DNA from: an uncultured Gammaproteobacteria bacterium
GTDB taxonomy: Bacteria; Patescibacteriota; Microgenomatia; UBA10105; UBA927
Assembly (NCBI GenBank): GCA_964461825.1
Contig: CAYWVJ010000003.1
Coordinates: forward strand, 1-41,446
Length of the DNA: 41,446 nucleotides
Reading direction: 5' to 3'
Below the pieces are notes generated by a model, which was not told the DNA's origin, did no database searches, and saw only the letters and a program-made list of their open reading frames with translations. Numbering within the stretch: position 1 is the stretch's first letter; each line of letters begins with the position of its first letter. Made by a program: the position numbers and the translations under genes. This document shows positions 1 through 41,446 of the stretch, piece by piece.

Positions 1-461
1 TGCTGCGCGCTGTCGAGTATACGCATTTTGCGTGTCATAAACTGTGTAAACAGGCGTTCGGAAAATACTTCCCCGTCGCCGGCAACATCGGCATATTCTG
101 CCATTTCGACGACGAATATGACTATCTAATCCGTCTCCGCAAAAAACTGACCGACGAATCCAAATCGGTTTTTGGAAAATATTTTTTGCTTTACGAACCG
201 ATCGTTTTATCTGACGCAATCTATACCCATTTATATATCAGAAAACCCGACGAGACTCATCCGCAGGTCGGCGACGTCGATTTTTATTTGAAACCGGATG
301 AGTATAAAAAACTGAAACAGTCAATGATAAGCGGAAAACACTATGCGGGCGCGCAGATATTTGACCGCGGCGATCTTGATATGATAGAACTCAAAAATCC
401 CGTTGTGGATGCGCTCGCATATGTCCGGACTGACGAAAAGCTCACCATTTTGGTAAAATAG
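1..461 (+). CDS. hypothetical protein, 5' end outside window
   Basis: Frame 3 is open from the window edge (LRAVEYTHFACHK...) through the listed 186..461 ORF to TAG at 459-461. No family recognised. Confidence 0.5.
   Translation, partial: LRAVEYTHFACHKLCKQAFGKYFPVAGNIGIFCHFDDEYDYLIRLRKKLTDESKSVFGKYFLLYEPIVLSDAIYTHLYIRKPDETHPQVGDVDFYLKPDEYKKLKQSMISGKHYAGAQIFDRGDLDMIELKNPVVDALAYVRTDEKLTILVK
451..459 (+). promoter_or_regulatory. candidate extended -10 promoter (TGGTAAAAT) for tRNA-Thr
   Basis: TGnTAAAAT lies 30 nt upstream of the tRNA 5' end and overlaps the stop of the preceding CDS. The same TGnTAnAnT pattern recurs upstream of three other genes in the window. Confidence 0.35.
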
Positions 462-489
462 CAGTGTGCCCGCCTTTCCGGCGAGGCAG

Positions 490-560
490 GCCTCCTTAGC
501 TCAGTGGCAGAGCAGCGGTATCGTAAACCGTAGATGTCAGTTCGATTCTGACAGGAGGCT
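490..560 (+). tRNA. tRNA-Thr (anticodon CGU)
   Basis: Manual cloverleaf. Acceptor GCCTCCT/AGGAGGC (7 bp), D stem GCTC/GAGC, anticodon stem GCGGT/ACCGT with loop ATCGTAA (anticodon CGT), T stem GTCAG/CTGAC with TTCGATT loop. No CCA is encoded. Confidence 0.9.
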
Positions 561-568
561 CAGACACT

Positions 569-1279
569 ATGGCATATTCGCGATTATCGCGGTTGGAGAT
601 GCGAAAGGAGCGCCGAAGGCTCACCATGGCAATCGGCGGCATCGTCGGCGTGGTTTTGCTGGTCGGCGCATTCGGACTCAAAGCCCTCGTGGGATTCAGC
701 GTGTTCGTCGATAAACTCCGCGGAGGCGTGCCTACGCCCACACCCGGCGCTTCCTTCATTTTGCCCCCGACGCTCGATCCGCCGTACGAAGCCACCAATA
801 CCGCAACGATTTCCGTAACCGGCAAAGGCTCGGCAAACCTTACGCTCATCGTGTACCTCAACAACGCCGAATTTAAAAAACAGGCGGTGCCGGCAGACGG
901 AAAATTTACGGTGAGTTCGGTGCCGCTGTCCGACGGGACAAATTCGATAAGCGCGAAGCTTACGGACGACCGCGGCAACACGAGCGATCTGTCCAACGTC
1001 GTCAGCGTCATATACGCCAGCAAACCGCCGAAACTCGACGTAACTGCGCCCTCAGACAACGCAACCGTTACCGGCGATCCGAATTCCGTAACCGTTTCCG
1101 GCACAACCGATGACGGCGTAACCATTACGATAAACGACAGATTTGTGGTCATCCGCAGCGACAGCAGTTTCAGCTACAATTTTCCCCTGAACGACGGCGA
1201 TAACACGCTCACGATCGTCGCAACCGATAAAGCGGGCAATCAGACGAAAATTACGAGGAAAGTAACCTACCGCCGCTGA
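569..1279 (+). CDS. membrane-anchored surface protein with two tandem bacterial Ig-like domains
   Basis: Basic N-terminus (RKERRR) followed by a hydrophobic helix (MAIGGIVGVVLLVGAFGL). Then two beta-rich repeats ending in motifs such as TVSGTTDDGVTITIN and NTLTIVATDKAGNQT, typical of Big-type domains. Confidence 0.7.
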   Translation: MAYSRLSRLEMRKERRRLTMAIGGIVGVVLLVGAFGLKALVGFSVFVDKLRGGVPTPTPGASFILPPTLDPPYEATNTATISVTGKGSANLTLIVYLNNAEFKKQAVPADGKFTVSSVPLSDGTNSISAKLTDDRGNTSDLSNVVSVIYASKPPKLDVTAPSDNATVTGDPNSVTVSGTTDDGVTITINDRFVVIRSDSSFSYNFPLNDGDNTLTIVATDKAGNQTKITRKVTYRR

Positions 1280-2345
1280 CTTCCGTGGCGCCGGCAACAA
1301 TCCATACCCAGATCATAATCCATGGATAGAACGCGCTGTTGACGAAAAAACTGTCAACCAAAATCGCGGTAATAAATACGGCCATTTCGCCCCCGGACCG
1401 CGCGAGCGACCAGAGCAGAAATCCGAATGCGGCAAGCCCAATGACACCCGTCGTTGCGGCAACGAATATCATGCTGCTGTCCAGCCCGAACCCGATCACG
1501 CTGCGGACGGTATTAAATCCGTAGCCGAACAGCGGTTTTTCCTGCCAGAGCGCCAGACCCTCGTGCCAGTTGGCAACGCGCGCCAATGCCGAATCCGTGC
1601 GCAGGATATCGAGCGTGCTTCCGGCAGTCTTCGGCAGAACGACGACGATCGCAATAAATACGGCGATACCGGCCATAAGAATTTTTTTCCGCCTCAGTAC
1701 CGCGTATGCAGTGATACCCGCAATAAACGCAAGCCAGCTGCCGCGCGAATACGTAAGAAGCAGCGCAACAAATGCGATAAGTTCTCCTGCGATTCCCCAT
1801 GGTTTCTTAAGAAATGAAAAACCCAAAAGCAGCGTCAGCACCAGAAATATGCCGGCAAAGTTCGGATCGAGGAACGTGCTAAACAGCCGGTAATAATGGG
1901 GATCCCAGCCCAGATAGGAAAGGTTGCGCAAATCCGGATACAGCCAGAATTGCAAAAGTCCCAGTACGGCAACGCCGACGCCTGCGGCAAACAGCCCCCG
2001 CAGCCAGAAACGTCCGCTCAGAAATTTCTGGACCACGAGGACGTACAGCGCCGCGTACAGCAGCCACCGGCCAAGATAAAGAGCACCGGACCAGAGCGCC
2101 GCCGCGGAAAATTGCCCCGAATTGGTCACGAGCGAAAGGACGCCGGCAAGCGCAAAAAGCGCAATCGGCAAAAGGAGCCTGGGTCTTACGAATTTACCGC
2201 GCATCGCATACCGCACAAACCCTTCGATAAGCAGCGCGGCAAGCGCGACGTCGTGCAGGTATAGGACGATACCCGGCGAGGCGCGTATGGCGCCCAGCTG
2301 CCCCAACAGAAGACTGCCCAAAAAAAATACGCTGAGCCATTTCAT
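1251..2345 (-). CDS. O-antigen ligase / O-oligosaccharyltransferase-like (Wzy_C domain) polytopic membrane protein
   Basis: Multi-helix protein with the Wzy_C-type segment LLLTYSRGSWLAFIAG. Start trimmed to ATG 2345 (MKWLSVFF...), which overlaps the upstream GT2 stop as ATGA. The 2504 start would run 160 nt into that gene. Confidence 0.75.
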   Translation of the reverse strand: MKWLSVFFLGSLLLGQLGAIRASPGIVLYLHDVALAALLIEGFVRYAMRGKFVRPRLLLPIALFALAGVLSLVTNSGQFSAAALWSGALYLGRWLLYAALYVLVVQKFLSGRFWLRGLFAAGVGVAVLGLLQFWLYPDLRNLSYLGWDPHYYRLFSTFLDPNFAGIFLVLTLLLGFSFLKKPWGIAGELIAFVALLLTYSRGSWLAFIAGITAYAVLRRKKILMAGIAVFIAIVVVLPKTAGSTLDILRTDSALARVANWHEGLALWQEKPLFGYGFNTVRSVIGFGLDSSMIFVAATTGVIGLAAFGFLLWSLARSGGEMAVFITAILVDSFFVNSAFYPWIMIWVWIVAGATEVSGGRLLSS

Positions 2346-3088
2346 GGTTTGTGCCACAAAAGCCATAATTTTGCGCGCGTGAGGAACGAATGCATGCTCA
2401 TCATGACGGCCACGATTGCTCCGGGCGTGCCGTCGAGGAACCCCGCATACCATACGTAGTCGACGAAAAACTTGGCGGCCGGATACGCAAGGATGTGCCA
2501 CCACGGCACATGAATGTTTTTTTCATAGAGATACTTTGCATTCATCGTTGAATACACATTTATTTCGTCGATAAATTGTGCGACGTTAGGATGGGGGAAA
2601 TGGTCGAGGGGATTCACGAGCGTCCCGACCGTTCCTTTAACGTTCCATGTTTCGTGCACCGGCCGGTCCCAGACGCCTGCACCCTTTTTTGCGAGCCGCA
2701 CTAACCGGACGCTCCCCGTTTCCCCGTGCAGGAGCCTGCGGCCGTACATCCAGTCCTGGCGTTTAAGATAAAATCCCGCACAGTCAATGGCGACCGCCTT
2801 CCGGATTTCTCCGGCCAGTTTCGGCGACACAATTTCATCGCTGTCAACAAACAATATCCACTGGCCGACCGTCTTTGATAATCCGAAATTGCGCTGCGCG
2901 GCAAAATCGCCGTTGAGACGGCGTTTGTACACGACGGCACCGGCTTTTTTGGCGCACTGCACAGAGTCATCGGTTGAGAAATCGTCGATAACGATGCGCT
3001 CTGCGCAGAACGCGACGCTTGCCAGAGTTTTGGTTATCGAACGGCCGCTGTTGTGCGATAATATAACGGCGGAAATCACTGATCCCAT
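2342..3088 (-). CDS. glycosyltransferase family 2
   Basis: ISAVILSHNSGRSITKTL...IVIDDFSTDDS...ILFVDSDE are GT2 (GT-A, DxD) hallmarks. Start set at ATG 3088 (MGSVISAVIL). Confidence 0.85.
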   Translation of the reverse strand: MGSVISAVILSHNSGRSITKTLASVAFCAERIVIDDFSTDDSVQCAKKAGAVVYKRRLNGDFAAQRNFGLSKTVGQWILFVDSDEIVSPKLAGEIRKAVAIDCAGFYLKRQDWMYGRRLLHGETGSVRLVRLAKKGAGVWDRPVHETWNVKGTVGTLVNPLDHFPHPNVAQFIDEINVYSTMNAKYLYEKNIHVPWWHILAYPAAKFFVDYVWYAGFLDGTPGAIVAVMMSMHSFLTRAKLWLLWHKP

Positions 3089-3096
3089 TCTACCAC

Positions 3097-4086
3097 ATGA
3101 AACAGGCGCACAGGATTCTGATCGCAATTGCCGCGCTGTACATCGCGGGCTACGCATTCCACGCGTGGTACCTCAGAAAAACCGTCTACGGAGACGGCAG
3201 CTACTATTATGCGTGGCTTACGGGCTCTGCGAGTAAATTTTCGGTGGGCCCGGCGATAGCGTGGGCACCGGTATACATCGCAACGCGCAGCGAATTTGCC
3301 GTGGGCGCCGTGAGCGTTTTGGCCGCGATTTTCGGGCTTACGCTCCTGTACACCATGCTTGCACAGTCATTTTCGCCGGCCGTAAGTATCGCGAGCGTCG
3401 CGGCAGTGGCACTTGCCTCAAATCTGTTGTTTTACGGATCGCTGGACGCGGTTAATTCCCACGCGCTGTCGTTTTTTGCCGTCACGGTATTTTTGGCAAT
3501 GCTCCGCTGCCGCCGGTGGTTTGCCGTCGGCGCAACTCTTGGCGTCGTCGCGCTCATGCGCGCGCAGGATCTCGCATTCGGCATTCTCATCATTCCGCTG
3601 CTTACGAAAAAAACCGTTCTGCCTGTCGCAGCGGGATTTTTGCTCGCATTTGCACCGCAGCTTGCAGCCTGGCAGCTGGTGTCGGGGAAATTCTGGGTAA
3701 GCCCGTACCTTGTGCGCGAGGGATTTATACTCACCCGGCCGCACATACTGGACGTGTTGTTCGGCCGCGGAAACGGTCTGTTTTTGTGGACGCCGGCGGC
3801 GATGCTTGGGGCGGCAGGACTTATCACCTTCAAACGCTACGCGTACCTCATTGTTTTTCTTGCGGAGCTTTTCATCGTTGCGACGTGGAGCACGTGGTGG
3901 CAGGGCGCGAGTTACTCGGGCCGCATGTTTGTGAGCAGTCTGCCGCTCCTTGCGTACGGCATCGCCCATGTATTCTCGTGGCTTGAAACGCGCCGCTTCG
4001 GTCTTTTACACTTTTTCCTCATTATCGTCGCACCGCTTTCGCTCGTAAACGCCGTCAGCATCCTCTATTTTTTACTCACGCAGTAA
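3097..4086 (+). CDS. polytopic membrane protein, possibly a GT-C fold glycosyltransferase
   Basis: 329 aa, almost entirely hydrophobic helices. First loop is YGDGSYYYAWL. Sits inside a glycosyltransferase cluster. The function is inferred from context only. Confidence 0.55.
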   Translation: MKQAHRILIAIAALYIAGYAFHAWYLRKTVYGDGSYYYAWLTGSASKFSVGPAIAWAPVYIATRSEFAVGAVSVLAAIFGLTLLYTMLAQSFSPAVSIASVAAVALASNLLFYGSLDAVNSHALSFFAVTVFLAMLRCRRWFAVGATLGVVALMRAQDLAFGILIIPLLTKKTVLPVAAGFLLAFAPQLAAWQLVSGKFWVSPYLVREGFILTRPHILDVLFGRGNGLFLWTPAAMLGAAGLITFKRYAYLIVFLAELFIVATWSTWWQGASYSGRMFVSSLPLLAYGIAHVFSWLETRRFGLLHFFLIIVAPLSLVNAVSILYFLLTQ

Positions 4087-5148
4087 GCGCGTGTAGACGG
4101 CGGCAAGTTTAGCGGCGCCGATGCGGATATCGTGGACATCAAGCGCCCGGCTGCGCGCATGCTTCCCGTATGCATCCCGTTTTTTGGGGTGCAGGATAAA
4201 ATCACTGACTGCCGCTTCGATTGCCCGTACGTCTCCGGGCGCGACGATAACGCCGGCATTGCCGACGTTTTCCGGAATGCCGCCGGTTTTTGTCGTCACG
4301 ATCGGCAGCCCGGCGGCCTGGGCCTCCAGCAGCGCGGTGCAGTATTGTTCCTCATACGTGGGCGTTGGTTTGCTGGGGGCGACGAATATGTCCGCCCCGC
4401 GGTACACGTCCGGCATCGCATCGTACGAAACGCGGGAAACCTCAATCCAGCCGGGAATTTTCGACTCCTGACTGCCCGTGCCGACCATGCGCACCGTAAT
4501 CGGATAAGTTTTGCGCAGCCGGCGGGCCGCCTCGATAAAATCAAAAATCCCTTTCTCATACTCAAACCTGCCGACGAAAAGCAGCGTAAGTTTTTTGTGA
4601 CGCGCCCGTTCCGGCGTAAACCGTTTGGTATCCACAAAATGACTGATGACCGAAATTTTTTCGGGATCCGCGCCCTCGGCAATGAGCGCCCCGCGGGCTT
4701 TTTCTGTGAGGGCGATGATGTGGTCCAGTTCCCGCCTGGCCCGCGCCTTAAACGCGGATCTACCCCGGATTCCTTCGTTGTTGAACGGGATGGTTTCCAG
4801 TTCTGTCGCGATCACTTTTTTTACGTAGCCCTTTTGCTTTGCGTCCAGACACTGCTGCGTGTAGTGAAAATACGTTTCCGCCGTGTGCACGAGATCGAAT
4901 CCACGAAGTTTATCCTCAAGCCCCAGTAAATAGTGCGCGTCAGTAAACAGCCGGTTGAGGAGGCTCATTTTGTACGGGAAATCCGGAACGTCCACCGGCG
5001 AGGGAAGTTTGACGACCGGGAACGCAAACCGGTCGTGGTACGCTGTGAGCGACCCGAACGCCGTGACGGAAAATTTTTCCGCCAGCGGTTCAAAGAACTG
5101 CATCTCGTATCTGTTCAGAAATTTTCCCCTGACGACGGCGATTTTCAT
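4072..5148 (-). CDS. glycosyltransferase family 4 (GT-B, Glycos_transf_1)
   Basis: LLFVGRFEYEKGIFDFIEA...EEQYCTALLEAQAAGLPIVTTKTGGIPENV is the classic GT4 C-terminal E-x7-E region. ATGA overlap with the upstream gene at 5145-5148. Confidence 0.85.
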   Translation of the reverse strand: MKIAVVRGKFLNRYEMQFFEPLAEKFSVTAFGSLTAYHDRFAFPVVKLPSPVDVPDFPYKMSLLNRLFTDAHYLLGLEDKLRGFDLVHTAETYFHYTQQCLDAKQKGYVKKVIATELETIPFNNEGIRGRSAFKARARRELDHIIALTEKARGALIAEGADPEKISVISHFVDTKRFTPERARHKKLTLLFVGRFEYEKGIFDFIEAARRLRKTYPITVRMVGTGSQESKIPGWIEVSRVSYDAMPDVYRGADIFVAPSKPTPTYEEQYCTALLEAQAAGLPIVTTKTGGIPENVGNAGVIVAPGDVRAIEAAVSDFILHPKKRDAYGKHARSRALDVHDIRIGAAKLAAVYTRLLRE

Positions 5149-6485
5149 AATTGTCCGACCGAAAAGAAATCACGGATGCGCCGGTATATCGGAAGTATTC
5201 CGGACGCGCTCCTGACCGGCGAACTTTTCCCCTCCGGCTCGCGGACCACGTAGCGCATATCGGTAAATATGCGGCCATCCTTCCACAACCGGTAGTCGTT
5301 TTCGCTCATCGGCTGCGTCGGATGGAAAAAATACTGCTCGAGAATGTCGCCGGAATAATTCACCACGCCGACTTTTTCGTACGGCGCGAGATTTTTATCA
5401 ATGGCAATTGCCCTGTCGAACTGCCAGAACTGCTTTCGCACCTGCGCAAGTTTGAAATAATTGACGCCGACGGACCAAAGTACGATCGCCGCAACGATCC
5501 ACCACGACGAATGTTTTCGCATCCAGAGGGCGCCGGCAAACGAGAAAAACGGGATAAAATAAAACAGAAAATACGCATCCTCCCACGTCACGGTCGGCAA
5601 TACGATAACGTTCATGAGGCCGTAGAGGAAAAAAAACCAGAGTACGCGGTTCTTTTTTACAAAGAGCCAAACGAGCGAGAACGGCGTAAAGTACGTGATG
5701 AAACGCACGATGGAAATCGCAAAAAGCCGCACCGGCCAGACCGGCAAAGACGTAAGCGTCGGAGTGAGCGTATGTACGCCGACGGCGCCAGAAAGTTCGC
5801 GCAGCCCTCCCTGCAGACGGTACACCAACAGCACGAACCCGCCGATCGTAATGGCAGCAGCCGCGGCATAGACCAGAAACGGCCGCACGACCCGCCTCCC
5901 GAAGGCCGCGAACGGAACGAAAATATAGAGTACCCCCCAGTCCGTTAAACCCGAGAGAACCGTAAAAACGAAGACCGCATACAGGTATTTCGCCGCGGGT
6001 TTTTGAAGATACCGAAGAACGAAATATATGATGCAAAGATTAAAAAATAAACTTCCCTGTTCAAAAAATATGTATTTCCAGAAATACGTCGTCATGGGGA
6101 ATATGGCGGCAACGGCTGCCGCCCACAGCGCAGTTTGTTTGTTCCAGACGAGTTTACCGATCACATAGATAAGGAATATGTCGCCCGCGAGGAAGAAAAA
6201 ATTCGTGACGTGCACGACCCAGTTTTGAAAACCAAACAGCAGGAACGGTACGGCCGAAAGCGTAAAGATGAGCGGCGGATGATGGAGGTAGAACGGAACC
6301 GTTGCCGGCAGTTTTTCGCCGGCAAAATACGTCGGTAAAAAACTGAGCCTCGCAAAACCGAACCGTACGAAATTTTTTGCGGCGAGCGTCAGATAATTAT
6401 TGTTTGCGTTGTATCCGCCGGCAAACGGATAATTTATTCCCCACAAACTAAGAATGAGCGCTGCGCTGAGTAATAACTTCGTCAT
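5145..6485 (-). CDS. GT-C type (ArnT/PMT, GT39-like) membrane glycosyltransferase
   Basis: About 445 aa and polytopic. N-terminus MTKLLLSAALILSLWGINYPFAGGYNANNNYLTLAAKNFVRFGF resembles ArnT/PMT_2 family openings, with a C-terminal soluble tail. Start chosen at ATG 6485. Confidence 0.6.
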   Translation of the reverse strand: MTKLLLSAALILSLWGINYPFAGGYNANNNYLTLAAKNFVRFGFARLSFLPTYFAGEKLPATVPFYLHHPPLIFTLSAVPFLLFGFQNWVVHVTNFFFLAGDIFLIYVIGKLVWNKQTALWAAAVAAIFPMTTYFWKYIFFEQGSLFFNLCIIYFVLRYLQKPAAKYLYAVFVFTVLSGLTDWGVLYIFVPFAAFGRRVVRPFLVYAAAAAITIGGFVLLVYRLQGGLRELSGAVGVHTLTPTLTSLPVWPVRLFAISIVRFITYFTPFSLVWLFVKKNRVLWFFFLYGLMNVIVLPTVTWEDAYFLFYFIPFFSFAGALWMRKHSSWWIVAAIVLWSVGVNYFKLAQVRKQFWQFDRAIAIDKNLAPYEKVGVVNYSGDILEQYFFHPTQPMSENDYRLWKDGRIFTDMRYVVREPEGKSSPVRSASGILPIYRRIRDFFSVGQL

Positions 6486-7446
6486 ATAGCTGCCGGGCAA
6501 ACTCCCGCCAGCTTCGATTATACACCGGCGGTTTTTTTGGTGAACCAAGCGCACGGACCGCTTCCGCTTCCGTCGTAAACCCTTTCCTTCCCATTATTTC
6601 GGGGAGCGCTCCGGCGTTGGCAAATACGACGGGGCAGCCCGAAGCCGCCGCCTCAACCGCCGGCAGACAAAATCCTTCCCATTTGCTCGTAACCAAAAGC
6701 GCGTGCGCGCCGCGGTAGTACGCGGCAAGTTCGCGGTCGGACACAAACCCCTTCCACGCGACGTGCTCGTGTTTTGAAATCGATCCAATTTCCGGATCGA
6801 GCCAGTAATCGCCGCCGATGATAATGAGATTATACGGTTTTTTCGTCAGGTCGCGGAATTTCCGGAAGATGCGGATAGCCTGCGGTACGTTTTTTATCCG
6901 CTTTATGGCGCCGACAAACAGAACGTACGGATGTGTTTCCCTGTGTATGTTGCCTCTGCGGGAAAAATGTCCGTCAACGCCTTCGTACACGACGCGCACG
7001 TCCGCGTGACGGATGTCGCGTGCGGTTGCGCGGGAAAACGTGACGATGGTATCGGCAACGCGTATGAGTTGCTCTGTCTGTTTTTTTAGACGCGAGTAGG
7101 AATCCGGATATGCGTCGGGGTAATGAAGAAACCCAACGTCGTGAACAAACCCGACGGTGCGCGCGGTCGTTTTCGGAAGCATCTGCGACAGCCCTAAAAA
7201 TACGTCAACGGGACGGCGCGCAAGCGCCAGCGGCAGCCAGAATTTCGACCAGCCGCGTTCGGGCAGCAGCACCGGCTTCATGCGCGGGGAAAAGCGCGGA
7301 ATCGGCCGCCAGGCGTACAGGCGGTATTCGTTTGTTCTGTCGATGGCGGCAAGCTCGCGAAGCAGATTGTACGTCACGCGCCAGACGCCGACCTTTAGCC
7401 GTTCGTCGGCAACCGACAGTGCACCTGCATCAACGCCGATAATCAT
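6448..7446 (-). CDS. glycosyltransferase family 4
   Basis: VLFVGAIKRIKNV...LLVTSKWEGFCLPAVEAAASGCPVVFANAGALPEI matches GT4. The track start at 7467 is a TTG; ATG 7446 (MIIGVDAG) is preferred. Confidence 0.85.
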   Translation of the reverse strand: MIIGVDAGALSVADERLKVGVWRVTYNLLRELAAIDRTNEYRLYAWRPIPRFSPRMKPVLLPERGWSKFWLPLALARRPVDVFLGLSQMLPKTTARTVGFVHDVGFLHYPDAYPDSYSRLKKQTEQLIRVADTIVTFSRATARDIRHADVRVVYEGVDGHFSRRGNIHRETHPYVLFVGAIKRIKNVPQAIRIFRKFRDLTKKPYNLIIIGGDYWLDPEIGSISKHEHVAWKGFVSDRELAAYYRGAHALLVTSKWEGFCLPAVEAAASGCPVVFANAGALPEIMGRKGFTTEAEAVRALGSPKKPPVYNRSWREFARQLYDEVITQRSAHS

Positions 7447-8779
7447 AGATGGTAATGGCAGCGTCAATGGGTATTGTGCTATACCGCGGGTTGTTTTGCA
7501 AAAAACTTATGGTTTTTTTCAGGTACGTTTCCGGCAGACCTTTACCGAACGCATTTATGCCGTTATCGATAAGAATCATCCGCACGTCATTTTTCCGGAT
7601 ATCGTCAATCAGCCGGTCTTCGCTTCCGGGCTGCATACAGGGACCGGTGTAGGTAAAATAGGTACCCAACAGGCGCCCGGTTGTAAGATACACCTCTGCG
7701 TTCCCCGGCAAAATGATTATCTTTTCACCCGGCTGCGAATACGTTTCCACCAGCCGGCGGTAGCGGTCCGCAGTGGTATCGTTCTGCCGCAGCATTGCCG
7801 CGTAATTGGTCACGCCAAGCCATAACAAAAGCACAAAGACCGCAGCCACGGTGCGCGTCTTTTTTTGCACAGTCATCCACGCAAGACCAAACATGGTATA
7901 CGCGCCCAGATGAAACCCGTCGGGACGGATAAACAACAGCCCCGCAAGAAGTATCATTACGGCATTTCTTTGCCAAAGCAGCCATATCGCCAGCGTAATT
8001 TCCAGCGCAACGGCTGCAGTGCGGTAATCGGTGATTGACCCGCGGATAAGCGGCGAAAAATATCGCCGGTATAATTCCCACGCCGACCCTGCGCAGCCCG
8101 GATAATACCGGATGTTGTACACGATAACGCTTTGGATGTAATCGCGCAGGTTAACCGATAAGAACAGAAGCCCTGCGGGAAGTACCGTTGCGGCAACAAG
8201 CGCGGTCCGCCCCGAACGCCGGTGCACGATAAAAAAGACCATAAGCACAAGTCCGACCGCAGTAAAAAGCGGATTTGCCGTCAGAAAAACAAACTGTGTC
8301 AGCGTGAACAGCAGCCAAAACGCGTATCCGGACATGCGCTTATGCATGGTAATAAGAAGAACGGCCGTAAGCGCAGCAAAAACAACGAGCGTATCCGCCA
8401 GTACCAGATGATAGCTGTAATGCGGCGCAAGAAGTGCGTACGCCAAAAGTAACATGAGCGGCGCGGCGTACGATTTGGTGTAGCGCCGGTATAGTAAAAG
8501 AATGCCGATAAAAACTGCATAAAATATGAACCGCGGCACGGATACGCCGCACGTGCCGGTTACCCTGTAGATGCCGGCGGTTACGTAGTAAATAAGCGGA
8601 TTATGCTGGGAAATAAATGACGAATACGGACGCAGACCCCGCAGCATAAGACACCCTCCAAGCATCGCTTCTGCGCTGTCGGACAACGGCCCGAACGGCA
8701 CGATAAAAATCCCGACGACGAAAACGAGGAAAACGAACGCGGCAGCGGCAAGGTTATGCCGAATATTTTCTGATGCCAT
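7430..8779 (-). CDS. polytopic membrane protein with a C-terminal soluble domain, possibly a GT-C glycosyltransferase
   Basis: 449 aa. About 340 aa of hydrophobic helices followed by a soluble ~100-aa tail. Embedded between GT4 and GT2 genes with overlapping ends. Confidence 0.55.
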   Translation of the reverse strand: MASENIRHNLAAAAFVFLVFVVGIFIVPFGPLSDSAEAMLGGCLMLRGLRPYSSFISQHNPLIYYVTAGIYRVTGTCGVSVPRFIFYAVFIGILLLYRRYTKSYAAPLMLLLAYALLAPHYSYHLVLADTLVVFAALTAVLLITMHKRMSGYAFWLLFTLTQFVFLTANPLFTAVGLVLMVFFIVHRRSGRTALVAATVLPAGLLFLSVNLRDYIQSVIVYNIRYYPGCAGSAWELYRRYFSPLIRGSITDYRTAAVALEITLAIWLLWQRNAVMILLAGLLFIRPDGFHLGAYTMFGLAWMTVQKKTRTVAAVFVLLLWLGVTNYAAMLRQNDTTADRYRRLVETYSQPGEKIIILPGNAEVYLTTGRLLGTYFTYTGPCMQPGSEDRLIDDIRKNDVRMILIDNGINAFGKGLPETYLKKTISFLQNNPRYSTIPIDAAITIYDYRR

Positions 8780-9554
8780 CGTAAATTCCCTTCCACGGCG
8801 TACTCACCGACCGCACACTTACCTCCCTGCCGAATCCGAACATGCAGCGGAGGATCCAGCTGATTTTCGTGAGCATGAATATGGGAAGCAACACCGCCGG
8901 CCGGTGTTTCAGGAAATAATATGTTTCATTGCTGAAAAAGTCGAAATACCAGGTAAGCCGGCCTTCGCTTTTGCGCGCACCGCCGGCTGCGGCCCGTACG
9001 TGCTCGACAACGGCCACAGGCTCAAACAGTATCGTATAGCCCAAACCTTTGGCGCGAAGCGACAGGTCCGTTTCCTCCCGCAGCGCATTGCCGGTAAACT
9101 TTTCGTCTACTCCCCCAAGCGCCAGAAACACGTCTCTTCGCCAGCACATGTTGCACCCGATCACGCTGTCAATTTCCTGACGGATCTCGGACGAATACCC
9201 GCCGCTGACGCCGCCCAAAAATCCGACTCTCCCGACGTGCGTGCTCATCGGTTCTGACTTTTGTCCACGCGTCAGTACCCGGCCGGACGTTGCGGCAATC
9301 TTCGGATCGCGGAAATTCTTTCGGTGGGCGTTAATAAGTCCCGGTCGCGCGATCACGTCATCGTCTAAAAAAAGCAACAAATCGCCTTTTGCTTTTTTTG
9401 CGCCCGCGTTTCGCGCGTGCGTCATGCTCGGCCTGGTAATTTGGCGCATGACGATTATTTCCAGAATATCGCGCCGTTCCCTTTTAAGCGACGCGATCGC
9501 CCGGTGCAGTTCGTTCTCGCGTTTGTACGTCGGGATGATAACGGAAACTTTCAT
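8754..9554 (-). CDS. glycosyltransferase family 2
   Basis: MKVSVIIPTYKRENELHRAIASL...LLLFLDDDV is the GT2 signature. ATGA overlap with the upstream GT4 at 9551-9554. Confidence 0.85.
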   Translation of the reverse strand: MKVSVIIPTYKRENELHRAIASLKRERRDILEIIVMRQITRPSMTHARNAGAKKAKGDLLLFLDDDVIARPGLINAHRKNFRDPKIAATSGRVLTRGQKSEPMSTHVGRVGFLGGVSGGYSSEIRQEIDSVIGCNMCWRRDVFLALGGVDEKFTGNALREETDLSLRAKGLGYTILFEPVAVVEHVRAAAGGARKSEGRLTWYFDFFSNETYYFLKHRPAVLLPIFMLTKISWILRCMFGFGREVSVRSVSTPWKGIYDGIRKYSA

Positions 9555-10582
9555 AGTGCGCTGAAAAAATCCGCAAACTTTTTCGCCTGTTCACCGATGG
9601 AAAATCGCGCAGCAATCATGAGTCGCGCGTTATTTCCCATTTTGATCGTTTTCGTTTTGTTGCGGGAAAGCATGCGGATGTCCCGCGCCATGCCTATTGT
9701 ATCTCCCTGCCGGTAGAGAAACCCGTTGTATCCGTCTCTGATGATTTCTTTGTTTCCGCCGATATCAGTTGCCAGTACCGGTATACCTATCGCCTGCGCC
9801 TCAAGAATCGCCATGGAAATGCCTTCATGGTGGCGCGTCGGAAAAAGCAGCACGTCGACGGCGCAAAGGTGCCTGTCCACGTTTGTCACGAATCCGGTGC
9901 GTTTGATGCCGGCCGGCAGCAGTTTCAAATAAGGCCCGTCGCCGATAACCACCGCAGCCGTTTTCGTTTTCTTTGCGACTGCGGCAAACTCCTCTATTCC
10001 TTTTTCTTTTGTTACGCTGCCTAAAAATCCGATCGTAAATTCTTTGTGCGGAGTTTTCTTCACCGGTTTCCTGTCGACGCCGATATAGATGACAATGATT
10101 TTTTTATCCGGCGCGCCGCCGCGTGTTAGATCACGTTTAGTATCAGCTGAAACGGCAATGATTCGGTCGACAAAGCCGCTTGCAATAAGAAAAAAGAATT
10201 TCACGAGACCAGCCGACTCCGACGCAAACAGCGGGCCGTGTACGATCCATACGGTTTTCCTGCGCAAAAGTTTCAGGATCGGCGTCAAAAATATCATTTC
10301 AGTGAGCGACTGAAGTACGATGACCTCATACGCCGCCGCGATACGCAGGTACCGCGCAAGAAACAGCGGCGACTGAAAAAGTACCGCGAGCAGTTGTTTT
10401 TTCGTTCCGACCTCTTTCGGCAACCACGTCTCCATGCGAACGGTATACGGTTGATTTTTCAGCATTTCCAGATTCGTGAGAAGCGTGACGTCGAGATATT
10501 TCCGCAGTTCACGAAGAAGTACGACGTTATATTTTTCCGCTCCGCTGAATCTCTCCGCCGGACGAATAAAAAGGATTTTCAT
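9551..10582 (-). CDS. glycosyltransferase family 4
   Basis: GFLGSVTKEKGIEEF...LLFPTRHHEGISMAILEAQAIGIPVLATDIGGNKEII matches GT4. The start overlaps the methyltransferase stop as ATGA (10579-10582). Confidence 0.8.
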   Translation of the reverse strand: MKILFIRPAERFSGAEKYNVVLLRELRKYLDVTLLTNLEMLKNQPYTVRMETWLPKEVGTKKQLLAVLFQSPLFLARYLRIAAAYEVIVLQSLTEMIFLTPILKLLRRKTVWIVHGPLFASESAGLVKFFFLIASGFVDRIIAVSADTKRDLTRGGAPDKKIIVIYIGVDRKPVKKTPHKEFTIGFLGSVTKEKGIEEFAAVAKKTKTAAVVIGDGPYLKLLPAGIKRTGFVTNVDRHLCAVDVLLFPTRHHEGISMAILEAQAIGIPVLATDIGGNKEIIRDGYNGFLYRQGDTIGMARDIRMLSRNKTKTIKMGNNARLMIAARFSIGEQAKKFADFFSAL

Positions 10583-11340
10583 GATTTTTGAAGTACAACT
10601 GCAAATGCCTGTGGCTCAAAAAACCTCGATAGATTTCGTAAATTCGCCAGCAAGGAATCCACAAGAACAATTGGATACCATAATATTTTACTTCTTCGCC
10701 ATCTCGCCAAACCGAATTTGTTCATCACTTTATTAAAAAAATGAAATGCGTTGGTGTTGAAAAATGTAATTCTCACGATTTTCATTTTATTCTTTTCTAC
10801 AAACCTATATAGCTCCTTCAATTTTATTCCTTCTTCAATCGGACTCTCCCCTGTACCTTGTTTTAAATACTCATAGATTGGTTCGCGAAGGAAAATGTAA
10901 CCACCATGTTTAAGTATTCTATACCAATGATTGAGTGTTTTGGTTTTATTTATTGTATGATGAAGAGCGCCTAAAGATAAAATAATATCCGCTGATTTTG
11001 TTGGCAACATCACTGTTGCCATATCTGCATGAATAAATCGACCAGAAGGGATATTTTTCTTTGCAAATTTTAGCAACTCACGGGAAACATCAACTCCTAT
11101 ATATTTGATCGCATTAACAATTTTTGTGTTCAAAATCCTTCGAACAGAAACGGCAGGACCGCAACCCATATCAAGTACTACCGTTCCTCGTTTAAAATAC
11201 TCTCTTCTCAGTAAAAAAATTTTTTCTGGAATCTCCCAAGTAAAATCCTTATTACTCCTATCATTATAAAAACTTGCGATTTGATCATGATAGTTCTCTT
11301 CCAGCCTCAAATGAGAATTGGGTTTTGTAATATACCTCAT
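10579..11340 (-). CDS. class I SAM-dependent methyltransferase
   Basis: Motif I VLDMGCGPA, then IGVDVS and LKHGGYIF. The gene is strongly AT-rich (28% GC in line 10741-10800) relative to its neighbours. Confidence 0.85.
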   Translation of the reverse strand: MRYITKPNSHLRLEENYHDQIASFYNDRSNKDFTWEIPEKIFLLRREYFKRGTVVLDMGCGPAVSVRRILNTKIVNAIKYIGVDVSRELLKFAKKNIPSGRFIHADMATVMLPTKSADIILSLGALHHTINKTKTLNHWYRILKHGGYIFLREPIYEYLKQGTGESPIEEGIKLKELYRFVEKNKMKIVRITFFNTNAFHFFNKVMNKFGLARWRRSKILWYPIVLVDSLLANLRNLSRFFEPQAFAVVLQKS

Positions 11341-11388
11341 ATATTTTTTCTTTTAATAGTGTTCTAATAGCTAAGAGAGTATTGTATC

Positions 11389-13650
11389 ATGACTTATAAA
11401 CTGCCCACTATTCCTTTCTTATTAGCATTATTTCTTTTATTCTTTGTTCCCTTATCTTCTGTCAGTGCCGGATTTGGATTTATTAAGAATTCACAACCCG
11501 TATTTTCTCCCGATCAAACCAATTGGGATTCTGTGCAAGTTTTAGATTCATTTCTTATCAATCAGGGTAATTCATATGGTATGTGGTACGCGGGACATGG
11601 TACATACAATGGAGGAACGTCTGACCATTGGAAGCTTGGTTACGCGCAAATGGATAAAAGCACAAACGCATGGACAAGAAATGCTTCGATTCTATTATTT
11701 CAAGGATTATCCGATCTCCAGGAAGCCGAATCGAGTGACCCCTTCATAATAAAAGAAAATGATAACTCATATAAAATTTGGTATGACGCCTACAATCCAC
11801 CACAATCTGGTATTCGGTACGCTACATCAACAGACGGGCAAACGTGGACTAAATATTCGTCTGCAGTATTAACGGGAACGCAAGGTAAATTTGATAGCGC
11901 AGGATTGGCACGTGGAAAATCAGTCATTTACGATGGTACTGGCTATCGCATGTGGTATACAGGAAGTTCTGGCGGCGGAAAGTGGGCAATTGGATATGCA
12001 ACCTCTCCAGACGGCGTTAGCTGGACCAAACAGAACAACGGCAACCCAATTATCGTAAAAACTGAGGCGTGGGAATACGATAATTTGAGTTACCCTTACG
12101 TCTTTTTCGCATATGGAAAATACCACATGTTTTATGCGACAGGACCAGGGGATCTGCCAACAAGAATAGTATATGCAAATTCTTTAGATGGTATTAACTG
12201 GAATAAACCATCCGATCTCAATCCCGTGTTTGACCGTAATAGCTATCTTTGGGAAAGTCAAAGTATTGCCTCCCCGTTTATTCTTATCGAGGATAATAAA
12301 CTTAAGTTGTGGTACTCTGCATACGGCGTAATGAATCCCCAGAATCTGAACGATTGGCGATGGCAAATCGGGTACGCGGAGGCGCCGCTCTCAAATTTAC
12401 CCGGCGTGACACCGGAAACGAAAAAAATTTTTATCGTTCCTGGCTTCGGAGGCTCATGGAACACCGAAGCACTGCTCAACTGCCGCCTCAATGAAACGAA
12501 TCCGGAGTCGTGGACGATCACTCCCTACATAGGGTACGACGTATACCAGCCATTATTCGATACACTTAATTCGTCGGGTAAAATTGCCTTCTATTTTCCT
12601 TATGACTGGCGGTGGGGAATCACGCATACGGCGCCTGTCCTTGCGAATAAATTAGCGTCTTCAACGCTTGATACGGAAAAAGTTGATCTTATCGGTCACA
12701 GTCTGGGCGGACTGCTTGGAAAATCCTATCTTGACCAAACAACCGATGAGACCAACAAAATACGGAATTTTATTGCCGTTGGTACGCCGTTTCAGGGCGC
12801 TGTCGGGGCATATCCGGCATGGTCGGCCGGCGAAGTCTGGAGTGATAACATGCTCGCCCGTATCGGCATGACAACAATTATAAATGTCTGCGGAAAATTG
12901 AGGGCAAAAACAAACAGGGACGTCGTCAGAGACCTTATACCTTCCATAGGAAATCTCCTGCCGCGTTTTCCGTATCTTACCGATGTGAAAACACAAGAAA
13001 CGCGGTCTGCCGCTGACGCGGATAATACGTGGCCGCTTGCGCCAATAGCAAATAGTTTTAAAGGTTCACGCATAAAAACCGTATCCGGGACCGGATTTTC
13101 CACGCTTTCGGGTCTGGATGTAAAAGACCCCACGAACGGCGATCGTAAATACAATAATTGGCTTGATGGAAAACCGCAGAAGACAGAAACAAGCACCGCA
13201 GGCGACGGCACGGTACTGTCACTGGCTTCTCGCCTTGCGAACGTCGACAATACGGAGATTACTGCGACCCATTCGGGGCTCGTGAATTCGCCCACCGGCA
13301 TGCAGACGATTTTTTCGCTGCTGGGAATTCCGTGGCAAAACAGCGCCGCTCAGCCGTCAGAAATAAAAAGTGCGCTTACCGTCATCGCGTACCCGGCAAC
13401 GAGCACCATGACTGATCCTTCGCAGGCGGTACGGAAGGATATCCAGAACATGATCGGGTTCTCCAATCCGAAACGCGGATCGTACCGCCTTGCCGTCGTT
13501 CCCAAGTCGGATACCACACGGGTTTATGTAGGGCAATTTCTCGAAAACGGGCGGAACCTGTGGAAGGAATACTCGTTTAACGGAAAACTTCCATTTAGTA
13601 AAACCCTCATCTTTGATCCTGACAACCCTACAGAAGACGCACTGCAGTAA
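11389..13650 (+). CDS. secreted fusion protein: five-bladed beta-propeller (GH43/32/130-like, Asp-box-like repeats) plus LCAT-family lipase/acyltransferase
   Basis: Signal peptide ending SVSA|G. Five repeats with WY strands and SxDGxxW(T/N)K motifs. Then IVPGFGGS, FPYDWRW, GHSLGG (Ser438 at nt 12700-12702), GDGTV and THSG in the LCAT-family order. Confidence 0.8.
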   Translation: MTYKLPTIPFLLALFLLFFVPLSSVSAGFGFIKNSQPVFSPDQTNWDSVQVLDSFLINQGNSYGMWYAGHGTYNGGTSDHWKLGYAQMDKSTNAWTRNASILLFQGLSDLQEAESSDPFIIKENDNSYKIWYDAYNPPQSGIRYATSTDGQTWTKYSSAVLTGTQGKFDSAGLARGKSVIYDGTGYRMWYTGSSGGGKWAIGYATSPDGVSWTKQNNGNPIIVKTEAWEYDNLSYPYVFFAYGKYHMFYATGPGDLPTRIVYANSLDGINWNKPSDLNPVFDRNSYLWESQSIASPFILIEDNKLKLWYSAYGVMNPQNLNDWRWQIGYAEAPLSNLPGVTPETKKIFIVPGFGGSWNTEALLNCRLNETNPESWTITPYIGYDVYQPLFDTLNSSGKIAFYFPYDWRWGITHTAPVLANKLASSTLDTEKVDLIGHSLGGLLGKSYLDQTTDETNKIRNFIAVGTPFQGAVGAYPAWSAGEVWSDNMLARIGMTTIINVCGKLRAKTNRDVVRDLIPSIGNLLPRFPYLTDVKTQETRSAADADNTWPLAPIANSFKGSRIKTVSGTGFSTLSGLDVKDPTNGDRKYNNWLDGKPQKTETSTAGDGTVLSLASRLANVDNTEITATHSGLVNSPTGMQTIFSLLGIPWQNSAAQPSEIKSALTVIAYPATSTMTDPSQAVRKDIQNMIGFSNPKRGSYRLAVVPKSDTTRVYVGQFLENGRNLWKEYSFNGKLPFSKTLIFDPDNPTEDALQ

Positions 13651-14002
13651 GCAAGGGCACCAGCCAATGAAGATCAAGTAGATGCGCAAAAATCCAAAAA
13701 ATTGCGGCTGCCAGATACCCGTAGCGGATGCCAACATACATAACCAGAACGCTTGCAATGCCGATACTTATAAATACCGCAGTTGATGCCTTTTTTCCTT
13801 TTCTTTTACAGATAAAACGGTAAATTTCCGACGCAACAGCGTAAAGGATAAGGTCAACTGCTGCCGCTATGTACAGCATCGCACGCGCGGAACCGCATGC
13901 TCCGATAAATAATCCGTCGCGGCACGGATAAAAACGGTTATAGATCTCAAATGCGATGAGCAGTCCCGCGACGATTCCCGGCCAGATCCACGCATTCCTC
14001 AT
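13628..14002 (-). CDS. small hydrophobic membrane protein (hypothetical)
   Basis: 124 aa with 3-4 hydrophobic helices. ATG lies 3 nt after the tRNA-Val discriminator on the same strand. The 3' end overlaps the convergent lipase ORF by 23 nt. Confidence 0.45.
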   Translation of the reverse strand: MRNAWIWPGIVAGLLIAFEIYNRFYPCRDGLFIGACGSARAMLYIAAAVDLILYAVASEIYRFICKRKGKKASTAVFISIGIASVLVMYVGIRYGYLAAAIFWIFAHLLDLHWLVPLLTAVRLL

Positions 14003-14005
14003 GGG

Positions 14006-14078
14006 TGGGCGGTATAGGACTTGAACCTATGACCTTTTCAATGTCAATGAAACGCTCTGCCAGCTGAGCTAACCGCCC
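14006..14078 (-). tRNA. tRNA-Val (anticodon GAC)
   Basis: Reverse complement folds as GGGCGGT TA GCTC AGCTGGCA GAGC G TTTCA TTGACAT TGAAA AGGTC ATAGG TTCAAGT CCTAT ACCGCCC A. All four stems are perfect. The 3' trailer is CCCA, so CCA is not encoded. Confidence 0.9.
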
Positions 14079-14081
14079 TTC

Positions 14082-14110
14082 TTGACCACCCGTATTATAT
14101 CACGTACACT
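14082..14110 (+). promoter_or_regulatory. candidate sigma70-type promoter for lepB (TTGACC-17 nt-TACACT)
   Basis: -35 TTGACC at 14082-14087, an exact 17-nt spacer, and -10 TACACT at 14105-14110. The ATG is 9 nt after the -10, implying a very short or absent leader. Confidence 0.4.
14094..14102 (-). promoter_or_regulatory. candidate extended -10 promoter (TGATATAAT) for tRNA-Val and the downstream small ORF
   Basis: Minus strand reads cgTGaTATAAT, 15 nt upstream of the tRNA 5' end. Confidence 0.45.
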
Positions 14111-14119
14111 AGGTGCTAT

Positions 14120-14686
14120 ATGGGCGGGATAAAACGCGCGGTAGCTGCGATTTTTGATTTTTTGCAGGGAATCGTCGTCGTGCTGGCAATTCTCGTGATG
14201 GTATACCTCTTCATCATGTCGCCGCAGGAAATAAACGGCGCATCCATGGAGCCCAATTTCCGCAACGGCGAATTTATCCTGACGAGTAAAATTCTCTACA
14301 AGCTGCGCGCACCGGTACGCGGCGACGTCGTGATTTTTAAGTCTCCGGCGAACAAGGAAATTGATTATATCAAGCGCATTATCGGCATTCCCGGCGAAAC
14401 CGTATGCCTTAAAAACAGCGCATTTTACGTCAACGACCAGAAAGTGGAGGAGCCGTATTTGGCGCCGGATACGCCGATTTTCGGCGGATCGTACCTTGGG
14501 GAAAATCAGTGTACGGTGGTGCCGCCGGGCAGCTATTTCGTGGCAGGCGACAACCGGCCGCATTCGAGCGACTCACGGGAATTCGGACCGATCGGCCTGC
14601 AGGATTTTATCGGCACGGCAATTTTCCGCTACTGGCCGTTCTCTCAATTGGGCGCTCTCCCCCGCCCGACATATAGCATTAAATAG
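14120..14686 (+). CDS. lepB: signal peptidase I
   Basis: N-terminal TM helix, catalytic-Ser box GASMEPN, then GDVVIF, YIKRIIGIPGETV and GDNRPHSSDSREFGPI. Confidence 0.9.
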   Translation: MGGIKRAVAAIFDFLQGIVVVLAILVMVYLFIMSPQEINGASMEPNFRNGEFILTSKILYKLRAPVRGDVVIFKSPANKEIDYIKRIIGIPGETVCLKNSAFYVNDQKVEEPYLAPDTPIFGGSYLGENQCTVVPPGSYFVAGDNRPHSSDSREFGPIGLQDFIGTAIFRYWPFSQLGALPRPTYSIK

Positions 14687-14692
14687 GACGGA

Positions 14693-15502
14693 TTACTTTC
14701 CCATTTTCTCGTGGATCAATTTGAGGACTTTTGAGGTTGATTCAAGACTGCCGCGGATGACAAACACGAGCCGCGCCTCGACCTTCGACTGCGTAATTTT
14801 GACCAGCCCGTTGACCGCCTGCGCCAGGTCTTTTGCCATCACGTCGAGTTCATCGCTGTGAATCCGCTCAACGCGGTGCGTGGCTTTGATATTTGCCTGC
14901 GCTTTGAGCCTTCTTGCTAAATCCTCCGCACGGCGCACCGACGCCGACTCCGCAAGAATCGTCTTGTACGCCTCGACCATGAGCTTCACTTCGCCCAAAC
15001 CCGCAATCGCCCGCGCGTGGCCCTCGGTAATCGCACCCGAGATGATTCCGTCCTTTATGGCGTCGGGAAGGGCCAAAAGACGCATGGTGTTTGACACGTA
15101 CGACTCGCTTTTTCCGACGCGCTTGGCTATCTCCGACGTCGGCAGCCCGAATTCTTCGATAAGCCGCTGGAACGCCTGTGCGCGCTCGATGGGATTTAAG
15201 TCCTCGCGCTGGACGTTTTCCACGATCGCCATCTCCAGCATTCCTTTGGCGGTTGTTTCGCGCACGATAACCGGCACGGTGGTCAAACCCGCGAGCTTGC
15301 TTGCGCGCCACCGCCGTTCACCGGCGATGATCTGATACCCCGCGGGTGTTTTAGCCACCACGAGCGGTTCGATGATGCCGTGCTCTTTGATGGAATTCAT
15401 CAAATCCCCGAGCGATTCCGCCGAAATAAGACCGCGGGGTTGCAGGGGGTTTGCCTGAATGACGTCGATGTCCAAATGCAATACCTGTTGTGTGTCAGCC
15501 AT
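14693..15502 (-). CDS. parB: ParB/Spo0J chromosome-partitioning protein
   Basis: IQANPLQPRG, IEPLVV, YQIIAGERRWRASKLAG (arginine patch), and an HTH region EIAKRVGKSESYVSNTMRLL. Confidence 0.9.
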   Translation of the reverse strand: MADTQQVLHLDIDVIQANPLQPRGLISAESLGDLMNSIKEHGIIEPLVVAKTPAGYQIIAGERRWRASKLAGLTTVPVIVRETTAKGMLEMAIVENVQREDLNPIERAQAFQRLIEEFGLPTSEIAKRVGKSESYVSNTMRLLALPDAIKDGIISGAITEGHARAIAGLGEVKLMVEAYKTILAESASVRRAEDLARRLKAQANIKATHRVERIHSDELDVMAKDLAQAVNGLVKITQSKVEARLVFVIRGSLESTSKVLKLIHEKMGK

Positions 15503-15530
15503 GTGTTCGTTCTCTTAGGCAGGCCTGCCG

Positions 15531-15782
15531 TCAGGCAGTGATGACGGAAACCAGTTTCTTTCCCAATTTTCTCGAAAAATTTACCACGCCGCCGGTTACT
15601 GCGTAAATCGTAAAATCGCGGCCGATGCGCACGCCCGATCCCGGATGTACTTTTGTTCCTTTTTGCCGGATGATGATTGCGCCGGGTTTTGCCGTCTGGC
15701 CGCCGAAAATCTTTACGCCCAGCCGTTTGCTGACTGAATCTTTATTTCCTGCTGCCGTGCCGCCTGCTTTTACGTGTGCCAT
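15531..15782 (-). CDS. rpmA: 50S ribosomal protein L27
   Basis: MAHVKAGGTAAGNKDSVSKRLGVKIFGGQ...IIIRQKGTKVHPG matches L27. There is no N-terminal propeptide. Confidence 0.9.
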   Translation of the reverse strand: MAHVKAGGTAAGNKDSVSKRLGVKIFGGQTAKPGAIIIRQKGTKVHPGSGVRIGRDFTIYAVTGGVVNFSRKLGKKLVSVITA

Positions 15783-15799
15783 ACGATAGATACCAGATG

Positions 15800-16822
15800 T
15801 TAGATCGTAGATTGCAATTTATAAAATACCCGTTTGACGACTGCGTGTTCCCTTCCGTATTCTATGGGTCCGGTCAGCGTAGTATAGCCAAGGATTTCAC
15901 ACATGTCAATGACTTTTTTCACGAAATATGTTTTTCCGCCTGCCGAATACTGCGGCAGGGCAATGACCACCACGCCGTGATTTTTTAAAACCGCACGCCA
16001 ATCTTTTAAACAGCCGATGTACAATTTTTCAAGACCCCTGATGAGATTTCGGATGACTGACGGCTGATAACTGACGACCTGCTTACCCATAAACGGTTCG
16101 GTAACGATTGCGTCAACCGATGCAGGCGGAAGATGTTCGGAAACGTGCGTCGCATCCGAAACGAACGCCGTATAGCCCGTAACCCCTGCCCAGTCGAGAT
16201 TTTCGCGCGCTTTGGCAACGACATCCGGTGACTGATCGCTGCCGATCACGCGCCAGCCCGAAAGCGCGCCTTCGACCATCACCGTCCCCATGCCGCAAAA
16301 CGGATCCAATAGCGTCTTGCCATTTCCCGCACCCGCGATGTTGACGACCATCCGCGCAACTTTCGGCGGCAGCATGCCCGAACGCGGATCGCTGTTCGGT
16401 CTGCCGAAATCCCGCCTGCTCCACTCCTCAAACGGCTGCACCGCAACGGTTTTGGCAACGATGTCACCCGCAAGAATAAATTCGTCAATCCTGTTTTTCG
16501 CAACGACGACCGTGGAAAGTGCCGGTCCTTCGTGCGGCTCAACAAACCGCGCTGCCCCCGACGTGCGTTTTAGCTCTTCGAGCGTTTTGCGCGGTATTTT
16601 TTCCCCGCCGTAGACGCTTATCCCGAACGTGCTATTTTTCGCAATTGAGAGCGAACGCACCACTTCGGCGATCTTTACCGTGCCGCCCAGCCGGTCGATC
16701 GGAATAAAAACGGAACTTCGGGCAACATCAGGCTGAACTCTCGTAACATCGGGAAGAAACGTCTGAAGTTCCGAAAACGCCAGTTCCGGCGTTCGGCCGA
16801 GAATATACAGATAGCGGTTCAT
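15800..16822 (-). CDS. SAM-dependent RNA methyltransferase, UPF0020/Trm11-like
   Basis: N-terminus MNRYLYILGRTPELAFSEL, motif I LLDPFCGMGTVMVEGA, motif IV-like DAIVTEPFMG. ATGA overlap with the rplU stop (16819-16822). Confidence 0.65.
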   Translation of the reverse strand: MNRYLYILGRTPELAFSELQTFLPDVTRVQPDVARSSVFIPIDRLGGTVKIAEVVRSLSIAKNSTFGISVYGGEKIPRKTLEELKRTSGAARFVEPHEGPALSTVVVAKNRIDEFILAGDIVAKTVAVQPFEEWSRRDFGRPNSDPRSGMLPPKVARMVVNIAGAGNGKTLLDPFCGMGTVMVEGALSGWRVIGSDQSPDVVAKARENLDWAGVTGYTAFVSDATHVSEHLPPASVDAIVTEPFMGKQVVSYQPSVIRNLIRGLEKLYIGCLKDWRAVLKNHGVVVIALPQYSAGGKTYFVKKVIDMCEILGYTTLTGPIEYGREHAVVKRVFYKLQSTI

Positions 16823-17127
16823 GCGATCGAGAGAATCTCAAGAGTCGTCTCGTTCGGGCGCATTCCCGTGTGCCTCCGGTACCGAACTTTACTCTTAAAA
16901 CGCCGCACGTCTACCTTTTTTCCTTTTCCCTGCGAAAGAATTTTTGCCTTCACGACCGCGCTTTTTACCGTCGGCGTGCCGATTTTTACCTTTTTCCCGT
17001 CGGAAAGAAGCAGCACGTGCGGCAGTTCGATCGTCTCACCCGCTTTTCCTTCAACGCTGCTGACGCGCAGCACGTCGCCGACCGCAACCCGGTACTGCTT
17101 TCCTGCCATTTCCACAACGGCAAACAT
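16819..17127 (-). CDS. rplU: 50S ribosomal protein L21
   Basis: MFAVVEMAGKQYRVAVGDVLRV...KVKIGTP is L21 (102 aa). The listed 276-aa ORF is an upstream extension that runs into rodA and was trimmed to ATG 17127. Confidence 0.9.
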   Translation of the reverse strand: MFAVVEMAGKQYRVAVGDVLRVSSVEGKAGETIELPHVLLLSDGKKVKIGTPTVKSAVVKAKILSQGKGKKVDVRRFKSKVRYRRHTGMRPNETTLEILSIA

Positions 17128-17141
17128 ATGGATTGATTTTA

Positions 17142-18203
17142 TCAAGATTGGGCGCGCCGCGCAATGGCCCACAATATACCGAACGAAATACCGGTCGAAA
17201 GAATGGAGCTTCCGCCGTAGGAAACGAACGGCAGCGTAATGCCGGTGATGGGCACGAGCCCCATGTTCATGCCGGCGTTGATGAAAATCTGCGCAAGGAG
17301 CATCGCAACGAGCCCCAACGAGTACGTGAATACGCGGCCGTCGGAAACAACGCCGCGCGTAAGCGGCCATACGATCCGTAACAGCAGCGTCGCGTATCCT
17401 CCAAGCAGCAGCAGTCCGCCGAAAAAGCCGAGCTCCTCGACAAGCGTCGCAAATATGAAATCCGTGTGGTACTCGGGCAAGAACCGCAGGTGCGATTGCG
17501 TGCCCAAACCCAACCCTCTGCCGAACAGTTTTCCGCTGCCCACGGCAATCATTGCCTGCAGCGCATTGTAACCGGCTCCTTTGGGGTCGATGCCGGGATT
17601 CACGAAGGTCGCGATCCGTGATTTTTGGTAGGACGCCAGATGCGACCACACGACCGGAATGCTAGCCGCCGCGACACCAAGCACTGCGGCAAACAGCCAG
17701 ACGGGCAACCCGCCGGCCAGGAGCATCGTTAGCCAAAACGCCGCGTACACGATGCTGCTTCCCAAATCCGGCTGCCGGAAAACGAGAAAAAACGGAACGA
17801 CAAACAGCCCCAGAAGCAGCGGCAGATTGGTAATCCTGCGCGGCGGATATTTTGCAATGAACGAGGCAAACGCCAGCAGCAAGAAAGGTTTCACGAGTTC
17901 CGAGGGTTGCAGCTGTACGCCGAACAAGAGTATCCAGCGCGTCGCGCCGCGGATTGACGGCCCGAGGTAACTCACGAGCAGGAATACGTTCGCCAGAACA
18001 TATCCGATTGGCGCAAACCACCAAAGAATCTCACCGTCGACGCGCGAAAGGAAAATCATGAGAAAAAATGCGACCGCAAGATATAAGAGCTGCGAGATAA
18101 ACAGCGACGGACTGATCGACAGAAGAATAAACAGTCCGAGACTGCCGATGCAGAAAAGGATAACCGCCGTTATCCAGTCGAAATGGTAAGCGTGTCTGCC
18201 CAT
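17142..18203 (-). CDS. rodA: SEDS-family peptidoglycan polymerase (RodA-type; second SEDS copy in the window)
   Basis: Polytopic, with SEDS motifs: LQPSELVKPFLLL, QPDLGSS, GAGYNALQAMIAVGSG, LPEYHTDFIFA, GITLPFVSYGGSS. Start at ATG 18203 overlaps the ileS 3' end. Confidence 0.8.
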   Translation of the reverse strand: MGRHAYHFDWITAVILFCIGSLGLFILLSISPSLFISQLLYLAVAFFLMIFLSRVDGEILWWFAPIGYVLANVFLLVSYLGPSIRGATRWILLFGVQLQPSELVKPFLLLAFASFIAKYPPRRITNLPLLLGLFVVPFFLVFRQPDLGSSIVYAAFWLTMLLAGGLPVWLFAAVLGVAAASIPVVWSHLASYQKSRIATFVNPGIDPKGAGYNALQAMIAVGSGKLFGRGLGLGTQSHLRFLPEYHTDFIFATLVEELGFFGGLLLLGGYATLLLRIVWPLTRGVVSDGRVFTYSLGLVAMLLAQIFINAGMNMGLVPITGITLPFVSYGGSSILSTGISFGILWAIARRAQS

Positions 18204-20959
18204 GAAACCGTGTCCGCGAGCGTTTCTTTCTGTATATACGCAAGGTGATCCGGCGAAAGCTGCGCTTTGTATTTTTCCGGCAGCGTGACGCCGATACGCG
18301 CACTGATCGCGCATTTCTGCCCTTTACGCAGCAGTTGGATCTCGCGGACCAGATCCCGCGCAGTGCCGTCAGCGCGCAGCGCGTCCGTGAGCGTTGTATC
18401 CAATGTTACGCTGAATTCCCCGACGGAATTTACTGCTTTTTTGACGTTCACTTCCTGTTCGATAATCGGCAGCGTCTGTGAAAGCGCCACCGGGGTCGTG
18501 CAGGTCATCGACGAAAGCGGCTGGCGTACGCGGATTTTCTGTTCCTTACGGATCGCGTGGGCGGCTTCCACGACGCGTCTGGCCAGCAGCATTTCGTTCT
18601 CAAGATCCTCATCAACCCTGCCTGCAGCCGGCCATGCTTCAAGATGCACGGATTCTTTTCCGGTCAGATTGCGGTAGATCTCTTCCGAAACAAACGGAAT
18701 AAGCGGCGCGAGCGCTTTCGAATACTCTGATAACACGGTCCAGAGCGTTTGGTACGCCTCCGGCCCGATACGAGTTCGGCTTTGCCGGACGTACCACTGT
18801 GAGAGATCTCTCATGAAAATCCATGCCTGCCCAACAATTTCTGGGGTATCATATTTCTCATATCCTTTTTCAGTCATGATTCTGATATTGCCATTCATAC
18901 GGGATAGTATCCATCGATCCATCACATGCGTTGGTGTAAACGGTTTATCTGACGGCTGCCAGTTGTCGGCACTCGCATACGTCACGAAAAAGTTATAAAC
19001 GTTCCATAACAGAAGCAGTGTGCCCCGAACCTGCGCCTTATAATCCGTCTCCGAAATCCGTATGTCTTCCGCGTGCATCACCGGCGATCCCAGAAGATAC
19101 AGCCGCAGCGCATCGCCGCCGTATTTCGCAAGCATTTCTTTGGGGTCAGGATAGTTGCCGTAATTTTTGCTCATTTTCCTGCCGTCGGTTCCCAAAATCA
19201 CGCCCGAAACAAGGACGTTGTTAAATGCGTGCGAATCGAAAATCGCAGTTGCAATGACGTGCAGCACGTAAAACCACGCGCGGATCTGCCCCGTATACTC
19301 GGTAATGAAATCCGGCGGGAAAAATTCCGTAAGCTTCAGCGATGTGTCAAACGGAAAATGGCGCTCGGCAAACGGCGCGCTGCCCGCCTCTATCCAGCTG
19401 TCAAGCACCTCAGGGACGCGGCGCGAGTCTTTGCCGCATTGTGCACAGGGAACGACGACCTCGTCAATGCCGGGTTTGTGAAGATCGGAAATTTTCGTAT
19501 GCGACGCCTGTTCGAGTTCGGCGATGGATCCGGGCACGAACCGGTGTCCGTCTGCACATTCCCACACCGGCACGGGACTGCCCCAGTACCGGCTGCGCGA
19601 TATGCACCAGTCCGGCGCGTTCTCCAGACTTTTGAGATACCTGCCGTACTTGAAATGGTCCGGGTACCAATTAACTTTTTCGTTCGTCGCCTTCATTTTT
19701 TCCTTCAGCGCCTGCACGTTTACGTACCATGCATCCTGCGGGGCATAATAGAGCCTCGTATGGCATCGCCAGCACGTCGGCACGGCGTGGGTATACTGAT
19801 CGATCCGGTAAATGAGCCCGCGGTTTTTAAGATCCTCGATGACGAGCGGGTCAACGTCGAGATAATATTTGCCGGCCCACTTGGGCACGTCCGGCTTCAT
19901 AACCCCTTCTTCGTCGACATGGAGTACGATCTGGATGTTTTCTTTCTGCATGACCGCCAGGTCCTCTTCACCGTATGCGGCGATGGTCACGATGCCCGTC
20001 CCTTCTTCCGCCGTCACAAAATCGCCGGGGATTACGACGAATGCTTTCTTGCCTTTGTCGACCGGATAAAAATCGTAGTGCGGAACGAATTTCTTTCCGA
20101 CGAGTTTTTCACCGGGAAATTCTTCGATAATTTTATACGGCTCGCCCGTCAGCATACCGGCCGTGGATTTCGCGAGAATATATTTTTCGTCACCTTGTTT
20201 AACTTTTATGTATGTCAATTTCGGATTCACCGCAAGTGCCGGCGTCGCGATTTTGTTCCAGGGCGTCGTGGACCACGCAAGAAAATACGTATCGAGCTCA
20301 TCCGCCAGCCGGTACATAAACACCGCAGTGGGCTCAGTCACTTCCTTATAGTTGTCCGCATCCATCGCAACTTCGAAATTCGAAATGGGCGTCACGTCAT
20401 GCGGACAGTACAGGGAAACCCGCAGCCCCTTGTACACGAGATTTTTATCGTACATCTGTTTGAAAACCCACATCACCGTTTCCATGTACGGCACGTCCAT
20501 GGTTTTGTAGGCGTTCGTAAAATCCACCCATCGGCCGACGTGGTCCACGTACCATTCCCATTCGCCGGAAACCGCCGACACGTACGCTTTACATTCGGCG
20601 ATAAACTTCCCGACGCCGATTTTTTCCTCAATGTCTTTTTTGCGTTTGATGCCGAGTTTTGCCTCGACCTTGTTTTCCGCCGGCAGGCCGTGGCAGTCCC
20701 AGCCCCATACGCGGCGCACGCGGAAGCCCTGCATCGTTTTATACCTCGGAAAAAGATCCTTGGGAATGCTCGAGAGCAGCGTGCCGTAATGCGGAAGTCC
20801 GGTGATAAACGGCGGGCCGTCCAGGAACGTCCAGTTGCCGTTTGGCGAATCGCGCGCTACCGACTTTTCGAAAATTTTATTGTCTTTCCAGTACGTGAGC
20901 ACCCGCTCCTCGAGTTCGGGAAAGTTGACCTGTGCTGAGACCGGATTAAACTTAGGCAT
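18170..20959 (-). CDS. ileS: isoleucine--tRNA ligase (type 2-like, compact 929 aa)
   Basis: FLDGPPFITGLPHYGTLL (HIGH region), GWDCHGLPAE, CWRCHT zinc knuckle, KMSKN. AGGAGA Shine-Dalgarno sequence 12 nt upstream of the ATG. Confidence 0.92.
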   Translation of the reverse strand: MPKFNPVSAQVNFPELEERVLTYWKDNKIFEKSVARDSPNGNWTFLDGPPFITGLPHYGTLLSSIPKDLFPRYKTMQGFRVRRVWGWDCHGLPAENKVEAKLGIKRKKDIEEKIGVGKFIAECKAYVSAVSGEWEWYVDHVGRWVDFTNAYKTMDVPYMETVMWVFKQMYDKNLVYKGLRVSLYCPHDVTPISNFEVAMDADNYKEVTEPTAVFMYRLADELDTYFLAWSTTPWNKIATPALAVNPKLTYIKVKQGDEKYILAKSTAGMLTGEPYKIIEEFPGEKLVGKKFVPHYDFYPVDKGKKAFVVIPGDFVTAEEGTGIVTIAAYGEEDLAVMQKENIQIVLHVDEEGVMKPDVPKWAGKYYLDVDPLVIEDLKNRGLIYRIDQYTHAVPTCWRCHTRLYYAPQDAWYVNVQALKEKMKATNEKVNWYPDHFKYGRYLKSLENAPDWCISRSRYWGSPVPVWECADGHRFVPGSIAELEQASHTKISDLHKPGIDEVVVPCAQCGKDSRRVPEVLDSWIEAGSAPFAERHFPFDTSLKLTEFFPPDFITEYTGQIRAWFYVLHVIATAIFDSHAFNNVLVSGVILGTDGRKMSKNYGNYPDPKEMLAKYGGDALRLYLLGSPVMHAEDIRISETDYKAQVRGTLLLLWNVYNFFVTYASADNWQPSDKPFTPTHVMDRWILSRMNGNIRIMTEKGYEKYDTPEIVGQAWIFMRDLSQWYVRQSRTRIGPEAYQTLWTVLSEYSKALAPLIPFVSEEIYRNLTGKESVHLEAWPAAGRVDEDLENEMLLARRVVEAAHAIRKEQKIRVRQPLSSMTCTTPVALSQTLPIIEQEVNVKKAVNSVGEFSVTLDTTLTDALRADGTARDLVREIQLLRKGQKCAISARIGVTLPEKYKAQLSPDHLAYIQKETLADTVSWADTLTISTG

Positions 20960-21075
20960 TATAAAACCGCTCTCCTTCTATTGAACCATAAAGCTTATTC
21001 AACTTTAAGGTTTATTATAAAGGACGAGCGGCTATAACTCCAGCTCCGGGGGCGGCAGCTTCCTGCACGTTCCTA

Positions 21076-21124
21076 CAAGGATAATCCTCGTAGCCTAGCT
21101 CCGCTGCCGCAGGAATGGGGGGAT
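21076..21124 (-). repeat. distal copy of a 49-nt imperfect direct repeat (18-nt perfect core plus relic ftsZ tail)
   Basis: 37/49 nt identical to 22723-22771. The core CAAGGATAATCCTCGTAG is 18/18 identical. Confidence 0.85.
21095..21124 (-). pseudogene. displaced ftsZ 3'-terminal fragment (IPPFLRQRS*)
   Basis: Minus strand reads TAA ATC CCC CCA TTC CTG CGG CAG CGG AGC TAG. This gives 8/9 residues plus the stop identical to the live ftsZ tail IPAFLRQRS*, in GC-rich host-like codons and preceded by an in-frame stop. Confidence 0.6.
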
Positions 21125-21231
21125 TTATAGGACAAACATGTCAATACGCTTCAACTTCTAGTGAGAAACAACAAAATAATCTAGCATTTTTCAGTCTACT
21201 GGGGAAAATGTATCAGAGATAAAGAACAAAA

Positions 21232-21834
21232 TCAATCAAGAATCGGCACGCACTGTTTTATTTCACTATTTCTAAAGAGGATGGATTTATTTGTTGTATA
21301 CATTAATCCTTTATTTGGATTACTCTCAAAGCCCAAATATATAACTTCTACTCCCCTTCTTCTCGCTTCAGCAATTGCGGGTTGTAAGTCAGAATCAGAA
21401 CTACAAACGATTGCTTTTTTTATTGCCCTATCACAACTAGAAGAAACGAGATCAACAGCAATCCTTACGTCAACGCCTTTTTCCTTAAATGTGATACGGG
21501 ATTTGCCATTAAACATAACGATCTGTGGTCTTACGTTACCTGCTAAAATAAATTCAAATCCCTGCTTTTCCAATGACGTTTTCAGTATTCGTTGTTTTTG
21601 TATTAACTCCTTGGATTTTTTTAGTGTTTCAGGAAACTCATGATATTCTCGTAATTTTGCAGCATAAAAAGTAAATTTGTCTATATGTTCGTTTGGCACT
21701 GATAAAGAGAGAAGTTTTTTTAGATCAACGTGAATACTATCTATTTTGTCTTTTTTGACACCTTCTTGCATGAGTGCATCTTCTAGTTTGAATAAAAAGT
21801 TTTCACCGTCAATAAATAAATAAGTATTCTCCAT
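21232..21834 (-). CDS. NYN-domain (LabA/limkain-type, PIN-like) protein
   Basis: YLFIDGENF at the N-terminus, KGVDVRIAVDLV, and IVCSSDSDLQPAIAEARRRGVEVIYLGF match the NYN (PF01936-type) acidic motifs. Confidence 0.8.
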   Translation of the reverse strand: MENTYLFIDGENFLFKLEDALMQEGVKKDKIDSIHVDLKKLLSLSVPNEHIDKFTFYAAKLREYHEFPETLKKSKELIQKQRILKTSLEKQGFEFILAGNVRPQIVMFNGKSRITFKEKGVDVRIAVDLVSSSCDRAIKKAIVCSSDSDLQPAIAEARRRGVEVIYLGFESNPNKGLMYTTNKSILFRNSEIKQCVPILD

Positions 21835-21843
21835 GTTATCTAA

Positions 21844-21852
21844 AGTATACCA
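21844..21852 (-). promoter_or_regulatory. candidate extended -10 promoter (TGGTATACT) for the NYN gene
   Basis: Minus strand reads TTTTTTAGTGGTATACTTTAGATAACATG. The -10 ends 9 nt before the ATG and no Shine-Dalgarno sequence is present. Confidence 0.45.
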
Positions 21853-21854
21853 CT

Positions 21855-21887
21855 AAAAAACCTCGTCGGGCTTTCGCATGGACGAGG
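21855..21887 (-). terminator. intrinsic terminator candidate (minus strand)
   Basis: CCTCGTC (21861-21867) pairs with GACGAGG (21881-21887), a 7-bp GC-rich stem with a 13-nt loop. On the minus strand it is followed by U6 (AAAAAA at 21855-21860 on plus). Confidence 0.55.
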
Positions 21888-22005
21888 CGTTTATGTTTAT
21901 ATAATACACTATTAGAATCTCCTTGTCAATAATTTAGATTGTTTAGACGCGCTATACGCTCTATTGACACTAATAAAAATAGTATACACATTATACAACT
22001 GGTTG

Positions 22006-22011
22006 TATAAT
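22006..22011 (+). promoter_or_regulatory. candidate -10 box (TATAAT) for the 22034 ORF
   Basis: Perfect TATAAT 22 nt upstream of the ATG. A weak -35 (TATACA) sits 17 nt upstream. AAGGA Shine-Dalgarno sequence at 22023-22027. Confidence 0.35.
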
Positions 22012-22033
22012 TAGGCTAGATAAAAGGATTTAT

Positions 22034-22408
22034 ATGTATATCAAAAAGGAAATTATAATTATACTCATTTTTCTTATATTGCTTGGAGCGGGATTTTACC
22101 TTTATTGGAATACACAGAAAGAAATTAACGCTCAAAAATTGCAAATAAATAATCTTCAGCAAACAATAGCTACAAACAATGATCGTATTACGCAATTAAC
22201 CTCAGAAAATGCAAGTTTAAGCAGCCAAATTAAATCCATCATATCGACTCCAACTCCAACAGCAGCCGTACGTTATGTAGCACCATCACATCCAGACCTA
22301 TCTAAATGTACAATGGAAGGGAATTTCTATTTTTGTAGCTCTGATAATTGTTATTACAATCCAAATGGTACTAAAACCGGCGTCTGTAAAATACCGTTTG
22401 GTCAGTAA
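22034..22408 (+). CDS. small membrane-anchored protein with a coiled-coil segment and a 4-Cys C-terminal module (hypothetical)
   Basis: TM helix IIIILIFLILLGAGFYLYW, heptad-like LQINNLQQTIATNNDRITQLTSENASLSSQIKSI, and C-terminus CTMEGNFYFCSSDNCYYNPNGTKTGVC. Has a good Shine-Dalgarno sequence and a -10 box. Confidence 0.6.
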   Translation: MYIKKEIIIILIFLILLGAGFYLYWNTQKEINAQKLQINNLQQTIATNNDRITQLTSENASLSSQIKSIISTPTPTAAVRYVAPSHPDLSKCTMEGNFYFCSSDNCYYNPNGTKTGVCKIPFGQ

Positions 22409-22454
22409 AAGCAAATTAGGATTCCTTCTTAATAAATAAATGGGATTTCATATA

Positions 22455-22480
22455 TAGGGATTAAAATGAATTAATCCCTA
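22455..22480. repeat. perfect 10-bp inverted repeat TAGGGATTAA-(6)-TTAATCCCTA
   Basis: Arms at 22455-22464 and 22471-22480, 47 nt downstream of the 22034 ORF stop. There is no clean U-tract on either strand. Confidence 0.6.
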
Positions 22481-22590
22481 CGCTCAAACCCCAAGCTACT
22501 CTTAAATATTCCTCGCAAGAACATTAGAAAATAACTTAGAAATATTGCATCTATGCATTGCTTAGGCTGTGTTACTGACTTCACCTAAGC

Positions 22591-22608
22591 CCCTCGCTGT
22601 CGCGAGGG
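22591..22608. repeat. GC-rich hairpin CCCTCGC-(TGTC)-GCGAGGG
   Basis: 7 perfect base pairs (22591-22597 with 22602-22608). Immediately preceded by the CTTAGG(17 nt)CCTAAG hairpin at 22561-22589. Confidence 0.5.
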
Positions 22609-22722
22609 CTATAGGCGGATTTACTACCTGATTACTGGGAATATCAAGAGAAAAATTGAGTGGGGTATTATCGGTGGGTAATCCGACACCGACAACACTT
22701 AAATCACACTTTTTTAATACTT

Positions 22723-22771
22723 CAAGGATAATCCTCGTAGGCTAACTTCTTTGTCTCAAAAACGCCGGGAT
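22723..22771 (-). repeat. proximal copy of the 49-nt imperfect direct repeat (live ftsZ tail plus 18-nt core)
   Basis: See 21076-21124. This copy includes the last 9 sense codons and the TAG stop of ftsZ. Confidence 0.85.
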
Positions 22772-23878
22772 GTCGAATTCGTCCTCTTCGGGAGGAAGCT
22801 CGTCGTCTGAAATCACCGGCGGAGCCGGAGGGGGTTTCATGTTTGACGTTTGGGAAACGGTCGGCTGCTGCGGCTGAGATGCCGCACCGTAACTTCGGCC
22901 CGAAAGTTCACGGAGCCGCTTCTTGGTCTCGTCAAACCCCGTGGCAATGACCGAAATTTTCACCTGGTCTACCATATTCTCGTCAATCGTCGCACCGAAA
23001 ATGATATTCGCATCCGGATCAACCGCCGCAGCGATCTGTTTGGCCGCTTCATCCACCTCCGCCATGGTGAGATCTTTGCCGCCGGTGATATTGAAAAGCA
23101 CGCCCTTGGCTCCGTCAATCGACATTTCCAAAAGCGGCGATGAAATTGCCGTCCGTGCCGCCGTGGCCGCGCGGTTTTCGCCGACGCCGGTACCTATGCC
23201 CATCAGGGACGATCCGGCGCTGGTCATGATCGTGCGCACGTCGGCAAAGTCCACGTTAATAAGCCCGGGCATCGTAATCAGATCTGCGATCCCCTGCACT
23301 CCCTGCCCCAGAACCGAATCCGTCACGCGAAACGCGTCTAACAGCGTCATTTTCTTATCAATGACTTCCAAAAGCCGCTGGTTGGGAATAACGATGAGCG
23401 TATCCACTTTATCTTTGAGGTTCGCAATGCCTTCCTCAGCCGTCACCATCCGGCGCGTCCCTTCAAACTGGAACGGTTTGGTCACGACCGCAACGGTCAG
23501 CGCTCCGAGTTCCTTGGCGATCTCCGCGATAATCGGCGTTGCGCCGGTGCCCGTGCCGCCGCCCTCGCCGCAGGTTAAAAACACCATGTCGGTGTCGCGC
23601 AAAAATTCCTTGAGCTTTTCGCGCGATTCCTCAGCCGCCTGTTTACCGATTTCCGGATTACCGCCGGCGCCCAGACCCCGCGTGAGATTTTCGCCGATCT
23701 GGATCTTTGTCTGCGCCTGGCACGTCAGAAGCGCCTGCGCATCGGTATTGACGCCTAAAAAATCCACGCCGCTTATCTGGCTCACTAAAATCATCGAGTT
23801 GATGGCGTTGCATCCGCCGCCGCCGATGCCGATGACCTTGATTTTGGCAAACCGCGCAATGTCTGGTTTTATGAGCAT
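22742..23878 (-). CDS. ftsZ: cell division GTPase FtsZ
   Basis: [44 protein letters not shown], and the C-terminal peptide [10 protein letters not shown]. Confidence 0.95.
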
Positions 23879-23900
23879 AATACCGGGGGCAGTGGGTAGG

Positions 23901-25202
23901 TTAGGGCATAAATGACTTTACCAGATCAATCACCTTTCCTGCAAGTCCTCTTATTTGCACTTTTTCTCCGATTTTTCCGAATCCCTTAAACACGCTGCCC
24001 GGCTCTTCAAAATTCCCCCGGGCGCCGTACAGCAGCAGCCCCACCGCAGCCGCATATGCAGGCGTCATGATTTCATCGATAAGACCGGTCACTTTTCTTG
24101 GAATGCCGATGTGCACCGGCATCGCGAGGTTTCTTCGTGCCGCTTCAACGGCGCCGACGGTCTGAGCACCGCCGCCGGTTACCACGATTCCCGACGGCGT
24201 CATGCCGCCGAAACCGCTCCGTTTAATTTCCAGTCCGGCCATCGTAAAAATTTCATTGAGGCGCGGTTTGATGATGCCCTCGACAAGCGTCCTTCGAGAA
24301 AGCATGTGCAGTTCCTCAGGAAGCCCGAGACGCGAGACGTCCAGCTCGTCATTTTTCTCGATTTTTGCCGATTTCGTCCTGTCCGCCTCATCGGGAACCG
24401 CGGGAACTTTCGGTGCCGCACCCAGCATGAGTTTAATTTTCTCCGCGCTCTCAAGAGAAACCCGTAAGCCTGCTGCCAGATCCTTCGTAATGTTTATGGC
24501 TCCGATCGGGATAACCGATGAGTATGAAAGCGCGCCCTCGACAAAAATCGCAACGTCCGTGGTGCCGCCGCCGATGTCAATAAGTACAACGCCCAGTTCC
24601 TTTTCCGTGTCGGTAATCGTCGCGATGGATGAAGCCAGTCCTCCGAACACCATTGCCGCAACGTCCACGCCCAACTCCTCGACGCATTTGCGCAGATTTC
24701 TTACCGCCGTGGTACCGCCGGTTACCAGATGCGTGTCAACCTCAAGCCGGACGCCCGTCATCCCGACCGGATCAACGATGCCCTCCTGACTGTCAACGAC
24801 GTACCCGCGCGGCAGAATGTGGAGAATTTCCCGCGAAGACGGAAGCGATACCGCTTTTGCCGCCTCCACTACACGCGCAACGTCATTGGGTCCTATTTCC
24901 TTGTCCGGTTCGGCGACCGCCACGACGCCGTGGGAATTCTGCGATGCAATATGCGCGCCTCCCACCGACAGCAGTGCGCGCGTTGCCTGCGTGCCGGCCA
25001 TCCGTTCGGCTCCTTCAATGGAAAGCGATATCGCAGCCGTTGCCTCCTCGATGTTCACGACCTGCCCCTTACGAAGACCGCGGCTTGCGACCGTTGCAAC
25101 GCCGATCACGCGCGGATCGCCTTCTTCGGGAACTGTGGCAATAAGGGTACTAATTTTACTCGTTCCGACGTCAATGCCGGAAACTATCTGGTCGCGCGCC
25201 AT
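23901..25202 (-). CDS. ftsA: cell division protein FtsA (actin-like ATPase)
   Basis: [36 protein letters not shown]. Located directly upstream of ftsZ. Confidence 0.92.
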
Positions 25203-25209
25203 AAAAAAA

Positions 25210-25875
25210 TCAAAAGGTTACAATTGGTTTATCAAACCGCACATCGATAACAGCGGGCAGTGTACCTTTTATTCTAAACCCCGCGATGAGCTGTTGTAAA
25301 GTAGCCAGCGTCCTGGGAACAGGTGTTGTCTGGGTAAATAGTATGGTTAGTTGCGCGGCATTTGCGCGTATGGTCCCGTCATCCGCAACGGTCAGGGACG
25401 CAATCGGAAGGATTTGCCGCATGCCGGCAAGAAACGCGAGGCTCTGCGTGATGCGCGGGTCTTCGATGCGCTGCCCTGTTCGTATCAACGGCACCGTGGC
25501 ATAGATGACCGGCAAACCGGCGCCGTACTCGTCCCCCAAAACAACGCCCGTTTCGTCCAGCGCCACGCGGCGGTTACCGGTCGAAAGCGCGGCAACCGAC
25601 TCGCGCAACCGCACGGCAACGACCAGCGTACCGGGATACTGTTTTTCAAACCGCAGATCCGCGAGCGCCGGATTCTCGCGCAGCAGTTCGCTGCGGAGTT
25701 TCGCAGAGGGGAAAAAGACGAGCGTTTTGGGCAGCCGTTTTTTATTAATTTCCAGCTGGATATTCGCGCCGGTCACGCGGATCGTGCGTATGATAAACAC
25801 CCTGTTTGCCAGAAAAAATGCACCGGTTAAAAAAAGCAGAAACAGGACGCTGTATCCGATACCCGCGCGAATCAT
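25210..25875 (-). CDS. ftsQ: FtsQ-type POTRA-domain cell division protein
   Basis: A single N-terminal TM helix, then a POTRA-like IRTIRVTGAN...LRFEKQYPGTLVVAV. Position is between murG and ftsA. Confidence 0.7.
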   Translation of the reverse strand: MIRAGIGYSVLFLLFLTGAFFLANRVFIIRTIRVTGANIQLEINKKRLPKTLVFFPSAKLRSELLRENPALADLRFEKQYPGTLVVAVRLRESVAALSTGNRRVALDETGVVLGDEYGAGLPVIYATVPLIRTGQRIEDPRITQSLAFLAGMRQILPIASLTVADDGTIRANAAQLTILFTQTTPVPRTLATLQQLIAGFRIKGTLPAVIDVRFDKPIVTF

Positions 25876-26948
25876 ACGCGCATGCCAAGAAGCGAGCGGA
25901 CTTCTTTCGCCAGGCGAGCCGCTCCGTCTCTTGGGATTGCCGGGGCAAGCGATTTTGCGCGGCGCAACAACGGGGAATACTCGCGTTCAACGCTGCGGAG
26001 GGCTGACAGAAGGGAATCGCCGGTTAACCCGGTCTGCGAAAGCACACGTGCGCCCCCGCGGTCGGCAAGCCACCGTGCATTTTGCTGCTGTTCATCCTGA
26101 CCGGACCACGGCAGCGGGACGAGAACCGCAACGGTACCGGTTGCCGCCAGTTCCAGTACGGTATTGGCTCCTGCCCTGCCGATCACGATGTGCGCATGAC
26201 GGTACAGCCACGCAAGTTCGTTTTCGGAAAAAAATTTTTTTGCAACGTACCGTTCAGTAATAAAATTATTCTGCTGCCAGTTTCCCGTCTGATGAACAAC
26301 GACGTATGTTTTCGTCAAAGTCTCAAGAACCGGTGCGATAATTTCGTTCAGTGACTGCGAACCAAGACTCCCGCCGGTTATGTACAGAAGTTTTGCGTCT
26401 GCATTTTTGCGGAGAACCGCCCGCCCCGGACTAAACAGCGCCCGCCGCATCGGTAGCCCGGTAACTACCGTTTTTGCAGCCGGAAAATCCGCTGCAGTCT
26501 CGGGAAACGTGACGCATATGCGCGTGGCGACAGCCCCGATGATTCTGTTGGCAAGGCCGGATGCTCTCGTTTGTTCGTGGGTTAATACCGGAACGCCGAG
26601 GATCCATCCGGCAAGTGCAACAGGCAGGCCGACGTATCCGCCGAAACTCACTATCACTGAAGGCCGCTGCATCAATACGTACCACAATGCCTGAATAAAA
26701 CCGATCGGAACCTTAAAAAGCGAAGGAATCGTATGAAACGTCAGCGTCCGCTGCAGTCTGCCGGCGCTGATCGGCAGGAACCGGATCCCCCGCTGCCGCA
26801 CCACGTCATACTCCGCTGCTGTGTGGCGCTTTCCTTCCACTGCGTATTTTCTGCCGATAAACGTGACCGCAATATCCCCGCCCGAAAGCTCATCCATAAG
26901 CGCCAGCGCTGGAGTAACGTGTCCGCCGGTAATGAATATGGTTTTCAT
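25872..26948 (-). CDS. murG: UDP-GlcNAc:lipid I N-acetylglucosamine transferase
   Basis: MKTIFITGGHVTPALAL, GGYVGLPV, ITGGSLGS, ELAATGTVAVLVPLP. ATGA overlaps at both ends. Confidence 0.9.
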   Translation of the reverse strand: MKTIFITGGHVTPALALMDELSGGDIAVTFIGRKYAVEGKRHTAAEYDVVRQRGIRFLPISAGRLQRTLTFHTIPSLFKVPIGFIQALWYVLMQRPSVIVSFGGYVGLPVALAGWILGVPVLTHEQTRASGLANRIIGAVATRICVTFPETAADFPAAKTVVTGLPMRRALFSPGRAVLRKNADAKLLYITGGSLGSQSLNEIIAPVLETLTKTYVVVHQTGNWQQNNFITERYVAKKFFSENELAWLYRHAHIVIGRAGANTVLELAATGTVAVLVPLPWSGQDEQQQNARWLADRGGARVLSQTGLTGDSLLSALRSVEREYSPLLRRAKSLAPAIPRDGAARLAKEVRSLLGMRV

Positions 26949-28030
26949 ACTGCCCGTTTACTGATATTAACAAGTATTCCCACTGCCGCAAGCATGATGA
27001 TGAGACTCGACCCCCCGTAGGAAATAAACGGCAGCGGGACGCCGGTCAGCGGCATAAGCGCGACCATAGCGGACAAATTGATGATCGTCTGTATCGCAAC
27101 CCAGGCAGTAATTCCCAGCGCAAGCAATTTTCCGAACGCATCGGGAATTCTGGCAACAATGCGGAATCCGCGGCCGATGAAAAGCACGAACGCGATGATG
27201 ACGGAGACTGCGCCGAAAAAACCGAGTTCCTCGCTGACGATCGCAAATATCGAGTCGGTATTTGCTTCGGGCAGGTATTCGTATTTTTGCCGCGATTGTC
27301 CGACCCCCAGACCGATCCAGCCGCCGGAGCCTATTGCCAGAATGGCCTGCCGGATGTGATACGACACGCCCTGCGGATCCGCGTTCGGCCGAAGGAATGT
27401 CGTCAACCTCGCGGCGCGGTACGGGGAGATGAGCGCAAACCCGATAACGCCAAGCGCGAGCACCGGGACCACGACGGCAAAATGCAAAAGCGGGGCGCCG
27501 GAGGCAAAATACAGTACGAGCGCGACGGCCACGATGATGCTGCCCGTTCCCAGATCCGGCTCGATAAGAATTAAACCGACGACCATGCCCAAAAGAAGCA
27601 CGAATGAGAAAAACCGTCCTCGCTCCTTTTGTGAAAACCATGCGGACAGGTAGACGATGAGCGTGAGTTTCGCAAGCTCCGCAGGCTGCAGAACGAAAAG
27701 GCCGAAGTTGAGCCACCGGTGTGCCCCCAGCGCCGCAACGCCTATCCCCGGCAGGAATACCGCAAGCAAAAGCACCATGGTCGCAAGAAGCAGCGGGAGC
27801 GCGAGCCGGTACCACACGCGGTAGTCAATGAACGAAAAAACGGTAAGCGCAATAAAACCCACGAGAAGCCATTTGAATTGTTCCTGCACGTAATAATACT
27901 GGTTGCCGAAATCACGGATCGCGATTGCCACCGACGAATCGTAGACCATAAGAATCCCGAACAGCGACAGCGTCACGGCGATCGCGATAATCCACCGGTC
28001 AGGTACGGATTTAGAGAAGTGAAACTTCAT
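26945..28030 (-). CDS. ftsW: SEDS-family lipid II flippase/polymerase FtsW
   Basis: SEDS motifs LQPAELAKL, EPDLGTG, LPEANTDSIFA, GVPLPFISYGGSS, in the murD-ftsW-murG context. Start trimmed to ATG 28030 (MKFHFSKS). Confidence 0.85.
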   Translation of the reverse strand: MKFHFSKSVPDRWIIAIAVTLSLFGILMVYDSSVAIAIRDFGNQYYYVQEQFKWLLVGFIALTVFSFIDYRVWYRLALPLLLATMVLLLAVFLPGIGVAALGAHRWLNFGLFVLQPAELAKLTLIVYLSAWFSQKERGRFFSFVLLLGMVVGLILIEPDLGTGSIIVAVALVLYFASGAPLLHFAVVVPVLALGVIGFALISPYRAARLTTFLRPNADPQGVSYHIRQAILAIGSGGWIGLGVGQSRQKYEYLPEANTDSIFAIVSEELGFFGAVSVIIAFVLFIGRGFRIVARIPDAFGKLLALGITAWVAIQTIINLSAMVALMPLTGVPLPFISYGGSSLIIMLAAVGILVNISKRAV

Positions 28031-29393
28031 GCTTAAATAGCTTCCCACGCTCCTTGTAATTGTGAAACATGTCAAATGATGCCGCAGCAGGCGACAACAG
28101 GACAACGTCACCGGGACTGCTTTCGCCCTGCGCGCGTTGCACAATCTCGTGCATGCTGCGTAATCCCGTAATAATTTTTCCTTTATAGCCGCCGGCTCTG
28201 GCCGCGGCCACGATCCTGTCCGTCATAAGGCCGATTGCGATAAGAACTTTTACGTTGCGTTTCGCGATTGCCCTGCCCAGCTGGGTAAAATCCGAGCCCT
28301 TCTCCGACCCTCCGGCAACAAGAATAACCGGCGCTTCAAACGACTCGAGCGCGGCAATTGCGGTTTCCGGCACCGTCGAAAATGAATCGTTGATGTACAG
28401 CACGTTCCCTACGGTAGCCACGGTTTCGAGTCTGTGTTCCAGGCCTTCAAAGACCATTGCGGCTTTCCGAACTGCAGGAAGCCGAACGCCCGCCGAAATG
28501 GCCGCAACCGATGCCGCTGCAATATTATCGAGGTTGTGCACGCCGCGCAGTTTCACTTCGCTGCGCGATACGATTTTTTCCGTACCTCCGGTCAGATGCG
28601 TATACACGGTGTCGTTTGCAACGTATGCGGCAGCTGCCCGATCCGTGCGGCTGAAAAATAAAACGCGGGCAGCCGTTTCTCCGGCAAACGACCTGCTCGT
28701 GGGATCATCCGCGTTAAGAACCGCCACATCGTCTTTTTTCTGGTACCTGACGACGGATTTTTTCGCCTCGACATAGGCCGCACGGGACTCGTGATAGTTT
28801 GAGGCGAGTTTATCCTGGTTTGCCAGGTGCTCCTGCGTTGTCCGCAGCACTACCGCAATATGCGGACTGGCAGCAAGATCTTCCAGCTGAAACGATGATA
28901 ATTCCAAAACAACCCAGTCCTCAGGCATTATTTTGCGCACCTGCGACAAAAGCGGCACCCCGACGTTGCCCCCGAGCCAAACTTTTTTTCCTCCGCGGGC
29001 AAGCATCCGCGCAATGAGCGTACTGGTTGTTCCCTTGCCCTTTGTGCCCGTCACGCCGATAATCGGCGCGCGGCAAAGTGCAAAAAATAGTTTCGTTGCG
29101 CTGGTTATTTCCTTTCCCGTTTTTTGAATAACGGCAAGCTCGGGGATCCGAAGGGACATACCCGGCGTACGGACTATGTAGTCAAAACGGTCAAGGTGCC
29201 GCAGATATCCCGGGCCCAGCTGAAAACCGTCAACGGCGCCGACCAGATCAGTGTAAGTTTGACCTAATTCTTCTTTCGTCCGTCGGTCGCAACCCCAGAT
29301 TTTTGCTCCCTCCCTGCGGAAAAATTTGACGGAATCCAAGCCCTCAACCGACAGCCCGAGTATTGCAACAGATGTTCCCTTAAATGCTGACAT
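28011..29393 (-). CDS. murD: UDP-N-acetylmuramoylalanine--D-glutamate ligase
   Basis: VAILGLSVEGLD Rossmann start and P-loop GVTGTKGKGTTS, with Mur-ligase middle and C-terminal domains. Start at ATG 29393. Confidence 0.9.
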   Translation of the reverse strand: MSAFKGTSVAILGLSVEGLDSVKFFRREGAKIWGCDRRTKEELGQTYTDLVGAVDGFQLGPGYLRHLDRFDYIVRTPGMSLRIPELAVIQKTGKEITSATKLFFALCRAPIIGVTGTKGKGTTSTLIARMLARGGKKVWLGGNVGVPLLSQVRKIMPEDWVVLELSSFQLEDLAASPHIAVVLRTTQEHLANQDKLASNYHESRAAYVEAKKSVVRYQKKDDVAVLNADDPTSRSFAGETAARVLFFSRTDRAAAAYVANDTVYTHLTGGTEKIVSRSEVKLRGVHNLDNIAAASVAAISAGVRLPAVRKAAMVFEGLEHRLETVATVGNVLYINDSFSTVPETAIAALESFEAPVILVAGGSEKGSDFTQLGRAIAKRNVKVLIAIGLMTDRIVAAARAGGYKGKIITGLRSMHEIVQRAQGESSPGDVVLLSPAAASFDMFHNYKERGKLFKHEVSLL

Positions 29394-30171
29394 ACGATAC
29401 GACCGTTGGTTTCGCCAGAAGCAGCGACGCGACGCGGGACAGCGAGGCATCCGCTTTTGTCGAATAAAATACGCGATGAGCCCGGCCTCTCAACGCTGTG
29501 ATCTTATTGTGCGTCAGAATTCTGTCCACATGCCGCGCCACCGCACCTCCGGAATCCAAAATCCGGATATGCTTCCCTACTATAGCACGGATCGCGCGGC
29601 GCAAAAACGGATAATGCGTGCATCCCAATACCACGATGTCAATGTGCGCAAGGATTGACGGCGCAAGAATGCTGCGCAACTCTTTTTCTACCGCCGGATG
29701 GGTACACTGTCCCCGTTCTACATAGTCCAAAAGATTCGGACATCCCAGATTATATACGTGCGCGTGAGACGCGAATTTTTTAATTAACTCCCGCTGATAA
29801 TCGCTTTTCGATGTGAATACCGTCGAAAGAATTGCGAATGCTTTTTTTTCCGACTGGCTGCCCGCTGTTTTGACAACGGGAACAACCCCGATAATCGGAA
29901 TGGTCGGGAACCATGACCGGTATACGTCGATACCCGCAATCGTCGCGGTATTGCACGCAATGACGATCATTTTAGCGCGTTTTGTCAACAGGAACGTTAT
30001 AAGCGCGCGCACTCTGCTGCGGATTTCCCGTTTCGATTTGCCGCCGTACGGAAGATATGCGTGATCTCCGACGTATACGGTCGATTCGCCCGGCAAAAGC
30101 TTTACGATACTTTTGTATATGGAAAGTCCGCCGAATCCGGAATCCACGATACCGATGGGTGCGTTTTTCAT
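29380..30171 (-). CDS. murI: glutamate racemase
   Basis: IGIVDSGFGGLS, IACNTAT and LGCTHYP (the two catalytic Cys motifs). Confidence 0.9.
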   Translation of the reverse strand: MKNAPIGIVDSGFGGLSIYKSIVKLLPGESTVYVGDHAYLPYGGKSKREIRSRVRALITFLLTKRAKMIVIACNTATIAGIDVYRSWFPTIPIIGVVPVVKTAGSQSEKKAFAILSTVFTSKSDYQRELIKKFASHAHVYNLGCPNLLDYVERGQCTHPAVEKELRSILAPSILAHIDIVVLGCTHYPFLRRAIRAIVGKHIRILDSGGAVARHVDRILTHNKITALRGRAHRVFYSTKADASLSRVASLLLAKPTVVSYVSI

Positions 30172-30184
30172 GCTTCTGAAGGGT

Positions 30185-31231
30185 TTACACCGCCGGAATC
30201 CTCGTTAATAGCGCGATCCAGAGCCCGAACAGCGCGAAGATTACCGAAATCACCCACAGCCGCATGACGATTTTGGGTTCCGGCCAGCCTTTATACTGGA
30301 GCCATAGGTGAAACGGTGCAACGACGAATGCTTTCCGGTTGAAAAATTTTTTCCACGTCAGCTGGATGAGCGAGGAAGCGACTTCCACGACGAATACCCC
30401 GCCGATAACTACGAGCGCCGGGGCTTTGCCCAGAATAAGCCCCACAACCGCCATGGTCGCGCCGAACGACAGCGCACCCACGTCGCCCAGAAATATGCGC
30501 GCCGGATAAATGTTGAAGTACAAAAACGCGATGAGACTCCCGAGCCATATTGCAAGAAAAATGGACAGCGGCGTGTCTAAAATGGAGCCGGAAATAAACC
30601 AGAAGGCACCAAGCCCGATCATGAGTATGCCCGACGCCAGCCCGTCGAGCCCGTCGGTGATGTTAAACGCATTGGCGAATGCGATGATGACGAACGTTGA
30701 AAACGGCAGGTACCACCAACCTAACCGGAACACGCCCAGAAACGGCACGTAAAAAATGTCGATCTTAAGATCAAGTATGAGCCAGAAACTGATGACCGCA
30801 GCAATGATGATTTCCAGTATGAGTTTGTGCCGGAGCCGCAGTCCGAAAAATTTCGAGCTGTAGCCGAACGTTTTTTTGACGTCGTCCAACAGTCCGAGCG
30901 CGCCGAACGAGAGAAACGTAAATAACAGAATTTTTATCTCGCTTCCGATCGGATATACCGCGGTAACCGGAAGCCAGAAGTACCGCATGAGCGCGAGGGT
31001 GAGCGGGAAAAAGAGCGTCGTCAGAAGGATAATAAGGAGCCCGCCCCCGACCGGCGTTCCGGCTTTTTTCTGATGGAACCGGTCAAAGATCGGCGTCCGT
31101 TTGTTGAATGCGTCGCGCGTCTCCTGCTTCAGGCGCTGCATCCGCCATATGTAAAGAAGCCGGATAAACGGTATGTATAAAAGGCTTGCGGTTAGCCACG
31201 AAAAAAGGACGAGGCCGAGCAAAAATACCAT
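30185..31231 (-). CDS. mraY: phospho-N-acetylmuramoyl-pentapeptide transferase
   Basis: Polytopic, with LLDDVKK, NAFNITDGLDGLA and GDVGALSFG motifs. Start at ATG 31231, 4 nt after the dgkA stop. Confidence 0.9.
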   Translation of the reverse strand: MVFLLGLVLFSWLTASLLYIPFIRLLYIWRMQRLKQETRDAFNKRTPIFDRFHQKKAGTPVGGGLLIILLTTLFFPLTLALMRYFWLPVTAVYPIGSEIKILLFTFLSFGALGLLDDVKKTFGYSSKFFGLRLRHKLILEIIIAAVISFWLILDLKIDIFYVPFLGVFRLGWWYLPFSTFVIIAFANAFNITDGLDGLASGILMIGLGAFWFISGSILDTPLSIFLAIWLGSLIAFLYFNIYPARIFLGDVGALSFGATMAVVGLILGKAPALVVIGGVFVVEVASSLIQLTWKKFFNRKAFVVAPFHLWLQYKGWPEPKIVMRLWVISVIFALFGLWIALLTRIPAV

Positions 31232-31235
31232 ATGA

Positions 31236-31592
31236 TTATTTGAAATACGGCAGAAACACAAATACCGCAACCGCCACCGCCCCGGCAGCAGTCACGAGCA
31301 TCATGCCCGCGGACACGTCTTTAGCAATTTTAGCCTGTTGCCGCCATTCAGTCGTAATGAGGTCGGTCATGGATTCGAGCGCGGTATTGACCAGCTCGGC
31401 GGAAAGCCCCAGCACGATCGTAAAAACGATCAGCACCCACTCGTAGCGCGTAATGCCAAGGTACGCCGACAGGAATACGGCCAGCGCCGCAAGAACCAGA
31501 TGTACGCGGAAATTCGGCTGCGTTTTTATCGCCCACCACAAACCCGCAAATGCGTTTCGAAACGAAATGGCGTGTTTTCGCATTACCCTCAA
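31236..31592 (-). CDS. dgkA: DgkA-family lipid kinase (diacylglycerol/undecaprenol kinase)
   Basis: FRNAFAGLWWA...NFRVHL...SAELVNTALE...AKDVSAG matches the prokaryotic DAGK family. The listed start is a TTG overlapping the upstream stop. ATG 31583 is an alternative. Confidence 0.8.
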   Translation of the reverse strand: MRVMRKHAISFRNAFAGLWWAIKTQPNFRVHLVLAALAVFLSAYLGITRYEWVLIVFTIVLGLSAELVNTALESMTDLITTEWRQQAKIAKDVSAGMMLVTAAGAVAVAVFVFLPYFK

Positions 31593-32491
31593 GTATACCC
31601 CCTGAGCTTTTTCCGCACAAGTTCAACCGCCCGGGAAATGCGGTACAACGGTGACAGCTGCAGATCCTGTGCGTGAATAAAGCGTATCTCACGGCCTCCG
31701 AAGCCTTTTTTGAACACCGTTAGTCCCCGCCATGGATGTGATATACCGTCATCGGGCGCAATTCCCCAGAAATTGTACAGTTTTTTCCCCCGATTTTTTG
31801 CGTCACGGATCGCCTGCCACTGAATGGCGTACGATGCAGGGATTGTTGTTTTTACCGATGCGCCGTGCCGGTAAATCGCCTCGCTGCCGAAATCCGTGAT
31901 AACCGCCGCCGCCAAATCCTCCCCGCCGGCAGACGCGACATAACAGATTCCGCCAAACGTTTCATGCTCCTCTAAAATACCCTTGTGCTGTATGAATCCG
32001 TGCCGTTTACTCGTTTCGCCGTAGAGACGGAAAAACCTTTCCAGATTTTTTGTTTTCTGGACGCGTATGCCATGCGCGTGCCTTATTTCATAGCGCGTTG
32101 ATTTACGCATGCCGGCAAGCAGTTCCTCTTCGCTTTTGTCCAGATCCAGGACCCAAGAAATCTCCGCGTCCATCGCGTGAATCGGCGCCGGAACAAACCC
32201 TTTTTCACTAAATGCGGAAATCTGAGGACTGATCCGTATAAACCATGCCCCCTCCTGCCGTGCCAACCGTTTTAAATCCGCGACATGAATTTTTCCTACC
32301 GGTCCGTGTCGCACATGCAGGAATATACCGCGTTTCGCTGCAACTTTGACGACCTGCGCCACGGCATCGTTCCATTCCAGCCGCCACACCCTGTGGCCTA
32401 ATTTTTTTTCGACCTCTCCCCACTCCCATGACTGAAACAGCGCATGCGGCGCGTGCTCCCGCACGAAGGTATTCCATTCAGTTTTATTCAT
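31589..32491 (-). CDS. FemAB-family peptidoglycan aminoacyltransferase
   Basis: FQSWEWGEVEKKLGH at the N-terminus. Acetyltransferase-fold duplication of ~300 aa, with a C-terminal YNFWGI...GLTVFKKGFGG. Confidence 0.7.
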   Translation of the reverse strand: MNKTEWNTFVREHAPHALFQSWEWGEVEKKLGHRVWRLEWNDAVAQVVKVAAKRGIFLHVRHGPVGKIHVADLKRLARQEGAWFIRISPQISAFSEKGFVPAPIHAMDAEISWVLDLDKSEEELLAGMRKSTRYEIRHAHGIRVQKTKNLERFFRLYGETSKRHGFIQHKGILEEHETFGGICYVASAGGEDLAAAVITDFGSEAIYRHGASVKTTIPASYAIQWQAIRDAKNRGKKLYNFWGIAPDDGISHPWRGLTVFKKGFGGREIRFIHAQDLQLSPLYRISRAVELVRKKLRGYT

Positions 32492-33015
32492 AATCTGAAT
32501 TCTTCCCCATGTCCTGATAATATGCGAGTCCCTTTTGGATGGGAACGGATTTTTTTGAGAGAATCTGACAATTTTATCGGATCCGAATACGAAAAGTCCG
32601 TGCGGCCTACGGCGCCGCCTGCGAATACGGTATCTCCGACGACGAGCGAGTTGCCCAACGGAAGACAGATGCTTCCCGGCGTGTGACCCGGCGTATGGAT
32701 AAACCGGATGCTTCGGGGAATTGCCGTCGGCTGCGGCGGCGGATCAACGGTCTTAAGACCCAAAAAATGTTTTGCCGACGACTGCATGTGCCGCAGGAGG
32801 AAAAAATCATCGGGGTGCATGTAAAACGGAATGTTGTATGCAAGCTGCAATGCGTATGCCGCCATGACGTGGTCGAAGTGTCCGTGCGTTGCGATGATCA
32901 TCCGCGGATTTTGTACGTGCGCCATGATATATTCCGCATCGTCACCGGGATCGATAATCACCCCGTCTGCGATATAACAATTTGTCCGCATTTGACCTAC
33001 GACAAGAGTTTCCAT
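32488..33015 (-). CDS. MBL-fold metallo-hydrolase
   Basis: THGHFDH (HxHxDH), followed by HTPGHTPG and the later His/Asp ligands. Confidence 0.8.
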   Translation of the reverse strand: METLVVGQMRTNCYIADGVIIDPGDDAEYIMAHVQNPRMIIATHGHFDHVMAAYALQLAYNIPFYMHPDDFFLLRHMQSSAKHFLGLKTVDPPPQPTAIPRSIRFIHTPGHTPGSICLPLGNSLVVGDTVFAGGAVGRTDFSYSDPIKLSDSLKKIRSHPKGTRILSGHGEEFRL

Positions 33016-34049
33016 ATGCGTTTTGCCTCACTAACGGAAATCCGTGTCGGAAGATTGACGACGTGCGCGCTTATTTTTTCCGCGTTCGGACATGAACCGC
33101 GGGGATACGCAGGGTCAGCCGGATCAATGACGTTGTGATACCAATTTCCCAGAAGAATGCCGTATTTTTTTAAACGATTAATAACCGGTTTCGGATTGTC
33201 AACGCGTACGGGAAAGCGCAAATACGGCTGTTTATTCCCATATACCGCGCTTATCGCTTCCCGCTGTTTTGTATACCTGTCCAATTTTTTCAGCTGATTC
33301 GTAAGCAGCAGCGCGAGCGCATTCGGATATTTTCTGGGGACCGGTGAGACGTCGTTCGGTTTTGAGAGCAGCCCGGTTTTCTGCAGCAGCACGAGGAGAA
33401 CTTTCCCCAGTCCGATCCGGTACGTCGGTAAAATGACGGCAAAAAGAACCGGATGCAAAAGCTGCCGGAAAATCCAAAAATGCGGCGGGTACGCAAGTTT
33501 TTTCTGAAACGCCTTCAACTTAACGCCGACGGCCATCCCCCCGAAAACGCTCGACAGCACTTTGTCCCGTCCGAAACTGTAAAATCCCGCATCGCCCCGA
33601 AGCGGCAGGTGCATCGCATGGGCAAAATCCTCGATAATCTTTACCTTACATTTTTTAATCTCTTCGATGTTTGCTGAAATTCCAAACGTGTGCTGGACGA
33701 TAATGGCTTTCGTTTTTGGCGTTATTTTTCTCTTTACATCCGTCAGGGACATGGTGTACGTTTCATCGATATCCACAAATACCGGTGTGGCACCGGTCGC
33801 GCGTACCGCATCCGGAACGGCAACGCACGTAAACGCCTGACAGATAACCTCGTGTCCGCGGCCGATACCAAACGACCGAAGGATGGCAAAAAGCGCCCCC
33901 CGGCCGCTGTCAAACGCAGTGCCTCCGAGTTTTTCCTCAACGCGCCGGACTGCCGCGCCGTGCTTCCAGCGCCACGGGCAGAAGAGAAGCCGCAGCGCAA
34001 GCCACACGTCATCCGGTTCGGTATTAGGAGAGAGACTGCAGGAAATCAT
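32997..34049 (-). CDS. DegT/DnrJ/EryC1/StrS-family (PLP sugar aminotransferase-like) protein
   Basis: GHEVICQAFTCVAVPDAVRATGATPVFVDID and YSFGRDKVL (candidate PLP Lys). Start set at ATG 34049 (MISCSLSP). Confidence 0.65.
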   Translation of the reverse strand: MISCSLSPNTEPDDVWLALRLLFCPWRWKHGAAVRRVEEKLGGTAFDSGRGALFAILRSFGIGRGHEVICQAFTCVAVPDAVRATGATPVFVDIDETYTMSLTDVKRKITPKTKAIIVQHTFGISANIEEIKKCKVKIIEDFAHAMHLPLRGDAGFYSFGRDKVLSSVFGGMAVGVKLKAFQKKLAYPPHFWIFRQLLHPVLFAVILPTYRIGLGKVLLVLLQKTGLLSKPNDVSPVPRKYPNALALLLTNQLKKLDRYTKQREAISAVYGNKQPYLRFPVRVDNPKPVINRLKKYGILLGNWYHNVIDPADPAYPRGSCPNAEKISAHVVNLPTRISVSEAKRIWKLLS

Positions 34050-34695
34050 AGATTGCTCCGACAAATTCTTTCGGTTTTTTATAGGAAACACCGTGATCTG
34101 CACCGGCAATGACGATAAGTTTTGCGTTGGCAATCGTTTTGCGCATTTTTTCTGCAATCCATACCGGCGTTATCCTGTCGTTTGCTCCCCACACCAGCAG
34201 CGTCGGTACGCGGACCGCCTTCATGTAACCGGCCAAATCTTCACCCACGACGTTTTTAAACGTTTGTTTCATCGCACCCTGTGCTCGCAGATAGTCGCGC
34301 GCTCCGGAAAGCCAATAATAGGAATTACGGATGCCCGCGAAATTAAAAAATAATTTCCCGGCTTTTGCAAACAGAATAAATATTTTTTTGACAAACGGCG
34401 TAAATCCCGGCGTTCCGGTAAGAATGAGTGCCCGCACCGGATGGCGCGATTGATATTGTAACGCAACCCGGCCGCCGAACGAATGACCAAGCAGCACGGG
34501 GTTACGTATTGAATGTTTTTGTACGTACCGCCGCAAAAAATCGACGTAATCGGAAAGCACGTAAGGCTTTGTTTCATCCTTCGGAAAATCCACGGCAAAC
34601 GCGGTAATACGTTTTTTCTCCAATGCACCGATAAGCGCGCGGTACGTGCCGCCGGACAACCCCCACCCGTGGAGAATGACAACCGGCCGTATCAT
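34024..34695 (-). CDS. alpha/beta-fold hydrolase
   Basis: VVILHGWG, nucleophile elbow GHSFGG, and a late ADH (His). 223 aa. Confidence 0.8.
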   Translation of the reverse strand: MIRPVVILHGWGLSGGTYRALIGALEKKRITAFAVDFPKDETKPYVLSDYVDFLRRYVQKHSIRNPVLLGHSFGGRVALQYQSRHPVRALILTGTPGFTPFVKKIFILFAKAGKLFFNFAGIRNSYYWLSGARDYLRAQGAMKQTFKNVVGEDLAGYMKAVRVPTLLVWGANDRITPVWIAEKMRKTIANAKLIVIAGADHGVSYKKPKEFVGAIYDFLQSLS

Positions 34696-35945
34696 ACGAA
34701 CGGTTTTCGTGCGGGCGCGGTTTTCGTATTTTTCCTGACGACGTAGCCGGGTTTGGCGATGCAGAACGAGTTCTCCGGCATATCTTTATCAAGGACAACC
34801 CCGGAACCGACGAACGTGTTTTTTCCGATTTTTACGCCGGGCATGACGGATGCGTTGATGCCGATCCGTACGCCGGCCGCGATCACTGCTCCGAGTTTTG
34901 TCCTTCCCGACCTGCCGATTTGCCCGTCATCAAGCCGGAGATTTGCGAGTTTCGCCCCGCCGCCCATGCTGATATTCCCCTCCAGCACCGAGTCGCCGAT
35001 GTAATTTTCGTGGAACCAGCAGGTATCGCCGACGTAACTTCTTGTAATATCGGTGGAAAATCCGGTAACGCAATCCGCACCGATGTGGGACTCGCGGATA
35101 ATATTGTTGTTCCCGATGACGGTATTTTTGCCGATGTAGCAGGGGCCGACGATTTTTGTATTTTCGAAAATCTTCACGTTATCCTCGAGAAATACCGGCC
35201 CGTCGATGATCACGTTTTTCCCGATCCAAACGTTTTTCCCTTTGTGGGCGGGCATCGTGTCCAAAAAAATCGCCAGCGCGTCGAGTACGTTCCACGGATA
35301 TTTAAGCGGTGCAAAATGCCCGTCGTACGGGACAAACTGAAATTCGCGGCGCGCCATAAGTTTGGTCAGCGCCCGCTCATATACGTCATCGGTGCCGCCG
35401 GCGGTGGTCGCTAGTTCTGCTATAAACTCACCAGCGTCGGCAATGTAATGGCACACGATGTTGGCGTACGGGCTTGGCCGGTCTGCTTCTTTCGGCTTTT
35501 CCGCGATACCCTGCACGCGGCCGTTTTCTATTGCCAGATAGCCTGCTTCGAGGTGGCGGTCCGGTTTCCAGCCCGGTACCGCGCCGAACGCCTTCGTGTT
35601 TACCACGCGGGATAAAAGTTCCGGGTCAACGACGTCGTCAACGTTCACGATAAGAACAGGACCGGTAATGCCGTCCCGTGCGGCGAGAATTGCATTTCCC
35701 ATGCCTTTGGGTTCTTTCTGCACGACGGTGCTCGTTGGTATGGGAAACCGGAATGACCGTACGGCCGCATCGTTTGCGGGGTTGGTCACGATAATCATCT
35801 GCGACACCGCTTCGGGCACGTCACCGATCGTGTGCGCAAAGAGCGGACTGCCGAAAAACGGAAACAGCGCTTTACTTGTGGTCAGCGGCCAAAACCGTTT
35901 GCCGACCCCTCCCGCAAGCACGATGAGTGTCATGTTATGCTTCAT
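34692..35945 (-). CDS. sugar-1-phosphate nucleotidyltransferase fused to a left-handed beta-helix (GlmU-like architecture)
   Basis: LAGGVGKRFWPLT at the N-terminus and hexapeptide repeats at the C-terminus (IGKNTVIGNNNIIRESHIGADCV...). ATG 35933 is an alternative start. Confidence 0.75.
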   Translation of the reverse strand: MKHNMTLIVLAGGVGKRFWPLTTSKALFPFFGSPLFAHTIGDVPEAVSQMIIVTNPANDAAVRSFRFPIPTSTVVQKEPKGMGNAILAARDGITGPVLIVNVDDVVDPELLSRVVNTKAFGAVPGWKPDRHLEAGYLAIENGRVQGIAEKPKEADRPSPYANIVCHYIADAGEFIAELATTAGGTDDVYERALTKLMARREFQFVPYDGHFAPLKYPWNVLDALAIFLDTMPAHKGKNVWIGKNVIIDGPVFLEDNVKIFENTKIVGPCYIGKNTVIGNNNIIRESHIGADCVTGFSTDITRSYVGDTCWFHENYIGDSVLEGNISMGGGAKLANLRLDDGQIGRSGRTKLGAVIAAGVRIGINASVMPGVKIGKNTFVGSGVVLDKDMPENSFCIAKPGYVVRKNTKTAPARKPFV

Positions 35946-37266
35946 TGATTCTCACGATTTTTGCGCCGAGCGCGCTAAGCCTCTCTTCTATTTTCTCATA
36001 TCCGCGGTCAACGTGCGAAACGCCGTGGATGACGCTCTCGCCCCTTGCCGCAAGCGCGGCAATAACGAGCGTTGCTCCGGCACGAAGATCGTCGATGTCA
36101 ACGACGGCGTTATGCAGTTTTACGGGCCCGGTGATTCGAATCCCCTGATGATATCCGTCAACGCGGTCTTCCCAGTTGAAATTATAGAATTCCTGTGGAT
36201 TCTCAACCGGCGGGTCGTAAAATTCTATGACGGCTCCCATTTTCTTAAGCTCCGAGACGTATGAAAATCTGCTCTCAAATACGGTTTCGTGCAGCGTCGA
36301 CACGCCGCCGGCCTGCGTCATAAGTACTGCCCACGGCGCCTGCCAGTCCGTCATAAAACCCGGGTATGGGCGGGTAACGACGTCCGTTGCCGAAAGCCGG
36401 CCGCTTCCCCGGTACCGCGTCGTTTCCTCGTCGATTGCCTGGTACTGCGCGCCCGCACGGGTCAGCATCGCGAGGAACGGCGCCAGATGCCTGCGCTGGG
36501 AATTTTTGACGATGATGTCACCGCCCGTCGCCGCCGCGGCGATCGCAAACGTTACTTCCTCGTTGCGGTCGGGTATGATGCTGTATTCTGTTCCCGAAAG
36601 TTTTCTCACGCCTTCGATAACGATCGTACGCGGCTTCACGCGGGAAATCCGTGCCCCCATGTTCGTAAGACACGCGATGAGGTCGTCTATTTCCACCTCT
36701 TCCGCCGCGTTTTCAAGGACTGTCCGGCCCTCTGCCAAAACTGCCGCCAGAATAAGCGTTTCCGTGCCCGTGTGGGTATTTTTTTTGAAACGGATCGTTG
36801 CGCCGTGAAGTTTTTTCGCACTCCCGTAAAAATATCCGTCATCGGAATGATACGAAATCTCTGCCCCCATGTGTTTGAGCGCCTCGATGTGCCGGTCGAT
36901 GGGACGCGCGCCGAGCCTGCAGCCGCCGGGGTTAGGTACGACAGCCGCGCCGTACCGCGCCAAAAGCGGCCCCATGACCATCGACGACGTGCGCAGCCGC
37001 GATCCCACCTCAAGCGGCACCCGCGCATCGTCCGCATGACTGTTAATAACGCGCACGGTGGACCCGTGCACCGACGATTTCACGCCCAGCTCGCGCAGCA
37101 CTTCGAGCATCGTATGAACGTCGCCGATCCGGGGCACGTTGTGGATGACGATTTCCTCGTCGGTCAGAAGCGACGCAACGAGAATCTTCAGCGCGACGTT
37201 TTTGGCGCCTCCCACGGCTATTTCACCGTGCAGCGCATTCCCTCCGGTAATGACAAATTTTTCCAT
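35935..37266 (-). CDS. murA: UDP-N-acetylglucosamine 1-carboxyvinyltransferase
   Basis: GGAKNVALKILVASLL and NPGGCRLGARPIDRH (catalytic Cys present), with a two-domain EPSP-like length. Confidence 0.92.
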   Translation of the reverse strand: MEKFVITGGNALHGEIAVGGAKNVALKILVASLLTDEEIVIHNVPRIGDVHTMLEVLRELGVKSSVHGSTVRVINSHADDARVPLEVGSRLRTSSMVMGPLLARYGAAVVPNPGGCRLGARPIDRHIEALKHMGAEISYHSDDGYFYGSAKKLHGATIRFKKNTHTGTETLILAAVLAEGRTVLENAAEEVEIDDLIACLTNMGARISRVKPRTIVIEGVRKLSGTEYSIIPDRNEEVTFAIAAAATGGDIIVKNSQRRHLAPFLAMLTRAGAQYQAIDEETTRYRGSGRLSATDVVTRPYPGFMTDWQAPWAVLMTQAGGVSTLHETVFESRFSYVSELKKMGAVIEFYDPPVENPQEFYNFNWEDRVDGYHQGIRITGPVKLHNAVVDIDDLRAGATLVIAALAARGESVIHGVSHVDRGYEKIEERLSALGAKIVRINEA

Positions 37267-38210
37267 CAGAATTCTCCAACGCGGACGATTTCTTCGGTAA
37301 GTCGGACGCCGAACCTCGCACGGACCTTTTCACGAACCTTCTCGATTAATGTTACCACGTCGGCGGCAGTGGCGGCGCCGCGGTTCACGATAAAATTTGC
37401 GTGGACGTCCGACACCCACGCGTCGCGAACGTGCATCCCTTTACAGCCGGCATGATCAATAAGAAATCCTGCTGACGTCGTATGGTTTGGCGTCGGAACC
37501 GACAGTGCTTCTGCCTCTGAGATATTTCTGAACGTGCATCCGGGAGATTTTACCCCCTGCGGCTGCGAAAACTGACGGTATTTGACGCTCTCCGTCGCGA
37601 TCTTCCACAGTTCGTCTTTTTTCCGTTTGCGCAGCGCAAACACGACCGACAGTACGATATCGCCGGTTTTCTGGATAATTGAAGTATCGTAGGCAAAGTG
37701 AAAATACGATTTCGCAACGGTCTTCCGTTCGTTTTTGGGCGTGAGAATCTGCGCCTGATGCACGCAGTCGCCCACATATCCGGTCGGGTGCGTCCATTTG
37801 GAATTCATGTAGACAGCCCCGCCCACTGACCCCGGCAGCCCCAGCTGCATCTCAAGCCCGGCAAGACCCTCTTCCACGGTAAACCGGACGAGCTGGTTGA
37901 CGATAACGCCGCTTTCCGCTTCCACGAATACGGTCTGCGCCTGGCGCGAACCTTTTACTCCGCGCATCGAAATCCCGCGCGCGCCGTTTTTAATGACCAC
38001 GCCGCGGATGCCGCGGTCGCCCACGAGGATGTTGGAGCCGCCGCCCAAAATAAAAACCGGAAGACTGCGTTTTCGTGCCTCAAGCACCGCGGTAACCAGT
38101 TCATCGACGGTATTGGCGGGATAAAAATAATCCGCCGGCCCGCCGATGTGGAACGTCGTATGATTGGCGAGCGGTTCGTTTTTACGAAATAAATTTTCGG
38201 CTGTATCCAT
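37266..38210 (-). CDS. murB: UDP-N-acetylenolpyruvoylglucosamine reductase
   Basis: LANHTTFHIGGPADYF, ILGGGSNIL, and the C-terminal GCTFRNI...SAGFLID. Start trimmed to ATG 38210. The stop shares one nt with the murA start (TGATG). Confidence 0.88.
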   Translation of the reverse strand: MDTAENLFRKNEPLANHTTFHIGGPADYFYPANTVDELVTAVLEARKRSLPVFILGGGSNILVGDRGIRGVVIKNGARGISMRGVKGSRQAQTVFVEAESGVIVNQLVRFTVEEGLAGLEMQLGLPGSVGGAVYMNSKWTHPTGYVGDCVHQAQILTPKNERKTVAKSYFHFAYDTSIIQKTGDIVLSVVFALRKRKKDELWKIATESVKYRQFSQPQGVKSPGCTFRNISEAEALSVPTPNHTTSAGFLIDHAGCKGMHVRDAWVSDVHANFIVNRGAATAADVVTLIEKVREKVRARFGVRLTEEIVRVGEF

Positions 38211-39489
38211 AAATATCCCCTGCACCCATACATATAATAACATCGTCGCCTCCGGCAATCGCGCGCAACCGTTTTTCGACCGCCGCATAATCCGGCGCAA
38301 AGTAAACGCTGCGTACGTATTTGGCCGATTCCTGCGCCAGCATTTTCCCGGAAATTCCCAGTGAATCCTTCTCCCGCGCAGATGCATAAATGTCCGTAAG
38401 AATCACTTCGTCGGCATCGCCGAACGCCCGTGCGAAATCGTGCATCAGCGCCTTGGTGCGCGAGTATGTGTGCGGCTGAAATACCGCGATGATGCGGCTG
38501 CGCGGATACCACGCGCGCGCGGCCGCGATGGTTGCCGTAATTTCGCTGGGATGATGCGCATAATCATCGTACACGCGGATGCCGCCGATCTTTCCGACCA
38601 GCTCAAACCTGCGTTTCGTGCCGCCGAACGCGAGCAACCCTTTTTTACAATCCTCCCACGAAACGCCGGCGTAAGAACACGCCACCGCGGCAAGCGCTGC
38701 GTTTGCCGCGTTATGACGGCCGGGAACCTTAAGCGTAAATTCACCGACCCGGACGCCGCCCCGGTACAGCGAAAAAAACGTACGCTCGCTCCCGAACCTG
38801 ACGTCGCGTACGTCCGCGTCAGCCGCCGCAATTACGTGATTCGATTGTTTCGCCAGTGCGTCGAAGGCGCCCTGCACCGCCGCAAGCGACGGGTACACGT
38901 CCGGGTGATCCCAGTCTATGTTGGTAATCACAAGAACGTCGGGGTGCTGCCATAAAAATCTGGGCGTGAGGTCGTGAGCCGGATCGGTAACGTATTCATC
39001 CGCTTCCGCAACGAAAATATTTCCGCGGCCATAGTGCCCGGGAAGCCCGAGCCCGCGGATTTCACCGCACCCGATCGCCCATGAGGGATCGCGTCCGGCT
39101 TTTGCAAGAATCGTCGCAATCATCGCCGTCGTCGTCGTTTTTCCGTGTGAACCGGCAACGGAAATCTGCCGCTTCCCGTGCATGATTTCGCCCAGCGCCT
39201 TCCCGTGCGGCAACGTACGAATGCCGAGCGCTTGTGCCTCCACCACTTCCGGATTATCCTGACCTTCGTGGGCGCCAGTGTAGATCACGAGATCAGGACG
39301 AATTTTCCCTCCGAGATTTCTCGGATCGAAATCGGGAATTACCTCGATTCCTGCTTTCGCAAGAACCGTATCCGTGGGAAACTCATCCCGAACGTCCGAG
39401 CCCGTTACGCGGAAGCCTGCTTCCCTGTACCACACCGCAAGCGCCGTCATGGCAACCCCCTTGATGCCGACAAAATGGATGCGTTTCAT
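38182..39489 (-). CDS. murC: UDP-N-acetylmuramate--L-alanine ligase
   Basis: IHFVGIKGVAMTALA, P-loop VAGSHGKTTTTAM, DYAHHPSEI. Confidence 0.92.
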   Translation of the reverse strand: MKRIHFVGIKGVAMTALAVWYREAGFRVTGSDVRDEFPTDTVLAKAGIEVIPDFDPRNLGGKIRPDLVIYTGAHEGQDNPEVVEAQALGIRTLPHGKALGEIMHGKRQISVAGSHGKTTTTAMIATILAKAGRDPSWAIGCGEIRGLGLPGHYGRGNIFVAEADEYVTDPAHDLTPRFLWQHPDVLVITNIDWDHPDVYPSLAAVQGAFDALAKQSNHVIAAADADVRDVRFGSERTFFSLYRGGVRVGEFTLKVPGRHNAANAALAAVACSYAGVSWEDCKKGLLAFGGTKRRFELVGKIGGIRVYDDYAHHPSEITATIAAARAWYPRSRIIAVFQPHTYSRTKALMHDFARAFGDADEVILTDIYASAREKDSLGISGKMLAQESAKYVRSVYFAPDYAAVEKRLRAIAGGDDVIICMGAGDIYGYSRKFIS

Positions 39490-40184
39490 ATGCTCACGAA
39501 TGCAAGCTGAACACCGAACGACTCTTTCGGGTCTTTACGGAATGAGTTAAATTCAGCAACCTGACACGACGTGCACGTAACCGGCGCGTCGATCCGGGAA
39601 GGGTCAATGCCGCATTCCTCAAGCTGCAGATAATTTGCATACCCGATATCAAGATGCCACGCGCCTTCGATGCGCGATGCAATCCGCTCATTTTCCCCGA
39701 ACGCGTTTTGAAATGCATGCACCCGGTCAGGCAAAACCGCGTAACAGCACATCCCGATGTGCGGACCCATGGAAACGACGATGCTGCCGCGGTCGGCACC
39801 CGACTGTTCCATTACACGGATGAGTTCTTTGGCTATCCCCGCGAGCGTCCCTTTCCACCCCGCGTGTGCGGTGCCGATCGTGCGCGTTTTGGGATCGAAC
39901 GCAAGAAGCGGTACGCAGTCGGCAAACGTAACGCCCAAAACGCCCGTGCCCACGAGCCCGTCGTACCCTTCCATGATCTTCCCCGCATCGGACTCGTTTA
40001 CCCGTTTGATGCGCACCCCGTGCACCTGTTCAGCCAGTATCAGCCGCCCGATCCGGCCGTCCAAAAATTTTTCTCTTGCGCTTGCCGTCCGCATGTCTCC
40101 GAACCACCGCGTCGAATACCCGTGGTCAACGCCAAAAGACGCAAGCAGTGTCGACACGTACCGGTGATCACGTTTTTGTAACAT
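39486..40184 (-). CDS. pgeF: peptidoglycan editing factor PgeF (YfiH / Cu-oxidase_4 family)
   Basis: QVHGVRI, ADCVPLL, AHAGWKGT, GPHIGMCCY match the YfiH family. ATGA overlap with murC. Confidence 0.85.
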   Translation of the reverse strand: MLQKRDHRYVSTLLASFGVDHGYSTRWFGDMRTASAREKFLDGRIGRLILAEQVHGVRIKRVNESDAGKIMEGYDGLVGTGVLGVTFADCVPLLAFDPKTRTIGTAHAGWKGTLAGIAKELIRVMEQSGADRGSIVVSMGPHIGMCCYAVLPDRVHAFQNAFGENERIASRIEGAWHLDIGYANYLQLEECGIDPSRIDAPVTCTSCQVAEFNSFRKDPKESFGVQLAFVSI

Positions 40185-41349
40185 GGGATAATGTCTTTCG
40201 GACTGCGTCCTGATCGCTCCACGGAAACTCCGTATCTCCCCGCGCGAGACTTTTCTCGTGTCCTTTGCCGGTAAGTATCACGAGATCATTTGGCCGGGCA
40301 AACTGCAGCGCAAAATCAACCGCCTCCTGCCTGTCGGGAATCCGGTACACCTGCGGCCCGGGCTGGATTCCCCCGGCAATTTCATCCATAATCGTTTCCA
40401 CGTTTTCCGTGCGATAATCTTCTTCGGTAAGCACGATGACGTCGGCGTATTTACCCGACGCTCTGCCCATAAGCGGGCGTTTGGAGGCGTCGCGCAGTCC
40501 CGCGCTGCCGAAAACGTGGATCAGCCGCTTTTTGGTCAGCGCACGGGCTGTTTTGAGCGCTTTGTCGATTGCATTGGGCGTGTGTGCAAAATCGACGATC
40601 ACCGTAAAAGGCTCGCGCGCGAGTATTTCCATGCGCCCGGGAACGCCGGGAAATGCCGCAACGACGCTTTGTGCGGTTTTCACGGGAATTCCCAGCGCAT
40701 CTGCCGCGGCAAAACCGGCCAAACAGTTATACCGGTTAAACTCGCCCGGCAATTTCGTCGAAAACGGATGGTTTTTGGGCGTCACTTTTGCATCCCGCCG
40801 GATCCCGTACGTGATGACCGTCTTGCGGCGAAGGAGAGGCATCGCGCGGTTATAGAGTTCCGCCTCATCGCGGTTAACTACGGCGATACCCGCACGCTCT
40901 AGGAGTTTCAGTTTGGTTTTCAGGTACCGTTCGTACGTCTTGTGCCAGTCGAGGTGTTCGTGCGTCACGTTCGTGATGACCCCGACGGCAAACCGCACGC
41001 CGAACACGCGGTGCTGCGCCAGACCGTGCGACGTTACTTCCAGAATGAAATGCGTGTCCCCGTGATCGGCCGATTCCCGCAGATACTGTTGCACGTACCA
41101 CGGGTTTGGCGTCGTCACATGGAAGCCGGTATCGTACGTTTTGCCCGCGATTACGGCGTGCACTGACGTAATCATGCTCGTTTTGTACCCGGCAGCCCTG
41201 CACATTTCGTAAATGAGCGTCGTCGTGGTTGTTTTGCCGTCCGTGCCGGTTACGCCCACGACCGTCAGCTTTCGGCTGGGAAAACCAAAGCGTATATTTG
41301 CAGCTATGGCAATTGCGAGGTGATACAGCCCCTTAAGGCTCCGTAACAT
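40168..41349 (-). CDS. Mur ligase family protein, MurE-like but lacking the N-terminal UDP-binding domain
   Basis: The P-loop GVTGTDGKTTTT is only ~35 aa from the start. Also EVTSHGLAQHRV, NVTHEHLDWH, DFAHTPNA, VFGSAGLRDASKRPLMG. EEDYR stands where MurE has DNPR. Confidence 0.75.
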   Translation of the reverse strand: MLRSLKGLYHLAIAIAANIRFGFPSRKLTVVGVTGTDGKTTTTTLIYEMCRAAGYKTSMITSVHAVIAGKTYDTGFHVTTPNPWYVQQYLRESADHGDTHFILEVTSHGLAQHRVFGVRFAVGVITNVTHEHLDWHKTYERYLKTKLKLLERAGIAVVNRDEAELYNRAMPLLRRKTVITYGIRRDAKVTPKNHPFSTKLPGEFNRYNCLAGFAAADALGIPVKTAQSVVAAFPGVPGRMEILAREPFTVIVDFAHTPNAIDKALKTARALTKKRLIHVFGSAGLRDASKRPLMGRASGKYADVIVLTEEDYRTENVETIMDEIAGGIQPGPQVYRIPDRQEAVDFALQFARPNDLVILTGKGHEKSLARGDTEFPWSDQDAVRKTLSHVTKT

Positions 41350-41355
41350 GCAACT

Positions 41356-41364
41356 ATTATACCA
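41356..41364 (-). promoter_or_regulatory. extended -10 promoter candidate (TGGTATAAT) for the cell-wall/division array
   Basis: Minus strand reads aTGgTATAATagttgcATG. This is a perfect TGnTATAAT ending 6 nt before the first ATG of the array, with no Shine-Dalgarno sequence. Confidence 0.5.
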
Positions 41365-41394
41365 TCATTGTGAAACCGGGAGTCTACCTCACTA

Positions 41395-41426
41395 CTTCAC
41401 ACATCGAATGTGTGTTAGCTTCACAC
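41395..41426. promoter_or_regulatory. possible operator: CTTCACAC direct repeat flanking a CACACAT/ATGTGTG hairpin
   Basis: CTTCACAC occurs at 41395-41402 and 41419-41426. A 7-bp inverted repeat lies at 41398-41414. All are within 80 nt upstream of the array promoter. Confidence 0.3.
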
Positions 41427-41446
41427 CTCGCTCATTTTCATTGCGA

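Follow-up and report, generated by a model that had tools for sequence, protein, structure and literature searches.

A gene on the forward strand of the window (the whole stretch of DNA that was analysed, 41,446 nucleotides) encodes a 753-aa protein in which a five-bladed propeller of GH130-like fold is followed by an alpha/beta hydrolase of the lipase type and, at the C-terminus, a beta-sandwich. We propose that it is a Sec-exported, surface-targeted serine acyl-hydrolase (or transacylase) with a glycan-binding propeller, and we give this reading a probability of about 0.5. The propeller would bind glycan and keep the lipase at a glycan-coated surface (the wall glycan of the cell itself or a partner's envelope), where the hydrolase would cleave or transfer lipid acyl chains. 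The catalytic engine would be the capped lipase-type hydrolase with the putative triad Ser438-Asp606-His628, packed on the C-terminal sandwich, and a predicted disulfide between Cys365 and Cys501 would stabilise the exported enzyme. We infer glycan binding by the propeller, a physiological role in acquiring or remodelling lipids and, from its nearest relatives only, a lipid substrate for the hydrolase.

The abundant CPR bacteria are believed to lack the capacity to make membrane lipids of their own, and none of their enzymes has been identified as taking lipids from other cells (PMC7242380). Lipid synthesis is generally absent and lysolipids are enriched, with phospholipase A action proposed as one source (PMC7242380). 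With its export features, invariant lipase triad residues, fixed locus and fast evolution, the family described here is a concrete candidate for a lipid-harvesting tool of CPR bacteria, and lipid scavenging by the enzyme would be plausible. Should it prove an ordinary esterase, the result amounts to routine annotation of a family so far uncharacterised.

Features of the gene and protein (window coordinates, all on the + strand):

11389..13650, coding sequence from the ORF list, ATG start, 753 aa plus stop codon
11389..11469, predicted Sec-type signal peptide, aa 1-27, MTYKLPTIPFLLALFLLFFVPLSSVSA followed by G
11470..12393, five-bladed beta-propeller of GH130-like fold, aa 28-335 (AlphaFold, Foldseek, profile, Pfam)
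11737..11739, Asp117 in SSDPF, aligned with the invariant GH130 catalytic Asp (BT3780 Asp142, EDP motif)
12394..12423, short interdomain linker, aa 336-345
12424..13344, lipase-type alpha/beta hydrolase with helical cap, aa 346-652, LCAT/LPLA2-, BlEst2- and family-I-lipase-like
12481..12483, Cys365, predicted disulfide partner of Cys501
12700..12702, Ser438 (codon AGT), nucleophile in GHSLGG, invariant (137/137)
12889..12891, Cys501 in the cap helix, predicted partner of Cys365
13204..13206, Asp606 in GDGTV, candidate triad acid, invariant (137/137)
13270..13272, His628 in THSG, candidate triad base, invariant (137/137)
13354..13647, C-terminal eight-strand beta-sandwich, aa 656-753 (AlphaFold strands at aa 662-742)

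Reading frame and export features

The start codon is backed by the homologues, as the alignment begins at residue 1 for the full-length ones, and a Shine-Dalgarno-like AAGAGAG lies ~10 nt 5' of the ATG. The N-terminus has the n-h-c layout of a signal peptide, with K4, a hydrophobic core at aa 7-22 (mean Kyte-Doolittle 2.5) and V-S-A at positions -3 to -1 before G. This core is the sole hydrophobic segment of the 753-aa protein. In the AlphaFold model it is a helix (aa 7-19) with low pLDDT, and aligned homologues have an equivalent N-terminal segment. The signal peptide claimed in an earlier note on this DNA thus holds at the sequence level.

Cys365 and Cys501 are the only two cysteines of the protein and they covary: among 137 homologues, both are present in 86 and both are replaced in 51, and a single one never occurs. 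The linker of most homologues is longer than that of the target and rich in Pro, Thr and Ser (median 24 aa, 71% P/T/S, versus 13 aa in the target over the alignment columns of aa 334-346). The predicted signal peptide, the covarying cysteine pair and the Pro/Thr-rich linkers are together features of Sec export.

The AlphaFold model of the whole protein (pLDDT 91.3) consists of five blades, the alpha/beta hydrolase and the eight-strand C-terminal sandwich. The model and its Foldseek matches bear out the propeller and the hydrolase, and with the Pfam and profile scores they put the domain assignments well above chance. Every motif quoted in the earlier note, from the hydrolase motifs to the five WY/FY strands and the strands of the Y-A-x-S-x-D-G-x-x-W type, is where it had been placed. 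GC3 rises from 0.39 in the propeller-coding part to 0.51-0.58 in the remainder of the gene.

The N-terminal propeller

The blades follow the repeat W-[DE]-x6-P-x-V-[IL] ... [MI]-W-Y ... Y-A-x-S-x-D-G-x-x-W, and two closing strands are degenerate (LGYAQMDKSTNAWTR and IGYAEAP), as had been claimed. The GH130 beta-mannoside phosphorylases and hydrolases Teth514_1788 (9fj8), Teth514_1789 (7fip) and BT3780 (5a7v) are also five-bladed propellers with such blade motifs, and GH130 is the best match of the propeller by both fold and profile. GH130 phosphorylases are described as intracellular (PMC7660257), whereas our protein carries an export signal and is fused to a lipase. Foldseek matched the propeller to 9fj8 and 7fip with TM 0.74-0.75 and E ~1e-13, and the family profile matched 7fip with E 1.6e-25. 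Together with the AlphaFold model, these matches confirm the five-bladed propeller of the GH130/GH32/GH43 type that had been claimed. In Pfam, Glyco_hydro_32N (GH32, PF00251) matched aa 143-291 with 28.9 bits (cut-off 22.1), while GH130 (PF04041) reached 24.0 bits, under its cut-off of 26; some homologues pass with 42-48 bits. In the HMM check that had been suggested, LCAT (below) and Glyco_hydro_32N were therefore above their cut-offs and GH130 was below its own.

In BT3780, Asp142 of the E-D-P motif is the invariant GH130 catalytic Asp, Asn74 and Asp363 bind the sugar at the -1 subsite and Arg89 at +1 (PMC4599007). Asp117 of our protein matches this catalytic Asp in alignments to 3r67, 4onz, 3taw, 7fip and 9fj8. 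Asn74, Arg89 and Asp363 are not kept in the HMMER alignment, where their places are taken by Asp53, Tyr67 and Gly313; Gly313 is the probable equivalent of Asp363 from its position in a Y-Y-G-G-A-D motif. Thus, other than Asp117, the alignable -1 and +1 subsite residues of GH130 are missing. GH130 phosphorylases have three basic phosphate-binding residues, and the hydrolases have paired glutamates. The H-R-R and Y-H stretches of 9fj8, which we take to hold phosphate-binding residues, align to Y-T-G and F-Y, and neither phosphate-binding basic residues nor paired glutamates were evident in the propeller segments aligned to GH130. The catalytic motifs of GH32 are WMNDPNG, RDP and EC. No NDPN or RDP was seen in the translation, and the propeller can have no E-C because the only two cysteines of the protein are in the hydrolase.

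Across the family, the catalytic-Asp column holds Asp in 50 of 137 fusion homologues (36%), and in 19 of the 40 closest propellers. The residue before the conserved Pro of the inner strands (positions 53, 117, 235 and 295; four of the five strands, as blade 3 aligns ambiguously) has an entropy of 2.9-3.4 bits, whereas the neighbouring Pro has 1.1-1.8 bits and the blade Trp/Phe 0.35-1.1 bits. The positions aligned to GH130 pocket residues rank among the most variable. Some polar residues are conserved in the closest subgroup (Asp169, Arg175, Glu229 and Asp/Glu289), and this cluster could be a catalytic or binding site.

The earlier note had allowed for a glycan-cleaving propeller. Family-wide this is unlikely, given the 36% Asp column, the missing pocket residues, the variable pocket positions and the swapping of the module. 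A role in targeting or binding is more likely for the propeller than one as a glycosidase, because of the same Asp column and pocket variability, the swapping of modules, the weak correlation of propeller and hydrolase identities (Spearman 0.28, below), the step in GC3 and the ~44 repeats of the same blade type in one 5844-aa protein. This particular member may have glycosidase activity, as it keeps Asp117.

The hydrolase and the C-terminal sandwich

The hydrolase motifs are IVPGFGGS (aa 349-356), FPYDWRW (aa 403-409), GHSLGG (aa 436-441), GDGTV (aa 605-609) and THSG (aa 627-630). Ser438, in a G-x-S-x-G elbow, forms with Asp606 and His628 a putative Ser-Asp-His triad, and Trp407 and Gly440/441 are likewise 100% invariant in the 137 homologues. 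Pfam LCAT (PF02450) matched aa 384-494 (model positions 67-188 of 392) with 41.8 bits (cut-off 21, E 1e-10), and the homologues score 26-62 bits. The other significant Pfam matches of the hydrolase, Palm_thioest, PGAP1 and DUF676, are, like LCAT, families of lipid or acyl-protein hydrolases or of alpha/beta hydrolases in general. The Pfam score and the invariant triad residues support the earlier claim of a Ser-Asp-His hydrolase of lipase type that matches LCAT.

A separate model of aa 340-753 has pLDDT 95.2 and pTM 0.93, and the AlphaFold models place a helical insertion at aa 474-522. Among solved structures, the hydrolase comes nearest to the lipase BlEst2, to LPLA2 and LCAT and to the family I lipases. 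LPLA2 (4x90) and LCAT (4x96/4xx1) resemble our protein in being secreted or luminal alpha/beta hydrolases that carry a helical cap and a Ser-Asp-His triad (predicted in our case), and it is the YDWR and G-H-S-x-G-G region that passes the LCAT cut-off. They are the best whole-domain fold matches (TM 0.52 for 4x90 and 0.53 for 4x96), in alignments of ~410 columns including gaps with 14-17% identity. However, when a profile was built from aa 452-652, the part with GDGTV and THSG, neither LCAT nor LPLA2 chains were matched at E<=10. The earlier note had read LCAT hallmarks in the correct order; this stands for the nucleophile half, which Pfam covers, but the half after the nucleophile is without detectable sequence similarity to LCAT or LPLA2. 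Membership of the LCAT family is therefore partial, with Pfam covering the nucleophile half only and a fold TM of ~0.52. Enzymes of the LCAT family combine a membrane-binding domain with a cap domain that bears an active-site lid (PMC6277198). The segment corresponding to the membrane-binding domain, which follows strand 1, is only ~30 aa in our protein (aa 351-380), and this domain is probably reduced or absent. LCAT and LPLA2 lack the N-terminal propeller and the C-terminal sandwich, both of which are present here.

BlEst2 of Bacillus licheniformis (6wpx/6wpy) gave the best Foldseek E value (6e-12, to 6wpx) and the best sequence-profile match of the hydrolase. BlEst2, EstA3 and the family I lipases (Pseudomonas/Burkholderia, B. 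subtilis LipA) share with it the G-x-S-x-G elbow and a later (S/T)-P-H-x-G motif, but none of them has a propeller. BlEst2 and Thermoanaerobacter EstA3 also have a C-terminal beta-sandwich, which in EstA3 influences the use of long-chain acyl substrates (PMC10816834). The domain arrangement of BlEst2 differs (TM 0.36-0.39 to the propeptide form, rmsd ~16 A). The sandwich of our protein has no sequence match in Pfam or the PDB and no sequence similarity to solved structures, in agreement with the earlier description of a C-terminal domain without an assigned family. Matches of the sandwich to polyubiquitin were rejected as repeat artefacts. We consider lipase-type catalysis probable because the triad residues are invariant, the Pfam matches and the nearest structures are of lipase type and there is a precedent for the C-terminal sandwich.

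The family and module swapping

The protein has 1183 homologues, and at least 137 of them are propeller-hydrolase fusions. At E<=1e-30 it matches 749 clusters (50% identity), a count that takes in hydrolase-only and propeller-only proteins too. All named sources of the homologues are Patescibacteria (Gottesmanbacteria/Microgenomates). The organism of the window is itself a CPR bacterium, as had been supposed: its ParB is ~91% identical to that of a Candidatus Gottesmanbacteria chromosome. None of the fusion homologues has a functional annotation and their source names are generic. No characterised member of the fusion family was found in limited literature searches. The earlier statement that no characterised protein joins the two modules is in keeping with these searches, but the architecture itself is common. 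As for labels, one source calls a fragment 'laminin G', and JGI calls some proteins 'GH43/DUF377 family glycosyl hydrolase'.

Elsewhere in the family, the hydrolase-sandwich unit is joined to Kelch, PQQ/BamB-type, PF06439 jelly-roll, SpaA-like or CBM4_9-like modules, and some positional orthologues at the same locus have a PF06439-type jelly-roll or an unassigned N-terminal module. Identities of the homologues correlate between hydrolase and sandwich (Spearman 0.67) more than between propeller and hydrolase (Spearman 0.28). The sandwich always accompanies the hydrolase, and the two form a constant unit with an interchangeable N-terminal module. Such swapping at a fixed locus is a natural experiment on how a conserved enzyme may be redirected from one surface to another, and through it the recognition of host or self could be approached in organisms that do not grow in culture by themselves.

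Genomic context

Neighbouring features in the window:

1251..11340, - strand, surface-glycan gene cluster, divergent from the target gene: Wzy_C, GT2, three GT4, PMT_2-like, GT2, GT4 and methyltransferase (Pfam)
3097-4086, + strand, one ORF without a known family inside the glycan-cluster interval
13628..14002, - strand, gene for a small membrane protein (124 aa), convergent with the target gene and overlapping its last 23 nt
14120..14686, + strand, signal peptidase I (LepB), Pfam Peptidase_S26, E 3.5e-49

A positional orthologue is found at the same place in all 15 related CPR loci (L001-L010 and L032-L037, two of which are the same place), with one copy per locus sequence. The single copy and fixed position suggest that the gene is important to the organism. 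The same kind of glycan cluster adjoins the orthologue in all 15 loci, with varying content. The orientation is mostly head-to-head, and the cluster gene closest to the orthologue runs in the same direction in L010 and L032. The 124-aa membrane protein has no Pfam match; a family-less ORF of 112-124 aa lies at the equivalent place in L001 and L034, and L005 has a weak homologue. Downstream of the target gene, LepB opens the conserved block LepB-ParB-L27-methyltransferase-FtsW-IleRS. Over nine syntenic loci, the identity of the target protein is 34-43% and that of ParB 59-91%, suggesting that the target evolves much faster than its neighbours. A low-GC tract covers the adjacent methyltransferase gene (GC ~0.32-0.35 at 10550-11600) and rises through the propeller part (0.39-0.45).

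Possible functions

The protein might instead be a bifunctional weapon or scavenger, in which the propeller cleaves the envelope glycan of a partner and the tethered LCAT-type phospholipase/acyltransferase then attacks the lipids. The strong fold and profile similarity of the propeller to GH130 enzymes, the alignment of Asp117 with their catalytic Asp, the export features and the lipid dependence of CPR bacteria would fit this, and fast evolution relative to the neighbours is expected of a host-interaction protein. We consider it unlikely, since neither the family as a whole nor the closest propellers conserve the catalytic Asp, Asp53, Tyr67 and Gly313 replace the sugar-binding residues of BT3780, and the aligned segments are without evident phosphate-binding basic residues or paired glutamates. 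Moreover, non-enzymatic folds replace the N-terminal module in other members, and positional orthologues carry a jelly-roll or unassigned module there. Because the gene always adjoins the cell's own glycan cluster, a role at the cell's own envelope is a serious rival to attacking a partner, and the substrate could be the cell's own glycan or glycolipid rather than foreign lipid. The N-terminal module would then recognise the glycan of the adjacent cluster, and the hydrolase would add, remove or transfer acyl groups on the glycan, a lipid carrier or a lipoglycan. Such a step would be akin to transacylation of the LCAT type or to the mycolyl transfer that other alpha/beta hydrolases carry out; LCAT and LPLA2 act as transacylases besides hydrolases. 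In 15/15 loci the gene borders a Wzx/Wzy-type cluster, though the cluster content and the N-terminal module vary, the low-GC tract extends from the methyltransferase gene into the propeller part, and LepB is just downstream. We nevertheless regard this role as doubtful: the gene lies on the strand opposite to most of the cluster, nothing indicates co-regulation, adjacency alone is weak evidence in the highly syntenic CPR genomes, and the protein has no Pfam similarity to known polysaccharide O-acyl enzymes or carbohydrate esterase families.

A feeding enzyme, that is, a secreted bifunctional CAZyme with a glycosidase and a carbohydrate esterase on a Pro/Thr linker for acylated polysaccharides, as in plant-cell-wall degraders, is very unlikely. 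The Pro/Thr/Ser-rich linkers of the homologues, the GH130/GH43/GH32 fold class of the propeller and the 'laminin G' and 'GH43/DUF377' labels would agree with it. But no carbohydrate-esterase family is among the Pfam and structure matches, the specific ones all being capped lipid-type hydrolases; the propeller pocket is not conserved; and the named sources are all CPR with a locus fixed by housekeeping genes, unlike accessory polysaccharide-utilisation genes. The surface-targeted acyl-hydrolase that we prefer can be extended to the whole family, in what we regard as a speculative and quite unlikely proposal: the family would be the long-sought housekeeping, single-copy, exported LCAT/LPLA2-like surface lipase/transacylase with which Microgenomates-type CPR bacteria obtain or remodel membrane lipids, yielding the lysolipids enriched in them. 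Recombining jointly with the variable glycan genes next door, the lectin-like module at its N-terminus (GH130-like propeller, Kelch, PQQ-type, jelly-roll or SpaA-like) would be fitted either to the surface glycan of the cell itself (self-anchoring) or to that of a host (host range).

Relatives outside the CPR

The last close CPR relatives have E values of ~1e-50, followed by a few unnamed sequences at 1e-27 to 1e-20 and by Tissierellia at 1e-16. The Tissierellia proteins, annotated as 'esterase/lipase family proteins' (~300-410 aa) and also uncharacterised, are the nearest non-CPR relatives. They lack the propeller and the C-terminal sandwich but share the hydrolase core, with 28-31% identity over 55-60% of the target.

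Architecture and family of the propeller-hydrolase protein

An earlier note had described a secreted fusion of a beta-propeller to an LCAT/PDAT-type lipase in the following ORF, whose ATG is preceded, at a distance of about 10 nt, by a ribosome-binding-like AAGAGAG.

11389-13650 (+): target ORF, 753 aa

This observation was confirmed. Each quoted motif was found at its assigned residues, and the codon of Ser438 is at nt 12700-12702. In Pfam scans, the target matched LCAT at aa 384-494 with 41.8 bits (cut-off 21) and Glyco_hydro_32N with 28.9 bits (cut-off 22.1), and its GH130 score of 24 was just under the cut-off of 26. The NCBIfam scan gave weak GH130 matches and nothing else. The AlphaFold model, for which 40 homologues served as input, is confident (pLDDT 91.3). 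It begins with a helix at the N terminus, followed by five blades of four strands each (aa ~30-335), then by an alpha/beta hydrolase that carries helical insertions (aa ~346-650) and finally by a sandwich of eight strands (aa ~660-745).

The fusion is common in metagenomes, and 143 of the proteins that we collected contain both modules. A search of 5.8 billion proteins with the target gave 1183 matches, and most of the top 120 span more than 85% of the target at 28-48% identity. An exhaustive search of cluster representatives gave 8817 matches at E ≤ 1e-3, of which 749 reached E ≤ 1e-30, counts that also take in hydrolase-only and propeller-only proteins. The names that the sources give to the homologues do not go beyond "hypothetical protein", "alpha/beta fold hydrolase", "pimeloyl-ACP methyl ester carboxylesterase" and "GH43/DUF377 family". 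The family is large and without functional annotation, and a limited literature search on Gottesmanbacteria lipases and phospholipases of CPR (candidate-phyla) bacteria found no published description of it. When the hydrolase and sandwich were used together as the query, named matches were exclusively from Patescibacteria down to about E 1e-50, followed by a few unnamed sequences at 1e-27 to 1e-20 and then by Tissierellia at about 1e-16. Unlike the target, these Tissierellia "esterase/lipase family" proteins have no C-terminal sandwich.

Hydrolase domain and C-terminal sandwich

Conservation was studied in an alignment of 137 sequences, comprising the target and 136 of the 143 two-module proteins. 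Ser438, Asp606 and His628 were unchanged in all 137, and so were Trp407 of the YDWR motif and Gly440/441. Cys365 and Cys501 are the only cysteines of the mature target. Both cysteines were present in 86 of the aligned sequences and both were absent from 51, while a single one never occurred. Such joint presence or absence is characteristic of a disulfide and thus of an extracytoplasmic protein; a Cys365-Cys501 disulfide is therefore predicted, and the target is likely to be extracytoplasmic.

With the family profile, the best PDB matches of the hydrolase part were BlEst2 from Bacillus licheniformis, LipA from B. subtilis, lipases from Burkholderia and Pseudomonas, LCAT (E 4.6e-6) and LPLA2 (E 1.6e-5). 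Residues 340-753 were also modelled on their own (pLDDT 95.2, pTM 0.93), and this model was compared with the PDB by Foldseek. BlEst2 again had the best E-value (6e-12), and the top whole-domain TM-scores (0.52-0.53) were those of LPLA2 and LCAT, followed by family I lipases, the Pks13 thioesterase, PlaB and an Archaeoglobus lipase. However, a profile of aa 452-652, the half after the nucleophile that carries GDGTV and THSG, picked up neither LCAT nor LPLA2 chains at a threshold as loose as E ≤ 10. The term "LCAT-type" used in the earlier note thus holds for the fold and the nucleophile-proximal half, and full membership of the family is no more than possible. In its presumed working, the hydrolase would most resemble LPLA2/LCAT and the cap-bearing lipases of bacteria. 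Compared with the LPLA2/LCAT, lipase and GH130 families, the target fits each only in part or not at all, and it is a variant of known protein kinds rather than a categorically new one.

The cap helices containing Cys501 (aa 478-523, nt ~12820-12957) showed, in the post-nucleophile profile, a faint resemblance to saposin A and prosaposin that fell short of significance (E ~0.8-0.9). We note it as a mere curiosity concerning a possible lipid-binding helical cap, and the likeness was not used.

The C-terminal sandwich, which the earlier note had left unassigned, had no real match in the PDB profile search or in Pfam scans of 24 members. Polyubiquitin was rejected as a relative, because its E-value of about 1e-10 merely summed 3-bit matches over nine repeats and is an artefact. 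The divergence of the sandwich follows that of the hydrolase (Spearman 0.67), and in the exhaustive search aa ~338-752 act as a single unit in many proteins. BlEst2 also has a C-terminal sandwich, and more columns can be aligned with its propeptide form (6wpx) than with its mature form (6wpy). In the lipolytic enzyme EstA3, deletion of the sandwich abolished activity on C12-C16 esters (PMC10816834).

The propeller and the GH130 active site

By fold and by profile, the propeller is nearest to GH130 (9fj8 and 7fip, TM 0.75, E 1.6e-25), followed by GH137, GH117, GH43 and GH32. In GH130 enzymes, the Asp of the E-D-P motif (Asp142 of BT3780) is invariant and essential, and either three basic residues bind phosphate or two glutamates serve as the base; in BT3780, Asn74 and Asp363 bind the -1 mannose and Arg89 binds the +1 sugar (PMC4599007). 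In the HMMER alignment, Asp142 corresponds to Asp117 of the target, but Asn74 is replaced by Asp53, Arg89 by Tyr67, and the Asp of the Y-Y-G-G-A-D motif, which we infer to be Asp363 of BT3780, by Gly313. Likewise, the H-R-R and Y-H segments of 9fj8 are Y-T-G and F-Y in the target.

At the Asp117 column, the 137 fusion proteins have, among other residues, Asp (36%), Glu (15%), His (12%) and Asn (9%), and Asp is present in 19 of the 40 closest propellers. The residue before the conserved inner-strand Pro is the site of Asn74 and Asp142 in GH130. These pre-Pro residues are among the most variable of the alignment in blades 1, 2, 4 and 5 (2.9-3.4 bits of entropy; blade 3 aligns ambiguously), compared with 1.1-1.8 bits for the adjacent Pro and 0.35-1.1 bits for the blade Trp/Phe. 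With the catalytic triad invariant and the GH130 pocket columns variable, selection has kept the lipase triad absolutely and has failed to keep a GH130-type active site. The closest subgroup keeps Asp169, Arg175, Glu229 and Asp/Glu289, which could form a binding site or another catalytic site.

A GH43-like Asp/Asp/Glu triad made of the W-[DE] acids Asp47, Asp169 and Glu229, which have a similar spacing, was considered and not adopted. GH130 enzymes have the same W-E motifs in a non-catalytic role, and the alignable Asn74 and Asp142 precede the inner-strand Pro, at positions that are variable here. The catalytic and pocket residues of GH43 likewise sit just before this Pro.

Exchange of N-terminal modules

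Hydrolase-sandwich units 38-44% identical to that of the window were found behind the following N-terminal modules, and further family members have N-terminal segments without a family match.

Kelch propellers: P0065, P0217
PQQ/BamB-type propeller: P0146
PF06439 jelly-rolls: P0149, P0133, P0240
SpaA-like prealbumin domains: P0172, P0162
CBM4_9-like region (weak): P0092

Among 40 homologues, propeller and hydrolase identities to the target are weakly related (Spearman 0.28), for example 58% and 44% in P0001, 42% and 50% in P0002, and 29% and 43% in P0017. This pattern points the same way as the module swapping seen in these architectures, and so do the rise of GC3 along the target (see Base composition) and the repeated use of the blade in other proteins.

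Blades of the same type also occur in large numbers. The protein P0121 (5844 aa), from the representative library, has 44 S-x-D-G-x-x-W motifs with a period of about 60 aa, and such a roughly 44-fold repetition is typical of binding or scaffold repeats. P0131 and P0145, from the same library, are also giant proteins of tandem same-type blades. Many-bladed proteins of 900-2600 aa, probably with several propellers each, exist as well; those of about 900 aa have the source names Deltaproteobacteria and Nitrospinae.

Genomic context

The target lies between a surface-glycan cluster and a small gene on the opposite strand.

Beside the target, divergent: surface-glycan cluster of Wzy_C, GT2, GT4, PMT_2-like, GT2, GT4 and methyltransferase genes (Pfam)
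13628-14002 (-): small membrane-protein gene, 124 aa, no Pfam family

The small gene is convergent with the target, with an overlap of 23 nt at the target's 3' end. An ORF of 112-124 aa that lacks annotation is at the same spot in the related CPR loci L001 and L034, with a weak homologue in L005, and the small membrane protein may be a functional partner of the target. Beyond it, the gene order is LepB, ParB, L27, methyltransferase, FtsW and IleRS. Two further ORFs of the glycan cluster, 7430-8779 (-, 449 aa) and 3097-4086 (+, 329 aa), have no Pfam family; the cluster of L037 also has a 449-aa ORF without a Pfam family, at another position relative to its neighbours.

The placement of the target was identical in all 15 related loci (L001-L010 and L032-L037, L001 and L002 being one place). 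In L033-L036 the protein at this place has a different N-terminal module. The cluster gene closest to the target gene runs in the same direction in L010 and L032, instead of head-to-head. L032 has a propeller ORF (6218-6979, 253 aa, faint GH130 match) and an adjacent, separate hydrolase-sandwich ORF (7001-8572, P0057, 523 aa) with 22 nt between them; the two parts are naturally split, or a frameshift or an assembly error has separated them.

Nine syntenic loci with a full-length or nearly full-length relative come from assemblies of Candidatus Gottesmanbacteria, Microgenomates and "Patescibacteria group", some of them mislabelled bins with a CPR-like gene order. Across them, identity is 34-43% for the target, 59-91% for ParB and 36-75% for IleRS, and thus a fixed locus holds a fast-evolving protein. 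There is one copy in the available sequence of the window and of each locus. ParB is 80-91% identical to that of the window in eight of the nine loci and 59% in the Microgenomates locus L009. ParB identity and synteny thus indicate that the window is from a Gottesmanbacteria-type CPR bacterium, which bears out the presumed CPR host. The bins of L004, L007, L008 and L010 are titled "uncultured Gammaproteobacteria bacterium"; with CPR-type synteny and ParB 84-91% identical to that of the window, these titles look like mislabelled taxonomy.

Proposed function

The evidence best supports a reading of the target as a serine acyl-hydrolase or transacylase of the lipase class that is exported and has a disulfide bond. 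Its N-terminal module is exchangeable and, in the form of the GH130-like propeller present here, would act as a lectin that brings the enzyme to a glycan-bearing surface. The domain composition is established by the analysis; a lipid substrate is suggested by its relatives, and glycan binding by the fold and the variability pattern of the propeller. We hypothesize a role in lipid acquisition or remodelling in the CPR lineage, which is reported to be without lipid synthesis and rich in lysolipids (PMC7242380).

Three other explanations compete with this one. The earlier note proposed a true bifunctional glycosidase-lipase. Across the 137 sequences a GH130-type active site is not kept, so that a glycan-cleaving propeller is unlikely as a family trait, while the polar residues conserved in the closest subgroup mean that the propeller of the target itself might be active. 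An ordinary polysaccharide-degrading glycosidase-esterase would draw on the same GH130 likeness; the specific matches of the hydrolase were lipid or acyl-protein hydrolases in every case, and no carbohydrate esterase family was among them. Alternatively, the protein might serve to mature the glycan or lipoglycan of its own cell, in connection with the neighbouring cluster, beside which its gene is consistently placed even as the N-terminal module varies. With a fixed locus, an invariant triad and a swappable targeting module, the proposed glycan-targeted acyl-hydrolase offers a good experimental entry into CPR lipid biology.

Base composition

GC3 rises along the target, from 0.30 in the signal peptide to 0.39 in the propeller, 0.51 in the hydrolase and 0.58 in the sandwich, and is 0.57-0.70 in typical genes of the window. 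The adjoining methyltransferase gene (10579-11340, -) has a GC of 0.344 and a GC3 of 0.295, against a window GC of 0.53. The low-GC tract runs on to about 12350. It takes in the intergenic region and the signal peptide and, in weaker form, the part that encodes the propeller, and this suggests a recombination tract across the methyltransferase and the propeller. Among the loci checked, L037 alone has a counterpart of this methyltransferase (54% identical). We tested whether the tract had recently been transferred from the lineage to which P0001, the closest homologue, belongs (contig GC 0.44). The methyltransferases are only 54% identical and the propellers 58%, and thus no recent donor was identified.

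A second low-GC island (21232-21834, -; GC 0.335, GC3 0.26) encodes an NYN-domain protein (Pfam E 4.4e-14). It stands among housekeeping genes, such as FtsZ (22742-23878), and was probably acquired recently.

Follow-up and report, generated by a model that had tools for sequence, protein, structure and literature searches.

In the window analysed here (the whole stretch of DNA, 41,446 nt), ftsZ is separated from its displaced original end by a 1,647-nt insert, which very probably derives, by deletion and with loss of the integrase, from a family of small integrative elements of Candidatus Gottesmanbacteria. Apparently, this family has not been described before, always inserts at the ftsZ tail and supplies a replacement for the gene end. 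The insert is classed as a deletion derivative because it lacks an integrase and the canonical left arm, and because a remnant of a replication (rep) gene lies at its left junction. This remnant also gives substance to the first-pass annotation, in which the element had been called either decayed or mobilised in trans. Hence, the window copy is regarded as a derivative and not as an autonomous member, and its mobility is hypothetical. The features of the region, from ftsZ towards ileS, are as follows.

22772–23878, minus strand: ftsZ body, host part up to codon D369 (Pfam Tubulin 8.6e-50, FtsZ_C 1e-35)
22742–22771, minus strand: live tail IPAFLRQRS*, putative attL core (sequence and codon log-odds)
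22720–22740, minus strand: left-junction copy of the REP-like palindrome, CTACGAGGATTATCCTTGAAG, 1 nt past the ftsZ stop (exact 18-mer repeat)
22634–22711, minus strand: rep remnant, C-terminus of a Phage_CRI-type replication gene, putative deletion end-point (tblastn)
22450–22656, minus strand: conserved non-coding block with box A (22510–22520), box B (22490–22502) and a terminal hairpin
22034–22408, plus strand: cargo protein of 124 aa with N-terminal membrane anchor and coiled coil (ORF)
21856–21929, minus strand: promoter-like site TTGACA-17-TATTAT and conserved leader hairpin with T-run, 5' of the NYN gene (promoter scan, 11/12 matches)
21232–21834, minus strand: NYN gene (PIN-like nuclease, LabA/DUF88), the last gene before the right end (Pfam NYN 4.4e-14)
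21125–21155, minus strand: right arm GTTGAAGC-N13-TGTCCTATAA, common to the element family
21095–21124, minus strand: relic tail IPPFLRQRS*, putative attR core (sequence and codon log-odds)
21073–21093, minus strand: palindrome, host copy CTACGAGGATTATCCTTGTAG, native 5' of ileS (comparison with L002)
18170–20959, minus strand: ileS, the host gene 3' of ftsZ in many Microgenomates (Pfam tRNA-synt_1 1.8e-116)

The live ftsZ ends in IPAFLRQRS* (22771–22742, minus strand), and exactly 1,647 nt beyond it lies a relic, IPPFLRQRS*, directly preceded by a stop codon (21124–21095, minus strand). On re-reading the sequence, both tails, the 18-nt motif behind them, their coordinates and their spacing were recovered as described in the first-pass annotation. 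A repeat search returned one single pair of 52-nt direct repeats, 21073–21124 and 22720–22771, with 75% identity and a spacing of 1647 nt. Since both tail copies encode IP(A/P)FLRQRS*, the 3' end of the target gene itself forms the flanking direct repeats of the insert. The copies differ at 11 of 30 nt; nine of these differences are synonymous, and eight of the nine have A/T in the live tail and G/C in the relic, just as counted before. Such divergence would arise because the element copy is constrained at the amino-acid level with its synonymous sites free. A six-frame scan of the window for [IV]PxF[LM][RK]x[RK] gave only two sites, the live tail and the relic, and a chance match of 8/9 residues plus the stop is expected, by our own estimate, about 1e-6 times per 41 kb. 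The live tail corresponds to the clade consensus, which is found in 92 of the 120 closest FtsZ clusters, and IPPFL occurs in none of these 120. Thus, ftsZ stays intact, with a consensus tail at an end of foreign composition. The encoded FtsZ is 91% identical to its closest Gottesmanbacteria homologue, and linkage of ftsZ and ileS is also seen in L002, L010, L015, L018, L020, L021 and L107.

The discontinuity in base composition, initially suggested from hand-counted lines, is borne out by sliding windows of 200 nt, in which GC ranges from 0.27 to 0.38 across 21100–22600; the mean is 0.341 for the insert and 0.564 and 0.538 for the flanks. Arginine is encoded by CGN at 14/14 positions in the ftsZ body and by AGA at 2/2 positions in the live tail, as had been pointed out as well. 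By summed log10 host/element ratios, codons 1–3 of the live tail (ATC CCG GCG) are host-like (+1.5) and codons 4–9 (TTT TTG AGA CAA AGA AGT) element-like (−2.4), and in the relic codon 3 (CCA) is element-like (−1.0) and codons 4–9 are host-like (+3.7), where the element table comprises 326 codons only and the placement of the crossover rests on three codons. Accordingly scored, both tails of the window look chimeric, with a switch between codons 3 and 4. Because codon usage is chimeric in both tails, the crossover would lie inside the first 9–11 nt of the tail and not at its edge, and FLRQRS* alone was probably replaced. At the other loci, attL/attR identity begins at nt 1 and runs for 8–14 nt. 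The longest run common to the window's tails is 5 nt (ATCCC). Tyrosine recombinases would be expected to have a longer overlap region, which counts against the preferred explanation. Placing the crossover via inverted repeats around ATCCC was dropped, since the upstream palindrome CGAATTCG lacks conservation in the other hosts.

In related Gottesmanbacteria, a tyrosine integrase of 338–340 aa was examined in five lineages, which have diverged to a mutual identity of 64–80%. In four of the five, the integrase gene lies 130–185 nt 3' of ftsZ on the same strand, and in the fifth (L109) one cassette is located between ftsZ and the integrase, which sits inside a unit with a tail copy on both sides. 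The initial proposal, in which an integrative element is directed at the ftsZ 3' end and brings along a replacement for it, is therefore backed by four integrase-bearing relatives at the same codon and a fifth one cassette away; in total, insertion at this codon was found in L004, L109, L111, L115, L119 and L121. All five integrase-bearing elements, 5–9.4 kb in size, are closed by a relic ftsZ tail, with TGTC(C/A)TATAA followed by a 30-nt relic encoding IPAFLRQR(S/N)* (decayed to IPAFLR*RS* in L115). Their right end has the form TTGAAGC..TGTCCTATAA plus relic tail: TGTC(C/A)TAT(A/T)A abuts every relic (L004, L083/L109, L111, L115, L119, L121), and a TTGAAG(C)-type box is present upstream of most of them, with the exception of the 9849 relic of L109 and those of L115 and L119. 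The left arm GGG..AGCTTCAA..ATCTGCATTTT is present in four integrase-bearing relatives, and L109 retains only its ATCTGCGTTTT part. Element GC is below host GC in 5/5 loci measured. For four of the five lineages, this architecture was seen again in independent assemblies from two to four samples each; L121 DNA comes from one sample only. Full elements are contained, for example, in the samples SRR15237809, SRR26159228 and JGI 3300005673.

The elements appear to have histories other than those of their hosts. FtsZ and FtsA of L109 and L115 are 91% identical, their integrases only 67%; between L109 and L111 the values are 82% for FtsZ, 79% for FtsA and 80% for the integrases. Judged from these comparisons, the integrase phylogeny is incongruent with that of the hosts, pointing to horizontal movement. 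In four hosts, the ftsZ linker has diverged and conservation continues past the stop codon into the left arm of the element, and the 30-nt tails of L115 and L121 are identical; the left tail is thus taken to travel with the element. Tandem units, each closed by a tail copy, occur in L004 and L109, among them integrase-less tail-flanked units (two in L004 and one in L109, upstream of the integrase-bearing element). A Phage_CRI-type rep gene is present in L115, L119 and L121, 24% identical to that of a filamentous phage. In an inovirus-like prophage, such a gene would be accompanied by a morphogenesis ATPase and coat proteins; the precomputed domain lists contain no Zot-like ATPase. Near the right end, the cargo is usually a gene for a nuclease or a toxin (NYN, HicA or Zeta), and L004 carries a peptide deformylase as housekeeping-like cargo. 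Among the phage integrases of the collection searched, none exceeds 30% identity to the integrase of the elements, and a scan of viral_contigs for TGTCCTATAA plus the tail start gave a single match, a spurious terminator-like hairpin.

As for the empty site that the first-pass annotation had anticipated, relatives with one tail and no TGTCCTATAA do exist (L001, L002, L104, L106, L107), including the nearest ones by FtsZ (L104, L106 and L107; 90–91%), which lack an integrase, but a same-species genome with an empty site was not found; nor was a free circular form. In such a site, GAC-ATCCC..TTCCTGCGGCAGCGGAGCTAG would be joined directly.

The content of the insert ties it to these elements. Its right arm, its NYN gene and its non-coding block are shared with them, in line with the earlier suggestion that relatives of the segment might reside next to an integrase or another ftsZ. 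The NYN protein is 78% identical to P0006, the gene of which takes the corresponding place in the L083/L109 element with its integrase; the DNA of window and relative can be aligned from the NYN gene through to the relic, the distance between the two being about 107–108 nt in the window and L109 alike. Conservation is even higher in the NYN leader than in the coding region, with a 40-nt stretch 97.5% identical to that of L109. PADLOC matches for the NYN gene were HEC-09 and NYN. The gene was also considered as a native ftsZ neighbour and rejected as such: the neighbourhoods of its closest homologues, P0002 and P0007, are unrelated, and P0006 is the only one located within an ftsZ element. The rep remnant matches residues 305–330 of the L115 rep protein (tblastn, 54% identity, E 0.007) and is placed as in L115 relative to the conserved block, whose 5' part overlaps it. 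Stretches of 35 nt and 31 nt of this block are 100% identical to L115 and L109, respectively. Against a profile built from alignment A1, of which it is a member, the window copy scores E 1.9e-60 (nhmmer), and the other full copies reach 5e-55 and 5e-43. Of 40 predicted pairs, 7 are compensatory, with such changes seen in the terminal hairpin, and the block has no match in Rfam; at gathering and E-value thresholds, Rfam gave only two tRNAs elsewhere and a chance miRNA match. For the 124-aa protein, 24 representatives were found at E<=1e-3, nearly all of similar size. An assignment as DivIC or Rz-like spanin was rejected, as the coiled-coil matches are sub-threshold (DivIC 21 bits vs a cut-off of 28.9).

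As claimed before, the 1.65 kb contain no integrase, and neither integrase nor rep nor IS200-type transposase is encoded anywhere in the 41-kb window. Of the attachment-site arms, the right arm and the core are present; the canonical left arm is absent at the window's left end, with AGCTTCAA and ATCTGCATTTT lacking and boxes A/B occurring only in the distal block. A link to the second low-GC stretch at ~10.0–12.5 kb was rejected, as neither repeats nor tails nor an integrase are present there.

Taken together, the following course is proposed. In full-length members, the tyrosine recombinase would be encoded right after the left arm, usually accompanied by a Phage_CRI-type rolling-circle replication protein. 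The attachment site would be the DNA for the conserved C-terminal peptide of FtsZ, with strand exchange in or beside its nearly invariant first 8–11 nt, ATCCCCGCATT. After integration, the chromosome would contribute ftsZ to about codon A372 and the element FLRQRS* and everything thereafter, and the displaced host end would come to sit behind the right arm TGTCCTATAA. In the window, the AT-rich part of the live tail would hence be element-derived and the GC-rich part of the relic the displaced host end. What remains of the element would be the last ~40 rep codons, the non-coding block, the 124-aa membrane protein, NYN and the right arm, with neither left arm nor integrase preserved and rep mostly gone.

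The 18-nt motif behind both tails requires a separate explanation, as a perfect 18-nt identity past the stop is not predicted by the family's attachment site. The window has exactly two copies of the 18-mer CTACGAGGATTATCCTTG, both on the minus strand (22740–22723 and 21093–21076), and in shuffled sequences 0.02 matches are expected even with 3 mismatches allowed. Hence, the repeat noticed in the first-pass annotation is real; because no other element locus repeats anything beyond the stop codon, the motif is placed outside the attachment site of the family and read as a REP-like palindrome, the host copy of which is native. In the element-free relative L002, CTACGAGGAGTCTCCTTGTAG is located ~50 nt 5' of ileS, with the same CG(T)CC(G)TTTATAATAA motif behind it. 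The palindrome is extragenic and has a 9-bp stem and a 3-nt loop. Exact searches of metagenome_contigs and viral_contigs gave 16 matches to the 18-mer, through which the REP-like family in L090 and L093 was revealed; both contain the identical 21-mer, and in L090 five related palindromes cluster around a Y1_Tnp ORF. Three of the 16 matches resemble ribosomal RNA by eye, and the rest, L090 and L093 apart, resemble chance. With this clustering of a 21-nt extragenic palindrome around a Y1_Tnp ORF in L090, the motif may be akin to REP/RAYT systems (IS200-like Y1), but the window has two copies only and no Y1 transposase, and the comparison covers the 18-nt motif and not the insertion. The hairpin as part of an ileS T-box leader was discarded, having no Rfam support.

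The palindrome bears on how the remnant came about: the deletion may have happened at the site itself, or the remnant may have arrived as a mini-circle through mobilisation in trans. The latter, a variant of the preferred explanation, is a serious possibility to which we give somewhat less than an even chance. Here, a low-GC host from this clade would have carried the element earlier, and aberrant excision there would have given rise to a 1.65-kb circle consisting of rep remnant, block, 124-aa protein gene, NYN, right arm, core, host tail and host hairpin, which an integrase acting in trans then inserted into ftsZ. The donor's ftsZ would end TTTTTGAGACAAAGAAGTTAG, followed by cCTACGAGGATTATCCTTG, both tail and hairpin having been captured. 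Such a course would account for the missing left arm, the chimeric state of both tails and the rep remnant abutting the palindrome, as well as for an AT-rich FLRQRS* followed, 1 nt on, by a palindrome native 3' of ftsZ in the clade; moreover, tail-flanked integrase-less units are common (two in L004, one in L109). However, a donor host with ...TTTTTGAGACAAAGAAGTTAGcCTACGAGG... was not found, none of the 16 matches to the 18-mer in metagenome_contigs and viral_contigs being preceded by an ftsZ tail, the window holds no integrase to act in trans, and recombination would putatively have to proceed with the right arm alone.

Other origins fare considerably worse against the deletion derivative. 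Homologous or illegitimate recombination with DNA of a low-GC relative, in which the inserted genes are native 3' of ftsZ and no site-specific element is involved, would fit with an ftsZ–ileS interval that varies among close relatives, a distant NYN gene 3' of ftsZ in L005 and NYN homologues also away from ftsZ. Yet both junctions lie in the same first 9–11 nt of the two tails, which argues for a single reciprocal crossover with a circle and not for a two-ended replacement, and the insert ends in the right arm TGTCCTATAA that abuts relics at six other loci and carries a rep remnant along with the element's non-coding block, making this reading improbable. Similarly slim are the chances of an integron-like or Xer/dif-like platform, with a resident recombinase beside ftsZ that captures cassettes with tail-like sites. 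The tandem tail-closed units of L004 and L109, some of them integrase-less, would be compatible with it, as would the best solved-structure matches of the integrase (Xer-type 3e-20, IntI4 4e-12). In contrast to such a platform, the L109 integrase lies within a two-tail unit pushed away from ftsZ by another unit, the integrase phylogeny is host-incongruent, the elements bring their own replication gene, close relatives have neither integrase nor relics, and the relic tails are copies of coding sequence and not attC-like hairpins. Least probable of all is an assembly chimera, with a low-GC fragment joined into a high-GC contig at a short repeat. The GC break is sharp, the exact repeat is just 18 nt long, and the window's proteins are found on a single contig only, on which both junctions rest. 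However, two mis-joins would be needed, returning to the same contig 30 nt upstream of the exit. Metagenome assemblers usually use k-mers longer than 18–20 nt, hence above the length of the exact repeat. In addition, many independently assembled genomes of relatives show the order of tail, element, TGTCCTATAA and relic again, and ftsZ would lose its essential tail without the left junction of the insert.

That an element enters a protein gene at its 3' end and replaces this end is a known mechanism, exemplified by e14 in icd of E. coli, where a 163 bp pseudo-3'-end is left as the far repeat (PMC6379469). The elements described here share with e14 and phage 21 in icd a tyrosine integrase, a place in the 3' end of a protein gene from an essential pathway and the supply of a replacement end, logic and footprint being alike. 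Unlike these, they duplicate just 30 nt (9 codons, probably 6 of them exchanged) and target the peptide by which FtsZ binds FtsA. They are 5–9.4 kb in size, with a rep gene of the rolling-circle type and without identifiable virion genes, and their hosts are Patescibacteria. In the original icd papers, the two copies of the icd 3' end reportedly differ mostly at synonymous sites. Another parallel is found in Streptococcus thermophilus, where ICESt1/ICESt3 and CIMEs, which have no integrase, occupy the fda 3' end; site-specific integration at the 3' end of a housekeeping gene and tandem accretion at the same site are the similarities. CIMEs are att-flanked integrase-less derivatives which can be mobilised in cis or in trans by a related element. 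In contrast, no conjugation genes were seen in the ftsZ elements, and the window's derivative, having no canonical left arm, may not be mobilisable. As in tRNA and tmRNA islands, the crossover would be within the gene, the element carries the distal part and the displaced copy is found at the far junction, but the ftsZ target is protein-coding. Hence, target and element family appear to be new and the mechanism known; in agreement with the initial impression, ftsZ is not mentioned as an attachment site in the literature searched.

For the Candidate Phyla Radiation, a group with very few genetic tools, only a small number of mobile elements are, to our knowledge, on record with their boundaries and sites. 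The parts of the present family (conserved integrase, left and right arms, 30-nt core and likely replication module) are starting material for a site-specific integration vector, and if the broader reading given below is true, a defined attB/attP/integrase system would be available for one lineage of this group. For genome annotation, caution is advised, as ftsZ can end in foreign DNA in these genomes, and short 'orphan' ftsZ tails can serve as markers of element boundaries. The ftsZ–ileS interval is a hotspot of gene flux, receiving nucleases and toxins (NYN, HicA, Zeta) as well as housekeeping-like cargo. Since the exchanged segment is the FtsA-binding peptide of FtsZ, every integration must regenerate a working division protein. 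More broadly, and with a chance a little below even, Gottesmanbacteria and perhaps other Microgenomates may host widespread, still active small integrative replicons which use the coding sequence of the FtsZ C-terminal peptide as attachment site, rewrite its last six codons at each integration, stack in tandem and shed integrase-less satellites, their integrase maybe being controlled by a conserved RNA of the element whose boxes A/B are complementary to a hairpin sequestering the integrase ribosome-binding site.

The working ftsZ gene and the orphan copy of its 3' end agree in every detail with the first-pass annotation, which had described the two tails, the repeat and the 18-nt motif. On the minus strand, ftsZ ends GAC ATC CCG GCG TTT TTG AGA CAA AGA AGT TAG, c, CTACGAGGATTATCCTTG, and the relic, confirmed at a spacing of 1,647 nt beyond this live tail, reads TAA ATC CCC CCA TTC CTG CGG CAG CGG AGC TAG, g, CTACGAGGATTATCCTTG. 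The 18-mer CTACGAGGATTATCCTTG has these two copies and no third in the window, the expectation from shuffled sequence being 0.02 matches with up to three mismatches permitted. Over their 30 nt, the tails show 11 differences, nine of them synonymous; at eight of these nine, A/T in the live tail stands against G/C in the relic. Low GC content, claimed from hand counts, and foreign codon usage hold when computed, with 34.1% GC in the insert vs. 56.4% and 53.8% in the flanks, and with AGA for both Arg codons of the live tail vs. CGN for all 14 in the ftsZ body. The closest FtsZ sequences are those of Candidatus Gottesmanbacteria (Patescibacteria lineage), a group in which ftsZ followed by ileS is a common gene order. 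Here, the live tail (IPAFLRQRS*) is the clade consensus, carried by 92 of the 120 closest FtsZ clusters, among which the IPPFL of the relic was not found. Features of the insert and of the adjoining gene are as follows.

22742-23878, minus strand: ftsZ (Pfam Tubulin and FtsZ_C)
22634-22711: remnant of a rep (Phage_CRI-type replication gene) C-terminus, 26 codons, immediately 5' of the conserved block (54% identity, E 0.007)
22450-22656, minus strand: conserved non-coding block of ~200 nt, sharing 35 nt of full identity with L115 and 31 nt with L109 (loci of relatives)
22034-22408, plus strand: membrane and coiled-coil protein, 124 aa, with a few same-sized homologues and no assignable function
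21232-21834, minus strand: NYN-domain protein, 200 aa (Pfam 4.4e-14)
21125-21155: right arm, GTTGAAGC-N13-TGTCCTATAA, common to insert and full elements

Approximately 330 nt of non-coding DNA in the insert adjoin ftsZ. No integrase lies within the insert, as previously noted, and the search of the whole window for an integrase, a replication gene or an IS200-type transposase found none. Upstream of the NYN gene, 21856-21929 (minus strand) holds a near-consensus promoter (TTGACA-17-TATTAT) and then a leader hairpin with a T-run (CCTCGTC..GACGAGG TTTTTT). A 40-nt stretch of this leader is 97.5% identical to the NYN leader of L109 (15596-15635), a conservation exceeding that of the coding sequence, and the leader looks like an attenuator or small RNA. 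The window also has a second low-GC stretch (10000-12500, GC 0.35-0.44), for which a search for flanking repeats, tails and an integrase was negative. It adjoins a glycosyltransferase, a tRNA-Val (14004-14078) lies ~1.5 kb past its end, and two genes are associated with it.

10579-11340, minus strand: SAM methyltransferase
11389-13650, plus strand: 753-aa protein with lipase/esterase-like and GH32-like matches, its start inside the stretch

A six-frame scan of all fetched loci for peptides resembling the FtsZ tail revealed orphan tails in several other genomes. Those on the ftsZ strand are all preceded by TGTC(C/A)TAT(A/T)A, and in most of them a TTGAAG(C)-type box stands 13-15 nt further upstream; the sole exception among the orphan tails is the inverted copy in L006. 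One of these loci (L083/L084), fetched solely for P0006, an NYN homologue 78% identical to that of the window, holds a 6.5-kb segment bounded by two tails, which is opened by a tyrosine integrase and has the NYN gene last. At least 120 clusters match this integrase with 64% identity or more; almost all measure 335-369 aa, and five integrase lineages were looked up.

Integrase lineages, loci and arrangement
P0241 (L109, L110): ftsZ tail, 1.5-kb integrase-less unit, relic, 6.5-kb unit from integrase to NYN, relic
P0247 (L111-L114): ftsZ tail, 9.4-kb unit (integrase, TerB_N, Omega-like repressor, Zeta toxin), relic
P0326 (L115-L118, one a public Gottesmanbacteria MAG): ftsZ tail, 5.3-kb unit (integrase, Phage_CRI rep, NYN), decayed relic IPAFLR*RS*, more genes, ileS
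P0322 (L119, L120): 5.7-kb unit with integrase and rep, relic
P0300 (L121): 5.0-kb unit (integrase, DUF4238, rep, HicA toxin), relic

The integrase is encoded on the ftsZ strand and begins 130-185 nt past the ftsZ stop in four of these lineages; L109 differs in that one integrase-less unit separates ftsZ from the integrase unit. Another locus, L004, has two tandem integrase-less units, each closed by a relic, and element GC lies below host GC at all five loci measured. Cargo of the L004 units is housekeeping-like and includes a peptide deformylase and a DNA-alkylation-repair-like protein (7156-7698 and 8550-9260), and the right-end-proximal genes at other loci are toxins or nucleases (NYN, HicA, Zeta). 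The inverted tail in L006 (Levyibacteriota; ~8842-8871, minus strand) lies 1.7 kb downstream of ftsZ, outside any long ORF and without the TGTCCTATAA motif; possible readings are a rearranged relic and a mimic of the peptide.

Within this family, the insert corresponds, on sequence comparison, to the right-hand quarter of an L115-like element plus one extra small gene, since the right arm, NYN, block and rep remnant are shared and the left arm is missing. NYN and its leader are common to insert and full elements, at a distance to the relic of ~107-108 nt as in L109, and the alignable DNA begins upstream of NYN and takes in the relic. Further copies of the block are found in L115 (13961-14167), L109 (8937-9111), L119 (~13760-13825) and L121 (~14046), directly after the rep gene in L115, L119 and L121. 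The left arm of four integrase-bearing elements, GGG..AGCTTCAA..ATCTGCATTTT..TTCCTCGCAGGAC..CCCAAGCTACTCC, ends at the integrase start; L109 keeps just part of it, and it is absent from the insert. Everything between just past the ftsZ stop and about rep codon 305 would thus have been deleted. The relatives of the window's copy encode a recombinase; the copy itself does not, and is therefore a derivative.

Host and integrase phylogenies do not run in parallel. L109 and L115 share 91% identity in both FtsZ and FtsA vs. just 67% in their integrases, while L109 and L111 share only 82% and 79%, yet their integrases are 80% identical. Moreover, the nearest FtsZ relatives of the window (L104, L106 and L107; 90-91%) have a single tail, no TGTCCTATAA and no integrase. 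The ftsZ-tail units hence appear to be mobile elements and not a conserved island. An integron-like or Xer/dif-like platform is contradicted by this incongruence and by the L109 integrase, which sits within a tail-flanked unit. Plain recombination with a low-GC relative leaves the rep remnant and the family-specific right arm unexplained, and also the fact that both junctions coincide to the nucleotide in the two tail copies. An assembly chimera is unlikely, as two compensating mis-joins at the 18-nt repeat would be required and the same architecture occurs in many independent assemblies. The element integrase shares no more than 30% identity with those of the phage collection and, among solved structures, is closest to Xer-type recombinases; the rep protein is 24% identical to that of a filamentous phage.

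That the element supplies the replacement tail, as proposed in the first-pass annotation, gains support from attL alignments of four hosts, in which the ftsZ linker is diverged and conservation extends from the tail codons past the stop into the left arm. As L115 and L121 also have identical 30-nt tails in different hosts, the tail joined to ftsZ travels with the element. In a comparison of L001-L004, L008 and L104-L121, element-free genomes among them, 13 of the 14 distinct live tails from Gottesmanbacteria open with the same 11 nt, ATCCCCGCATT, and codons 4-9 vary freely by synonymous change; the two exceptions are the window's host (55% GC) with ATCCCGGCGTT and L004 with ATCCCCGCGTT. Conservation of ATCCCCGCATT at DNA level is seen even in unoccupied sites. 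At the other loci, attL/attR identity begins at nt 1 and extends over 8-14 nt. Codon log-odds (log10 host/element) in the window's tails change between codons 3 and 4.

Live tail, codons 1-3 (ATC CCG GCG): +1.5, host-like
Live tail, codons 4-9: -2.4, element-like
Relic, codon 3 (CCA): -1.0, element-like
Relic, codons 4-9: +3.7, host-like

Based on the ATCCCCGCATT invariance, the attL/attR identity span and this log-odds change, which involves three codons and a small element codon table, the exchange was somewhat more likely than not inside the first 9-11 nt of the tail. With this placement, the Ala-to-Pro difference would lie on the element-derived half, which is never translated, and need not be a decay mutation.

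The 18-nt motif is a palindrome with a 9-bp stem. Repeats beyond the stop codon were not found at any other element locus, and the motif is hence not part of the family att site. The relic-side palindrome is native host sequence: the element-free relative L002 has CTACGAGGAGTCTCCTTGTAG upstream of ileS and, after it, the promoter-like CGCCGTTTATAATAA that the window has as well. The 21-mer found at the live junction recurs exactly in two unrelated contigs (L090, L093), together with several related palindromes; these belong to a 21-nt family, CT.C.AGGA-NNN-TCCT.G.AG (L090 2786-5321, L093 1020-1760). Five copies in L090 surround an IS200-like Y1 transposase ORF (4631-5299) beside an NYN gene, argS and comEC, an arrangement similar to REP/RAYT. 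Because related palindromes cluster in this way, the motif behaves as a REP-type repeat. Its position 1 nt past each stop could stem from independent insertion at both places, or from a template switch that copied the palindrome during the deletion. Alternatively, aberrant excision from an earlier low-GC host of the clade would have yielded a mini-element with that host's tail and hairpin; this origin of the left-junction palindrome, which would account for the missing left arm and for the rep remnant abutting the hairpin, is tentatively favoured. Upstream of ileS, CG(T)CC(T)TTATAATAA is conserved in three Gottesmanbacteria (window 20960-21072, minus strand; L002 7483-7530; L115 20600-20700) and is probably the -10 region of the ileS promoter; Rfam detected no T-box there.

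The conserved block retains 31-35 nt of perfect identity across elements otherwise ~70% alike, and has a terminal hairpin with compensatory changes but no Rfam match. The integrase leader contains two boxes complementary to boxes A and B of the block (TCCTGCGAGGA, GGAGTAGCTTGGG); of these two, B' forms one arm of a conserved hairpin predicted to sequester the Shine-Dalgarno sequence and start codon of the integrase. Duplex energies between block and leader lie ~1-6 sd below shuffled controls (most 2-5). These results point to control of the integrase at RNA level, or to protein-binding sites common to block and leader; regulatory RNA, operator set and replication origin are candidate functions of the block.

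ICESt1, ICESt3 and the integrase-less CIMEs at fda use the same mechanism as the ftsZ-tail elements, of whose kind we know of no other family. The same holds for tRNA and tmRNA islands, the analogy drawn in the first-pass annotation, and for e14 and phage 21 in icd (PMC6379469). Consistent with its remark that ftsZ was not known to it as a described integration target, a full-text search found no paper on ftsZ as attachment site, and a title/abstract search none on such a mobile-element family in Patescibacteria, subscription journals being outside the coverage of both. Hence, the mechanism is known, while the target (ftsZ), the element family and the host group appear to be new.
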